Below, piece after piece: positions 1 through 64,000 of a stretch of 64,000 bases of DNA. The notes below the pieces were generated by a model. That model was not told where the DNA came from. It made no database searches and saw nothing but the letters and a program-made list of their open reading frames with translations. Positions within the stretch are counted from its first letter, which is position 1; each line of letters starts with the position of its first letter. The translations under genes were made by a program, and so were the position numbers. Origin of the DNA: Amphiscolops sp. MND2022 (taxonomy: Eukaryota); the NCBI GenBank assembly GCA_964187785.1, contig OZ076415.1, forward strand, positions 65,906,001 through 65,970,000, read 5' to 3'.

Positions 1-71
1 CAAAGGCAGGCATCAAAGTTTAATTGTTAATTGGTTAATTAAGGTGAGACGCTTCTTCATATTACAAAATG

Positions 72-192
72 GTGTAAAATGAATGTGGGGTGAAATGAAT
101 GTGGGGTGAATTGAACGTGGAGTGAAATGAATGTGGGGTGAAATGATATGGGGTGATATGATAGGGGGTGAAATGATTTTGGGGTGAAATGA
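72..192. repeat. Minisatellite, ~16-bp unit (TGAAATGAATGTGGGG), ~7-8 degenerate copies
   Basis: Tandem units read directly; accounts for the low-complexity ORF 13..198. Confidence 0.9.
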
Positions 193-1494
193 ACGCACAC
201 CTTATAAATTAACTACCAGTACTACATAAAGTCGAATGATATTTATGTTTTGTGCCTCAGACTATGCTGGTAAACACAGTATTTTTGTTTCTAGTGCTAT
301 GAAATCTTTTGATACAATAGTTTTGATACTGAATAGATTAGTTGGCAGAAAAAGAAAAAGAAGTTCTTAACAACAATCTCGTTTCTATTTTTATTGCCAA
401 GAAATAGAACAGGTGGCAAAGCGTTTGCCAGTTTCTCTCACAAGTCGCAGTTGAATATATGTGACATTGGTTTTTAGTGCGTTGTTCGTTCTGATAAAAT
501 GATTGAACACGAATGTAGTTGAACTAATGCCAGTATTGTTTAGTTATCCTTTAGTTAACCCGTACATCCTGATCCGTCAGAAGTTTGCTTTGCTTAAACG
601 GAGTTTCTTGTTGTGGGCAATCATTTTCTGAGCGCAAAAATCGTATTCTCGTTCTCATTGGGCGTTTAAAAATATTTTCGTGCATATATTCATCTATTGC
701 GTCAGTTACTGTAATGTTGAAAAAGAACGGGAATAAAGAGCGTTGAAAGTTCTTCAAAAACTAAAAATTGAGAGGATGGCTTACATTCCGAGCCTGCTTT
801 ATAATAGGAGAAATTTTTTACAAAATAAAAATACTTTTAATTTATGGCTATAGTTTCTAATCTTGAAGATTCAAATATTCGCAGAAAAGAATCCTTGAAT
901 AGATCGTGCAGTTCCAAAACGTGAACAATGAATCAGAATTTCAAAAACTACTTGCTTGATGTCGCGTCTTAATTAAATCTACCGACACTGACGTAAGAGC
1001 AATGGCGTCAGGATGCTTCTCGATATTCTCCCGAAGAAATTAATCTGAATACAAGAAGCGAAAATAACTGAAGAACAATTACAAACAACTGTCAAATTTA
1101 TAAAAATTGCTATAAAAATATGAAGTGCAAAGAAGCGAAAAACCAACTGGATGATTGGAAAACGTGTTTTTATTGACATTTGACATAATTTGTCCCGAAA
1201 CTGTCACGAAAAGCTACATTGTTCAATAATTTGGATTTTGATAGTTGTTCAGCGAAATGAAAACACTGTTCAATTCGTTTCTTTCTCCAAAAATGTGACT
1301 TTTCAAGTTTGATTCGAAAAGTTTCCTGTTTAATAATGCTTATAACCACTTTCCTTGTAACAAACCTCCTCTGGTTAGTAGAAGATTCACTTTTTCTCAA
1401 GTAAAGAAAAGAATTCCGCAAACCATAAAAGAGACTTCAGTTGTTATTTTTCAGCAGATTTCTTCGATTTTCTTGGGAAATGACTGACGTCTCA

Positions 1495-2008
1495 GTGCCG
1501 AAAAAGAGTTCAGCTTGCCAAACTTTTGCTCAAGCCGAAATCAGCCATAAAAGCGAGGGGGTTACACTTTGAGAAAAAAAGTTTTGGAAAAAAGACGCAC
1601 AGAGCGGAAAAAGGCTGAAAAAATGAATTTTGCACAATCATTTAGAAAACTCAAGTTTCACAGGATCCAAAAGTAACAAATAGGCCATCGCTAAGATTCA
1701 GAAACATGCTTGCTTTATAGAAAACCACAAAAACCCAAAAACTGATTAAATTTTTTTTTCGAAATTTTTTTCAAAAAATTTACTTCGTTAAGCGCACAGT
1801 GCCGAAAAAAATAAAAGTGGTTATCTATGATTGCAAGATGCTGTTGTTTCTGCTAAAAATCGAGGAAGGGAGTTTAGGTTTGGAAAAAAACTGAAAAAAA
1901 GTCGCATAGTGCCGAAAATTTTCCAAAGGGAGACCCCTTTGCCACCCCACGAACCCCTGCTTTTTAGACCTCGGGAAATACGCGTTAACCACTACGCTAA
2001 GAGCAGTG
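1495..2008. mobile_element. Non-autonomous repeat (MITE-like) of the GCACAGTGCCGAAAA / GGG(A/G)GACCCTTT family
   Basis: Repeated CAGTGCCGAAAA and GGGAGACCCCTTT motifs; the same motifs recur at 30620-30770 and 32630-32780, and in reverse near 4240-4385 and 8100-8170. Ends at ...AATACGCG|TTAA. Left boundary unclear. Confidence 0.5.
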
Positions 2009-3113
2009 AGAAAGTACTCGACAAGTTAATGGACCTTTGGTAGAACTATTTTGGACAGATCAGGTGTATCGAAAAAATCTGACGAAAAGACATGACTATA
2101 GTAGCTTTTCTAACGAAAAGCATCGACTAAAAAACAGAAACAGGCGCAAAAAAACCTAGCCTCTTCATCCATTCTGAATAGAATTTACTAGCATTCTTAG
2201 ATGATTTCAATATCAGTGTGTTTGATCGAAATCCGAAATCCACGGAAAGACGGAGTTTTTCAACAAAAAGTTAAACATCCAAAAAATCAGACGAGGTCGA
2301 AATGTGGCACTTGCGAAAAGCATTGATATGAAAGGATTCCCAAAAAACCAGGTCGAAAAAAAAGTGCTGAGAAAAAGACCAATCGTAGTTTTTTGGTCTT
2401 TTTGAGTACACCAAGCCAGTGAATACATACACAGTGCTTCAGAGCAAATTTATCATTCATCGATTGGATATTCGTATTCTGCTGCTTTTGACTTTTTATG
2501 TAGGAGTACAGTAGTGATACTAAAAGCAACAAACCTTTCAAAGTCCTATCTTAATACATGTATTTTCGAAAAAGCCTAATTTTACATCTTCTTTTTTTCT
2601 ACGATTTTACAATGATTTCTAAATCAAAACATCTTAAGGTCTTCGCTATACTCAGAGGGGTCAATTGAGCATCAAATTTCTCAAAACGTTTGAGCAGAAA
2701 TGAAAAAAAACTCCATTTTGACCTTAACTTGGCTACAAATGGCCTATTGTAACTTTTACAATTTTCATCGCATAATTTTCAAACAAAGATACTTGTAAAC
2801 TAGATAAAAATGTAAGAAACGTTCACTTTTATCGTTTTTCCAAAATCGCTCCTGTTTTTGATATATTCGATTTTGCGATTTGCCGTTTGTTGCTTTTAAT
2901 AATATCACTACTTCAGTTGTCCTGCACTCGGAATTTCGGCCTTAAAAGTTGTTACAAAATCTTTTAAAGAACTTGCTCGGGTCATACACGGTAGCATATT
3001 AGAAGGGTGATCAAAGATGTCCAAAATCTGGAAAGTTTGTTTCCGAAACTACCAAAAAGTGCAACTTCGTGTGCCGAAGGGGGCGGGAATGAAATTTTCA
3101 GCTGAAGCAATTA

Positions 3114-3470
3114 ATGAAAATAGGTAACACACTTTTTGCATGGAATGCATTTGTTGCAGCGAAATCCGCTGTTTCAGAGGCATTAGCCAATAAGAAGACT
3201 GCCTTCGAAATTTCAGTGGATTTCACTACATATCTAGCATATCTGCAAAGCATAATGAAACCAAGTTCTCATTCATATCGACAAACAATTTCCATGAATT
3301 AGGTGCTTGTTAGTGGAATCTACAGTTCTTAGCGAAATTAAAATAAAACGCATTGTCAGAAGATTTGCCGACGATCTCGCGGAACACGTTCAGAAGATAA
3401 AGATAACATCAATGGTAGCAATTTGAAATGGTACCCCGACCAGTGAATTTCTTCATCGTATACATAAAAT
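3114..3470 (+). pseudogene. Degenerate non-LTR (LINE) reverse transcriptase fragment
   Basis: Translated pieces ALANKKTAFEISVDF (motif A region), VLVSGIYSS (GVPQGS-like) and IVRRFADDLA (motif C), in the expected order with stops and frameshifts. Confidence 0.45.
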
Positions 3471-3599
3471 TTCTCATCGTCTTTAAAACAACTCCCGTAA
3501 TTCTATTAGTCGGTGCTCGACAAAAAGTGCTCGACTAATTCAGTGGCTAGTTTTTTTCTTTTGTCGTCAGACCACAGAGCTCACGCTGTATGAACCACT

Positions 3600-3666
3600 T
3601 TTTGGTGCAGAAGGTAATCGGTTCAGGGGTACACAGCGATCCCGGTTTCGAGTCCTTGCTTCAGTC
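3600..3666 (+). mobile_element. tRNA-derived SINE-like fragment
   Basis: A-box-like TGGTGCAGAAGGT and B-box-like GGTTTCGAGTCC at tRNA-like spacing; no clean cloverleaf. Confidence 0.35.
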
Positions 3667-5099
3667 AGAAAATTTTAGTGCATTCCCTGGTTGGAACTGC
3701 TCGAACTTTTACAAGTTTTGTAGGTTACCAAGGTAATTTTGCATGATTCTTTAAAATTCTCAAAAAAAACGTCATTAAAACTTCACTGATTCGATTTAAA
3801 TTTATCAAGCAGCCCATAAGATGCATCCTAAATTTGGCAACAATTTTGCGCCGAAAAGTTATGCAGGTTTCATTGAAAAGCAATTCTAATTTTGAAAGCA
3901 GCTGAGACTCTTATCAATTTTACCGCAATTTTTACGCAAATAAATTTCAGTCACATCAAAGGTTTCAAATTAGCGTCATATTCAGCGTGCTATTTGACTA
4001 ACCGTGATTACATAAGTTACTTACTTGGGAAACTTAGTCGTGAAAACAAAGTGATCGCTGCGGTGAAGAAGTGGAAATGTTTTCAGTTTTGATTGAAATA
4101 GTGGAGGCTGCTTTCTAATCCTTTTCCATGCAGGCTCTCGGAATTTTCCATGTTTTGTAAAAAAAATTAGTTTGCATGTTTCCATGCAGCATTTAAAAAC
4201 TTCAAGCAATATCGACTATGTTGGATAATGGGACGAGACTAAAGCGTCCCGCTGTCAATTTTTTCCGCTTTGTAAGACTTTTCTTTCGAAAACTTTTCAC
4301 TGTGTTCAGACGGTTCCCCTTCTTTTTTTAATATTTTGCAACAAGGGTCCCCCATTTACAATTTTTGGCGTTGGGAGGTTTTTCAAAATGCATTTTTTTG
4401 TCTTGAAATTTTGATGTAATTTCAACAATAGTGTCCTTCAGCATATTTGAGAAAAACGCATTCAAGTTCTTTTGAATCCTGAGCGAGACGCCGAGTTGGG
4501 CCGTTCCCGGCTTGTTCATAATTGATGATAGTTTCATTGTCATGTTTTTCATGAGTGATCAATGTTCACCTGGTTCACTCCACATACAAAAACCTTTTTT
4601 AATAAGGGCGTGTACAGGCTGTGATACGTGTAATGGCTAAAAAATGAGCTGAATATAGAACCGACAATCAAACTGTTTTCTGAGCATCTACAGAAAAACA
4701 CAGGAGGTCATTGAACTCCGGATTCAATGTTGCAAACGGCTCATCTACGTTTGTGCTTAACAATTATCCCACGGAGGTTTGAACTTCATTCGAGATCAAT
4801 AGTGACAAAATCAGAATAACATGGAAAAAACTTTCATAAAAATTAACACATTGGTTGATGAATAACCGACAACTTCATCAATTTTGCTCGTTAGTTGACA
4901 GTGTTTTGTTGACTTATTCATAACATGCCGTGTATGGAAAACATGTGTTACATACTAGTACCATATTTCATCTTAGTTCAGAAAACATGTTTTCTTAAAA
5001 ACTTCAAATTCATTGCATCATTTGCATCATGTCTATTCTTTAGGGTCAAAATATGGACAATGTAACTATTTCATACATTACCACTCCAGTCGAACTTCC

Positions 5100-5355
5100 G
5101 TACATTTTCTGCAAGAATCTGTCAGATTCCACTTCCAAGATCTTGGAAGACAATGCATTATTCTTGCAGGTATAATGAAAGATCTTGGAAAAAATGTCTG
5201 ACCTTGCAAGAAATGTGTGAATCTTGGAAGTAACTTGGAAGAAAATTCCTCATCTTGGATCTGAACAGAATCTGACAGGTTTGTCTGAAATGTAAGATAC
5301 TTGCAAGATTCTTGCAGATAGTGTCTGATGTATAGACAATATAGATTCTTGCAAA
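5100..5355. repeat. CTTGCAAG/AAGATCTT palindrome-rich repeat element, copy 1
   Basis: Dense short palindromes (CTTGCAAG, CAAGATCTTG); a related block lies at 12535-12880. Confidence 0.6.
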
Positions 5356-5366
5356 TGTATGGGAGG

Positions 5367-6032
5367 GGTACGGAAAACTCAACACATGAAAACTCAACAC
5401 AAGAAAACTCAACACAGAAAACTCAACACAAAGTAAAAAACAGAAAACTCAACACATGAAAACTCAACACAAAAATCTCAACACAGAAAACTCAACACAA
5501 AGTAAAAAACAGAAAACTCAACACAGAAATCTCAACACAAAAACTCAACACAAAGTAAAAAACAGAAAACTCAACCAACACAAGAAAACTCAACACAGAA
5601 AACTCAACACAAAAACAAAACACATTTAAACACATTTAATTAATTTTAGTTAAACCCTCAATTGAGCTTATTTTCCGAAATCTAACTAAGTGTTAAATCC
5701 GTATTATTTCCGTTTACACTTGGTCACAATTGCGGCTCATTTTAAAATCATATAAAGACGTATACTTTCCTTTACACCTAGTCATGATTGCGATTTTTTC
5801 CTATATTAAACTGTTTTTCACATTGGAACGTTAACATTGGCCCAAACCATGAAACAAAACGATAGAAAAAGTTTAAACGCAAACACAAATATTTTAGAAA
5901 AATGCATAAATTATGAGCCGTACGAACAATATACGGAATATAGATGTATAATATATATCACGATTATTAAATGCTTAAAATGTGTTGAGTTTTCTGTGTT
6001 GAGTTTTCGTGTGGTGAGTTTTCTGGTAATCG
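5367..6032. mobile_element. Foldback-like element with AAAACTCAACAC(A/AG) subrepeat arrays in inverted orientation
   Basis: Left arm 5372-5612 has many AAAACTCAACAC units; right arm 5980-6024 has the reverse complement (GTGTTGAGTTTT). The inner arms ACACATTTAAACACATTTAAT and ATTAAATGCTTAAAATGTGT are also inverted. Imperfect 9-bp TSD TATGGGAGG (5358-5366) / TTTGGGAGG (6033-6041). Confidence 0.7.
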
Positions 6033-6093
6033 TTTGGGAGGTCGACTGGGGCATATAAGAATTTGTAGGCTATGATGAAAGCTTTTTTGTTTC

Positions 6094-9000
6094 ATGGAGC
6101 TCCACCTAAGAACTAGAGGCAGGTTTGTAACTAAAAACGAATTTTCGAAAATATTCATGTTCGAATGTGGTTAATACCCTTTTCAATATTTTCAGGGGTT
6201 TCGTCGAAACTCTAGTTCACGTGCCCCTCTATCGAATGGAGAAGAAAGACGCTAATGTCAACTTAGAAGAACTTGTTTGGAAGAACCATCGACAAAAGTT
6301 GCGCAATTTTGGAGACATTCAATTCTATGGCGAAATCTGTATCGGGTCACCATGTCAACCGTTCAGGGTGGTATTTGACACGGGGTCATCTAGCTTGTGG
6401 GTGCCCTCTGCGTTTTGCGACCAATTGACCCCGGGTTGTGGGAGTTTCGGGAAGAGGGGGTTTGAAGCCTCCAGAAGTACTTCTTTCAGGGGTGGGCGAT
6501 CAGCTTTGTAACCAATAGTCTTGCATTTCTTAAAGTGGTGAAAATTTAGCACTGCAGTAACAAATTTTTCTCAAAATATTGCAAAAGATTATGAACCAAT
6601 TTGAAGAAATTTTATCGGTTGTATATTTTTCAATTTCAGTCTGTAGTATCTGCCACTACTAATTGGAACGACACTTTTTTTCTGTATTATATTTTAATAT
6701 TATAATAATCAGTATTCTGTATTGTAATGCAGTATTATGTGTAGAGCATATAATCTTCCCAGCTAATTTTCAACGAGAATCAGCACATTCTATCAAAGAA
6801 TTCATCTAAAGTTCATCAGTCATTTTTGCCCATTGTCGATATTTTCGAAGCAAATATCCTAACAATATATTCCACAATGGAGTTCGATTGCAAGTACAAC
6901 TTTTAAACTAGCGCTTGAACTTAGTCTAACCTGCATTGTTGGACCTTTGCAGTTTTCCCACTATCCAAGCTCACCCTTGATTTTTTTGGAAGTCTCTAAG
7001 GAGTTTTACACTGTCACTTACGCCAAAGGACTGGTGTCTGGAATCGTGGGCATAGATAATGTTAGTACTTAAAACAAAAAATCAGACACTTTAATTTTTT
7101 ATTCCAAGTTTTACAGAATCTGAAAAAAGTTGCATTCAATTGCCACATGGTTTTTAAATTGGGTCTTTTTTCATATTGAGAACGCCAAATAATTTCTCGA
7201 TCAATTTGAATTTAAAAAACGTTGGAATGTAAAATTCACAGTTTTAAAAACCGTTTTGCCGAAAAATTAGAAGCAAAGTTTTGTAACAAAAACAACCAAG
7301 CCGACAAAAAATTCTAATGTAACAAGCCGTTCAAAATATCACCAAATTTTGGTCTCATTAAGGCAAGGGCGATGAAGGGGACGAAAGAAGACGAAGAGGT
7401 CAAACTTATTTGTTGTTTCTTTAGCCGGTGCAACGAAATACAGCCCGACCATTATAGTGACTTAGGCTGGGTGTTTTTTCGAACAAATCATTCGAATAGA
7501 CCAAGTAAGTTTTACAAATTTCACCTAAAAATCTGAGGAGCATCAAAGGAGTCCAAAAGTTTCCCCTCTGCAAAATATTATGAGAGTGCTTGTAATGTTT
7601 TCAGTTGCAAAAACAGTCACAGTCACATACTTTCAATCAGTTTTTTTGGAAAAACAGACTTTTTTGGAAAAACACATCTGAGAACTTTTGAGAGACTGCT
7701 TTTTTTAAGCTCTAAGAAAGGCGCCGATTTATGCTGATACCTGCTTTTTAATTTTGTTTTCTTGAGATTTTAGGGACCCAAGTACTTCTTAAGTGTGTAT
7801 CTTTTGCTCGACTTTCCAAGCATTGGTTACTAGCATGTACATTTGTACTAGCATGTACAGCTCCAATTTGTAATTTTTAGCAGTCGCGCAAACCAGTCTG
7901 AAAATTAATGAAACGTTTCATTAATTTTTCAGACTGGTTTGCTCGACTGCTAAAAATTACAAATTGGAATTTTTTTTCTCAGTACAAAGTGATAATCAAG
8001 TATTGCAATACCGTTTATAGCGGAGGTTCAAAATTTTATTATAACCTAAGTAAACCCTTAAGTTTCATACATGGTTTCGGCTTGAATAAAGCGCTAAGAT
8101 TTTTCGGCACTGTAAGACTTTTTTCTGGAAAAAAATTAAGATTCATTTTGATGTTTCCAGTCGGGAAAAAACTTTTTTGATTGGTGCTGCAAATTCGATT
8201 AAAAATTTCACAACGCTGTGCTTTCGCATACTCAAACCACTGCTTTTTTAAGACTTTAAGCGGGCCGCCGACTTGGGCCGTTCACGGCATGTCATTATTT
8301 AATTGTTTCATTCATGTCTAAGGTGACACTTGGCGTGACTACAACAGTTCCAGATCAAAACTTTGGACTGGCTATTAGTGTGGAGAATCTAGATGACATG
8401 AACGGTTACCTGGACGGAGTGTTCGGCATGGGATATCCAGGCACCATTGGAGAAAAAATGGAACCCTGGATCAAAAATGCATACAAGCAGAAATTGATTG
8501 GGAAAGAGATGTTTTCCTTCTGGTTCAACCCACAGGATAGAGGTGTGAATAAAGGAGGGGAATTGAGTCTGGGAGGTGTGAACAAAAATCGTTTCACAGG
8601 TTAGCCATTCATCAGAGAAAAAATGGAGAAGCAAGCTAGCTCAAAAAAGAGAACCTATATTTGAGTGAAGTTTGGTTCTTAAGACGCTAGAAAGACGCTA
8701 TTAAAAAATGCAAGTAAAATAGTTAAAAAATTTAATTGAAGTTTCCAAAGTCGATATCAAACAAGACGCCCGCTAAGCACCGGGATATTTTCCGCGACAC
8801 TCTTATTGCAAAAAAGTATGGCGTAGGAGAGGATCGAACCCACGACCTACTGGCTGGGAAACACAAAAAATTTCAAGCACCAGCCCGGGTTCGAACCCAA
8901 AACCTACTGGCTGGGAAAGCAATACGTGAAGTGCACTTCACTCAATGGAGTGGAGCTAAAGTGGAGTTTTGGCAGAATTTGTAAAAAAAAACGCGTCGCA

Positions 9001-12000
9001 GATCATGATTTTCCTCCCCCATTTATGCGGGCGGAAAATAACAATTCATCGCGATCATTCTTCAAATCTACAAAACTTGACAAATTAGTGGAGAAGAAAC
9101 AAGAACCCCGGCACAAAAAGACTGTTTAAAAAAAGAAAAAACTCTCGGTCAAGTGCAAAGAGGAAAATGACTAAAGCCTTCAAATATACCTTTGCGGTTT
9201 GTCACGACAAAAAAAAACACGATAGAGGACATATCATCAAATTGAAACTCAGAGTGAAACTCATACGAACAGCACGAAGATTTCGAAGAAGATACCTAGC
9301 AAAAAACGCAAAAAAGTGTGAGAATGAGATTCGGCAGAGAAGTCAACGAAACCGAGATGGACAAAAAAGACAACGGAGTCACTTCATCGATTGTGGATGT
9401 GACGGCATACATTAAGGAAGCAAAAAGAGCTCAACAAATCCAAAACAATCAAATCATCCATCACGTTCCAAGTGACATAAGGATTACCGAAGAAACGGCT
9501 CTCTTGCTTAGGCGAGGACCATATCGGTACAAACCACTAACAAGTAGAAGTCTGAAGTTTGGAGACCCGGGTTTCCCGACCAGATTGATCATACTCTGAT
9601 AATATATGGTACCATACAACTACAAATTTTTTACTATGATCTTACCATGATCAATCATCTGGAATCATAAATGATTCACAGTTGGTCAACCTGGAACCAT
9701 AAACTTCTATGATCCAGTCTGGAACAATAAATGGTCCTGTCTGGAATCATAAATGGCCCAGAGTATGGACATCCTGGAATCATATATGCCCCAGATTATG
9801 GACATCCTGGAATCATATATGCCCCAGATTATGGACATCCTTGAATCATAAGAGGCCCAGAGTTTGGGAAGCCTGGAATCATCGATACTCATGTCGGACA
9901 TGACAATCACCTGTAAACAAAGTTTGCAGAAATTGATTGCCGTTGTCCTGATACTGTAATTTTAGGGGATATCCCAGCTCGTGGGATACATAGTATCACA
10001 CTTAACGAGACCCACGACGAGAACGTGGCCTCCTTCAGGTCTCAAAAAAAAACAAGACAAGGACATGCCTAATCGAGAAAAAAAATAAAATTGGGTTTCT
10101 CAGTAGAAGGCAGCGGAACTGTGGAGAACCACTGGCATTGACCCATTTTCTTTGATCAAACTTTGATAACACGAAGCACTCGACCTCGAAAAGTACACTC
10201 GAGTAAAGAATAGCTTTTTTCACCAGTAGCTCTGATTCGTTCATTTTTACGAAGGACATAAAAAGTAACTTTATTTATACGGTAAACACAATCTGGCCTA
10301 GCCAGCACGCTGTACTCGAACTGTTGAGTTATAAACGAACTATCTATCTTGCGTTTTCTTAAGGAGGGAGGCGGAAGTTGCATTATATCGAAAATAATGC
10401 GCAATATCAATTTTTTAAAGCAACTATCCTGGCTTTTTCTAATTGGATATCACTCAATTTTCACTAGAAACGAAACGTTCTGCGAACATAGAGGATTTTT
10501 TAAAAAAGTTTCTGGAACTATGCGACTTACTACCGGATAATGTTTTCGAAAAAAAATGCTTAAACCTAGATAACTAAAGAGCTCTCTCAAAAATTTACAA
10601 TGGTAGGTTTTCAATAATTTCTCCAAATTACTCGCCTCTAGATCGTAGATTGATGAGTCTGCGAATCGAAGATCATTCAGTTCGAAATCTGTATCATTGG
10701 GAAAAAATTGTGAAACAAAAGGTGAGTCGCACATTATCATCCCGGGTTTCTCTCACACAAAAACAAGTTGATCATACTTTGGACGATAAAGGTTTATGGT
10801 TCCAGGCTGATCATACTCTGGACCATAAAGGATTATGGTCCCAGGTTGATCATATATGGTCCAGAGTATGGCCAGCCTGGAATCATAAACATCTATGTTG
10901 CACAGTATGAGCAACCTGTTTTGGTGTGGGAGGGAAACCCGGGCACATTAGTGATCGAATCTAAGTCTTGTAGGGGTGCCTCCATGAGCGCGTTGGAAAT
11001 ACTGCCCTCGGGCGGATAAATCTCAAATCCCCAGCAGCGTCGTGACCTGTGCATGAGAGCTTACTGTTAAATGTCAACCGGGGTTCGCCGAAGTTGCTCA
11101 GTCAGTCTGGAAATGAATCTTCGCAATTCCTGACAACAGCATGGACTCCTTAACACTAGCTTCTCAAGACCTTGAATGGGTATCGGCCCTGAACAAGTCA
11201 CCTCGGCTCCCTTTCGGATTGACGACCTCGCACCCAGTGCACCCAGACTATTGAGACAGTCAACTTACTTGTGAACTATACTCAACTTGTAGGGAATTGT
11301 TCTAATTGGACAGGTTGATTTGAAAGGGGAAACCCTTCAAACAAACCTCCTTTACTAACAGATCTTTCTTAGTTTGCCTTGAATAGAGGATGATTATTTG
11401 AAGTGTAAACCATCTTTCTCAGTGACATTCGGATCGATGCCACACGTTCATTGATTTAGAAGCTTCTGGCCAACCATGGGTAGAAAGGACCAAAAATATG
11501 CCCGAAGCTACTTGTAAGATGATGCTTGCCAAATTGGTGTATATGCTGTTCCGATTCGTGGTTAGGTAAGAGGTACTCATCCTTTGGTGAAATGTACTCT
11601 TTCTTTAAACTCTGAGTGATTGACGTTACTTGATTGTTGGCGCCACTTGTCGATATCTCTGATGTCTATGATGTAACCGGCGGTTTAAGGGTGTGATAGG
11701 TGTTCACTGATCTGATGGGCTCTGCAGTGAGACTCAGCAAGGCCAATGGCGATAGGCCCCAGAGACACGCCAAAGAACAATCAAAAAGTCAAGTTGGAAT
11801 TTATACTGTACTTGAAAAGTCTTATCATAAAGAGAGATCTTAAAGACGCAATCGCAACAAATGCGTTCAGATTGATCTTTCAAATAAAAAATAATCCGAT
11901 CTGGGTAATAGTTTATGGACAGAATTGTGGTCTCGAGTGTTTTCAAGGGGGAACACCTAGATAAATACCATTTCGGACACATCGAAGGAAATAAATGATA

Positions 12001-13359
12001 GCTGACGCAAAATAATTCTGATGCTGTGCCAACAATCAACGAAGCCGTGGAAGGCCGAGTAAAGAAATGCATCCCATGCATGGAAGAAGGTGAAAAATCG
12101 AAGTAGCAAAAACAAAAACGAACACGGAAAAATAGCAACTGATAATCATCCGACTGAAAAAATCCAAATAAATTTTTCAGTAACAAAACAAACAGGAGAG
12201 AGTGCATTGGGTTCTTTCAACCATGCCGTGTTTACAAATCATCATGTTTTCCATGTCTTTCAGCACAGGGAAGCTCGTCTTCGAAAAAGAATACTAGCCA
12301 AAGTGTTCATGCTTTTCAGGTGATCTTGCATGCTCCTCTGTGACGTCACAGCTGTTCTGGCAAATTGAGCTGGATGAGATTAGAGTCGGAGGTTGCAGAG
12401 TATGTCGCAAGTGTCCAGCAATCGTCGACACCGGAACTTCCGAGATAATTGGACCACTGCATGATGTCGCAATAGTGGCACAGGTGACACATTATTAAAC
12501 TTCAGAAAGTGCGAGCAAAAGCAAGTTTTTGTTCCCTGATGGAGAAAAATGATTTTCTTGCAAGGATGTTGCAAGTTCTTGCAAAATATTGCATTTTTCT
12601 CGAACTCCTTGAAAAGATCCTTGCTTGAATTGCATCCTTTACAAAGGTCTTGCAAGATTCTTGCAAGGAATCAATTTCCTTACAAGATCTTGTCAGGAGT
12701 ACATTTACTTGCAAGATCTTTTACGGAATGAATTGAATGCAAGGATCTTGCAAGATCTTTGCAAGGATTGCAATTTTTTCACCGAGAGTTGTTTACAAAT
12801 AAAAGTTAATGATGATAACAAGTATCATTTTTTCTCAAAAGAAAACAATGTCTCACAAAAAAGTTTATTTGCAAGATGAATTATCCAAATTTGAATTTTG
12901 TTCTCAAAGCATTTTATTTGAGGAAATCTATTACGTGCCCGAGCGTAATCGGAGCGTCCAAGTAAGTTCTTGAAGTAATTTTACTTGAAATCGCCTGAAA
13001 TGTCCCCGAACTTTTTCTTACAAAATGCCATTACTACTAGCGGATTGATAAACATTAGCAGTTAATTGCTGTATTGATGGTTTCAGAAACTTGGGATCCC
13101 GGCTGAGAGCCAACTCTTCAACTGTTCGAAAGCAACACTTCAGAAGATCACGTTCAAAATCAATGGTAAAGACTTCGTTGTGGGACCCGAACAATACACC
13201 CGAAAAACTTCGGGAATCCGAGAACAGGTCGACACATGTCGTCATTCAATCCGAGCGGCCGAATCGGCATCGTGGGTACTCGGAGAAACTTTTCTGGGAT
13301 TGTTTTATTCTGTCTTCGATTTCGAGAAGAAACGAGTTTGTTTCGCAAATGCGAAGTAG
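6094..13359 (+). CDS. Pepsin/cathepsin D-E family (MEROPS A1) aspartic protease, spliced: exons 6094-6122 (tentative), 6196-6491, 6993-7060, 8323-8599, 12320-12483, 13087-13359; 1107 nt = 368 aa + stop
   Basis: GT-AG introns with consistent phases (2,1,0,1,0). The joined protein has [30 protein letters not shown], flap TVTYAKG, IDN|[49 protein letters not shown], and [25 protein letters not shown]. The first exon and start codon are uncertain. Confidence 0.93.
6196..6491 (+). CDS. Aspartic protease exon: propeptide and first catalytic DTGS
   Basis: Acceptor TTTTCAG|G; donor G|GTGGGC; encodes [17 protein letters not shown]. Confidence 0.92.
6993..7060 (+). CDS. Aspartic protease exon: flap region
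   Basis: Acceptor TTTTTTTGGAAG|, donor |GTTAGT; encodes (V)[22 protein letters not shown] in phase with both neighbours. Confidence 0.85.
7862..7968. repeat. 107-bp loopless near-perfect palindrome in the intron between exons 6993-7060 and 8323-8599
   Basis: The arms TCCAATTTG...ATGAAAC and GTTTCAT...CAAATTGGA are reverse complements with one mismatch and one 1-nt indel. Confidence 0.95.
8323..8599 (+). CDS. Aspartic protease exon
   Basis: Acceptor TCTAAG|GTG, donor G|GTTAGC; encodes VTLG...DGVFGMGYP...[15 protein letters not shown]. Confidence 0.92.
8760..9044 (-). mobile_element. Helentron-associated (HINE/DINE-like) short element, copy 1, with two tRNA 3'-half-like segments
   Basis: Subterminal inverted repeat TATTTTCCGC (8786-8795) / GCGGAAAATA (9031-9040), short CCCG..CGGG stem, and minus-strand end ...GCGTCTTGTT. 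Internal GTTTCCCAGCC...GGTTCGATCCTCTCCTACGCCA and a second GGTTCGAACCC segment. Confidence 0.6.
9590..9900 (+). repeat. 33-bp tandem repeat (GGAATCATATATGCCCCAGATTATGGACATCCT-type), 4 units at 9743-9874 plus degenerate upstream units
   Basis: Unit starts at 9743, 9776, 9809, 9842 and 9875. Confidence 0.9.
10770..10915. repeat. Related 39-bp repeat present in both orientations
   Basis: Minus strand reads [28 protein letters not shown] leftwards; plus strand reads [23 protein letters not shown] rightwards. Confidence 0.75.
11050..12080 (-). pseudogene. Highly decayed Ty3/Gypsy-like RT remnant in the large protease intron
   Basis: Fragments in RT order on the minus strand: [15 protein letters not shown]...[31 protein letters not shown]; many stops and frameshifts. 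Confidence 0.4.
12320..12483 (+). CDS. Aspartic protease exon: second catalytic DTGT (missed by the ORF track)
   Basis: Acceptor CTTTTCAG|GT, donor CAG|GTGACA; encodes [55 protein letters not shown]. Confidence 0.93.
12535..12880. repeat. CTTGCAAG/AAGATCTT palindrome-rich repeat element, copy 2
   Basis: More than ten CTTGCAAG-type words, e.g. CTTGCAAGATCTT repeated. Confidence 0.65.
13087..13359 (+). CDS. Aspartic protease terminal exon (missed by the ORF track)
   Basis: Acceptor TTTCAG|AAA; 91 codons KLGIP...[12 protein letters not shown]...[28 protein letters not shown]. Confidence 0.93.
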   Translation, partial: KLGIPAESQLFNCSKATLQKITFKINGKDFVVGPEQYTRKTSGIREQVDTCRHSIRAAESASWVLGETFLGLFYSVFDFEKKRVCFANAK

Positions 13360-14149
13360 TAACAAACATAGACAGTGAAAATCTCATTTAAGTGGAGGAA
13401 CGCTGTCACTGATATCAAAAAAAATCCGATCGAAAAGGTGGTATGAAAATTTTAGAATATGTTAATTTATTCTTCAGACATGATATATTTGTACCAAAGA
13501 AAGAGAGGAGAAGTTTTATTTCATCAATTCCGCGAGGTGGGCGTCAAATAAGCAGTTCTGCTTTCTAAGTCGGCGCCCTTTCGGATACTATCTCCCCATA
13601 GCAAGCTATGGCACCGTAATTGCAACCAAGTGGTCAAGCAATGGTTGACTTGAAGCTGTGGTTTCAAAGAGACTTGCTCAATATCACAAAGGTCTGGCTT
13701 CTCACCGTTGCTCTTTTTATTACTGCTTTTCTCCGCCAAATGTGTTATCTTTTGTCATTGACCTTACCACTAAGCTAGTGATGAATGGAGGACTTGCTTA
13801 AGGCCCAACAAAGGTGAGCTGAGAGAGACAGATTCTAACCTGACACCGTTTCAGTACAAGTTAAATGTTCTAACCACTCCACTATACTCCAGCTGGAATT
13901 ATGCACCGTTTAGTAGTAACCTCTCAAAAAAATTCATCAAAGGAAAATATATTAAGGCCCTGCAATTTGTTCCAACATCCAAATACAGGTTTTTCCAAGG
14001 TACAGTCTTTGAACACTATTCAACAAGACCCAGGAATTTCAACAAGTGCTCAAAAAGAGCTAATTTTCAATCAAGCCCGCAAATACAAAGGTAATGTAAA
14101 CAGTTTTCTTAAGACAGCAAACAAATTTCAATCTAAAGCAAACCCGTAT

Positions 14150-14630
14150 TGAGATCCCATGAGTTCCTATGCATGACCATCGATGGCCCTGCAAAGTCCT
14201 TCATCCCTGGGGTTAAATCGGAGGCCCATACTGCTCCCCATCGACGTTCCATTGATGGTCAATCGATGGTTCATCAAAAGCAATATAAATTTGACATGTG
14301 TGAAAAATTCGGTTTTGGCAAAATATCAGCAGTGAGTTTCAAGGGCCGTGTCATGGAATCTCATTCCGGTTTCGGCTTACACATAGAGTGTATTTGGGAA
14401 TCTATCGATCGATTTCAGATTCATTTCAAACATTCTGGACATTCTCTTGAGCTTTTACCATCATTAAAACTGATTTGGCATCCTAATTTCATGAAGAGAG
14501 TCCTTAGAAAGATCATTTTGGTACCCAGACCAACATCGCGATGTCCCATCGATGGGAGCTGAGCATGGTCCCATCGACGGCCCATGGCAAAATGGTTCAT
14601 GGATTGGCTGCCCTGGGATTCCAACTCGGG
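14150..14630. repeat. CCATCGA(T/C)GG-rich interspersed repeat, probable MITE
   Basis: Clusters of CCATCGATGG/CCCATCGACG at both ends of the block; termini not resolved. Confidence 0.35.
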
Positions 14631-17600
14631 AAACCTTAATGACGCCTCCTCTGCTAATCTAAATTTTCAATTTAAAAATGTGAATCTGAGTCACTCTTTT
14701 TTACATCGCTTAGCGAGTGAAAATGACTCAACAACGTCTATCAATATTGTTAGCGTTTGACATCTCTCCTGAAAGTTGAGGTCAATAAAAGAGCAAAAAT
14801 GATTTTCTTTTATCAGAGACAAATAAATAAAGTTATCCAACCTTAAAGTCCATCTGTCCAGACTTCCATATTTGTTGGGAACTGAAGAGTTCCGGAAATA
14901 CGCCCAGGAGCCAGTGTCTTTGGGGGAGATAACACCACTGCCGTAAAAGGTCATGACCTCTGAAGGGGGATAATCGGTGACTCTCTTGCTCCGCATCGAC
15001 AGAGACCGACCGGAACGTAAAGGCATTTTGTAAAGCGAAGTAACAATACCAGGTTAATTTTTAATTATTATAACTAGCTTGTTAGCGGAATGTATTTTTG
15101 TTAATTAGGGTGTTGGGAAAAGATGCTTTTGTTAAAGAAAAATTGGTTAAAAAGAAATGACGAATGTTCCAGTTTCAGTCTAACTAGTTAATAAAAAGAT
15201 AAAACTGTAACGGTTTCGGGAATGCTTGAGATTTGAAAAACGTGGATGAGAAGAAATCAAACATTAGAGAATGGTTCTTTGGGCTCCTCTTCATTCGTAT
15301 AAAATTTAATTGGCTCCAACCGTAAAGGCACTGTAAATAGTAATGAAGTAGTAATTTATTTTATAAGGAGGCAAGTATGATCAAAATACATGTATTTTAT
15401 GTATGAATCAATTGTAGATAAAGCCCCTGAGAAGATTTCCTAGAAACATCGAGGTTTTGTTGCGAGTTAATGAAGTAATTAAATAAAGCGGAAAAAATAT
15501 AATAATTGCGATTATGAAGGAAATCAATTACGGGAGTGAAATATTTTTTATGTTTTCCCAGGAGTTCTTGCTTCTGAATTTCAAAGAAGATGAAACTAAA
15601 CGTAACAAGTTTATACTTGATTATTATAATTATAATTATAATTATTTGTAGCCAGTAATTAATTGTTATCGTTATCAGGTACCAAGTTCGTTATGAGAAA
15701 AATTAGGTAAAACTTCGAACAATAAGCTCTTCATCTTCAACTCTAGATTTAGCTGAATATGCTTGACACTAAAATGTTCAGACCATTTGCGAGAAAAAGA
15801 ATTAAAATTGAATTTTCATTCGAAACCCAGCCTGCTTTCCGTTAGTAACGGAATCACTTTTTCAAGGAGCTGGAATCTCATTAACATAAACTTATCAGTG
15901 TTTCCAAATCCGACAATGGGGTGATAGAATATGAAAGTAGGCTGTTAGCGATTGCTGTGGGTCTAGCCTTATTTATAGCTGCAAATTATCACCTCCAAAG
16001 ACTTTTCATAAAGTCAGGGAGTCTTACCACGAAGGTTTTTGTGACCTTCAACGGTGCTTAAAGCGAAGCAAGAAGCCCAGTGGCACTGAGTCATTTTCCG
16101 CTACGTTTTGATTGGACGCCTGGATTCTCTGGCTCCAGGAAAACTCAGTCAAAAAATCTTTATGAACAACTTTTCAATAGCATTTATCAACCAATTGTAC
16201 GTTGATTCGAAACAATGCATATTAGTATAGAAGTATATTATATATTTTATATATTATATATAATTATTAAATATTATAAATCACTTCGTTGTAACAAATA
16301 CCCAAAACTTAAGCGATCCAATCAAACACAAACTTTTTTATTTTTTTGGTATGTTTACAAAAAACCAGTACACCCATTTTCCCGCGCATTTCTACAGGTG
16401 TGAACAACATTGAGAGGGAAGTAAGGAGCCTAATTGTTTTTTCTTCTCACTTCGGTGCAATGAGCCCGTTAAGGAAGTGGAATTTGGATGAAAGGGAACT
16501 TACAGAATAATTGCGACACTGACAAATAGTCACGTTGGTGGCTTGGTATAGTGGGGAATTTGATAACCGTCACCTCCTATCAAGGCTAGGGAGCAAATTG
16601 GGAATATAAATATACCAAGTAGGATGTCCTGTGTAACTTTTTCCATGGAAATTGAATGGTATCAGAGCTAGCATTATGCACTGTACTAGGTGAACCAAAA
16701 AACGGAACACAAAATTTTTACTCTTCAAAATCGAAATTTTTGTAAACAAGACACTGAGAATCTTTGACTTTCTTTGTCAATTATTCTCTCATAAGTAATC
16801 AAATCTTCAATAAAGAATGATAAAGAATGACCCGAACCTTCAAGAAAAATCCAGACATCTTTACCAGTCATTTCGTTTACACTTCTAATGTGTGGAAGTT
16901 CTTTTGCTTCGAAGGAAAGATGTCAAAATGAATGACTGATAAGCTGAATCGCAATGTTCAGAGTTATTTTGAAACATTTCCTGACAACTATTTGAAACTT
17001 AGACAGCTCAAAAACCCTCATGCGTTCCGTTTTTTATGGTTCACCTATTATGATGAAATTCTGAACAGTGGTACTTGTTACGTCATCGAAGTCTGTCAGT
17101 TGCTGTAAATGATCACCACCTTTTTTCAGCTCAAACCGTCGTGTCGATTTTTAACCAATCAGAAACGTTGATGCACCATGTTTCTGATGACTTGGCGCCA
17201 TTTTTCAATGCATGTTTATAATGCAAGTTTCAGCAGTCAAGTTTCTCCATTGTCGAAGAGTTTAACAGAGGTAAGGTGAAAAAGTTTACCAAAAATTGAC
17301 TTCTTCCTTTTTTGGACAAAAATGTATAATATGAAAAAGTTCCTGAAAGGACCATCAAAAATGAGAATAGAAAATCCCTTTTTGGAACTACAGAAACTTT
17401 TCACACGCAGCATAAACATGAACGCATGCAGGGTTTTTCTTTGATATGGAAAGTTCGCGGGCCCTACAGGGAAAATTTTTGTGAAACTTCCCTGCAGCTC
17501 GGAATATTCTGACAGCATTCCCGGAATTCTGACAGCATTCCTGGGCCAGAGTTTTGAAAAAATCAATGCCACTTCAAACACACTAGTGTTCACATAAGCC

Positions 17601-17876
17601 GTTGACAAAAGGATGTTCATTCAAACAGATAATTTATCACAAGATTTAGAGAACGAGATAGCGTAAATTTTGATGAAAAGTCGCTGCAATATATGAGTCA
17701 AAAGGCTATAAAAGCGATGATTCAGACATGTTCTTAGCTTTCAAACTTTTCGAATCCCGAGAACTGATCCTCCTCTTGAATGATATGTGGAACAGCTGGG
17801 GGAAATGAATTACAAAAAATTTTGTGGTAATTCTAATGGAACCTTGAAGCAACTTTTTTTTTAAATTGGAAGGTTT

Positions 17877-18286
17877 GGCTCTTTTCTGTTCCCCCCCCCC
17901 ACAACTAATATTTTTTTTGGAAAATTTATGAAAATCTTATATTAAAAAGACTTGAATACAAACCAGAAAGCTTCAATTTAAAATTTATTCTCAGGGTGAC
18001 AGTTTAGGATTCAAATACAAACTTTGTTCACTCTTTTTCCATATGTGGTCACGCTTTTTTGATGAAAAAATCAACAGCTTCCTGTTTTGAGTCATCAATA
18101 AACACTTAATACGAACATAATTAGAGTCAAAAAGTGTGAACAATGTTTTGTTCAAGCTAAAAATTGTTCCAATAGACGTTAACTTCTCGTTATAAAAAAT
18201 GTTTTACTTTTAATTAGGCTAGTCTAAAGTTTTTAAGACAATTTCTTTCAAAAATTTTGATGGTGGGGGGAAAACAGAAAAGAGCC
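17877..18286. mobile_element. 410-bp MITE with GG-starting TIRs and 8-bp TSD (Merlin-like or hAT-like)
   Basis: TIR GGCTCTTTTCTGTT..CCCCCC / GGGGGG..AACAGAAAAGAGCC; exact TSD GAAGGTTT at 17869-17876 and 18287-18294. Confidence 0.85.
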
Positions 18287-18584
18287 GAAGGTTTTTCATT
18301 TTTTTCAAGATTCAATTCTATAAATATTTCTCGCAATTCCTAGACTTGTAATTTTCTGGTAAAAGCCACCCAGTTTGACCTAATTCATGGCATCACTAGC
18401 ACGTGCTGCTTGTTTTGTTTAAACAATCTCTTCACTTACTTTTCTCCATTATATCTTCTGAAACTTTTTTTGGATTTTTTGTGGAGTTTTTGTCTTCCTT
18501 TTCTCTTTCATGCTGCTGAGACACCCCTCTGGATATTTTAGGATACCTAATAAATCCCTGAATAACTAGCACCGCAGTATGGAA

Positions 18585-19315
18585 TGTAACGGCAAGCGCT
18601 AAGCGTTTGGGACGAAACATTGGAGTGGAGGAACTGACACTATGGATATGGTCCGGGACAAACCACCATAGCACCAGCTCACTTTGTCCCCCTGTGGGTA
18701 GCCGGTCCCGAGGAGGGGGAACCGTCTTAAAGGATGCTCTCCGGTCTGATCCAGTCTGTAATTGCTGAGAATAACGGGCATTATGTTTTTTCTCTTCATA
18801 ACCACCGTCTAGACAGCCTTTAAAAACAATGCCAAGGATAAACAGTGTAAATTTCCAATTCCAGAGTGAAATTCCAGGGTGACATGTGAATAAGGTCTAA
18901 AATGGGTACTAAGATCTAAACTGCGAAAACTAGCGCATGGGCTAGCTAAAAACAGTAGAAACACATCAAAATAGGCACGAATATGGCCAACCACACTGCT
19001 ACAAGCACCAAAAAGGATAATTAAGCGAAAAGACGCATTTTTCCGATTCTTGCTACTTTGGGTAGCATAATGCTGAAAATCGGTAAAAACCGGAGTTAGC
19101 ACCTCAAAAAGAGTCTTTTTATGAGTTTTCTGAGCGCATCGGCTTCTACACTCCGTGTTCCCGTTCGGTCGTCTCCGCGGGCGGCTTGCTTCGTCTTCTG
19201 AACTGCTTTTTGACAGGTACTTTGGCCAAAAACATGCTCAATTTGCCACGTCAGATTTGAACGAAATTTTGATCGATTTTTCTGAAAACTCGTTGTACCA
19301 CAGGTTTCCGTTACA
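18585..19315 (-). repeat. Full LTR copy (731 bp) at the 3' side
   Basis: Same termini; differs from the 5' LTR by scattered substitutions and two short indels. Confidence 0.85.
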
Positions 19316-19765
19316 TAAATTTAGAGCATGAAAAAGTCACCGATAAGCTCCAAACGTTTTACTGAAAGTGCTCGGCAATCTATGAAAAGTGGTAAAACTT
19401 CAGCGCACTTCCAACTAAAGATACTCTCTTATCAATTTCTGACTTTTAAAACCTAATTACAACAAACCTGTAAGCTTTCACTCAAGGTGCTTTTGCACGC
19501 TTTTTTGTCCAAAAAATGAAACGGCAGTCATACCTAGCAGTAATCAAGCAAAAAAAGAGAGCCTTTGAATTTTTCACTCATGAAGTCTCATTTTCGGATT
19601 ACCCAATCCACTTATTGAGAATCTTCCTCGCCGTAATCCGTTTCACGTTAATGACAATCAAATAAGTAACAATTTTCAACAAGACGCTCAATTTGCCACG
19701 TCAGATTTGAACGAATTTTTGGTCGATTTTTCTGAAAACTCGTTGTACCACAGGTTTCCGTTACA

Positions 19766-19783
19766 TCCACTCCCCGGGTCTTA
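19766..19783 (-). promoter_or_regulatory. Polypurine tract ...GACCCGGGGAGTGGA directly before TGTAACGG
   Basis: Abuts a third, 78-bp truncated LTR start (19688-19765). Confidence 0.7.
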
Positions 19784-20873
19784 TGCATGACGTCCCTGTC
19801 ATGCGGAGAGGCTGGAAACGTCTCCACATCATTGCAATCCACAGGGAGTTCAAACTGATGTTTTTGCAAGGGTCCAGTGGCACTGTCATCTTTTTCTGAT
19901 TAGGCAACCTTGAGGTCTTGCTTCTTGGAATCCAGGAACCTGCATTGTCCACAAACTGTTGAAACAGAGCTAGCCCTCGAGTTAGAAAAAAGTACTCAAA
20001 AATGCACCTTGAAATTGATCAAATCCTAAAAAATGCACCAATTTGTTAGCATGGGTTTTTTGCACCAAAACTGACTGGGATCTTTCTAGCACAACGGTTG
20101 TTTGGACGTCTAAAAGTTCTTTTACGGAGCTCTCAAGCTCCAAAACGCACGTGGTTTTCATCAAAAATGTTTTGTCCACGGCACTAAAAACCCAGTTTGC
20201 AGAAAGTTAAAAGATAGTCTCGATAAAACTTCTTTTCAGCGGAAAAACCACTGTTTAAAAGGAAAACAAGCTGTATTTTAAACACTTTTTGTTCACAGTT
20301 TCGTTTGGTTTGGGCAACACGCACTGATGTGAAGCTCCATACCTGCATAGAGGTCAGTAGCATCGGTTAAGCTGCGTATAGGAAGCAAACTACGTACTGC
20401 TCGTAAGTGTAAGCACTGGAATGAAGTACGCCAGAATAGACAAAATCCAACAATTTAGACATCTGGAGCGCGCGAGCTCCACAACTTTCGAGTGTCACGT
20501 TGAAATTTGGAGGAAAAATTGAAAACTTTGGGAAAATTTACGCAAAAAACACAAATAGCACCTTTTGGGCGAAGCAATACATGTTGAGTTTTTAGAGTTT
20601 CTGGGTTACTCATTGAAATAACAGAAGTATTTGAATTCAAACATCTCAAATAAAACTAAAAACAAAAGTGTCGCGACGTACGTTTACATGACTACTAAAA
20701 TAACGAAATAAAGTTACAGAAATAACTGCTCCAATTAGAACATCACGCTGCAAGGTGTTCGTTACCAAACGTAGTGATATCCTCCGTGCGTTGTCCAATC
20801 CAATTGAGTTGAGGAGTGTAGTCGTGTTTTTCCTCAACTGAGGCTCCCCGGGCCTTAGTTGACTCCCCGGGTC

Positions 20874-22184
20874 TTAGTCGTTGAGCACCCTCCTTGATAT
20901 GAGGAGAGGAATTAGATAAAAATAATGTCCAATACCCAAAATGCAGAACGATAAATTGGGTCTTGAACACGATCTTGGATAGATATTCGACGGGCGGCCA
21001 CGCATAAGTCCCTCCGGTCGGTGTGACCATGACAGTAGAAGGGTTTCCGCAGCTGAGCATGGTGGACGACCACGACGACGTCCGTCATAAAAAGATAGGA
21101 GCACTTTTTGCCATGAGTGCTCACAAGGAGTGCGCGGTGGTCGACCACGCCTATGTCCAGCTGGTCGTGTTTTAGCTGAACCACCAGGCAAGCCTCTGAC
21201 GAAGATTGGTGAGTTTGCCAAAATAATATTCTGCAGACCATGTTTGGCAGAACGTGGCACAAAAGATTCTTTCAACAAATCTGGCAGCAACTTCGAAATT
21301 GATAATGGGGACTTTGTTCCAGGGAAGTGAGAGTTGCAAACCGAATCCATTGGAGTTGTCGATAGGTGATTTTGAAGAAGGTTTGGTGTCGGTGCGGTTT
21401 CAGCTTCCAACACAGCATTGGCAGATAGAATCTTCGTTCCGCAATTTGTTGCAGAGCAATAATTTGGAGTTGAGGGTACCCTCTCCGTTTTCAATGATGA
21501 AATGGAGGGTAAGGTTGTTATCAGTTCCTCTTCCGTATCACTTGTGCAGGGATTGCCCTCGAGCAATCCATAATCAGCAAGGTGATAAATGGGTACCGTA
21601 TCAGCAATGCCCATGGTTGTAGTGTCCAAAAACATTGGGTCCATATCTTTTGTAGGCGGTGTCATTGGTTCTACTTCGGAGTCGTTTGGAATATTGATAG
21701 TTGCACTTTCGAAGTGTACTGCTACACTTAACGACTGCAATTGCGCTAGCGCTCGAGCTAGCAATTTTTCTCTGCGTAGATCGCTTTGTGCCAAAAAGAC
21801 TGATATTTCATCCATCTGCTGCTCCAGGGTCTCTACCTTTTGGTTCAGTGTCTGATAAGTCTGAATACTGGTTTCATGGAGAGAGCATAGTCTCGATGAC
21901 GATACTGAACTAAGACTGGAAGCCCTTATAATCCTCCCTGGCTCGGTAACGCGCGAGTTGCCAGCCATTGAGTCTAGAAAGTTAGCTACAAAATTGAACC
22001 TGTTCTCCAAATTCCAGTCTTCGACGTTCAGATCATCCAATTTCGTTGATCGGTCATGTTCATCTGCCATTTGCGATTCACTTTCTGCTTTCAAGACGGG
22101 TTCAGCGATTAGTTGTGCTGCACTGACACCCTCTCCCCCCTTGAAAAAGGAAAGGAGGCGGTGTAGGACCTTAAACAAAGTCAT
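20874..22184 (-). CDS. Orphan intronless ORF (436 aa from the first ATG; 443 aa from TTG 22205): predicted coiled coil, Ser/Thr/Pro-rich linker, three RGRP repeats, hydrophobic C-terminus
   Basis: 1.3 kb open in an otherwise decayed element. QTLNQKVETLEQQMDEI is heptad-like; repeats HRRGRPP, RRRGRPP, LMRGRPS; tail LSFCILGIGHYFYLIPLLI. No family recognised. Confidence 0.6.
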   Translation of the reverse strand: MTLFKVLHRLLSFFKGGEGVSAAQLIAEPVLKAESESQMADEHDRSTKLDDLNVEDWNLENRFNFVANFLDSMAGNSRVTEPGRIIRASSLSSVSSSRLCSLHETSIQTYQTLNQKVETLEQQMDEISVFLAQSDLRREKLLARALAQLQSLSVAVHFESATINIPNDSEVEPMTPPTKDMDPMFLDTTTMGIADTVPIYHLADYGLLEGNPCTSDTEEELITTLPSISSLKTERVPSTPNYCSATNCGTKILSANAVLEAETAPTPNLLQNHLSTTPMDSVCNSHFPGTKSPLSISKLLPDLLKESFVPRSAKHGLQNIILANSPIFVRGLPGGSAKTRPAGHRRGRPPRTPCEHSWQKVLLSFYDGRRRGRPPCSAAETLLLSWSHRPEGLMRGRPSNIYPRSCSRPNLSFCILGIGHYFYLIPLLISRRVLND

Positions 22185-25100
22185 TTCAGCGTCAGATAGG
22201 TTCAAACTGCTTGACTAGAACTCTTTTTGTACCCAAAATTAGTCTCAGGGTCAAAGTCAAGATGAGCTCCTGTGGTCACAGCGTGCTGAAAAAAGCTTCA
22301 GGTCTTTCACGCAATGCGTTGAGCTGGAAAATTGTGCGCTGGGGCACAAGGATGCGGTAGTGTCGGATAGTGTACTCGAAACAAACAGTCGAGCTGTCTA
22401 TTGACCTCTCAACCTAAAGGAGTTTGGGTGTGTTGCAATTACCCAAAAGTGTTTTCTGCAGAAGTGACATGTTATTCGGTGTTTGTTTTACCTGGCATAG
22501 CAGAAAAACACACGTCGTTTAAGTTGGACGAATGACCTGCCAAAGCTGATAAACACCTCCAGCAACAAGCTAGAGACTTTTTCACCAATTTTTTGAAATT
22601 TTCAAATTTTTTGAAAATTACTCAAGTGGCTCGTACAAAGTGTGGGAACGTAGGATCGTGCTCAAAATCAGCCACTCGGTCCCTCGTCTAGCCAGGCGCA
22701 CTGCAGTAAGCACCAATGGGGTCTCAGGCTATTGGATGAGTTTCCGATACGGTACAAGTGTTCCGTATAGACGAGTCTCAACTGATACGATTTTTCAATG
22801 TGCAATCAATGACTGTCGTCCACGATGCTGAGCTCTCAAGCTCACTTTTACAGAGACGTTGCATCCAATGACACTGACAACAATGGTCCACAGCAAAGTG
22901 GTCCCAACTTTCCGATGAGGTGCTCCGATAACTCTCAAAATTGGTCCAATTTGTCACAATACACAGGATATCACCACTGTAAGAAACGAAATGCTGTCTC
23001 AGCAAAGCAGCACAGTCGATACTGGCCACAAATAGCACGTACAGCAATATGAATTCACGACCAAGAGTTGTGACAAGGGGGTTTTCCGCAGGTTTCTAAC
23101 GTATAGCTGGGTTTAACCCCACTTTTCCAATTTTCGTCTCGGTGAAACCTTAAGTCCAAATCACGATATGCACGTCTCAAGTTGGTCAAAATCACTTCTA
23201 TGGGTCGGAGCGGCCTCAAATTTACTCAGGCAGTTGTTACCAACCCACAAGCCCAGAAAATGAGTTTGGTTCAGAGTTACACGTTCTCTGAGACAAGCAC
23301 GAGATGTTTACAACAAATTTTGAACTTTCTCGGAGATAACAAAAAAAACACAAGTTGCTCGGATTCGTCACTCGACAGTCGGATCTGGCTCAAAGTTGAC
23401 CAGGGGACCCTACAGACACGTAGGTACACGATAGTGAACGCCGATTTGGGTTCCGTGACTTGTACACACTTTCCCCTGGGCACAGACGTTGCGATACTCC
23501 TGTGTATCAGTAGGGGTCAAAATGCACACTAATCACACAATTTCTGAGCACTGGTTGTAGTCAGCGGTCTGGTTTTTCCGCTAGCGGTGTGCCAACTAGT
23601 ATCGGTTGCGTTGGTCAGCAATAAACTGTTCTCACTCTCCGGCTAAGGTATCCGGGTCTTTCCCAAAAAAAATTGAAAAAACGGCCATTTTGTACCTGTT
23701 TTTATGCAGTACGTTTCCGTCAATTTCTCAACGAATACTGCACTGATCGGCACGAAACCTAATACACGTTCCCAGTGGGCACCCACAATGCTGGTATTAC
23801 AGCTCAATGGAAACTTTCGAGTTTACCGGGAACTTGGGCTAGGCGTGGACACGATCTTAGAAAAAACGGTCTTTTTTGACACTTTTTTCACAAATCGGCT
23901 AAGAGGGTCGACACTACAAATGTTACGGCAGGGTCAGTAGGGTTAACGCGTTGCCCCACTGGTCACAGTACTGCCACAAGCCCTCAATTAGCCGTGCCTG
24001 TTAGGTATGAGGCACTGTCGGTCCTACAGTTTTGGAAAAATTCGGCTGTCATAGCTCGTTCTGATGTCGAAACGTCAGAGAGCTTTTCTCAACTTTGGTT
24101 AGCGCTAAGTCCACCAAATTTTCGGTGCGAGCGTTTATTTTGATGGTAATTGCAAAAATGCAACCACTTTTTGGCTAGGGTTCGGGGATCTATGACCCGA
24201 CCCTAACAATTGGACAGTCCGATTTTGTGGAAATTTGATCAAATTCAGTGCGTTTTTCCCTTTTGCTCAACACTGAATGGGAGTTTTGCTCGCAATTTTC
24301 ACTAAAATGCGTTATTTTTATTATAAAAACAGAAAATTAGAGCGCTTGGGCTCCCAGGTTACGAAAACACAGAGTGCCCTATAGGTTTTAATTTTGCACT
24401 CTGACACTCATGAAACTGGCCAAAAATCAAGGTTTTTCGACTGGTGATCACTAAGAAAACGTTACAAACTCTTCTAAATCCTATTTTCGGTACTGTGAAG
24501 TGTGTCCCAAACTAATAGCAGCAAGGAAGAGGCAATTACATTACTATCTGGCACTCTCCCAGTAGCATTTCATGGTGGTTTTTTGCCAATTTCGCCAAAA
24601 ACCGGGTTTTTTTTACAAAATGCGTCCCAAAAAGGACTCCAATGGTCTTCTGGTGAACATTACATTATGTAGCAGTACCCTAGAGGTTTCGAGCTGCTTT
24701 CCATCCATTTTTGCAACTTCTGTGGTAAAAATCTAGAGCGCATGGGCTCGTACCTAGAAAAACATTCAAAAGTGTCAAAATTGACGTTTTTGCTACTTTT
24801 GCACCAAAAATCGGACTTTTCTCACTGAAAACGGTTGCAAGAGCACACACTAAATTGCAACAGGGTACAACTAGCATGAACAAACGATTCCCCATCAAAA
24901 ATTACACAATCGAAAAAATTTTTCATACCATACTCCAAAAATTTGATTCTTCCGGAAAGAGGGGTGGTACCTTCGTTGTCCTTTTTCTCAACATCCAGAC
25001 CAGCTAGAGAGAAACGATTTGAACCGTCGGCAACGTCAACACTGGTTCTACTTTTCCATCAAATCCCATCTTTCAATGACGTCTGTAGCAGAAATGGGAA

Positions 25101-25513
25101 AGGAGAGTCGGGAACACTCGTTTCAGCTCATCTATCAGTCAGATGGAATATGGCGCATCCATCAACTGAATACCTCGTACATAGCCAAAAACGCTGAAAT
25201 GAGCTGTAAAACACCTGTTACGACATGCATAACGGCTTTCTAGTGGTTCCCTAAGCCATTACAAAGGTACCCGCTGATGGGAACGTGCAATTTTAGACGA
25301 TACCTGTCAATAAATACCTGTTATCGAAACATACCATAGGTATTCGGAAAAATCCCGTGAAAGATTAGAAAAATACCAAAATATAACATCATATCATTTA
25401 AAAAACATGGAAAAACTCTGGGTAAACGTCTCCTTCCAGAGCCAAATCGTTCTTGGCGTCAAACACCAGAGGGCCGGAAATTTTAATAACCATGAAGGAA
25501 AGCTTCCAAAAGA

Positions 25514-25533
25514 CGATCCCCCTGTGGTCGCCA
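25514..25533 (-). promoter_or_regulatory. Primer-binding site TGGCGACCACAGGGGGATCG (probably tRNA-Arg type)
   Basis: Plus strand reads CGATCCCCCTGTGGTCGCCA, i.e. a tRNA T-arm/acceptor/CCA end, 15 nt from the LTR end. The Arg assignment is inferred from a GACCAC acceptor stem and G discriminator. Confidence 0.8.
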
Positions 25534-25548
25534 AAAAATGAAGTTCCA

Positions 25549-26287
25549 TGTAACGGCAAGCGCTAAGCGTTTGGGACGAAACATTGGAGTGGAGAAACTG
25601 ACACTATGGATATGGTCCGGGACAAACCACCATAGCACCAGCTCACTTTGTCCTCCTGTGGGTAGCCGGTCCCGAGGAGGGGGAACCGTCTTAAAGGATG
25701 CTCTCCGGCCTGATCCAGTCTGTAATTGCTTAGAATAACGGGCATTATGTTTTTTCTCTTCATAACCACCGTCTAGACAGCTTTTAAAAACAATACAAAG
25801 GATAAACAGTGTAAATTCCCAATTCCAGAGTGAAATTCCAGGGTGACATGTGAATAAGGTCTAAAATGGGTACTAAGATCTAAACTGCGAAAACTAGCGC
25901 ATGGGCTAGCTAAAAACAGTAGAAACACATCAAAATAGGCACGAATATGGCCAACCACACAGCTACAAGCTGGGGCGCAAGGACTCCAAGCACCAAAAAA
26001 GGATAATTAAGCGAAAAGACGCATTTTTCCGGTTCTTGCTACTTTGGGTAGCATAATGCTGAAAATCGGTAAAAACCGGAGTTAGCACCTCAAAAAGAGT
26101 CTATTTATGAGTTTTCTGAGCGCATCGTTTTCCCGTTCGGTCGTCTCCGCGGGCGGCTTGCTTCGTCTTCTGAACTGCTTTTTGACAGGTACTTTGGCCA
26201 AAAACATGCTCAATTTGCCACGTCAGATTTGAACGAAATTTTGGTCGATTTTTCTGAAAACTCGTTGTTCCACAGGTTTCCGTTACA
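25549..26287 (-). repeat. 5' LTR (739 bp)
   Basis: TGTAACGG at 25549 and CCGTTACA ending 26287; highly similar to 18585-19315. Confidence 0.85.
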
Positions 26288-26647
26288 TAAATTTAGAGCA
26301 TGAAAAAGTCACCGATAAGCTCCAAACGTTTTACTGAAAGTGCTCGGCAATCTATGAAAAGTGGTAAAACTTCAGCGCACTTCCAACTAAGGATACTCTC
26401 TTGTCAATTTCTGACTTTTAAAACCTAATTACAACAAACCTGTAAGCTTTCACTCAAGGTGCTTTTGCACGCTTTTTTGTCCGAAAAATGAAACGGCAGT
26501 CATACCTAGCAGTAATCAAGCAAAAAAAGAGCCTTTGAATTTTTCACTCATGAAGTCTCATTTTCGGATTACCCAATCCACTTATTGAGAATCTTCCTCG
26601 CCGTAATCCGTTTCACGTTAATGACAATCAAATAAGTAACAATTTTC

Positions 26648-26950
26648 AACAAGACGCCCGCTAAGCACCGGGATATTTTCCCCAACTTAGTTGACTATTT
26701 TAGTTACTAGAAACTAAATGCGTCACTATGAGGAATTTACTAGAGTGAGCATACGTCACTATGCGGGAATGAGACTCTGAGCATACGTCACTATGCGGAT
26801 TTCACTGGAGCGAGTATGCGCCAGCATTATTCAAGTAACTAAAATAGTCAAGTAGTGGATGGAGATCGCGGAGCTTTGGCAGAATATGGAAAAAAACGCA
26901 ACACAGATTATGCTTCCACTCCGCCGTTATATGTGGGCGGAAAATAATAA
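26648..26950 (-). mobile_element. HINE-like short element, copy 2
   Basis: Same termini as copy 1 (AACAAGACGCCCGCTAAGCACCGGGATATTTTCC ... GGGCGGAAAATAA). Confidence 0.6.
26691..26851. mobile_element. 161-bp MITE-like insert with perfect 18-bp TIRs inside HINE-like copy 2
   Basis: TTGACTATTTTAGTTACT (26691-26708) / AGTAACTAAAATAGTCAA (26834-26851); internal GCATACGTCACTATGCGG repeats. Confidence 0.75.
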
Positions 26951-27166
26951 ACCAACTCAGCATGTATCCGATTAGTAGGGTTTTTAAAAGAAAACTTTCA
27001 ACTTTCAGCTTTCAACTATGATTGTTTTTAAAAATTCTCGGAAAAATGTTCACGTTCAGAAGTGAAAGATTAATATTTCATCCCACACATTGATAATTTG
27101 AAGCAACGCCATTGTTAAATTCTTCTTAAGGTTCTTGAAATGGTACAAAGCACACCAAAACGGAAA

Positions 27167-27413
27167 AACAAGACGCCCCCTAAAAACCGGAAAATTTTCC
27201 GCCAAAAATTGTAACGCGTCGGCACGTATTAAAGCTCACAAGCTCCTGTCTGCCAAGCAGACGCACTACCAATAGCGCTATGAAGACTACAATACGAAAT
27301 GGATTAATAACTAAATTGAGTAATAAAGTGGAGGTTCAGCTAAATTTGGGAAAAAAAAACGGAACAAAGATTATAATTTTTCTCCTCCATTAAATGTGGG
27401 CGGAAAATAACAA
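27167..27413 (-). mobile_element. HINE-like short element, copy 3, with a full-length tRNA-like segment
   Basis: Termini AACAAGACGCCCCCTAAAAACCGGAAAATTTTCCGCC ... GGGCGGAAAATAACAA; minus-strand TAGCGCTATTGGTAG (A-box-like) and a decayed T-arm at ~27210-27285. Confidence 0.55.
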
Positions 27414-27619
27414 TTGAGAATGACAGGATATAAACTCGATGAATTATTGAAATGACCTTAGATTGGTTGAATGGGAAAAATTGTAGTCTAGACTTGCATT
27501 TCAGGTATATATGCTAAATACTGCACGACATTCATAATCCTGGTTATCAAGTTACTGATAATAGAGACAATGAAGAGTCACAATGACGTAATCTTGATCT
27601 AATAGATATTAAGAGCTTG

Positions 27620-28150
27620 ACAACATTACATAAAAAAAACGGGGAAGGGGTGTTACATCTTTACAAGAGGGACATTGTCAGAATGAGGCAACGTCCTGAA
27701 AATGCGGACGTTAGGATCACTGTTGGTAACTTTCTCAGTAAGGGCTCTAACCGTACTCGTTAATACTCCAATTTGGCTGTTCATTTCCAAGAATCTCTGT
27801 TATATCCTGAATCTTTCATGATCCCTTTCTTGCGTCTCAACGTATCATCATCATGATCGTTAAAGTAACTTCCCGAGTAGTGGTCAGCCACGCTAATGTT
27901 ATCTTCATTGTCAGAGTGTTCATCTCCTCTTGTCCGCTCTACTCTATTCTCTCTAAGAATCTGAGATCTTCTGTTCACCATTTTTCAAGTAATAAGTTAG
28001 TTTTGAGAGGTTTGAATTAATATCGGTTTGAGAAGAGTGGTAATGTATATGTAAATGAGCTAGGTAAAAGGTTAATTTCGATATCGTGTAAAATACGTCT
28101 GTTCTCAATGGTAGCACAATTTCAACTGGTGATTTTCTGCTTCGTTTTAG
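27620..28150 (-). pseudogene. Possible LTR-retrotransposon gag N-terminal relic
   Basis: Frameshifted MVNRRSQILREN...MNSQIGVLTSTVRALTEKV coiled-coil-like reading. A plus-strand GGGGAAGGGG|TGTTAC PPT/LTR-like junction at ~27640 suggests a chimeric relic. Confidence 0.3.
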
Positions 28151-28559
28151 CACCTTATATATTTCAAATCAAGCGTACATAATACCTAATAATTTGCGTC
28201 TCCTTCTTCGGTGTTTCTTATTGATTTGGCAAGTCAAACTTCAATGTGCGTTAAGCGACAGGTAGCTTCGGTCGTCATTAATCTCTTACACAGCACTTTC
28301 GCACCTGTTATTACATTCCTAATCTTCACACTTTTAGCTCTGACAAATTTGCGATTAGAGTGGTAGTGGTAACAATGGATACAAAACTTTCATATAATAT
28401 AGATTAATGCACTAATTGTCGGTGATGACTAATTGTTTTGGTTGTTGGTTTGAATCGACGGTATGCATGAAATTTGCAACTACTGAATGAAATGAATTGA
28501 TGAATACTGCTTAATAGATGGGAAATGGTTTTCGTGAAATACTGGACGATGCACTGTAA

Positions 28560-29386
28560 GACTATATGTAAAAATTGCAAGTAATGTGTTTTAGGGAAAT
28601 GGACAACCGGATAGGCCGGTCGTTCTTTACTGTAAAAAATGTTTCATGAGTTTTCAGTTCGTGTTGGGTTTCAAATGTAGCTTCTGACGACTGGGGCGTG
28701 TCGTCGTTATATACATCATGTCGTTCGGCATGACAGACATGGAACGATACATGAAGAGAACTACGTTTTATATTACATGTCCTGACGTCACTAATTGATA
28801 AAATCAAAATTACGTAAACTGTGGACTGCCGGTCTGCCTGACTACAACAACTAATAATCACCTCGGATTGTTTGGGAGCCAGAATTAGGAAGGAGTCAAG
28901 TGGTCCCTTGGGTGCAACCAGCACATGGTTAAATGCTGCCGGGCCGGCCCGGGCGGGCCTATAGCCGGGCTTTTTTGAGCCTAATTTTTTTCGGGCCTGT
29001 ATACCAATTTGGAAAATGAATCGAAAATTAAACTGGGCTATATAATTTCCGCAATTGATTCCTTTCCTTTGCTCGCTGTAGATTTGGACGTTCGGTAATT
29101 ACAAATACAAAACTCTCACTATACAATTACAAAGACAATCACATGTAAAGTATTCTCTGCCAAAAAACTGTCTGATTTGATTTCTGTTGTAAAAAAACAG
29201 GATTTTTGAATTCTCATGATGCGTATACCTGAATATCATTTACAATTCATTTCCGGGTATCAAATTCGTTTTCGGGCAGTTTCGTCGGGTATTAAAAACG
29301 TTCAAAAATATTGGGTCGTGTTAGGATTTTTGAAACGGGCTCGGGCCGGGCTTTGATTAGAAAATCATAACCCGGTTCCAACTCTG
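28560..29386 (-). mobile_element. hAT-like DNA transposon relic (one terminus plus an N-terminal fragment)
   Basis: Minus-strand terminus CAGAGTTGGAACCGGG, GC-rich GCCCG subterminal repeats, and KGPLDSFL in ORF 28562..28924; partner TIR not found. Confidence 0.35.
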
Positions 29387-29625
29387 AGCTCAACGTGTTT
29401 CCTTCCACATCTTATAGTCATTCATTTATGTGAACTATTTCATCATTTTACTACAACTAATTCAACATCCAAACGTTTGCACTAGTTAATAGGAATGTGG
29501 TACTCCTGACTAAGTGTGGTCCTAAGCAATTTCTCCTTACTAAGTGTTGTTCCTATAACATAATTGTAGTCCCTGCATATTTTGTCGGAATAACTATTAT
29601 AACGTAGACAGCTATGTTCACATAC

Positions 29626-29755
29626 CCCTAGTGCCCTAAATGCAGGAGTGAAACGAAGCAGAGCGACGTGCCATATGGCCATGCCTCCATGTTGCTACTT
29701 GGCGAAGGCAGCGAAGCGGCCGAGCCATACAACAAATATGCTAACCTCTTCAAAT
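29626..29755 (+). mobile_element. piggyBac-like terminus (CCCTAGTGCCC...), inverted relative to 59761-59885
   Basis: ~130-bp homology to the reverse complement of 59761-59885; boundary at CCCTAG; flank is ATAC rather than TTAA. Confidence 0.55.
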
Positions 29756-29793
29756 CAAGTTCCTTACAAAATGGCTGCAGCTAGAATTCGAAT

Positions 29794-29839
29794 TACTAGC
29801 TTTTAGTGCTGTTATATGTAACAGCACTAAAAGCTAGTA
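29794..29839. repeat. Perfect 21-bp inverted repeat with 4-nt loop
   Basis: TACTAGCTTTTAGTGCTGTTA-tatg-TAACAGCACTAAAAGCTAGTA. Confidence 0.95.
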
Positions 29840-29846
29840 TGTTGAA

Positions 29847-32800
29847 TTCCGCTGTTTCGAACTACAATAGTGATATTTCTAAAAGCAACAAAAGGCAAAT
29901 CTCAAAATCGAATATCTCTAAAACAGTAGCATTTGAGAAATAATAAAAGTGAAAGTTACTTAGATTTTTATCTAGTTTACAAATATCTTTATTTGAAAGT
30001 TATGCGATGACAATTGTAGAAGTTAGGATAACCCATTTTTAACCAAATTTAGGTCAAAATTGAGATTTTTCCCACTTTTAGTCAACTTTTGCTTGATATT
30101 TTAGAGAAATGATATGTGCAATCGACTCCCCTGATTTCACTGAAGCCCTTGATATGTTTTGATTTAGAAATCATCCTAAAATGGAAAAAAAGCTGTAAAA
30201 TTAGGCTTTTCAAAAATACATGTATCAAGATATGATTTTGAACTTTATCAACTTAACACAAGCTCATACTAATACAATTTAGAAAATTTTCGAGAAAAAA
30301 ATAAATATATTCAGATTCGGAATGTTTAGGAAAACTTTTCGGTCAAAATTAATTTGAAATCAAAATATTGTAATTCGGTCAGATATTCGAAAAACTACAA
30401 AATGATGTTTTGGAAATCGCTCTCGACCAATGAAATGAGCGCGTGAGACCTTGATCAGCCAATGATATTTGTTTATTTGCTTTCTTTTCGCGTGCTATGT
30501 TTCTTCTTCTAGAATCACTACTGTACATGTTTGTTTTACGTTGGCTCTTCTAAATTTGCTAGGGACCACACTTAGTCAGGAGTTCCAGGAATGTATTTGA
30601 TATATAATGAACAAGACGAATAAAAAATTCGCACAGTGCCGAAAAATCCAAAGGGGGACCCTTTAGGCACATCCGGTTTTGTAAGTTTCCTTGAAAAGTA
30701 AAACATGAAAGGGGGACCCTTTGGACTAAGGTTGCCTTGGCGGGACTTGGCCTTAGGTGGTTTCAGGATTGTTGGGGCCTCGAAAATAACTTGAAATCAG
30801 CTGTTCGAAAAATACCCTAAAAAAGCCTAATTGGTGGCTGTAAAAGATTGAGTTTTGGGAATCACACTCTAGGATGGTCGGCGACCGACATATTTTTGGC
30901 CAATTAATCCATCTAGGGTAAAAAACCGGAAATCGAAGGCAAAAATTTGAAAAATATTTTTTTCCTGGGACAAAATCAGACTTTTCTTCTAATATAGTAC
31001 AAATTTGGTAATTTATCGTCCTGCTTGTGTATTTAACTTGTCAAGTGGTCATATTTGGTTATATCTAGTCCAGGCGGAAGCCGGTAGAGGTTTTGTAACC
31101 TGATAGAAACTTTGTGGGCAAATAACAAATTTAATCATGAACCACAAAACCTTGTAGATGTATGCTTCAGATGTTGATATACCAATATCTTTATATACTT
31201 TATCGACTCGAAAGTGGGCAGTTTGTTAACTTTATGTATCATTATAGAACCTTTATGGTGCCCTCATATTTGATTGTAAACATGGCAGTTTATGTAATTT
31301 CCTGTATTGATACCAACCCAAGTTAACTCCTTCTTGAAAGAGAGACCCAAAAAGTGAGATTGAAAACGGTTGATATTCCTTGTTCAAGCAACCAAGAAAG
31401 TAATTGTTCGGAACTTTATCAATTGAGTATTCAAGTTAAATTGGGCTATTATAGAGCTATTTCGAAATTGTTCTTGTTTTGATACTGGATTCGAGATTCC
31501 AACAATATATTATTATTGCATTTCGCTCGAAAAGGTTTTGAGACAGAAGACTTTCAATCTTTTGGCAAAGTTATTCGACTACAATTTGTTACTCCCCAAT
31601 TTCATCAACCAGTCAACGGTTTAGTGAGTTTTATGAGAAAACTCTTCAAGTCAGTAAATTCTATGTTTTCAAAACAAGTCGAAAAGTGGTCACAGATGCA
31701 GTAATTGCTTCACCGACCATCGGAAACTTGTTTAAACAATAGGTATTGTCCAGAACTTGAAAAGATGGGACATTTTGAAGTTATTGAAAGTAGTGGATTT
31801 TGCAAGTGCCTTTCTCGCAGAAACAGTTCTTAGACTTTCGAACTACAATAGTAGTTCCGCTATTTCGAACTACAATAGTGATATTTCTAAAAGCAACAAA
31901 AGGCAAATCTCAAAATCGAATATCTCTAAAACAGTAGCATTTGAGAAATAATAAAAGTGAAAGTTAATTAGATTTTTATCTAGTTTACAAATATCTTTAT
32001 TTGAAAGTTATGCGATGACAATTGTAGAAGTTAGAATAACCCATTTTTAACCAAATTTAGGTCAAAATTGAGATTTTTCCCACTTTTAGTCAACTTTTGC
32101 TTGATATTTTAGAGAAATGTTATGTGCAATTGACTCCCCTGATTTCACTGAAGCCCTTGATATGTTTTGATTTAAAAATCATCCTAAAATGGTAAAAAAA
32201 GCTGTAAAATTAGGCTTTTCAAAAATACATGTATCAAGATATGATTTTGAACTTTATCAACTTAACACAAGCTCATACTAATACAATTTAGAAAATTTTC
32301 GAGAAAAAAATAAATATATTCAGATTCGGAATGTTTAGGAAAACTTTTCGGTCAAAATTAATTTGAAATCAAAATATTGTAATTTGGTCAGATATTCGAA
32401 AAACTACAAAATGATGTTTTGGAAATCGCTCTTGACCAATGAAATGAGCGCGTGAGACCTTGATCAGCCAATGATATTTGTTTATTTGCTTTCTTTTCGC
32501 GTGCTATGTTTCTTCTTCTAGAATCACTACTGTACATGTTTGTTTTACGTTGGCTCTTCTAAATTTGCTAGGGACCACACTTAGTCAGGAGTTCCAGGAA
32601 TGTATTTGATATATAATGAACAGGACGAATAAAAAATTCGCACAGTGCCGAAAAACCCAAAGGGGGACCCTTTAGGCACATCCGGTTTTGTAAGTTTCCC
32701 TGAAAAGTAAAACAAGAAAGGGAGACCCTTTGGACTAAGGTTGCCTTGGCGGGACTTGGCCTTAGGTGGTTTCAGGATTGTTGGCGCCTCGAAAATATCT

Positions 32801-33843
32801 TGAAATCAGCTGTTCGAAAAATACCCTAAAATAGCCCAAATGGTGGCTGTAAAAGATTGAGTTTTGGGAATCACACTCAAGGATGGTCGGCGACCGACAT
32901 ATTTTTGGTCAATTAAACCATCTAGGGTAAAAAACCGGAAATCGAAGGCAAAAATTTGAAAAATATTTTTTTCTGGGGCAAAATCAGACTTTTCTTCTAA
33001 TATAGTACAAATTTGGTAATTTATCGTCCTGCTTGTGTATTTAACTTGTCAAGTGGTCATATTTGGTTATATCTAGTCCAGGCGGAAGCCGGTAGAGCTT
33101 TTGTAACCTGATAGAAGCTTTGTGGGCAAATAACAAATTTAATCATGAACCACAAAACCTTGTAGATGTATGCTTCAGATGTTGATATACCAATATCTTT
33201 ATATACTTTATCGACTCGAAAGTGGGCAGTTTGTTAACTTTATGTATCATTATAGAACTTTTACGGTGCCCTCATATTTGATTGTAAACATGGCAGTTTA
33301 TGTAATTTTCTGTTTTGATACCAACCCAAGTTAACTCCTTCTTGAAAGAGAGACCCAAAAAGTGAGATTGAAAACGGTTGATATTCCTTGTTCAAGCAAC
33401 CAAGAAAGTAATTGTTCGGAACTTTATAGTTTGAGTATTCAAGTTAAATTGGGCTATTATAGAGCTATTTCGAAATTGTTCTTGTTTTGATACTGGATTC
33501 GAGATTCCAACAATATATTATTATTGCATTTCGCTCGAAAAGGTTTTGAGACAGAAGACTTTCAATCTTTTGGCAAAGTTATTCGACTACGATTTGTTAC
33601 TCCCCAATTTCATCGACGAGTCAACGGTTTGGTGAGTTTTATGAGAAAACTCTTCAAGTCAGTAAATTCTATGTTTTCAAAACAAGTCGAAAAGTGGTCA
33701 CAGATGCAGTAATTGCTTCACCGACCATCGGAAACTTGTTTAAACAATAGGTATTGTCCAGAACTTGAAAAGAAGGGACATTTTGAAGTTATTGAAAGTA
33801 GTGGATTTTGCAAGTGTTTTTCTCGCAGAAACAGTTCTTAGAC
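29847..33843 (+). repeat. Tandem duplication, period 2008 bp (upstream flank + BEL LTR)
   Basis: Units 29847-31835 and 31855-33843; paired ORFs 31516/33524 are offset by 2008; the units differ by scattered SNPs. Confidence 0.95.
30770..31835 (+). repeat. 3'-truncated copy of the BEL LTR
   Basis: Starts TGTTGGGGCC after the same flank as 32779 and stops at CTTAGAC before the filler. Confidence 0.9.
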
Positions 33844-33921
33844 GTGCCCGCAAGTTGTCAACCAGGCCGTCGTAAAGCTTGGTAAGTTATTTTGTTATCA
33901 TACCTTGCAGACGTAAAATTT

Positions 33922-33939
33922 TGGTGCCGCGACCCGGGA
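33922..33939 (+). promoter_or_regulatory. BEL PBS TGGTGCCGCGACCCGGGA (tRNA-Phe/His-type)
   Basis: 18-nt complement of a tRNA 3' end; identical copy at 44915-44932. Confidence 0.85.
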
Positions 33940-36569
33940 AAAGGCACTGTGCGGGATTCAGTCATTATTTGATTTTCAAAAGAAAATAAAATGGCAGAGC
34001 CGATTGTACGCAATTTGTGGGACCCCACATATATGACTTCAACAAAAAACGGACATGAAAGAAAGGTCTTTTTTACTGACTGCTTGAAAAATTCTTCGAC
34101 AATGAAGGAGTGAGTAGAACACGAAAAACGCGTCTCAGATCTGATTTTAATTCTCAGAAACCTAGACGCGGATTTCCATGCTCAGGATCCAACTGTTTGG
34201 GTTGACGTTGGTAAGTTCTTAACTTACTCAACTTCAAAGGAGAACTTGCGCAAAGAGTTCGAAATGTATCTCCCCATGCTGAAAGATAAGTTTCAAGGCA
34301 GCCGTAAGGAGATCTTGTTCAAATTGGAGTACGAACTTGAAAATTGTTTTGAAAATTGGAGCAAAAAGTCCTCATTTCTTGTGAGCGTGAGTAGGCTTCC
34401 ATCGCGCCTGAAAAATGAAAATGACCTAATGAAGTATATGAAACTCTGCGATCAGTTTTATGACGCTAAACGAATAATTAAAGCAGAAAAAATGACAATC
34501 AATAAACTGATCGAGCAAGGAGCGAGGTCGAGTCATGTGAGAACTGGCTATCCAGAAACTTCAAGAGTACAAAGCGATTTTAGATAAACGTCACGGACGC
34601 AGACGCAATCTTCTCAAACCTGATTCTTTGACCACTTTATCAAACGCCGAAAAAATTGTCACAGAAATGAATTCTATTGTTCAACAGGCAATGACTGACG
34701 CTCTGAACTATATTGATAGCTGAAATACAGCGGCAAACGATCCATTGGAAAACATAGAAACACCTGAAGTGTCTGGTTTTGAAAGTTCGGAGTTATCAAA
34801 AGACGATGAGAACCGTTCTCATGCGTTGGAAAAATCCAAGGCGAATGAAACACTTGACAAAGGATTGAAACTGCTTAAAAAGGCAAATCAATCAACATTA
34901 TTCCTCAAAATTAACGACCGGTTTGATAACCCAACTTTTCAACCTCAATCAGCTACTCCAGGTTCACAAAATGATTTTCTTTAGTAGACTACTCCCCTAC
35001 AAGAACATTAGCTAAGAGTGAGCCAGCAAAAAAAGCCGGTTCAAAAGTAGGATCCAATGTTTCGAAAATGAGTGAACGAAGACGATTGGAGATACAAGCT
35101 GAACTGATAGATCAAAAATCACAAATGGAAATTGAAAAAAAGGGAATATGATTTGAAACTGGAGACAATACGTCGGGAAATGGAAATGGAGAAGAGGCTC
35201 CAAGAGTTGCAGGCAGAATCGGAAAATGCTGATTTGAAACGTAAGAAGGCTTTTGAAAGGCAGCAAATGCGAATGCAAATAGATGAGGCTGAAGGATCAA
35301 TTCGAGCACCTTCAATATGTCCTAGTCGATGTCTCTTATCCTTGAAGAGGATAAAAACAGCGATATCAAAAGTTGGTTAGAACAAGGCGTTGAAGACTTA
35401 GATAAGTGCTTCTCGCAGCCGAAAGAACCTAGCAGAGAAGTAGAAAATAAAGGTGAGACAAGTAAACCGTCTCAGAAGTTCCAAACATTCGCTCACTAAA
35501 ACCTACTATCGCGACCTCAAGATCGAGGTACGAGTAAGTCACCACAGAGAAAAACCACTGGAATTACGTTCCCGAAAACAAACGCTTTGCTCCAGCAAGG
35601 CAATGAGAACCCGAAGCCTAAATATGACTTCGCGAAACCCTCATTCAAAATAGAAAGTGGTATTCCTTCCTTCACACCAGCAGTTCCTGTACAGCAACCT
35701 GTACATTTTGTTCAAACAAGCTTACTTAAATTGAAATTATCTGAAATTCATGGGGACCCATTGGAATGGCCAGAATGGTCCAGCTTGTTCACAGCCACCA
35801 TCCATAATGCGCCAATTGATGACAATGCAAAAATGAGTTATTTGAAAACACTCGTTAAAGGCAAGGCCAAGTCGGCTATTGCGGGTCTCGGATACTCAGG
35901 AGTCATGTATAGTGCAGCGTGGAATGCTTTGGTTACTAATTTCGGACGGCCACGAACCATTGTCAATGCTCAGATGAAGCAAATTCATTTGTGTCCTTTC
36001 ATCAAGTCGCATGATTCAGCAGCTATTATAAAGTACGCACAGTTGATTACTACATGCGTTAAGGTGTTGAAACAGTTCGGGTTCACTGGAGATTTGTATT
36101 CCGAGTCCGTCTTGAATTCAGCGTTGAGGAGGTTACCACCTGAATTGAAAACCAAGTGGTTTTTTCTTGCGAAGAGCAAAGGCTACTACCACGCTGATCT
36201 TTGCAAATTTAGCGAATGGCTGAACGAAGTTGCTTAAGTTCATGATGAAATGACAGTGCAATTCAACGAGAAAGTGAAATCCTCAACATTTGCTGCTAAT
36301 GAGCAGAACAAATTATTACCTGCATCAACAAAGCAATGTCCATTGAAGGATGGCGACCATAAAATCTGGATGTGTAAGAAGTTCAAACAACAAGGTGTTA
36401 ATGAGAGATACGAAACAATTAAGAAATTTAAACTTCGTTTCTGTTGTTTACACTCACATTTGATGAAGGATTGCAAGTCGGACAGAGTTTGTGGAGTAAA
36501 TGGATGCACCAAGAAACATAACAAGCTTTTGCACTCGGACACTCCTAAAACTGAAAAAGACAAGAAATC

Positions 36570-39500
36570 GGAGGAACCCTTGTCTCAAAACAGGGCCAGC
36601 GGTTCTTCAATGCTCTCAACAGGTAGCAGTGGTTTCTTACAGCTGATACCAATCTCAATTGGAAATGAGAAACGAAGCGTTGAAACGATAGCTCTTTGTG
36701 ATACTGGATCCACGGTATCATTTATGGACAAAACTTTGGTCAACATTTTGAAGCTGAAAGGTAAAGAATCCGTGATGTCGGTAGCTGGAATTCATGGGCT
36801 ATCTGACATGAAGACTAAAATTGTTACCGCCAGAATTGGTCCAAGTGGAACAGATACTGCGGGAGAAGAACTGGCCTTCTGCAGTCACCCAAACTTGAAT
36901 GTCGGTGAAAAGTCTACGATTTTACAAAATTGAAAGAAATTTATTCCTATTTGAACACTTTGCCGGATATAATAGTCTCGATGGCTGATGTCAAGGTCTT
37001 TCTTGGTCAAGATGCGTATCACCTGATCAGACCTCTTGAATATAAGTCAGGTGATAGGAATGAGCCTTGGGCAGTTAAAACTTCTTTGGGATGGACAGTG
37101 AGTGGAGCATTACCCAAAGCTGAAAGAAACTGTTTGGAAGCAACGTGTAACCTCTCCGTGTCTTCGGATCCTTTAGCGGATCAAATGAAAAAATGGTGGG
37201 ACATGGAGACATACGCGTCCGTGTGTGATGTCTCAGGACGTTCCAAGGAGGAAAAGAGAGCCCAAGCAATTTTGGAAAAAACTACCCAGCAAAACGGCGA
37301 ACGATATGAAGTAGGACTCCTCTGGGCCGATGACAACCCTAATTTGCCGAACAACTATTATTCTGCTTACCAACAGTTTCTGTCAATGGAGAGAAGACTA
37401 AGCAAGGATCCAGAGTTGAAAGAAGCTTACAAAGTGACCATTGAGATAGACTTAGAAAATCATTTTGTACGGAAACTGGAACAGGAAGAAATTGTGAGTA
37501 CAGAGAATGAAATGCAATGGTATTTACCTCACCATCCGGTCAAGCACCCACACAAATCAGGCAAGGTCAGAAGAGTTTGTAACGCAGCTTCAAAATTTAA
37601 AGGCGTTTCTTTGAATGACAAACTTCTCAGCGGACCTGTTATGTTGCGAAATTTAGTTGGAATTGTTTTTAGGTTTAGGGAACACCAAATAGCTATTACC
37701 GCCGATATTCAGTCCATGTTTTTGCAAGTAGCAGTTCCGAAAGAGGAATGTAAAGTACTTCGTTTCCTATGGCGTGATAGAACTGAAGACAGCATAGGAA
37801 TCTTCGAGTACAACAGGCACGTGTTTGGGGCAAAAAGTTCTCCAACTTGTGCGAACCACGGATTTCTACAAGGAGGAAGAGATCAAAAAGTTGAATTTCC
37901 TTCAGCAGCATCAACCATAGATAGAAACTTCCACTTGGACGATTTAGTGAAAAGTGTTGATAGTCCTCAGGCAGCTATTAATTGTTACCAAGAGTTGGTA
38001 GAGACTCTCAAACGTAGTGGATTCACATTGAAGAAGTGGGCTAGCAACAGTCCGGAAGTTTTGGAAATAATCCCAGTAGAAGATCAATTAGAAGCGAATG
38101 AATTCACGCTTAACGCAGAATCATCTGCCATTCTAGGTTTGGAGTGGATAATCGATAAAGATTGTCTGCAAGTATGTAGAGGACCTAACAAAGAATGTCC
38201 ACAAGATATAAATCAACGAGTAGTGTTATCTTTTGTTTCCTCAGTTTTTGATCCCATGGGAATTTTTGCACCTTTCACTATGCGGATGAGAATGCTTTTG
38301 AAAAGTATCTGGATTCGCTTTGGCCAATCATGGGATGAAAAAATTGCGGATGATGAAAAACAAGTATTCCTAGATTGGGTGACAGAAATGCAAACAATTA
38401 AAAACACCTCACTTCCTAGAAATTATTTCTCTGATGACCCCAAAAACGTTCAACTGCACCTCTTCAGTGATGCGTCTCTAGAAGCTATGTGCATCGTTGC
38501 TTATTTTCGAGCAGAAGTCAATGATGGAGTCGAAGTCTCTTTTGTTTTGGGCAAATGTAGAATAGCTCCCATCAAACAACTGTCTATACCTCGTATAGAG
38601 CTTCAAGCAGCGGTATATTCAGTCTGATTGAGAACCTTGATTAATCAAGAACATGACTTACGGATTAACAGTGTTACTCATTGGACTGATTCAGTTACTG
38701 TGCTTCAATGGTTACACTCAGCTGACAAAAAACAAAATGTTTTTGTAGCTAACAAAGCAGCTGAGATATTGGAAAACTCCACAATTGACAAGTGGAAGCA
38801 CGTTAAAGATGCAATGAATCCATCTGATATTGGGACGCGTGGAATTACTTTAGAGAAATTGACAGAAAGTGATTGGTTATCTGGACCAATTTGGCTCAAA
38901 GACCATCCTGACGATTGGCCTTCGTCTCTGCAACCAATTAACTTGGTGCGTGATGACCATGCTGCAGTTGCAGTAATTGCGAACACAAGCATGACTCAGG
39001 ATCCAATAGTTGATTGGAGCAGGTTTAGCAGTTTTTCCAAATGTGTGCGAGTTATTGCATTTTGCTTACGTTTGAAGTTCAAGAGTCAATCTAAGGTATT
39101 ACTTCCATGTGAACTGCAACGAGCGGAAGAAAAGGTTCTGAAACTAATCCAACGAGAAACCTTTCTTGAAGTATATGATGGAAAGCAATTGTTTGGTAAG
39201 ACAAGCAAAGGTGGAGACTTTTTATTTTCTCTTTTTTTGATGAATGCGGTATGATTCGAATAAGAGGTCGCAGCAAACATGCGAATTTGAGCTTCCAACA
39301 GCGACATCCAATTCTTTTATCCACAAAACACGACATGGTTAGTGTAATGTTACGTGATTTACATCTGGAACACAACCATGAAGGAGTAGAGTATGTTAGA
39401 AGCGTAATACAACAGAAGTTTTGGATTTTGGGATTACGAAATGCTTTGAGGAGCATTAATAGCAATTGTGTTTACTGTCGCAAATTACGTGCGCAGATAA

Positions 39501-42500
39501 AATCTCCTCTCATGGCCGATTTACTTGCCGAGAGGCTCGATTATCAGTCATACCCTTTTACCCACGTTGGAATGGATTAATTCGGTCCATTCGAAGTTAA
39601 AATGTTACGAAGATCCATGAAACGATGGTGCTGTTTGTTTACTTGTTTAACTACCAGAGCAGTGCATATCGAAGTGGTTCGAAGCTTTGACACCGATTCC
39701 TGTTTGGTAGCTATCAACAGATTTATCGCCAGACGTGGCAAGCCAACAACCATCAAAAGTGATAATGGTACTAACTTTGTTGGATCCGCGAGAGAGTTAA
39801 AAGAGTACATCAACTCGTGGAATCAGAATCAAATTACATCAGAATTGCCTCAAAAGCATATCGCATGGAAATTTAACCCTCCTCGAGGAGGAACCCTTGT
39901 CTCAAAACAGGGCCAGCGGTTCTTCAATGCTCTCAACAGGTAGCAGTGGTTTCTTACAGCTGATACCAATCTCAATTGGAAATGAGAAACGAAGCGTTGA
40001 AACGATAGCTCTTTGTGATACTGGATCCACGGTATCATTTATGGACAAAACTTTGGTGAAAGAATCCGTGATGTCGGTAGCTGGAATTCATGGGCTATCT
40101 GACATGAAGACTAAAATTGTTACCGCCAGAATTGGTCCAAGTGGAACAGATACTGCGGGAGAAGAACTGGCCTTCTGCAGTCACCCAAACTTGAATGTCG
40201 GTGAAAAGTCTACGATTTTACAAAATTGAAAGAAATTTATTCCTATTTGAACACTTTGCCGGATATAATAGTCTCGATGGCTGATGTCAAGGTCTTTCTT
40301 GGTCAAGATGCGTATCACCTGATCAGACCTCTTGAATATAAGTCAGGTGATAGGAATGAGCCTTGGGCAGTTAAAACTTCTTTGGGATGGACAGTGAGTG
40401 GAGCATTACCCAAAGCTGAAACAAACTGTTTGGAAGCAACGTGTAACCTCTCCGTGTCTTCGGATCCTTTAGCGGATCAAATGAAAAAATGGTGGGACAT
40501 GGAGACATACGCGTCCGTGTGTGATGTCTCAGGACGTTCCAAGGAGGAAAAGAGAGCCCAAGCAATTTTGGAAAAAACTACCCAGCAAAACGGCGAACGA
40601 TATGAAGTAGGACTCCTCTGGGCCGATGACAACCCTAATTTGCCGAACAACTATTATTCTGCTTACCAACAGTTTCTGTCAATGGAGAGAAGACTAAGCA
40701 AGGATCCAGAGTTGAAAGAAGCTTACAAAGTGACCATTGAGATAGACTTAGAAAATCATTTTGTACGGAAACTGGAACAGGAAGAAATTGTGAGTACAGA
40801 GAATGAAATGCAATGGTATTTACCTCACCATCCGGTCAAGCACCCACACAAATCAGGCAAGGTCAGAAGAGTTTGTAACGCAGCTTCAAAATTTAAAGGC
40901 GTTTCTTTGAATGACAAACTTCTCAGCGGACCTGTTATGTTGCGAAATTTAGTTGGAATTGTTTTTAGGTTTAGGGAACACCAAATAGCTATTACCGCCG
41001 ATATTCAGTCCATGTTTTTGCAAGTAGCAGTTCCGAAAGAGGAATGTAAAGTACTTCGTTTCCTATGGCGTGATAGAACTGAAGACAGCATAGGAATCTT
41101 CGAGTACAACAGGCACGTGTTTGGGGCAAAAAGTTCTCCAACTTGTGCGAACCACGGATTTCTACAAGGAGGAAGAGATCAAAAAGTTGAATTTCCTTCA
41201 GCAGCATCAACCATAGATAGAAACTTCCACTTGGACGATTTAGTGAAAAGTGTTGATAGTCCTCAGGCAGCTATTAATTGTTACCAAGAGTTGGTAGAGA
41301 CTCTCAAACGTAGTGGATTCACATTGAAGAAGTGGGCTAGCAACAGTCCGGAAGTTTTGGAAATAATCCCAGTAGAAGATCAATTAGAAGCGAATGAATT
41401 CACGCTTAACGCAGAATCATCTGCCATTCTAGGTTTGGAGTGGATAATCGATAAAGATTGTCTGCAAGTATGTAGAGGACCTAACAAAGAATGTCCACAA
41501 GATATAAATCAACGAGTAGTGTTATCTTTTGTTTCCTCAGTTTTTGATCCCATGGGAATTTTTGCACCTTTCACTATGCGGATGAGAATGCTTTTGAAAA
41601 GTATCTGGATTCGCTTTGGCCAATCATGGGATGAAAAAATTGCGGATGATGAAAAACAAGTATTCCTAGATTGGGTGACAGAAATGCAAACAATTAAAAA
41701 CACCTCACTTCCTAGAAATTATTTCTCTGATGACCCCAAAAACGTTCAACTGCACCTCTTCAGTGATGCGTCTCTAGAAGCTATGTGCATCGTTGCTTAT
41801 TTTCGAGCAGAAGTCAATGATGGAGTCGAAGTCTCTTTTGTTTTGGGCAAATGTAGAATAGCTCCCATCAAACAACTGTCTATACCTCGTATAGAGCTTC
41901 AAGCAGCGGTATATTCAGTCTGATTGAGAACCTTGATTAATCAAGAACATGACTTACGGATTAACAGTGTTACTCATTGGACTGATTCAGTTACTGTGCT
42001 TCAATGGTTACACTCAGCTGACAAAAAACAAAATGTTTTTGTAGCTAACAAAGCAGCTGAGATATTGGAAAACTCCACAATTGACAAGTGGAAGCACGTT
42101 AAAGATGCAATGAATCCATCTGATATTGGGACGCGTGGAATTACTTTAGAGAAATTGACAGAAAGTGATTGGTTATCTGGACCAATTTGGCTCAAAGACC
42201 ATCCTGACGATTGGCCTTCGTCTCTGCAACCAATTAACTTGGTGCGTGATGACCATGCTGCAGTTGCAGTAATTGCGAACACAAGCATGACTCAGGATCC
42301 AATAGTTGATTGGAGCAGGTTTAGCAGTTTTTCCAAATGTGTGCGAGTTATTGCATTTTGCTTACGTTTGAAGTTCAAGAGTCAATCTAAGGTATTACTT
42401 CCATGTGAACTGCAACGAGCGGAAGAAAAGGTTCTGAAACTAATCCAACGAGAAACCTTTCTTGAAGTATATGATGGAAAGCAATTGTTTGGTAAGACAA

Positions 42501-43179
42501 GCAAAGGTGGAGACTTTTTATTTTCTCTTTTTTTGATGAATGCGGTATGATTCGAATAAGAGGTCGCAGCAAACATGCGAATTTGAGCTTCCAACAGCGA
42601 CATCCAATTCTTTTATCCACAAAACACGACATGGTTAGTGTAATGTTACGTGATTTACATCTGGAACACAACCATGAAGGAGTAGAGTATGTTAGAAGCG
42701 TAATACAACAGAAGTTTTGGATTTTGGGATTACGAAATGCTTTGAGGAGCATTAATAGCAATTGTGTTTACTGTCGCAAATTACGTGCGCAGATAAAATC
42801 TCCTCTCATGGCCGATTTACTTGCCGAGAGGCTCGATTATCAGTCATACCCTTTTACCCACGTTGGAATGGATTAATTCGGTCCATTCGAAGTTAAAATG
42901 TTACGAAGATCCATGAAACGATGGTGCTGTTTGTTTACTTGTTTAACTACCAGAGCAGTGCATATCGAAGTGGTTCGAAGCTTTGACACCGATTCCTGTT
43001 TGGTAGCTATCAACAGATTTATCGCCAGACGTGGCAAGCCAACAACCATCAAAAGTGATAATGGTACTAACTTTGTTGGATCCGCGAGAGAGTTAAAAGA
43101 GTACATCAACTCGTGGAATCAGAATCAAATTACATCAGAATTGGCTCAAAAGCATATCGCATGGAAATTTAACCCTCCT
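36570..43179 (+). repeat. Internal 3.3-kb tandem duplication of protease-RT-RH-partial integrase
   Basis: Copies 36570-39883 and 39887-43179; offset 3317, becoming 3296 after a 21-nt deletion in copy 2. Both copies share the same disabling lesions. Confidence 0.95.
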
Positions 43180-44914
43180 GGGGCACCTCATTTTGGGGGT
43201 GTTTGGGAACGGTTGGTCAGAAGTTGCAAGAAAGCAATGGGAAATCGATCTCTGACTGATGAATCTTTGACTACAACCATGTGCTTGGTTAAACAAACTT
43301 CGATTGCACGTCCTATTACCCCAGCAAGTGATGATCCTGCTGATTTGAAGGCCCTTACGCCTAATCATTTCATTCTGGGTCGTGCGAATATTTGTATACC
43401 CTTTATCCCCAATGCTGAAGTTTTATTCCAATCATCGCAAGATGTTTCGATTGTGTCAGGCTTATGCTGATATGATTTGGAAACGATGGGTTGCAGAATA
43501 CCTACCCCAAACCCATGTCAGAAACCATTCGAGTAAACAAGAAGCCAATGTTGAAGTTGGCGACTTAGTTTGGTTGGTGGATAACAATGTGAAAAGGTCT
43601 CATTATAAGATGGCACGAATTCAAGAAATTTATCCAGCCAAAGATGGTATAGTGAGATCAGTGCTCATCAAAACTCATGATGGTACCTTCAAACGACCTG
43701 TAGTAAAGTTGGCGCCAGTCTTCAATGAGCGTTTTCAGTCTAAAAACGGGGCAGGCATTGTTGGCGCCTAGAAAATAACTTGAAATCAGCTATTCGAAAA
43801 ATACCCTAAAATAGCCCCAATTGGTGGCTGTAAAAGATTGAGTTTTGGGAATCACACTCTAGGATGGTCGGCGACCGACATATTTTTGGCCAATTAAACC
43901 ATCTAAGGTAAAAAACCGGAAATCGAAGGCAAAAATTCGAAAAATATTTTTTTCTGAGGCAAAATCAGACTTTTCTTCTAATATAGTACAAATTTGGTAA
44001 TTTATCGTCCTGCTTGTGTATTTAACCTGTCAAGTGGTCATATTTGGTTATATCTAGTCCAAGCGGAAGCCGGTAGAGCTTTTGTAACCTCATAGAAGCT
44101 TTGTGGGCAAATAACAAATTTAATCATGAACCACAAAACCTTGTAGATGTATGCTTCAGATGATGATATACCAATATCTTTATATACTTTATCGACTCGA
44201 AAGTGGGCAGTTTGTTAACTTTATGTATCAATATAGAACAATTATTGTGCCCTCATATTTGATGGTAAACATGGCAGTTTATGTAATTTCCTGTATTGTT
44301 ACCAACCCAAGTTAACTCCTTCTTGAAAGAGAGACCCAAAAAGTGAGATTGAAAACGGTTAAAATTCCTTGTTCAAGCAACCAAGAAAGTAATTGTTCGG
44401 AACTTTATCGATTGAGTATTCAAGTTAACATGGGCTATTATAGAGCTATTTCGAAGTTGTTCTTGTTTTGATACTGGATTCGAGATTCCAACAATATATT
44501 ATTATTGCATTTCTGGCAATTTTTCGCTTGAAAAGGTTTTGAGACAGAAGACTCTCAATCTTTTGGCAAAGTTATTCGACTACGATTTGTTACTCCCCAA
44601 TTTAATCGACGATGCAACTGTTTAGTGAGTTTTATGAGACAACTCTTCAAGTCAGTAAATTCTATGTTTTCAAAACAAGTCGAAAAGTGGTCACAGATGC
44701 AGTAATTGCTTCACCGACCATCGGAAACTTGTTTAAACAATAGGTATTGTCCAGAACTTGAAAAGAAGGGACATTTTGAAGTTATTGAAAGTAGTGGATT
44801 TTGCAAGTGCCTTTCTCGCAGAAACAGTTCTTAGACGTGCCCGCAAGTTGTCAACCAGGTCGTCGTAAAGCTTGGTAAGTGATTTTGTTATCATACCTTG
44901 CAGACGTAAAATTT

Positions 44915-45424
44915 TGGTGCCGCGACCCGGGAAAAGGCACTGTGCGGGATTCGGTCATTATTTGATTTTCAAAAGAAAATAAAATGGCAGAGCCGACTGT
45001 ACGCAATTTGCGGGACCCCACATATATGACTTCAACAAAAAACTGACATGAAAGAAAGGTCTTTTTTACTGACTGCTTGAAAAATTCTTCGACAATGAAG
45101 GAGTGAGTGGAACACGAAAAACGCGTCTCAGATCTGATTTTAATTCTCAGAAACCTAGGCGCGGATTTCCAGGATCTCCATGCTCAGGATCCAACTGTTT
45201 GGGTTGACGTTGGTAAGTTCTTAACTTACTCAACTTCAAAGGATAACTTGCGCAAAGAGTTCGAAATGTATCTCCCCATGCTGAAAGATAAGTTTCAAGG
45301 CAGCCGTAAGGAGATCTTGTTCAAATTGGAGTACGAACTTGAAAATTGTTTTGAGAATTGGAGCAAAAAGTCCTCATTTCTTGTGAGCGTGAGTAGGCTT
45401 CCATCGCGCCTGAAAATTGAAAAT
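44915..45424 (+). mobile_element. Start of a second, tandem BEL internal region sharing the 43759 LTR
   Basis: PBS plus gag start matching 33922-34420, with SNPs and a 9-nt insertion; cut by the gap. Confidence 0.9.
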
Positions 45425-45624
45425 NNNNNNNNNNNNNNNNNNNNNNNNNNNNNNNNNNNNNNNNNNNNNNNNNNNNNNNNNNNNNNNNNNNNNNNNNNNN
45501 NNNNNNNNNNNNNNNNNNNNNNNNNNNNNNNNNNNNNNNNNNNNNNNNNNNNNNNNNNNNNNNNNNNNNNNNNNNNNNNNNNNNNNNNNNNNNNNNNNNN
45601 NNNNNNNNNNNNNNNNNNNNNNNN
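45425..45624. other. Assembly gap (200 N)
   Basis: Run of N; the true size is unknown. Confidence 1.
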
Positions 45625-47220
45625 TTTTTACGCATTCGAACAGCTTATCGGACGGATACCTTCGGTTTTTGAAAAAAATAATTCGAAGTACTTTCTTTTG
45701 CAGCAGAGGAATGTCCTTCAATTTACTTTTCCTCTTGCAACCATATACTAAAAGACCGTACTGGATGATAGGCTTCATGTAATTGTTATAAGATCTGACA
45801 ACTATTGAACTTATACAAAACGATCTCAAACACATTACCACTGATACAATTTTAGTCATTTTACCAAGTACACTTTGAACATGGGCTCTGAAGGTCAAAT
45901 TATTATCCAAGTGAACACCCAGAAACTTCACAGATTTGGTTGGAGATATGGTAGTATTTGCCATTTTCGCACTTTCATCCCGACAGCTCAATAACTGCAC
46001 AAGCTCAGTCTTTCCAATATGAAGGCTCGAATTATTTTTTGCCATCCACGACGGCATAGGCTCCACTTTATCTTGAAGTGTCGATGTAGAATTTTTCGTT
46101 CGAATAAACGCACAGTTAGTATCATCTGCGCACAAGAATGGTACAATATTATCACATGGAAAAACCTTGAAGTATATAAGAAACAATAGCGGTTATAAAA
46201 TCCATCCTTGTGGTCCACCACAGTCAACAGTTAGGGTTTTTGAATATTGATGATTAATGGCAACGCATTGGATACAATCATTGAGGTACGACCTGATCCA
46301 TTCTAAACAAATAACTCTAAGACCATAGCCCTCCAATTTGAATAAAGAGAGTTCATGTTTAATTGTATCAGAAGCCTTTCTTAGATCTAATAGCATTCAG
46401 GAAAAATCAAGATGAGTTTTATTCAGGATCAGTTCCGTTATGTCCGTTAGTGCATGCAGTGTACTCGTTTCCGATCTGAATCCGAATTGACGACAATAGA
46501 AAAGGTTGTTTACTTACATGAAATTATACAGTCTCACGAAAATTACGCGCTCAAAGACATTGCTCAGAACTGATAAAATTGATTTGAGTCTATAATTCTC
46601 ACAATTGCTCATTTCCCCACATTTAAAGATTGGAACCACTTCCGCAGCTTTAAAAATCTTTGGGAAACCACCACTTGCTAATGACTCGTTGACAGGGTAG
46701 GTCAGTCTATCACAAATCACATCAAGCCTAAACTTCAAAATTTTAGCAGTTAGCGCATCTATTCCGGCCGATTAATGGTTCTTAAGGTTCCGTACAAATT
46801 TGGATATTTCCAGGGTATCATTTGGATAGAAAGAGAGACTTCTCAATATTAGCTAATCCTTTAGTGAATGGAACAGTGGGACTTGAAGCGGCTAAAGTGC
46901 TGCTTAACGAAACGAACTTCTCCTTGAACAAGTTTGATACGGAAAAACCATCTGTGTTCAGCTTGTTTTCATTGTCCGATTATGAAGTTGCCGTTCTTCT
47001 TCTGTCTACCAGTTAGTTGATTAAATTCATTGAAAAAGCGTTTTGGCGAATTCAAGATCCGAGTAAGTCGATCATCAAATTATTCTCGTTTCTTCGACCG
47101 CAGGAGTTCGCACACGCAATTTCTCATTTTCCTGCATCTCGTTTTGTTAGAAGGAGTACGATTTCGCTTGTTTCTGTAAGCCTAATTGTTGTGATAAACT
47201 TAATAAAATAGAGAAACATG
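45625..47220 (-). mobile_element. Decayed CR1/L2-type LINE RT
   Basis: NYRLKSILSVLSNVFER, LDLRKASDTIKH, GGPQGWIL, FLCADDT, FLGVHLDNNLTF, YMKPIIQYGLLVYG; frameshifted. Confidence 0.9.
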
Positions 47221-47689
47221 CCTTCTACTAGAATGGCATCATCCATTCAAGATGAAGATGAGGGCTCGTCACACCTGATTGAATGTACAGGAAAAGGGTA
47301 GAACGGAAAGGGCTGTGTGGCGTGGATCCCTGTCTGGCTCCCAAAACAACACCCAAAGTATTCCCGAATCGTCCTTTTCCGTGTGGCTTCTGTGCAGTTT
47401 CTGAGGTTTCGGAGCTTCGTGACAAACAGTACGAAGACCCCGAGCAATCCCCAATTACTGATGAATTCAATGCTGATTCTAACGAGCAGTATGGGAGATG
47501 AGATACTGTCAGACTTTTCGGAGTGAAAGAAGAAGCCGAGGAGGTTGTCTACCAAAAAAATTGTTGATGTTCCTATTAAAGTGGGACACCAGCATATGTC
47601 ACCGGGTTCCTAACAGAAACTTGAAAAAAGCTGAAGGGCGCTCTATCATTGTGAAATTGTGGTGACCAGATTTTCAGAAGTGAGAAATA

Positions 47690-48010
47690 ATTTTAGAGGC
47701 TAAAGTTGTTCATGCAGCGTAAATAGGAATCCTATTAGCTATGCTTCGATGATGTCAAAATCCTGACCTCTGAATAATACTGTTTAATACACTTCAGTAC
47801 CATGTATCCTGGATTCAAGCCAAAACAGTGCATTGCAGATTTTGAGACCAGCTTGTGGGTTAAACGGACTCACAGTGTATGACCCGGCGTGGCAGAAGAA
47901 TTTGATGACACTTCCAATGTTACCCCCAGATTCCATTATGAAAGTTTCAGCAAGTTTACTCCTACCGCTGAAATGCGCAATGGCTGAAAAAGTGACCGTC
48001 AAGCAAATGT
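47690..48010 (+). pseudogene. Mutator-like (MULE) transposase fragment
   Basis: PISYASMMSKS, FKPKQCIADFETSL and LMTLPMLPPDSI in MULE order across frameshifts. Confidence 0.5.
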
Positions 48011-48249
48011 TACCGTTGTTTTGTTTTTGAATTGAAGATTTGTTGATTGTTTGAAAAGCTCAGTTTTTTAGATCTTATTCCGTTAGATCTTAATCCATAA
48101 GATCTCAGGCGGTCTTGGATTGTATTAGATATTCCTCCCTTCAGGTGTCTTAGATAATAGTCCGTTTCCATGAACTTTTCGTTAAAAAATCAATTCATTT
48201 GGTCTATAATAGGTTGTTTTTTGTCATTGCTTGAGTTAACATGAAACTG

Positions 48250-51200
48250 CTTAGTTTCGTGGTCATTTGACTTAAAATCTTTATACGCCAAATGACTCGA
48301 GAAAAAAATTGAACCGAATGACTATCAGCCAAGTGACTTGTGCCCATTTTCAAACATGGAAGTACTAGGTGCTCCAGGCAATAGCAGTGAACTTTTCACT
48401 ACGTGTTTCTGTAAAACGATCTGTCGATGGCTCGACAATCAACGAGCTGACAGCTTTGTGAAGCAACGGACAACGAATCTCAATGGCGCTTCAGATAGGC
48501 AATGCGGGCGTGTTCTAGGAACTGTAACCTACAGAGATGCGTTCGAAGATTTTTTTACATAGTTTATTTCATTAAACCTCTACCATTGCAGCTTTTTAAA
48601 AAAATTGTTTGGCGGGTTCGCAACCCGATCAGCTTTTGTTGTGTTGTTTTTCCGTTATTGTTTCTGTCGATCGACTGTGATAGTGGCTGTTGTGAACAGG
48701 CCATATTTTTGTTGCTTTCGGTCTACTGAGATAGTGACTGGTGATAAGAAGGAGTTTCTATTTTGGTGAGGAAACATATCACACACCTACCGAAAATCTT
48801 CAACGTCCCAATTGACTCTGTCTGGACTATTGTCACTATCAACAGAATACCAATTTTATTGGGAGCTGTCTTCATACCACCAACCAGCTCACCGAAACTC
48901 CAAACCTTTATAGGTCAGCTCGAGGAAGCGGTGACCTTTTCCACTAGACAGAACCTCGAAGTTCCGCTAGCGGGTGACCTTTTTGCTAGACACCCAATGT
49001 GGGGAGATAGATCAACGAATGAGCATGGCAGAACTCTCGTGAACGCACTACACGAATCCCCCAGGGTGCTAAATGTCATTAACGAGGGACAAACCACTTT
49101 TGTGTCAACCAACGCAGTGTTATCGACCACTTTATTACGTCAGAGAGAATAGTTGAAACTACAAACTTCATAATGGTAGGCCACGAGACAGAATTGTTCA
49201 CTGAAGCTCTGACGTGGGAACACCTTCCCAAATGGCTGAACATGAAAGGAGAAGACACAAAAGAAGTCAAACTTTAAAAAGACCTCACGAACGCCAATTG
49301 GGAAGGATTCTACGACTGTGTAGAAAGCCTTCTAACACAAGGGATAGATTTCAAGACAATGGACGCCGACTCCTCATGGTTGCTACTGAAAGAAGCGCTT
49401 CAAACTGCTTCAGAACAACATAATCCAGTGAAGAAGGTCTGTTGTTTTTCGAAACTGTATTGGCGCGAAGAACTCAGTTCGAAAAGCATAGATCTCCGTA
49501 AGCACGGAGAAACTACCGATACCGTAGCTCGGCGAAAAACCTCAAGCTTTTTTTTAGAGAACTTCAAAAATCCTTTCAAAGTTTAGTAAATGACAAAGCA
49601 AACGAATACTTCAAAAGCTCCATCGAAGACGTTACCGATAGTCACTCAAAAGACTTTTGGAAGCGTTTCAATGAGTTTTTCACGGACAAGGTAGATGCTG
49701 GATTTTCACCGTTGTTGAAAGGGAAAAAATTCCACTTTGCTGAAAACGACAAAAGAGATACAATTCGTGGAACTTTTTTCAGGGGGAAAACATTTGGAGG
49801 AATTCAGCTTCAACGACGACTTCAAGCTACACGTAGAAAAAACTTTACAACAACCCCTACATTCCGAAAGACCTGAAAGAGAAAGTGACCGGTGATTTAA
49901 CTGCGACTTCACCTTCGAAGAACTGGAATACACTCTGCGTTTTTAGGAAACATCGGGAAAGTCCCTCGATAACGACAACATCCATTCCAAAATGATTAAG
50001 TACACAGGACCCCGATTTAAAGAAGTCCTTCTTCACACTCCAAACCGAACACTGAATGAAAATTTTTGGCCGTGGAATCATTCGAAAGAGACATTTCTGA
50101 CGAAGCAAGGTAAAACAGACTACACGACACCGTCAGAGTATCGACCGATAACAATCTCCAGCTATGTCGAAAAAAGTGTGGAAAGAATATTGGATGCCAG
50201 GCTGAGAAGCTTCTTCAAAAAATTCAAACTGATAGACGAAGAGCAGGAAAGCTTCTAGTCCCACAAGAGCACAGTAAGGTCGTTGTATAGGTTGAAAATG
50301 GAATGTCAAGAAATGAGAATGAGCATAAGAAGTGGCGCCTTTATATTCATTGACTTCAAGAAGGCCTTCGATTCCGAATAGATCAATGGACTGCTCCAGA
50401 AACTCTATCAATTGGGAGTTAGAGGTAAATTCATTAAGCTGACTGGAAGTATTCTGAAAAGCCGACAACTCAGCATAGAAATTGATTTTCTGAGCAAGCA
50501 ATACCTTGAAGCCAAAGATGGAACATCACACGGTGGTATGATATCACCAATTCTGTTCATTTTTTCGTTTCCGACATGTTTAAAAACCTCAACTGTAAAA
50601 AGTTCAAAATCGCTGACGATGGAAACCTCCTAGTGACAGAAATCACTGGAACTCAAGTCTATCTGAAGTGTCAAATTATTCTTAAACAACTGGAACTATG
50701 GTGCAAAAATTGGAGGATCGCAGCAGTCAATGGTGACAAGACGTCATTGATCTACCTCAACACTGAGAATACGCACGCCCCGAAGTTTTTCAGCAATCCT
50801 GGGTTTGATTGTTGACAACAAACTGAGTTTCAACGAACATCTACAGAAAGTAGAAGGGAAAGTTGCTAAACAGCTGAACATATTCAAAACGTTTTGCGGC
50901 TTTAATGGGGGTCTAAACCAAGGAACGCTCATAAATGTTTGCAAATCTCGAGTGCTCCCCCGACTTCTGTACGCGGCCCCTGTGTCGGCCAAGAAACACG
51001 TTCAAGCACTTAGCTGATTCCAATACACCGCGCTCAAACTTCTAATAGGTACAAGTACGAAATTCGACCAGTTGGCAGCAGAAACACTGTGCGGTCTCCC
51101 GCCTATGCAATTACAAATTGACATTATCACTATTAAATTTGTATTCAAGCTTTCTCAACAGCAGGACATACTGTGGAAACTGTGTCTGAAATGTCAATTG

Positions 51201-51660
51201 CCAGAAATACAAAATGATAAAAACTTCATTAACGGTTTTTATGAAGTCACAGGTGCAACAAATTGTTACACGGTGTCAACATCTCATGAGTACCTCAGAA
51301 GTAGATGGAACAGAATGTTCAAGAAGGCGCTCAGGACTATTCCACTGGATTGGTCAACCCCTCAAATTGAATTGAAAGGATTGCCTATCTAAAAACGACA
51401 AGCCGACACCTAGAAAGAACTATCAACAAATTCTTTTTCAATTGCAACGTGGAACCGACCGAATAAACGTACCAAATTTGGCGAGCGGACCCTTCCTTCT
51501 GCACTTGTCGAGTAGGTACGGAACCAGTCCTGCATTACTTATTCTTTTCCCCCTGTACAAGCGAATTAGGTCCAGTTTGTAGAATACCAGTTTGTAGAGT
51601 TCTACGAACTTTTTCTAGATGCTCCAGTCTGTAGAATATTTTCTACAAACTAGATCATTA
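48250..51660 (+). mobile_element. Decayed I/Jockey-group LINE (APE + RT + C-terminal CCHC)
   Basis: APE: ILLGAVFIPP, AGDLFARHPMWGDRSTNEHGR. RT: YRPITISSYVEKSVERIL, FIDFKKAFDS, GTSHGGMISPILF, IADDG. Tail: CTCRVGTEPVLHYLFFSPC. Bracketed by an inverted ~30-bp repeat (TCAGTTTTT.AGATCTT at ~48060 / AAGATCTAAAAACTGA at ~51760). Confidence 0.9.
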
Positions 51661-51869
51661 ATTTCTTTAAACTGGATCAATAAGTTCTACAAACAGGACA
51701 TCTTTGACACAAGATCATGAGAGCTCCACCGCAAAGATCTAAAGAAATAAGATCTAAAAACTGAAATGTGGGGCATATCTGGTATATGCATGCTTCGCGA
51801 AATCCATTCCCGCTAACTCTTTGCTCCTGTTCGACCTCGCTCATCAAAGATGGACTCTCACAAAGTAGT

Positions 51870-53160
51870 GTGATATCACCAATTCTGTTCGTTTTTTTTC
51901 GTTTCCAACATGTTCAAAAACCTCAACTGTAAGAAGTTCAATCACGCTGACGATGGAAACCTTAAGACAGAAGACACTTAAACTCAAGCTGTCAAATTTT
52001 TCTCAAACAACTGGAACGGTGGTTCAAAAATTGGTGGCTCGCAGTCAATGGTGACAAGACGTCAATAATCTAACTCAACACTGAGAACACGCACGCCCCG
52101 AAGTTTTTCAGCAAGGCCTGCAAGGTCACCAGAAACACAAAAATACTGGGTTTCATTGTGGACAACAAACTGAATTTCAACGAACATCTACAGCAGGTAG
52201 AAGAGAAAATTGCTAAACAGTTGATCATATTCAAAAAGTTTTGCGGCTCTAATTGGGGTCTAAAGCAAGCAACGCTCATAAAACTTTGCAAAACTCTAGT
52301 GCTCCGCCGACGCCGACTTCTGTACGCGGCCCCTGTGTGGGCCAGGAAACATGTTCAAGCACTTAGCCGATTCCAATACAACACGCTCAAACTTATCATA
52401 GATACAAGTACGAAATGCGATAAGTTGGCAGCGGAAATACTGTGCCGTCTCCCGCCTATGCAAATTCAAACTGACACTGTTACTAATTTAAAATTGGAAT
52501 CAAGCTTTATCAATAGCAGGACATATTGTTGAAACTGTATCGGAAATGTCAATTGCCAGAAATAAAAAGTGATAAAAACTTCATTAACGGTTTTTATGAA
52601 GTCACAGGTGCAACAAATTTTTACACGGTGTCAGTTTGCCTTGAGTACCTGAGAAGTAGATGGAACAGAATTTTCAAAAATGCGCTCACGACTACCTCAA
52701 CGGATTGGTCAATCACTCAAAATGAATTGGAAGGAATTGCCTATCCAAAAACAACAAGCAGACACCTAGAAAGAACTATCAACAAATTCCTTTTCAATTG
52801 CAACGTTGAACCGACCGAAAATGCGTATCAAATTTGGCGGGCGGAGACTCCGCTCTGCACTTGTCGAGTAGATACGGAACCAGTCCTGCATTACTTATTC
52901 TTTTCCCCCTGTACAAGCGAATTAGGTCCAGTTTGTAGAATACCAGTTTGTAGAGTTCTACGAACTTTTCTAGATGCTCCAGTCTGTAGAATATTTTCTA
53001 CAAACTAGATCATTAATTTCTTTAAACTGGATCAATAAATTCTACAAACAGGACATCTTTGACACAAGATCATGAGAGCTCCACCGCAAAGATCCAAAGA
53101 AATAAGATCTAAAAACTGAAATGTGGGGCATATCTGGTATATGCATGCTTCGCGAAATCC
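51870..53160 (+). mobile_element. Second, 5'-truncated copy of the same LINE 3' part plus its downstream flank
   Basis: Matches 50538-51800; the coding part is clearly diverged while the last ~330 bp are nearly identical. Confidence 0.9.
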
Positions 53161-53163
53161 TTT

Positions 53164-56100
53164 CCCGCTAAGTCTTTGCTCCTGTTCGACCTCACTTGGC
53201 AAAATGGGAACATAAGCGGCCCCAAGGGGCACCGGGGTACTAGAGGAAATGGGGACATATCCGAGGCACGTTTTATACTTTGCATCATTCCTACATTGTT
53301 GCTCTTATTGTTTTTCTTCAATTCCAGAATTCTACAAACTGATATTCTACAAACAGGACCTACCCAGGTTGTAGAAAACCAGTTTGTAGAATCCAGTTTG
53401 TATAAAAAAATCTACAAACTGAACCTCATTTTTCTACGAACTGGATTCTACAAACTGATTTTCGACAATTGGTTACATGCCGTACGAGCAGTTTCTAGCG
53501 CCCGAATTTGCCACAGGAAATATCTTTTCGTTTACATGGAACACGAACTTTAAAAATTTCATCATAGATTCTGGACGTTTCGAAAGTAGAACAGAAAGGA
53601 AGCGGCACTTTCAAGAGAATACTCTACTACTGAAGACTCATAGTTTCTGAGGCTATACCTAACAGACCTTCAACTTTTACTTTATTTACACAGAACTGAC
53701 ACCACGTGCCTAAAACATAATCGCTAGATTAACCCGCAATTTAGGGGTTGCGTAGCTTCTATAGAAATCTGATCACAGTCAGATTCAAATTGCTTGTACA
53801 AACTGGTTCGATCATCAGGAATACCATTGATAATCATCATAAGCTCATCTGAAGGAAGACATTGGGTTGTGCAGAGGTGGTAAGACGAGACTTAGTGAGG
53901 ACCTCTTCAATCTGTTCATTGACAGTCTTTGGATTTTTTCAACACATTCAGTGACTGATTTGACTTTTACATGATTAGAATCATCTTTATGCTTTTTAAT
54001 TTTGAGACAAGAATTACAAATAAAAAAGAATATGCCTATAGATTATTAAGTCAAGGCACCCTGGCGGCAGACAAGAGCAAACACATGATACCTCTGATAC
54101 CTTGATTTCTCGCATTTGGTACAATGAAAGTATTACAATCATGAAGAGCAAAAAATTCCTCGTTACCACGAAAGCCGGTTGCATAATACGTAACGTCAAG
54201 CTAGTGGCTTGCGGCAATAAAGTCGAATTTTGACTCGTCGAATGAATATTGTAGATGAAAAACGTCGAATGAATGGCGTAGAATTTAGTCGAACAGATTT
54301 GAGTCGAACTCTTGTCGAATTTGGTCGAATTGAAACTTTGGGTCCAAAAAATAATTTAGGTACTTTTTCCCATCTAATATGGGGTCATATACTGTGTATG
54401 CACTCTCACCCTCACCATCGCAAAGACCAGCTCCCACTACGATCGCTTCGCGATCTCCATTCCCGCTAAGTCTTTGCTCCTGTTCGACCTCACTTGGCAA
54501 AATGGGAACATAAGCGGCCCCAAGGGGCACCGGGGTACTAGAGGAAATGGGGACATATCCGAGGCACGTTTTATACTTTGCATCATTCCTACATTGTTGC
54601 TCTTATTGTTTTTCTTCAATTCCAGAATTCTACAAACTGATATTCTACAAACAGGACCTACCCAGGTTGTAGAAAACCAGTTTGTAGAATCCAGTTTGTA
54701 TAAAAAAATCTACAAACTGAACCTCATTTTTCTACGAACTGGATTCTACAAACTGATTTTCGACAATTGGTTACATGCCGTACGAGCAGTTTCTAGCGCC
54801 CGAATTTGCCACAGGAAATATCTTTTCGTTTACATGGAACACGAACTTTAAAAATTTCATCATAGATTCTGGACGTTTCGAAAGTAGAACAGAAAGGAAG
54901 CGGCACTTTCAAGAGAATACTCTACTACTGAAGACTCATAGTTTCTGAGGCTATACCTAACAGACCTTCAACTTTTACTTTATTTACACAGAACTGACAC
55001 CACGTGCCTAAAACATAATCGCTAGATTAACCCGCAATTTAGGGGTTGCGTAGCTTCTATAGAAATCTGATCACAGTCAGATTCAAATTGCTTGTACAAA
55101 CTGGTTCGATCATCAGGAATACCATTGATAATCATCATAAGCTCATCTGAAGGAAGACATTGGGTTGTGCAGAGGTGGTAAGACGAGACTTAGTGAGGAC
55201 CTCTTCAATCTGTTCATTGACAGTCTTTGGATTTTTTCAACACATTCAGTGACTGATTTGACTTTTACATGATTAGAATCATCTTTATGCTTTTTAATTT
55301 TGAGACAAGAATTACAAATAAAAAAGAATATGCCTATAGATTATTAAGTCAAGGCACCCTGGCGGCAGACAAGAGCAAACACATGATACCTTTGATACCT
55401 TGTTTTCTCGCATTTGGTACAATGAAAGTATTACAATCATGAAGAGCAAAAAATTCCTCGTTACCACGAAAGCCGGTTGTGGTAACGTAATACGTAACGT
55501 CAAGCTAGTGGCTTGCGGCAATAAAGTCGAATTTTGACTCGTCGAATGAATATTGTAGATGAAAAACGTCGAATGAATGGCGTAGAATTTAGTCGAACAG
55601 ATTTGAGTCGAACTCTTGTCGAATTTGGTCGAATTGAAACTTTGGGTCCAAAAAATAATTTAGGTACTTTTTCCCATCTAATATGGGGTCATATACTGTG
55701 TATGCACTCTCACCCTCACCATCGCAAAGACCAGCTCCCACTACGATCGCTTCGCGATCTCCATTCCCGCTAAGTCTTTGCTCCTGTTCGACCTCACTTG
55801 GCAAAATGGGAACATAAGCGGCCCCAAGGGGCACCGGGGTACTAGAGGAAATGGGGACATATCCGAGGCACGTTTTATACTTTGCATCATTTCTACATTG
55901 TTGCTCTTATTGTTTTTCTTCAATTCCAGAATTCTACAAACTGATATTCTACAAACAGGACCTACCCAGGTTGTAGAAAACCAGTTTGTAGAATCCAGTT
56001 TGTATAAAAAAATCTACAAACTGAACCTCATTTTTCTACGAACTGGATTCTACAAACTGATTTTCGACAATTGGTTACATGCCGTACGAGCAGTTTCTAG

Positions 56101-57170
56101 CGCCCGAATTTGCCACAGGAAATATCTTTTCTTTTCGTTTACATGGAACACGAACTTTAAAAATTTCATCATAGATTCTGGACGTTTCGAAAGTAGAACA
56201 GAAAGGAAGCGGCACTTTCAAGAGAATACTCTACTACTGAAGACTCATAGTTTCTGAGGCTATACCTAACAGACCTTCAACTTTTACTTTATTTACACAG
56301 AACTGACACCACGTGCCTAAAACATAATCGCTAGATTAACCCGCAATTTAGGGGTTGCGTAGCTTCTATAGAAATCTGATCACAGTCAGATTCAAATTGC
56401 TTGTACAAACTGGTTCGATCATCAGGAATACCATTGATAATCATCATAAGCTCATCTGAAGGAAGACATTGGGTTGTGCAGAGGTGGTAAGACGAGACTT
56501 AGTGAGGACCTCTTCAATCTGTTCATTGACAGTCTTTGGATTTTTTCAACACATTCAGTGACTGATTTGACTTTTACATGATTAGAATCATCTTTATGCT
56601 TTTTAATTTTGAGACAAGAATTACAAATAAAAAAGAATATGCCTATAGATTATTAAGTCAAGGCACCCTGGCGGCAGACAAGAGCAAACACATGATACCT
56701 CTGATACCTTGATTTCTCGCATTTGGTACAATGAAAGTATTACAATCATGAAGAGCAAAAAATTCCTCGTTACCACGAAAGCCGGTTGCATAATACGTAA
56801 CGTCAAGCTAGTGGCTTGCGGCAATAAAGTCGAATTTTGACTCGTCGAATGAATATTGTAGATGAAAAACGTCGAATGAATGGCGTAGAATTTAGTCGAA
56901 CAGATTTGAGTCGAACTCTTGTCGAATTTGGTCGAATTGAAACTTTGGGTCCAAAAAATAATTTAGGTACTTTTTCCCATCTAATATGGGGTCATATACT
57001 GTGTATGCACTCTCACCCTCACCATCGCAAAGACCAGCTCCCACTACGATCGCTTCGCGATCTCCGTTGCCGCTAGGTCTTTGCTCCTGTTCGACCTCTC
57101 TTAGCAAGATGGGAACATAAGCGGCCCCTAGGGGCCGCGGGGCACTAGAGGAAATGGGGCATATCCGACG
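53164..57170 (+). repeat. Tandem array of three ~1.3-kb units (periods 1298, 1304, ~1303)
   Basis: Identical ORF sets recur (53176/54474/55778; 54230/55534/56837). Each unit holds TTCTACAAAC inverted subrepeats, an RT-like scrap LSEDLFNLFIDSL, GTCGAA repeats and a ~200-bp structured element. Confidence 0.95.
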
Positions 57171-57746
57171 GCCAAAACATTGTTTGAACATTTTACATTT
57201 GCACTGACATCGACGCAATTACATTGACATAAGTCCGTCGACGATGGTACTTCGACGCTAGTTATACGGTTTAAAAAGGACTTTAGTCTTTCGACTTTGA
57301 TGCTGGACACTAAGTTGTGACGCACATACTAGAACTGGGACCCTGTTAAAGTTGCCTACACAAGAGACTATAGTCCTCTAGCTACCCTAAACAGGAATGT
57401 TCAATCAATAATTGAAAAAACAATCATTGCAGTGATTGGTAAACAATAATTGGTTGCTAGTTACTCTCCGCCCCAATTAGTGATTGCCGATTTTCCAAAT
57501 ATTGGCAATTATTTGACTAAGGCCCTACAAAGAAAAAATATTGATTTGTCGTCCGTAAGAGCTTTATTTGATGAAACATGCTGTAAATATTACGGAAGAA
57601 AACAAGTGCTTTTATTCGAATGCTCGTATAGTCAAAAGTAAACATTTCGAAACGGGTAGTAAAAATACTGGAGCGCCGCGAAACTGAGATGGCACTTTGC
57701 GAAAAATTTGCCTCTGCGAGATTGAAAAAGATTAAAGGTCAACAAG

Positions 57747-58786
57747 TAGGGGCGGGAATAACGTCTAAGGAATAAAGTCTAAAGGAATAACGTCTAAATT
57801 TTACTCATTTTTCAGGGATAACGTCTAAAAATTTAGACGTTATTCCCGTTGTTTTAGATATTATTCCCGATTTTGAAATTTTGTTTCTTGTGCTGAAAAG
57901 TTCTTCCCTTGCCCTAGTTTTCTGGATCGAACTATGAAATAATCGAAGCCCACGGAATAAGAGCAAAAGTCTTTGTGTCTGATGGGTATTTGTTACTAAA
58001 TTTTAAAAAAACGTCCAAAATATCAAAAAACTATGCAAATACGTCCGAAAAAAGAAAAAACGTATAATAATGCAGAAAAAAGCCCAAAATATCCGAACGT
58101 CATCTAAATACGACTGAGAAACGGGAAAAACAAATTAAATTGGAAAATAATAAATCGTTTTAGATCTAAAAAGTGATATAAATTATAAAACGTGCCTCGG
58201 ATATGTCCCTATTCCCTCTAGTGCCCCGCGGCCCTTTGGGGCCGCTTATGTTCCCATCTTGCTAAGCGAGGTTGAACAGGAGCAAAGACCAACCGGTAAC
58301 GGAGATCGCGAAGCGATCGTAGTTGGAGCTGGTCTTTGCGACGGTGAGGGCGAGCGTGCATACACCGCATATGCCTCACATTTTGATATTTTCGCTTTCA
58401 GAAAGCCTTTTTGAAACAGGAATAACGTCTAAAGCTTCAGACGCTAGTCTCAAAAATGTTTTTTTTTCAGACGTTATTCCCGTTTTGTATTTAGATGTTA
58501 TTCCTCAGACGTTCTTCCCGCTGCCACGTATTTTGATGATTTTTTGACGTTTTGGACGTTTTTGCCAATTTTAGACGTTATTCCCGTTTTTCGGACGAAT
58601 TTTGATCGTTTTTTGACGTTTTAAACGTATGTCAGTTTTAGACGTTATTCCTCTTTTTAGACGTTATTCCGCTTTTTAGACGTCATTCCACTTTTTACAC
58701 GTTATTCCCGTTTTTTAGACGTTATTCCCGTTCATTTCTTTCAGACGGTATTCCCGGTGAACTTTTAGACGTTATTCCTGTTCCCC
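57747..58786. mobile_element. Foldback/Mutator-type element (1040 bp) with GACGTTATTCC subrepeat arrays
   Basis: Exact 9-bp TSD GTCAACAAG at 57738-57746 and 58787-58795; inverted GGAATAACGTCTAA / TTAGACGTTATTCC arrays. Confidence 0.85.
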
Positions 58787-58859
58787 GTCAACAAGAACCA
58801 GAGACGTAGTGTGATGATGATGATGATTTTGCCTCAGTGATTCTCAAGAAGAAAGCAAG

Positions 58860-59364
58860 GGGTGGCTGTAAATAGGTCGAATTTTTCTGGTCGAAAGGAC
58901 AGAGGTCGAACTTTTTGATCGAATTGCAGGGAAGGAATGTAGTGCGGTCGAGTTTGATCGAAGCCTTCGGGTCGAAAACGTTCTTTGTTAGCCTCAAGTC
59001 GATTGACTATCATAATGTGGGGCATATGCTGTGTATGCACGCTCGCCCTCACCGTCGCAAGGACCAGCTCCCACTACGATCGCTTCGCGATCTTCGTTCT
59101 CGCTAGGTCTTTGCTCCTGTTCGACCTCGCAAGATGGGAGCATAAGCAGCCCCAAGGGGCCGCGGGGCACTAGGGGAAATGGGGACATATCCGAGACACG
59201 TTTTATACTTTTGTAGAAAATTCTATCTGCGGCATTTCGATTTGTTTCCCAAAAATCAAAATTTCGATCCGAGTTATTTCGATCTCATTCAAAAATTTGG
59301 TATGTCGACCCGAGGACTATCTCTGATTTTCGATCCCGTTCTTTTGACCTACTTCCGTCCACCC
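58860..59364. mobile_element. Mutator-type MITE (505 bp) with (G/T)TCGA subrepeats
   Basis: Exact 9-bp TSD GAAAGCAAG at 58851-58859 and 59365-59373; imperfect TIR GGGTGG....TAGGTC / GACCTA....CCACCC. Confidence 0.85.
59015..59215 (+). mobile_element. ~200-bp GC-rich structured interspersed repeat (SINE- or Helitron-like); other copies at ~54375-54580, ~55680-55880, ~56985-57170, 58190-58385 (minus), partial at 51765-51845 and 53119-53280
   Basis: Conserved GATCGC-TTC-GCGATC hairpin, a GCGGCCCC..GGGGCCGC-type hairpin (perfect at ~57121-57138) followed by ...CACTAG, and TGGGG(A)CATAT at both ends. Confidence 0.7.
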
Positions 59365-59760
59365 GAAAGCAAGTACCATAATTTAGAGTTTTTGTTGCCG
59401 ACATCTAAATTGCTCGAAAAATTTTTCAGCACAGCTGGTTTGGTTTTGTCCAAACTGCGACACAGACTGACACCAGAACATCTTGAGCAGCAGCTTTTCC
59501 TCAAAACCATTAATAAACTGTGGACTATCGAAACTGTCTAAAGTTTTTAACAAGTGAATGCTTTTGTGAAGTGATTTGCTGTTTGAAATGAACTGATTGC
59601 TAATCGATTGTGCTGGACGATTGCGAAAGCACCGGTCGACTGCGATAGTGACTGGTATGAGTGGGTCAGGGAGCCATTTGGGCGACAATATGGCGTCGGT
59701 CACATGGGCGACAAAAGTGTCGACCAAATGGGTTGATCAGATTGATCAATTAACTGATAT

Positions 59761-59889
59761 ATTTGAAGAGGTTAGCATATTTGTTGAATGGCTGGGTCGC
59801 TTCGCTCCTTTCGCCAAGTAGCAACATTGAGACATGGCCATATGGCACGTCCTTCCGCTTAGCTCCTGCATTTAGGGCACTAGGGTTAA
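59761..59889 (-). mobile_element. piggyBac-like terminus with TTAA target
   Basis: ...GGGCACTAGGG|TTAA, i.e. TTAA|CCCTAG on the minus strand, the canonical piggyBac end pattern. Confidence 0.65.
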
Positions 59890-59989
59890 AAAAACACTGA
59901 ATTCCTTAATTAAAAGAGACATCATTTTGTTTCTTTAAAAAAGGCAGTGTGATTAGTAATAAAAACAAAATTATTTCTGCATCAATTAT

Positions 59990-62900
59990 AAAATTAACTA
60001 AGGCGGTAATCTCTCCAGCAATTTTTTCTATGTTCTGGCTGTTCCATTTCTTTCGCTATTTTATTTGAGAAAAAAGCTTTTTATTTGCTTTTAATTGTTC
60101 CAGAGGAAAATTTCTTTTTGACCAGACAAGATGGTAGGTTGTTCCACAGGGGTAGAATTCTTATGAAGAAACTTTTTCTCATGAATTCATTTGGGATTTT
60201 TGTATTGCATACAAATTTTTTAGTTCGACTGTGATACTTTATTCTAGTTGTTGGTATTATATTAGTACCACTGAAGGCTGGTAGTAGGTTATTCTGATGT
60301 TTCCAGAAGTAAAAACATGATTTATAGTCAAGAAAAAGTGTTACTGGAAGTATTTTGTGTTTAATTTTCAAATCACTAGATGAGTCATGTTTCTGACGAT
60401 TAAAACAGGCTTTTACACCCCAACTCAATTGTTTTTCAAGTGTCGTTAAGAAATTTTGTGAAATGCCTTGAAGCAAAATTGCTGGATAATGAAGATGACT
60501 AAGAACTAGAGTATTCAGAAGTATTAGACAAATTTTTTCCGGCAAGAATTGTTTCACTGCATAGATTGTTTTTATACCACAGGCCATTTTCTTCAAGACA
60601 TGTTTTACTTCTTTTTCGTAAGTTAGATTTTGGTCTAAGTAAACTCCAAGATACTTTAAAAAAGGACTAAGACTTGTGGAGTGATTTTTTACTTGTATTT
60701 TTTTGTTAATTTGTTTTGCAAATATCTGGGAATATTTGCAAAAGACAATAAATTCGGTTTTATCCTCATTGAGATTAAACTTATGACTTTCGAAATATTC
60801 AACTAATTTATCAATATTATTTTCAAGATGTTGTTTAGCAGTATTGACAGATTTGTCTGCAACAAAATAAAAATATCGTCTGCATATTGGACTATTTTAC
60901 ATGTTTCGTCAATTATGTTCTGCATACTGTTAACGTAAAGGTTGAATAATAGAGGTCCAAGAACGGTACCCTGGGAACACCTTGATATAGGCTCATTCAA
61001 TCTGATGACCTATTTTGAAGAATTACTTTTTGAGTTCGATTGGTCAAATGGCTTTTGACTAGTGCAATCGCAGTGCAATCAAAATGACAATCTTCAAGTT
61101 TTTTAAAAGAACTTCATGAGAAATTGAGTCAAAAGCTTTTGATAGATCGAGGAAGGCAGCCGCTACCATTTTATTGTTGTTAATATCAGATCTGATATTT
61201 TCAGTGGCATATAAAAGGGCATCAGTTGTTGAGAATTTTGCACGAAAACTGAACTGAATAGGAACTAAATGGTTATGCTTATTAAGATATTCAACCATTT
61301 GATTACGAATTACCTTTTCAAAATTTTTTGAAAGTGCCGATGTGATTGAGATTGGTCTATAATTGTTTGGTTCTTCTGTGTCACCTTTTTTGAATATTGG
61401 TACAACATGTGCTCTTTTAAGATGATTCGGAAATCTTCCTTCTTCTAAGAATGCGTTTATTAAATAGGTAAGAGGTTCAGCTATAATATTAAGACAATCT
61501 TTGAGCGTCAAGCAGGAATATTTGATTGTCCGAGCGGTTTGTTTGAATTTAACTGCTTCACTATTTGCTTACACTCAAAAAGTGTAACGGGATTAAACTT
61601 GAATTTGGTTTTATGCCTGATAGGTTCATCAATTTGTTCCTCGTTGAATTTTCTTATTCCACCTAAATAGTCACCCAATTTGGAAAATCTATAGTTTAGA
61701 AGATTTGCTATTTTCATTGGATTTAATACAGTTTCGCCAAAAACTATTTTTAGAGATGAAATTATTGTTTTGGTTTTTAGTGAACTTCTGGCTTCATTTA
61801 TAAAATTCCATTTTTCTCTATCATTGGATAGATCAGCAAAAATTTTTGTTTGATAATCATAACGATCAGAAATCAAACTTTCAATAAAATTGCTCTGGAA
61901 TAGTTTAAATTTTGGGGCAGAAGGATTCATACTTTGATGTATTTGTTTGTAATGTTTTTTAGTCTTTTCCGTAACCCATTTTTGATGTATTGTTAAGTTA
62001 CTTTTATCGTTCCGGATAAAGACCTTTTTCTTCAGTATTGATTTGTTTAAAGAACTTTCAATGAAATTTGAGAATATTGAGAACAAGCCTTCTGCACAAC
62101 TTTGTCCATAGAAATACTACCAATCGCAATTTTGAACATAATATTGGAATAGTTCTTTATTATAGGTTTTTTTTTATCAAATATCGTTTTTCTAAAAACA
62201 TTGGATGATTTTATCATTCGAATCACACATAGTAATCACACACGTGGCTAGATGATCAATGGGCTTTTTGCCGATGGTACGGAGAGGTGTGTCAGAAACA
62301 ATGGGTGTAAAATATGCAGCATTGCTGTGATCTGTTATGATGTAATCAATTAATGTTTTTGATGTACCCTTTTTCCTTGTAGGTTGATCAGTATTGCTAA
62401 CTATCAGGCCATAGGGAAGAGTTACTGTTTCCAAATCTTGTTTTTCCCTAGTGTTGAGATAATTAATATTGTAACCACCCATAATTGTCAGAGGTTTATT
62501 TTCAACAATTGCATGATCTATGCTGATTGACAACTCTTCTAGGAATTGATGATATTGACTTTTGTTCGGGTTGTAAGAAACATTTATGAGTTGTTTTTGC
62601 TTGTTGGGTGAATTATTGTTCACACTGCATTCTATCCAAAGACTTTCAAAATTTTTCTCATTCATGTAATTTAGATCATTGAGCAGTTTAGGATTCAGAC
62701 TGGACGGAAATCTCAATATTACTCCTCCACCACATTCTTGGGTCGGTGTGTCCCTGTCAGCCCGAAATGTTTTGAAGTTCTTTGAATTATTTTCCCATAG
62801 TTTCAAATCATCTGTTTCTTTTAGCCATGTTTCCGAAATAGCATATATTGTATTAGTACCAAGATCTTTTGTTATATCTTCTAGCGTCCACCTTTTTTTA

Positions 62901-64000
62901 ATCAGGCTTTGCGCACTTACGTGGAAAAATTTCAAATATTTGTTATTGACCCGGAATAAATTTGTTAAGGCCTTGAAGTTAACTTGAGGCCCCGGTTTTT
63001 TTTCAACATCACCACTTAAATTAAGCTTGCGCTGGGAATACAAAGTATAAAGGGTTTTCACGTTTTTCATCAGCAATAGCGGTAGTTCATATAAACAATT
63101 AGGAGAGATTACCGTATCAAAAGATATAAAAAGGAAACATCGTCGGTAATTGGTTCTGTGTTTATCTTCGTTTACCAGCACAAGCACTTCTTTTTCTAAT
63201 AAAAAATAAATCAGGTTAATTAGGATGAAAAATTTAGCAAAATTTTTCATCATGATAAACATTTAGAAGTGCCCGTGCACAGTTGGAGATTTGTATAAAA
63301 GACCAGTGACGTTAGGTTCTAATTGTATCCGAAAGGGTAGTATCCTCGATTCCAGTTTTTTCGGCAACTGTTGACTGTTTTTGACTGTGGGTAGTAGCGC
63401 TTGTTACAGACTCCAGTTGAAGTTTTCAGTAGTTGCGAGAGTAAACAGTTTCGGAGAAAAGGAGGACCATTTGAGTTGTTGAAATGAATATTATCGTAGT
63501 AAAGTTGCCGAGGGTTTTGGAACGATTTGACCATTTTGTTAATTTCCAGTATTTGAATACCTTCCATGCTGTTATATTTCTCTTCCAGTAGTTTGTTGAA
63601 CTCGTCAGATCGTTTATTTTTGTCAGGACTGTTTTGGACAGGCGGCACCTCACAAAATACAATATTTTCAGGCTTGAATTTGGTTTGCACAAGATCCACT
63701 AGCTGAATAAAACCTTCAAATAATGCTTCCACTTCTGTATGTTTTTCTTTCAGTATTGAATTTGTGCCATCTTGAATTATGACTGTTTTGATATTTTTTT
63801 CCGCATATTTTTTCAGCGTTGAGATTTTCTCTTTAGTTGTTGAACCTCGAAACGCATGGATAGTAGAATCATCGGGTATGTTTCTATCATGGATGAGTCT
63901 ACCGACTATGCTACTTCCAATGACTAAATTTTGATCGCTACTCTTCAGAGGAAAGGGCTGGAATTCACGGCTACTCACGGTACCATTGTTGTACTTCTCT
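59990..64000 (-). mobile_element. Near-full-length, frameshifted CR1-type LINE: ORF1 SGNH esterase-like domain; ORF2 APE + RT
   Basis: ORF 63319..63978: LVIGSSIV, VIIQDGTNSI, YYDNIHFN. ORF 62192..63262: YAISETWL, FESLWIE, LTIMGGYNIN, TLIDYIITD. RT: NYRPISITSALSK, FLDLSKAFDSISH, SQGTVLGPLLFNLYVN, VQYADD. Confidence 0.95.
62987..63013 (-). other. 2A-like StopGo motif variant GDVEKKPGP ahead of the APE domain
   Basis: LNLSGDVEKKPGP versus consensus DxExNPGP; one C>A substitution from ...EKNPGP. Confidence 0.75.

What the first reader, a model, noticed from the sequence alone, without database searches (positions are those of the whole stretch)
18585..26287. RT-less LTR element with complete cis signals carrying an intact orphan gene
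Seen: LTRs with 8-bp inverted ends (TGTAACGG/CCGTTACA), a 20-nt tRNA-complementary PBS and a PPT abutting an LTR start. The ~5.7-kb interior has no recognisable RT, only possible decayed gag/protease/integrase scraps (e.g. LGREFILL...IDC near 23040), yet keeps a 1.3-kb open frame just upstream of the 3' end, where env/ORF3-type genes sit. Known: non-autonomous LTR families (LARD/TRIM-like) are mobilised in trans. Inference: very similar LTRs with a destroyed pol imply mobilisation after decay, so this may be a cargo-carrying parasite or vehicle family whose payload protein is under selection.
Basis: partly seen in the sequence, partly recalled or inferred. Interest (0 to 1): 0.82.

Follow-up and report, generated by a model that had tools for sequence, protein, structure and literature searches.

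The report
Non-autonomous Gypsy-type retrotransposon with Gag-derived ORF
This is one older copy of an abundant reverse-transcriptase-less LTR retrotransposon family in an unidentified animal genome; it shares its ends and untranslated parts with full-length Ty3/Gypsy-type elements nearby in the genome, and its single open frame is partly derived from their Gag protein, so it is a well-documented example of a known kind rather than a new kind.

Summary
There is an LTR element here, on the minus strand, and it has no RT. In this copy the repeat is 1.1 kb: both LTRs carry about 450 extra bp, and the 5' LTR has lost its outermost 79 bp. No gag, protease or integrase scraps are detectable.

The 436-aa ORF belongs to a family of at least 316 related proteins. 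Every relative I traced lies in one ENA assembly, which also holds the window's own locus. Five more LTR-flanked non-autonomous copies (7.8-8.8 kb) each carry the same single ORF.

Autonomous partners exist. Five Ty3/Gypsy-type elements (14-18+ kb, PR-RT-RNaseH-IN) have the same LTR ends, the same 20-nt PBS-like block and PPT, and a related leader; four also share the 3' UTR. TSDs are 3 bp.

The ORF is not an orphan cargo. Its first ~235 residues match an N-terminal Gag extension in two partner lineages, and it sits at the gag position. Only the basic, AT-hook-like part is unique. dN/dS between copies is 0.43-0.57, so selection is weak but real. The window's copy versus its 98% twin gives about 0.95, which is neutral.

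The parts
18582..18584 (-). Flanking trinucleotide (TTC on the minus strand) next to the 3' LTR. It would be one half of a 3-bp target-site duplication; the other half is lost with the truncated 5' LTR.
   Evidence: Read. Five of six complete relatives have perfect 3-bp duplications.
18585..19765 (-). 3' LTR, 1181 bp. It has three sections: the canonical family LTR (18585-19315), 360 bp unique to this copy (19316-19676), and an outer 90-bp copy of the LTR start (19677-19765).
   Evidence: LTR positions 452-1182 match the whole L003 LTR at 89%; positions 2-90 match its first 89 bp.
19766..19775 (-). Polypurine tract abutting the 3' LTR.
   Evidence: The same GGGGAGTRR run stands before the 3' LTR in L002, L003, L004, L005, L126, L129 and L130.
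19776..20873 (-). 3' untranslated interior, shared with the autonomous partners.
   Evidence: Window 20593-19744 matches L129 at 79% and L131 at 78%.
20874..22184 (-). Intact ORF of 436 aa plus stop. It contains a Gag-N-terminal-extension homologue (about aa 1-235), a predicted long helix (about aa 96-159), three RGRP (AT-hook-like) motifs (about aa 340-400), and a variable tail read from 3' UTR sequence.
22185..25513 (-). 3.3-kb leader with no conserved ORF, shared with the autonomous partners.
   Evidence: 73-84% identity to L127, L128, L129 and L131. No Pfam hit. No positionally conserved second ORF.
25514..25533 (-). PBS-like 20-mer starting TGG. It has one mismatch to the family form.
   Evidence: The family form is exact in seven instances across L001-L005, L128 and L130. 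It has one mismatch in the window, L126, L129, L131 and the first L127 copy.
25534..25548 (-). 15-nt spacer between the LTR end and the PBS-like block. It is semi-conserved across copies.
25549..26657 (-). 5' LTR, 1109 bp, lacking its outermost 79 bp. A different repeat starts at about 26648.
   Evidence: The same truncation is present in the 98% twin locus L001.

Best explanation
The region 18585-26657 (minus strand) is an older copy of a non-autonomous LTR retrotransposon family. It is slightly damaged at its 5' end. The family derives from, and depends on, Ty3/Gypsy-type autonomous elements of the same animal genome.

Shown: the family keeps the partner's LTRs, the spacer plus PBS-like block, the long leader, the PPT and the 3' UTR. 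It lacks capsid, protease, RT, RNase H and integrase.

Inferred: its RNA is copied and integrated by partner proteins. The shared leader, the shared 3-bp target duplications and an apparent recombinant between the two classes (L127) point that way.

Shown: in place of gag-pol the family carries one ORF. Its N-terminal half is the N-terminal extension of Gag found in some partner lineages, and includes a predicted coiled-coil helix. Its C-terminal part is a unique basic segment with three RGRP motifs. It ends in a tail that runs into 3' UTR sequence.

Shown: the ORF has evolved under weak purifying selection along the family's lineages, but drifts neutrally at this locus.

Inferred, with modest confidence (about 0.35): the protein serves the element itself. 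It may act as a minimal Gag-like adaptor, in which the coiled coil allows multimerisation or co-assembly with partner Gag and the basic tail binds nucleic acid, favouring its own RNA.
For: - Structure.
- No pol.
- Family size: at least 316 homologues in the word-indexed search, 57 of the best 120 at 420 aa or longer; 198 clusters in the 1.84-billion representative library, all 529 aa or shorter.
- Independent complete copies: L002, L003, L004, L005 and L126. LTR-pair K2P is 0.0026-0.045 for the four measured; L126's pair is 94.7% identical.
- Partners: L129 is complete at 14.3 kb, with an LTR pair 98.7% identical and TSD TTC. It is 97% identical to non-autonomous L005 in LTR, 91-97% in leader and 96% in 3' UTR. 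Its proteins show PR, RT, RNase H and integrase domains. L127, L128, L130 and L131 carry the same LTR ends and PBS-like block.
- ORF origin.
- Selection: dN/dS 0.43-0.57 with bootstrap intervals below 1 for deep pairs; the same alignments read in shifted frames give 0.66-1.06. The window versus L001 gives 0.95.
- Protein shape: mean pLDDT 43; the best-supported element is a long helix at residues 96-159.
Against: - No tRNA matching the PBS-like block was found, and the block sits 15 nt from the LTR end. That spacing does not fit the textbook strong-stop scheme.
- No TATA or AATAAA/ATTAAA motif occurs in any of six LTRs in the sense orientation.
- There are no expression data.
- Copies were found through their long ORFs, so the share of intact ORFs is biased upward.
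- dN/dS near 0.5 is only moderate constraint.
- The AT-hook reading rests on the motif alone (Pfam AT_hook E=1.8, below threshold).
- L127 could be a rearrangement rather than a recombinant made during copying.
Confidence: 0.85

Rival explanations
1. The ORF does nothing. It is a leftover fusion of Gag N-terminus, junk and UTR that stays open only because the copies are young and because I found them through their long ORFs.
For: - The window's copy versus its twin drifts neutrally (dN/dS 0.95).
- The tail after the third RGRP motif differs between copies and matches partner 3' UTR.
- The protein is predicted to be almost wholly disordered.
- With about 1.8% LTR divergence, roughly 0.5 stop-creating changes are expected in this copy (my estimate), so its openness alone proves nothing.
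Against: - Subfamilies differing by dS 0.3-0.6 still keep the frame, with dN/dS 0.43-0.57 and intervals below 1. The same alignments read in shifted frames give 0.66-1.06.
- 26 columns are invariant, and many more are conserved in at least 90% of the 28 sequences, which share 54-81% identity with the window's protein.
Confidence: 0.15
2. The ORF product works against the partner, or for the host. It would be a truncated Gag that interferes with particle assembly, as truncated Gag proteins do in other systems, so the family persists as a parasite of the partner or as a tolerated restriction factor.
For: - The N-terminal half is homologous to partner Gag's N-terminal extension, but the capsid and zinc knuckle are missing.
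- A coiled-coil-like helix could allow co-assembly.
- Own knowledge: truncated Gag of yeast Ty1 (p22) restricts Ty1.
Against: - There is no sign of host-level constraint at this locus.
- The ORF is always found inside mobile copies, not at a fixed single locus.
- Interference and self-help cannot be told apart from sequence.
Confidence: 0.15
3. The ORF is a captured host gene (true cargo), carried by the element and selected for a host-type function.
For: The AT-hook-like segment (about aa 314-405) has no DNA or protein counterpart in any autonomous element examined.
Against: - A profile search of 1.84 billion representatives found only 198 hits, all 529 aa or shorter, most of them covering only part of the profile. 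The two I traced (P0125, P0190) lie inside retroelements of the same assembly.
- The N-terminal half is partner Gag sequence.
- The ORF ends are anchored in partner UTR sequence.
Confidence: 0.05
4. The structure is not a retrotransposed unit with long LTRs. It is a canonical 0.73-kb-LTR element whose upstream flank (the 360-bp X segment) was copied to both sides by a later segmental rearrangement.
For: - X occurs only beside the two LTRs of this locus, and in no other family member.
- The outer 90-bp piece is closer to L126's LTR start (97.5%) than to this copy's own inner LTR start (94.4%).
Against: - X plus LTR are diverged to the same degree as the canonical LTR parts (one 1.1-kb alignment, K2P 0.018).
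- The PPT abuts the outer 90-bp piece, and homology to other copies' interiors runs right up to it.
Confidence: 0.2

Closest known systems
ETn / MusD pair of mouse (own knowledge, not tested here)
   Same: A non-autonomous family shares LTRs, the primer-binding region and both ends of the interior with an autonomous partner. The middle is replaced by unrelated sequence, and the non-autonomous class is abundant.
   Different: Those are class II endogenous retroviruses of a mammal; here the partner is Ty3/Gypsy-type in an unidentified animal. The ETn replacement is non-coding; here the replacement keeps one selected ORF that is partly Gag-derived.
LARD and TRIM elements of plants
   Same: RT-less LTR elements that depend on proteins supplied by other elements.
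   Different: LARD interiors are long and non-coding, and TRIMs are under about 1 kb. This family is 7.8-8.8 kb with a conserved 430-aa ORF and an identified partner.
Gag-retaining deletion derivatives such as barley BARE2 or mouse IAP I-delta-1 (own knowledge)
   Same: Derivatives of an autonomous LTR element that keep part of gag, lack pol functions and spread using the partner. In I-delta-1 a novel fusion protein favours its own element.
   Different: Here only the N-terminal extension of Gag is kept, with no capsid or zinc knuckle. It is fused to a unique basic segment with RGRP motifs.
CERV accessory protein of C. elegans Cer1 (PMC10309623)
   Same: A lineage-specific protein without known domains, encoded by a Ty3/Gypsy-type element of an invertebrate. 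It acts on the element's genomic RNA.
   Different: CERV is made from a spliced mRNA of an autonomous element. I made no sequence comparison with CERV, so any functional likeness is only a lead.

Membership tests
LTR retrotransposon (structural definition) | Two direct long terminal repeats with TG...CA ends and short terminal inverted repeats | tested here: met
   18585-19765 and 25549-26657, K2P 0.018, TGTAACGG...CCGTTACA. The 5' copy lacks its outer 79 bp.
LTR retrotransposon (structural definition) | Target-site duplication flanking the element | tested here: inconclusive
   Not readable for this copy because the 5' end is truncated. Five of six complete relatives have perfect 3-bp duplications: CTG, AGG, TTC, GAC, TTC. 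Three bp is shorter than the usual 4-6 bp (own knowledge).
LTR retrotransposon (structural definition) | tRNA primer-binding site just downstream of the 5' LTR | tested here: inconclusive
   A 20-mer starting TGG is exact or has one mismatch in every copy examined, but it lies 14-16 nt from the LTR end. No matching tRNA was found: ARAGORN gave 0 genes in nine loci and Rfam 0 hits in the window.
LTR retrotransposon (structural definition) | Polypurine tract abutting the 3' LTR | tested here: met
   19766-19775, conserved in relatives.
Non-autonomous LTR element with an autonomous partner | No RT, RNase H or integrase coding capacity | tested here: met
   Pfam on all interior ORFs of 60 aa or more, both strands, gives nothing. 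tblastn with 11 retroelement ORFs gives nothing below E=0.3.
Non-autonomous LTR element with an autonomous partner | An autonomous element in the same genome shares LTR ends, primer site and untranslated interior | tested here: met
   L129 is complete at 14.3 kb. L127, L128, L130 and L131 are further examples.
Non-autonomous LTR element with an autonomous partner | Actual copying by the partner's proteins | not testable with these tools
   Only indirect signs exist: shared 3-bp duplications, LTR and leader 91-97% identical between the classes, and an apparent recombinant (L127).
Ty3/Gypsy (Metaviridae-type) lineage | pol domain order protease - RT - RNase H - integrase | tested here: met
   Met in the partners, not in the window's element, which has no pol. 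The window's element is assigned to the lineage through nucleotide homology of LTR, leader and 3' UTR.
env / ORF3-type gene | Lies downstream of pol, with signal peptide, transmembrane or fusion features | tested here: not met
   The ORF begins where partner gag begins. No env-type Pfam family is hit. It is predicted to be disordered apart from one long helix. No dedicated signal-peptide or transmembrane prediction was run.
Retrotransposon Gag | Capsid-like domain and usually a CCHC zinc knuckle | tested here: not met
   No Retrotrans_gag, PNMA or zf-CCHC hit in the ORF. Partner Gag proteins do show PNMA-like and zf-CCHC hits. Only the N-terminal extension of Gag is shared.
AT-hook DNA-binding proteins | R-G-R-P core flanked by basic residues, recognised by the Pfam AT_hook model | tested here: inconclusive
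   Three RGRP cores are conserved in the family. Pfam AT_hook scores E=1.8, 9.2 bits against a cut-off of 17.4.

The most novel reading that the evidence does not exclude
The family may have evolved its own 'hitch-hiker' protein: the N-terminal, coiled-coil part of the partner's Gag joined to a new basic nucleic-acid-binding tail. Such a protein could let an RNA with no capsid, RT or integrase genes compete for, or interfere with, the partner's particles. With the 3-bp target duplication and the 15-nt gap between LTR and primer site, the whole clade of autonomous and non-autonomous elements may be a so-far undescribed Ty3/Gypsy-type lineage with unusual end processing.
Probability: 0.25. Interest if true: 0.6.

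Novelty: new variant of a known kind. Interest (0 to 1): 0.36.

Why it matters
Pairs of non-autonomous and autonomous LTR elements are well known. Cases where the dependent member keeps a selected, partly new protein are few, and they bear on how parasites of retroelements arise. Here both members, their shared cis sequences, an apparent recombinant and the mosaic origin of the ORF can all be read from one genome. That makes the question of what a Gag N-terminal domain plus a basic tail does for a pol-less element concretely addressable with expression and distribution data. For genome annotation, the practical point is that this abundant ORF family (hundreds of copies) is transposon-borne, not a host gene family.

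Tried and rejected
- Pfam scans of 20 interior ORFs on both strands gave only sub-threshold noise.
- tblastn with BEL/Pao and Gypsy ORFs against the interior gave nothing below E=0.3.
- A profile search of PDB sequences gave 0 hits.
- The AlphaFold2 model had mean pLDDT 43, so I ran no fold search; matches would be meaningless.
- Rfam at gathering thresholds found nothing in the window. Tandem Repeats Finder found nothing in 18-28 kb.
- I rejected the BEL/Pao element in the same window (about 32.8-45.4 kb) as partner. It has different LTR ends and no copy of the PBS-like block.
ARAGORN found no tRNA gene in nine fetched loci. Literature string searches returned only unrelated PCR-primer papers. 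The tRNA claim stays unverified.
- The origin of the AT-hook-like part was not found. Sub-profile and low-stringency blastn searches against five autonomous elements gave only non-significant or UTR matches. hhalign against the long integrase extension of L127, which has its own RGRP run, gave probability 3.5%.
- No TATA or polyadenylation hexamer was found in six LTRs.
- A literature search for 3-bp target duplications in LTR retrotransposons returned only papers on other transposon types.
- The host species was not identified. The sources give no names, and BEL/Pao content only points to an animal (own knowledge).

2. In the shifted-frame control I joined the aligned codons of the intact ORF across alignment gaps in memory to compute a statistic. 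Nothing was printed or saved.
3. The alignment tool printed a consensus line by itself.

Full report
**1. What is in the sequence**

The window holds one direct repeat pair at 18584-19687 and 25548-26657. The alignment is 1126 columns long and 95.1% identical counting gaps. It contains 19 substitutions in 1088 aligned bases, K2P 0.018.

Both copies start TGTAACGG (18585, 25549).

The last 90 bp of the left copy (19677-19765) duplicate 19227-19316 at 94% identity. The canonical LTR of the closest subfamily (L003, 750 bp) aligns to 18585-19315 over its whole length at 89%.

In this copy, however, both LTRs carry about 450 extra bases on their upstream side: a 90-bp copy of the LTR start plus 360 bp found nowhere else in the data. 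The right-hand copy stops 79 bp short of the outer end, and a different repeat begins at about 26648.

**2. Orientation and cis signals**

All signals read on the minus strand.
- The 5' LTR (26657 to 25549) is followed by a 15-nt spacer and a 20-mer starting TGG (25533 to 25514). The 20-mer occurs once in the window, with 0 expected by chance.
- A purine run (19775 to 19766) abuts the 3' LTR (19765 to 18585).
- The ORF (22184 to 20877) runs the same way.
- There is no TATA or AATAAA/ATTAAA hexamer in this or five related LTRs, so U3, R and U5 cannot be placed by motif.

**3. Interior**

No ORF of 60 aa or more on either strand hits a Pfam family above noise. tblastn with 11 retroelement ORFs (BEL/Pao from the window, Gypsy-type from L004) finds nothing below E=0.3. 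The interior therefore has no detectable pol or gag remnants. The only long frame is the 436-aa ORF (446 aa stop to stop).

**4. The family**
- The ORF has at least 316 homologues in the word-indexed search. All are unnamed ENA proteins. Identity ranges from 97% down to about 40%, and 57 of the best 120 are 420 aa or longer.
- A profile search of 1.84 billion cluster representatives finds 198 hits, none longer than 529 aa.
- All twelve look-ups led to one ENA assembly (ERZ25074608), on contigs at 85-111x coverage.
- That assembly contains the window's own ORF exactly. It also has a second version of the whole locus (L001) that is 98% identical including flanks and has the same 5' truncation.
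- Five independent LTR-flanked copies (7.8-8.8 kb) were recovered: L002, L003, L004, L005 and L126.
- All have TGTAAYG...CRTTACA ends, a 14-16-nt spacer, the same 20-mer (exact or one mismatch), the same purine run before the 3' LTR, and one ORF of 415-449 aa. The window's own copy is 8.1 kb.
- LTR-pair K2P is 0.0026 (L002), 0.0039 (L005), 0.018 (L003) and 0.045 (L004). L126's pair is 94.7% identical.
- Target duplications are 3 bp and perfect in four of these five copies, and also in the autonomous L129, which makes five of six complete elements.

**5. Autonomous partners**

One weak ORF hit (P0125) led to L127, where ORF-like sequence is followed by protease, RT, RNase H and integrase genes. 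Searching with its gag-protease piece gave 210 further proteins and these loci.
- **L129** is a complete 14.3-kb element, with an LTR pair 98.7% identical and TSD TTC. Its coding region is split into four ORFs. Its LTR is 97% identical to that of non-autonomous L005, its leader 91-97%, and its 3' UTR 96%. It has the same spacer, the PBS-like block with one mismatch, and the same PPT.
- **L128, L130 and L131** are further subfamilies with the same LTR ends and PBS-like block. L130's queried protein stands for a cluster of 381 members, and the element is over 18 kb. L131's coding region is broken into many pieces.
- Against L129, the window's element matches in LTR, leader (73-80%) and 3' UTR (79%), but not in its ORF body.
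- Domain order in the partners is the Ty3/Gypsy order. Their Gag shows weak PNMA-like and clear zf-CCHC hits.
- The BEL/Pao element elsewhere in the window is unrelated.

**6. Origin of the ORF**

I searched a profile of 28 family members against plus-strand reading-frame pieces of the autonomous elements, each piece separately.
- L131 and L127 carry profile positions 22-236 and 1-191 plus 221-280 directly in front of, or fused to, gag (E 7.6e-38 and 9e-126).
- Five of the first 267 retrieved family proteins combine ORF-like and gag-start sequence.
- L129 and L128 keep only scraps. L128 has positions 5-39 just upstream of the gag ATG. L129 has positions 263-280, corresponding to the last 50 bp of its leader (96% nt identity with L005), and positions 400-431 in its 3' UTR.
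- ORF residues about 186-223 resemble the first ~35 residues of partner Gag.
- The segment with the three RGRP motifs (about aa 314-405) has no counterpart at protein or DNA level in any autonomous element examined.

The ORF is therefore a mosaic: the N-terminal extension of partner Gag plus its first residues, then a unique basic segment, then a tail read from 3' UTR. It starts where gag starts, after the shared leader. It only looks 3'-proximal because pol is missing.

**7. Selection**
- Pairwise Nei-Gojobori dN/dS between copies is 0.43-0.71.
- For deep pairs (dS 0.46-0.68) it is 0.43-0.57, with bootstrap intervals below 1. Values are similar in the N-terminal part and the AT-hook-like part.
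- The same alignments read in shifted frames give 0.66-1.06.
- Between the window and its 98% twin it is 0.95, with 14 amino-acid differences.
- With about 1.8% LTR divergence, I estimate that an open 436-codon frame in this copy is not improbable by chance.

The signal is weak purifying selection along the lineages that gave rise to copies, with neutral drift after insertion. This is what is usually seen for transposon genes (own knowledge). Because copies were found via long ORFs, the proportion that is intact is biased upward.

**8. The protein**

No Pfam family is hit, and there is no PDB relative by profile. The AlphaFold2 model has mean pLDDT 43. Its best-supported element is one long helix at residues 96-159 (pLDDT 63-78), and most of the rest is predicted disordered. 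The three RGRP cores are conserved. Pfam AT_hook is the only family reported for that segment, and it is far below threshold (E=1.8).

**9. Mechanism**

Shown: the family shares cis sequences with autonomous elements, lacks pol, has many young copies and makes the same unusual 3-bp duplications. An element (L127) joins the non-autonomous 5' part to the autonomous 3' part at a 50-bp stretch the two classes share.

Inferred: the family's RNA is handled by partner proteins.

Inferred with modest confidence: the ORF product helps its own element as a minimal Gag-like adaptor.

Alternatives are no function, interference with the partner, or captured host sequence; they are weighed in the rival explanations.

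**10. Unexplained**
- The 15-nt spacer between the LTR end and the PBS-like block. On the textbook strong-stop scheme (own knowledge) those bases would end up beyond the terminal CA at one end of the copied DNA.
- The 3-bp duplication, shorter than the usual 4-6 bp.
- The origin of the extra 450 bp in this copy's LTRs. Its outer 90 bp are closer to L126's LTR start (97.5%) than to this copy's own inner LTR start (94.4%).
- The tRNA partner of the PBS-like block.

**11. Verdict**

This is a real, well-supported non-autonomous Ty3/Gypsy-type element and family with identified partners. The claims of 'complete signals', 'decayed pol scraps' and 'orphan cargo at the env position' do not. It is a new variant of a known kind, of moderate interest.

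Noticed in passing
window 29847-45424: A BEL/Pao-type element (DUF1759, Peptidase_A17, RVT_1 and rve hits) has long LTR-like repeats (32773-34422 vs 43752-45424, cut by the N run at 45425-45624). A 2-kb block upstream is duplicated in tandem (29847-31835 vs 31855-33843, 98%). A 3.3-kb internal tandem duplication covers part of pol (36570-39883 vs 39887-43179, 99.3%). Its coding region is in several pieces. It is unrelated to the element studied.
   Followed up: partly
window 26648-27415 and 8760-9046: Directly beside the truncated 5' LTR lies another repeat family. It has a 34-bp exact match to 8760-8793, a roughly 20-bp inverted repeat pair around 26680 and 26840, and two ~60-90-bp blocks 463 bp apart (26890-26950 and 27353-27413) that also match 8957-9046. 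It may be a small DNA-transposon-like element whose arrival removed the LTR end.
   Followed up: no
L002, L003, L004, L005, L129 (element ends): Perfect 3-bp target-site duplications occur in five of six complete elements of this clade. A 14-16-nt semi-conserved spacer lies between the LTR end and the PBS-like block in all of them. Both are unusual for LTR retrotransposons.
   Followed up: partly
L004 1274-7769: A 3.25-kb tandem duplication (98.7%) contains an LTR, the PBS-like block and part of the leader, giving an LTR-leader-LTR-leader arrangement upstream of a full copy.
   Followed up: no
L127 4891-21590: This is a composite. A non-autonomous 5' part (LTR, leader, ORF N-terminal part) is joined in frame to an autonomous gag-pol. 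It is followed directly by the LTR end, PBS-like block and leader of another copy, with most of the intervening 3' LTR missing.
   Followed up: partly
L130 15234-21234; L127 14706-18941: The autonomous partners have very long coding sequence after the integrase core, with no Pfam hit. L130 has about 6 kb in five ORFs. L127 has a roughly 900-aa extension that contains its own RGRP run.
   Followed up: partly
window 60081-63978 (minus strand): A run of ORFs (356, 219, 192, 171 and 150 aa) has no Pfam family above threshold; there is only a weak OSK-domain hit (E=0.002). It could be another mobile element or a host gene.
   Followed up: no
3' end of the ORF in all copies (e.g. window about 20900-21270; L002 10815-11417): An overlapping open frame of 113-201 aa in another reading frame accompanies the 3' part of the ORF in every copy. 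In L004 the AT-hook-like part is read in that other frame. This may only reflect low stop-codon density in this segment.
   Followed up: no
L001 vs window; L132: The same ENA assembly holds two versions of the whole locus, 98% identical and on different ~100x contigs. One of them encodes the window's ORF exactly. They could be haplotypes or a recent segmental duplication.
   Followed up: partly
cluster of P0043 (P0392, P0393, P0398, P0399): Several near-identical family members are called as 656-662-aa proteins, because an open frame of about 210 aa runs into the ORF from upstream.
   Followed up: partly

Follow-up and report, generated by a model that had tools for sequence, protein, structure and literature searches.

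An open reading frame on the minus strand of the Amphiscolops sp. MND2022 genome raises a question that its sequence does not answer at first sight: what kind of gene is it, and what keeps it open? The frame (P0001, 436 aa, 20874..22184) lies in a 64,000-nucleotide stretch of contig OZ076415.1, to which we refer throughout as the window. An earlier note, made from the letters alone, described the product as an orphan protein with an N-terminal coiled coil, three RGRP motifs resembling AT-hooks at a period of about 24 residues, and a hydrophobic tail, perhaps a DNA-binding accessory protein.

The reading frame and its predicted product

The plus strand is closed over 20874-22184. On the minus strand the three RGRP motifs of the note stand at residues 346, 371 and 395 (21138..21149, 21063..21074 and 20991..21002), with spacings of 25 and 24 and with diverged flanks around the third in this copy. 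Two or more RGRP motifs arose in 0/100,000 shuffles of the residues, and the six frames of the entire window contain only five. HMGA-type AT-hooks (PF02178) consist of an R-G-R-P core with basic flanks. P0001, a putative DNA-binding protein, has this core and basic flanks in three repeats and differs in lacking the usual extended K/R-rich flanks; the best Pfam match of the hook region is AT_hook PF02178, at 9.1-9.4 bits against a cut-off of 17.4. The DNA of the first hook (window 21136-21151) forms a perfect palindrome of 14 bp; it is retained by each of the three subfamilies described below and may serve as an RNA or DNA signal.

An AlphaFold model built from a 64-sequence alignment is mostly disordered (mean pLDDT 50, pTM 0.32), with helices predicted at residues 2-15, 59-74, 97-133 and 138-161 and pLDDT of 76-87 at residues 101-150. 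The first of these is a predicted amphipathic helix (22140..22181) with the highest hydrophobic moment of 422 windows. The predicted coil at residues 97-161 (21702..21896) aligns with the Gag coil of the helper elements described below. The N-terminal coil of the note survives as a pair of predicted helices, but not as a strict heptad repeat: the best phase places hydrophobic residues at 8/16 a/d positions. A complex prediction for two copies of residues 92-166 scored 0.01, which we count neither for nor against self-association. Pfam assigned no family to P0001 at cut-off and found in it no capsid-type Gag domain (UBN2, Retrotrans_gag), and an ESM Atlas search gave no usable match. As a candidate membrane anchor, the T-rich hydrophobic tail (20877..20978) reaches a best 19-residue hydropathy of 1.2-2.0 in the coding frame, and up to 1.9 in the +1 frame of the same T-rich DNA.

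A gene carried by a non-autonomous LTR element

Searching the genome with its own protein returned 144 matches from 96 scored places, out of 1705 candidates, many of them in unbroken frames of 395-488 aa, and the database holds 316 relatives, with none named among the best 120. P0001 is thus a mobile-element gene with hundreds of copies rather than an orphan of the host; to call its product an accessory protein that combines basic hooks with a helical coil is still fair.

Ten sister copies were retrieved with long flanks, and every one is bounded by direct repeats of 730-800 bp; the two members of a pair are 96.7-100% alike, or 93.5% in one case. The elements measure 7.8-9.0 kb and carry a single ORF of 430-490 aa (10/10), with no other long sense ORF and no pol ORF (RT/IN coding capacity) in any of the ten. 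Their long terminal repeats (LTRs) start with TGTA and end with ACA (TG..CA type), a primer-binding site follows the first and a purine-rich tract precedes the second, and the start codon is found 3.4-4.8 kb downstream of that site.

The primer site matches the genome's own tRNA-Arg(TCG) genes. Several hundred gene copies for this tRNA, which primes these elements, stand in tandem at about 174-bp spacing in G000:C9:57537000-57569000 (L112-L116); some of the copies are called with a TCA anticodon. Among 51 elements examined for target-site duplications (TSDs), 30 could be scored at both ends: 28 of these 30 have a 3-bp TSD, helpers and parasites alike, and none has one of 4 bp. A duplication of 3 bp is unusual yet not unheard of, since the range given for LTR elements in a passage of PMC10045372 is 3-6 bp. 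Another kind of non-autonomous element occurs at L081 (G000:C1:15769472-15779471), 8.7 kb long with LTRs 99% alike and a 3-bp TSD, which holds frames resembling the second ORF of the helpers and has no gag-pol.

The copy in the window

The window copy reads along the minus strand from a 739-bp 5' LTR (TGTAAC...GTTACA, 25549..26287) through a primer-binding site complementary to the 3' end of tRNA-Arg(TCG) (25522..25533) into a long non-coding leader (22185..25521), the first 2-3 kb of which is homologous to helper leaders. About 550 bp present in sister copies is missing from this leader near 22511-22533. Beyond the ORF, a purine-rich tract common to the helpers (19766..19778) stands ahead of the 3' LTR, which is interrupted after its first 80-90 bp (19686..19765). 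Next to it, 371 bp (19317..19687) repeat the 5' flank at 26289-26657 with 98.7% identity, a rearrangement specific to this copy; then comes a complete second LTR with 14 mismatches and 3 gaps relative to the 5' LTR (18585..19315). The copy has no perfect TSD and is an older, rearranged member of its family.

Other repeats share the window. A broken BEL/Pao element at 35500-43770, in which about 3.3 kb is duplicated in tandem, is flanked by repeats at about 31500-34400 and 44500-45400. Three copies of a 1.3-kb unit, about 99% alike, form a tandem array at 53147-57159, with an inverted partial copy near 58171-58373. At 60081-63999 on the minus strand lies a fragmented LINE with endonuclease and RT pieces, whose upstream frame (63322-63999) by eye resembles an SGNH-esterase ORF1.

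Selection on the RGRP frame

We assembled 44 unbroken ORFs from 61 sources, which fall into subfamilies A (that of the window copy), B and C. Between A and either of the others, dN/dS is 0.44-0.47 over residues 1-232 (95% CI 0.30-0.68) and 0.27-0.32 over residues 326-404 (bootstrap CI 0.11-0.62). The overlapping +1 frame that the earlier note had pointed out is indeed open, at 20912..21271 on the minus strand, and has no detectable selection; its dN/dS over the hooks is 0.85-1.06. The RGRP frame is therefore under purifying selection and the overlapping frame is not, which settles the choice between frames that the note had left to such a comparison. We reject the +1 frame as the true C-terminus on the same ground, its dN/dS being about 1. 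Between B and C the ratio is 0.87 (CI 0.59-1.34), and 1.20 for the N-terminal half; in this pair, one of those among only three subfamilies compared, no constraint is detectable beyond the open frame.

The pattern of change has the same character. Wherever indels cluster in the ORF core, the frame is regained within 3 codons, in 3/3 subfamily pairs, whereas 16/86 indels in the upstream non-coding DNA have lengths divisible by three. An in-frame insertion of about 45 codons (21354..21488) is specific to subfamily A. In the nine RRGRPP motif cores, only silent changes separate the subfamilies. Among the best 120 of the 316 database relatives, 88 reach the third linker, and of these 61/88 have three RGRP motifs, 25/88 two and 2/88 one. 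The spacing from the second hook to the third is 24, 21 and 19 in subfamilies A, B and C, so a period of about 24 residues does not hold for the family. Likewise LMRGRPS, read by the note as the third motif, is a property of the window copy's lineage: among the relatives listed, the motif is GHRRGR in 65, GPRRGR in 10 and GLMRGR in 1. The tail that follows is hydrophobic in all three subfamilies, and often in the +1 frame too; its sequence, length and frame vary by subfamily, and two older copies (L014, L016) have shifted into the +1 frame at their ends. The hydrophobic tail exists, then, but is not conserved.

From these observations we conclude with high confidence that P0001 is under selection and is the single long gene of a non-autonomous LTR element derived from Ty3/Gypsy.

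Helper elements

The primer-site pattern has 2025 exact matches genome-wide, and we took the first 40 places on contig C1 as a sample, extending twenty of them. P0001 matched 11 of the 40, 9 of these 11 having both LTRs within 9 kb, and many of the remaining places carry gag-pol. These autonomous helpers are 15-19 kb long (18-19 kb at most of the twenty extended places), with Gag-Pol frames of up to 3310 aa and a second ORF of 1430-1550 aa. The second ORF had no match in Pfam and gave only leads below 0.9 in the ESM Atlas. In Gag-Pol, the Pfam domains follow the Gypsy order of zinc knuckle, protease, RT, RNase H and integrase, and the closest solved relative is Ty3 Gag-Pol. Helpers and parasites have their LTR ends and the first 2-3 kb of the leader in common. 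Two 18-19 kb Gypsy helpers on G000:C1 (L071+L091 and L057+L095) have Gag-Pol frames of 3200-3300 aa. A young autonomous element of 14.8 kb (L078, G000:C1:12147014-12166513) has an intact 2773-aa frame in which almost all of the pre-capsid region is missing. Because elements of the L078 type are young and intact without most of this N-terminus, the coil is not strictly needed in cis in that subfamily.

Origin of the two halves

A profile of residues 1-232, searched against 1368 ORFs, matched its own family first and then pre-capsid stretches of helper Gag, in colinear order. HHalign against 18 pre-capsid regions gave 94% (E 1.2e-7), and the reversed control 0.2% (E 0.27). The aligned pieces are a serine-rich block, the coil, a D/E-T-S/T-S/T-M-G motif and an N-P-C motif; in the reciprocal search, a Gag profile scored a median of only 4.3 bits on the ORFs and 0.1 when reversed. 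In P0001 the homologous part covers residues 1-228 (21501..22184), and the homology stops ahead of the capsid start. This alignment indicates that the N-terminal half derives from the pre-capsid region of a helper Gag. The earlier note had named a match to a known gag as grounds for giving up its reading; such a match now exists for half of the protein.

The hook half points elsewhere in the helpers. In B and C, the stretch that runs from about residue 232 up to the first hook can be aligned to the linker separating integrase from the RGRPP tract in L057-type helpers. It scores 60 and 56 against a 3192-aa Gag-Pol, with 0/200 shuffles as high. The alignment ends on RGRPP, and HHalign gives it 15-30%. 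Significance was reached for 2-3 of 8 helper ORFs with B or C queries, but not for a subfamily A query against the L057 linker (84/200 shuffles as high), nor once the hooks were removed (E 0.08). The corresponding residues of the window copy, 278-352 (21129..21353), are weakly similar to this linker and likewise end on RGRPP. We consider it probable that the hook half came from the helpers' post-integrase tail, making the gene a chimera. A large in-frame internal deletion would have removed the capsid, the zinc knuckle and all the enzymes, after which the RRGRPP motif would have been triplicated. As regards an origin from a processed, spliced RNA, five helper families have no conserved splice donor or acceptor at the inferred junction.

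Apparent return of the module to an autonomous family

In three longer database proteins (P0122-P0124) the first ~310 residues of the parasite's ORF are joined in frame to capsid and protease. Of 150 genomic places scored for the fusion junction, about 100 match it over its full length, and several of these lie in frames of 3048-3064 aa. The same search also listed several L078-type frames of 2766-2776 aa. Of 30 loci fetched, 17 proved readable in one frame with the start of the capsid. There is thus an autonomous family whose Gag N-terminus consists of about 310 P0001-type residues, read continuously into capsid and Pol. A quick, midpoint-rooted tree of 51 rows places the 17 fused loci in a single group (support 88) nested within the C lineage (99); B, C and the fused loci group together with support 100, and B and A lie outside the C lineage.

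This topology suggests that the autonomous family re-captured its N-terminus from the parasite. Re-capture is the simpler reading because A, B and C share the hooks and the fused Gag holds a piece resembling the integrase linker. Where it joins the capsid, the fused family retains the ORF's N-terminal motifs a second time in short form (L089:6325-6520); the greater likeness of this short copy to subfamily A suggests a remnant of the ancestral Gag. The fused family uses the same long leader as the parasite, which suggests that this leader is translatable.

Possible function

Our best overall explanation, held with middling confidence, is a selected gene joining a Gag N-terminus to hooks whose product likely acts in cis as a packaging adaptor. 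That a non-autonomous element's own ORF is selected across separately amplifying subfamilies argues for a benefit in cis; and the adaptor is our best guess at the benefit because capsid and zinc knuckle were lost, the Gag coil was kept and three basic hooks were gained. On this view the coil would assemble together with its homologue in helper Gag, the three RRGRPP motifs would take over nucleic-acid binding from the zinc knuckle that was lost, and the RNA encoding the protein would thereby be favoured for packaging into helper particles. We offer this mechanism tentatively; if the ATG, 3.4-4.8 kb past the primer site, is reached on a spliced or internally started RNA, the argument from cis becomes weaker. 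The fullest account, in which a parasite fused a Gag N-terminus to an integrase tail, tripled the hook, hijacks helper particles and returned the module to an autonomous family, is doubtful as a whole.

The three conserved R-R-G-R-P-P motifs, and an AT_hook as best Pfam match even though below cut-off, would also suit a protein of the nucleus. Here the hooks would bind AT-rich DNA or nascent RNA and the coil would oligomerise, so as to promote transcription, the export of unspliced RNA or evasion of silencing, on the model of Cer1 CERV or retroviral Rev-type factors; the basic clusters could be nuclear localisation signals. Passages of PMC10309623 describe CERV as an accessory protein that draws on exons in the gag frame and on a downstream ORF, and as required for gRNA export. 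The likeness of P0001 to it is one of analogy. The helpers show no conserved splice signals at the inferred junction, and a diffusible factor would help all copies, so that lasting selection on an element's own ORF would be harder to explain. We judge a nuclear role unlikely.

The comparison of B with C, with dN/dS near 1, together with the disordered model and the variable C-terminal ends, could instead mean that the protein is nearly functionless, its frame held open for RNA-level reasons such as translation-coupled stability or avoidance of decay, or a decaying relic renewed by recombination with helpers. The comparisons involving A, with ratios well below 1 and lowest in the hooks, and the purely silent change in the motif cores speak against this, and the helpers have no counterpart of the hook triplet from which it could be renewed; we regard this explanation as improbable.

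If the motif probably came from a post-integrase region, and RGRP is kept in all helper families examined, the hooks might be thought to guide integration, the protein riding with the pre-integration complex and tethering it to AT-rich chromatin, much as the tail of an integrase may do. Around 13 non-autonomous insertions the flanking DNA is 61-63% AT, compared with 63% at greater distance and 61% for the window, and around 14 helper insertions it is 65-67%; TSD length is the same in helpers and parasites. Since the 13 flanks are not AT-rich, targeting of this kind is disfavoured, and we think it improbable. A captured host gene carried as cargo (an orphan AT-hook, membrane-anchored protein) would fit the missing Pfam family, atlas match and named relative among the best 120, but the Gag homology, the in-frame Gag-Pol fusions, the LTRs around every fetched full-length copy and the unconserved tail largely refute it and leave it hardly credible.

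Comparison with known elements

The element works in the manner of a TR-GAG or LARD-type parasite on Gypsy elements. The TR-GAGs of plants, as portrayed in passages of PMC4350172, are also non-autonomous LTR elements with a primer-binding site, a purine-rich tract, a TSD and one gag-derived ORF of comparable length (433 aa in TR-GAG1). Those passages describe them as shorter than 4 kb, with 5-bp TSDs and a capsid-type Gag domain (UBN2 or Retrotrans_gag) plus a zinc knuckle, whereas the present element is 7.8-9.0 kb long, has 3-bp TSDs and encodes only the pre-capsid part, with three RRGRPP motifs instead. Capsid-type domain, length and TSD thus all place it outside the TR-GAGs.

Like LARDs and the large non-autonomous LTR derivatives in passages of PMC13570524, the present element is large, LTR-bounded and enzyme-less, shows reshuffling by recombination with partners and has several kilobases of conserved non-coding interior. 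It differs from LARDs in having an ORF under purifying selection and identifiable helpers, and in that it appears to have returned its 5' part to an autonomous family. The helpers resemble Ty3/Gypsy (Metaviridae-type) elements in their single gag-PR-RT-RH-IN frame, tRNA primer site and TG..CA ends; they depart from them in their length of 15-19 kb, long post-integrase tail and second ORF of 1430-1550 aa, and their 3-bp TSD lies at the short edge of the 3-6 bp found in the relevant passage of PMC10045372. The Cer1 accessory protein CERV of C. elegans likewise joins a gag-frame N-terminus to a downstream part, and Cer1 Gag too has a coiled-coil pre-capsid region; according to the same passages of PMC10309623, CERV is spliced from an autonomous element and has a G-like domain, whereas the present join lies in the DNA of a separate, non-autonomous family. 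Searches of the open-access literature on Gypsy elements with 3-bp TSDs, and on AT-hooks in non-autonomous or Gypsy elements, yielded no paper on an element of this type.

Implications

A gene that looked like a host orphan belongs to a repeat with hundreds of copies, a lesson for annotation; and annotation settings that expect 4-6 bp would miss a uniform 3-bp TSD. Non-autonomous LTR elements are usually non-coding or carry a capsid-type Gag. A chimera of Gag N-terminus and hooks, free of capsid and knuckle and under selection, offers a route to how defective elements win packaging by their helpers, and bears on the role of the poorly understood pre-capsid coil of Gypsy Gag. We consider exchange with the helpers in both directions likely. 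The apparent re-capture indicates that coding modules can pass back from a parasite to an autonomous family; if true, this would be a two-way parasite-helper exchange in a Gypsy lineage with 3-bp TSDs.
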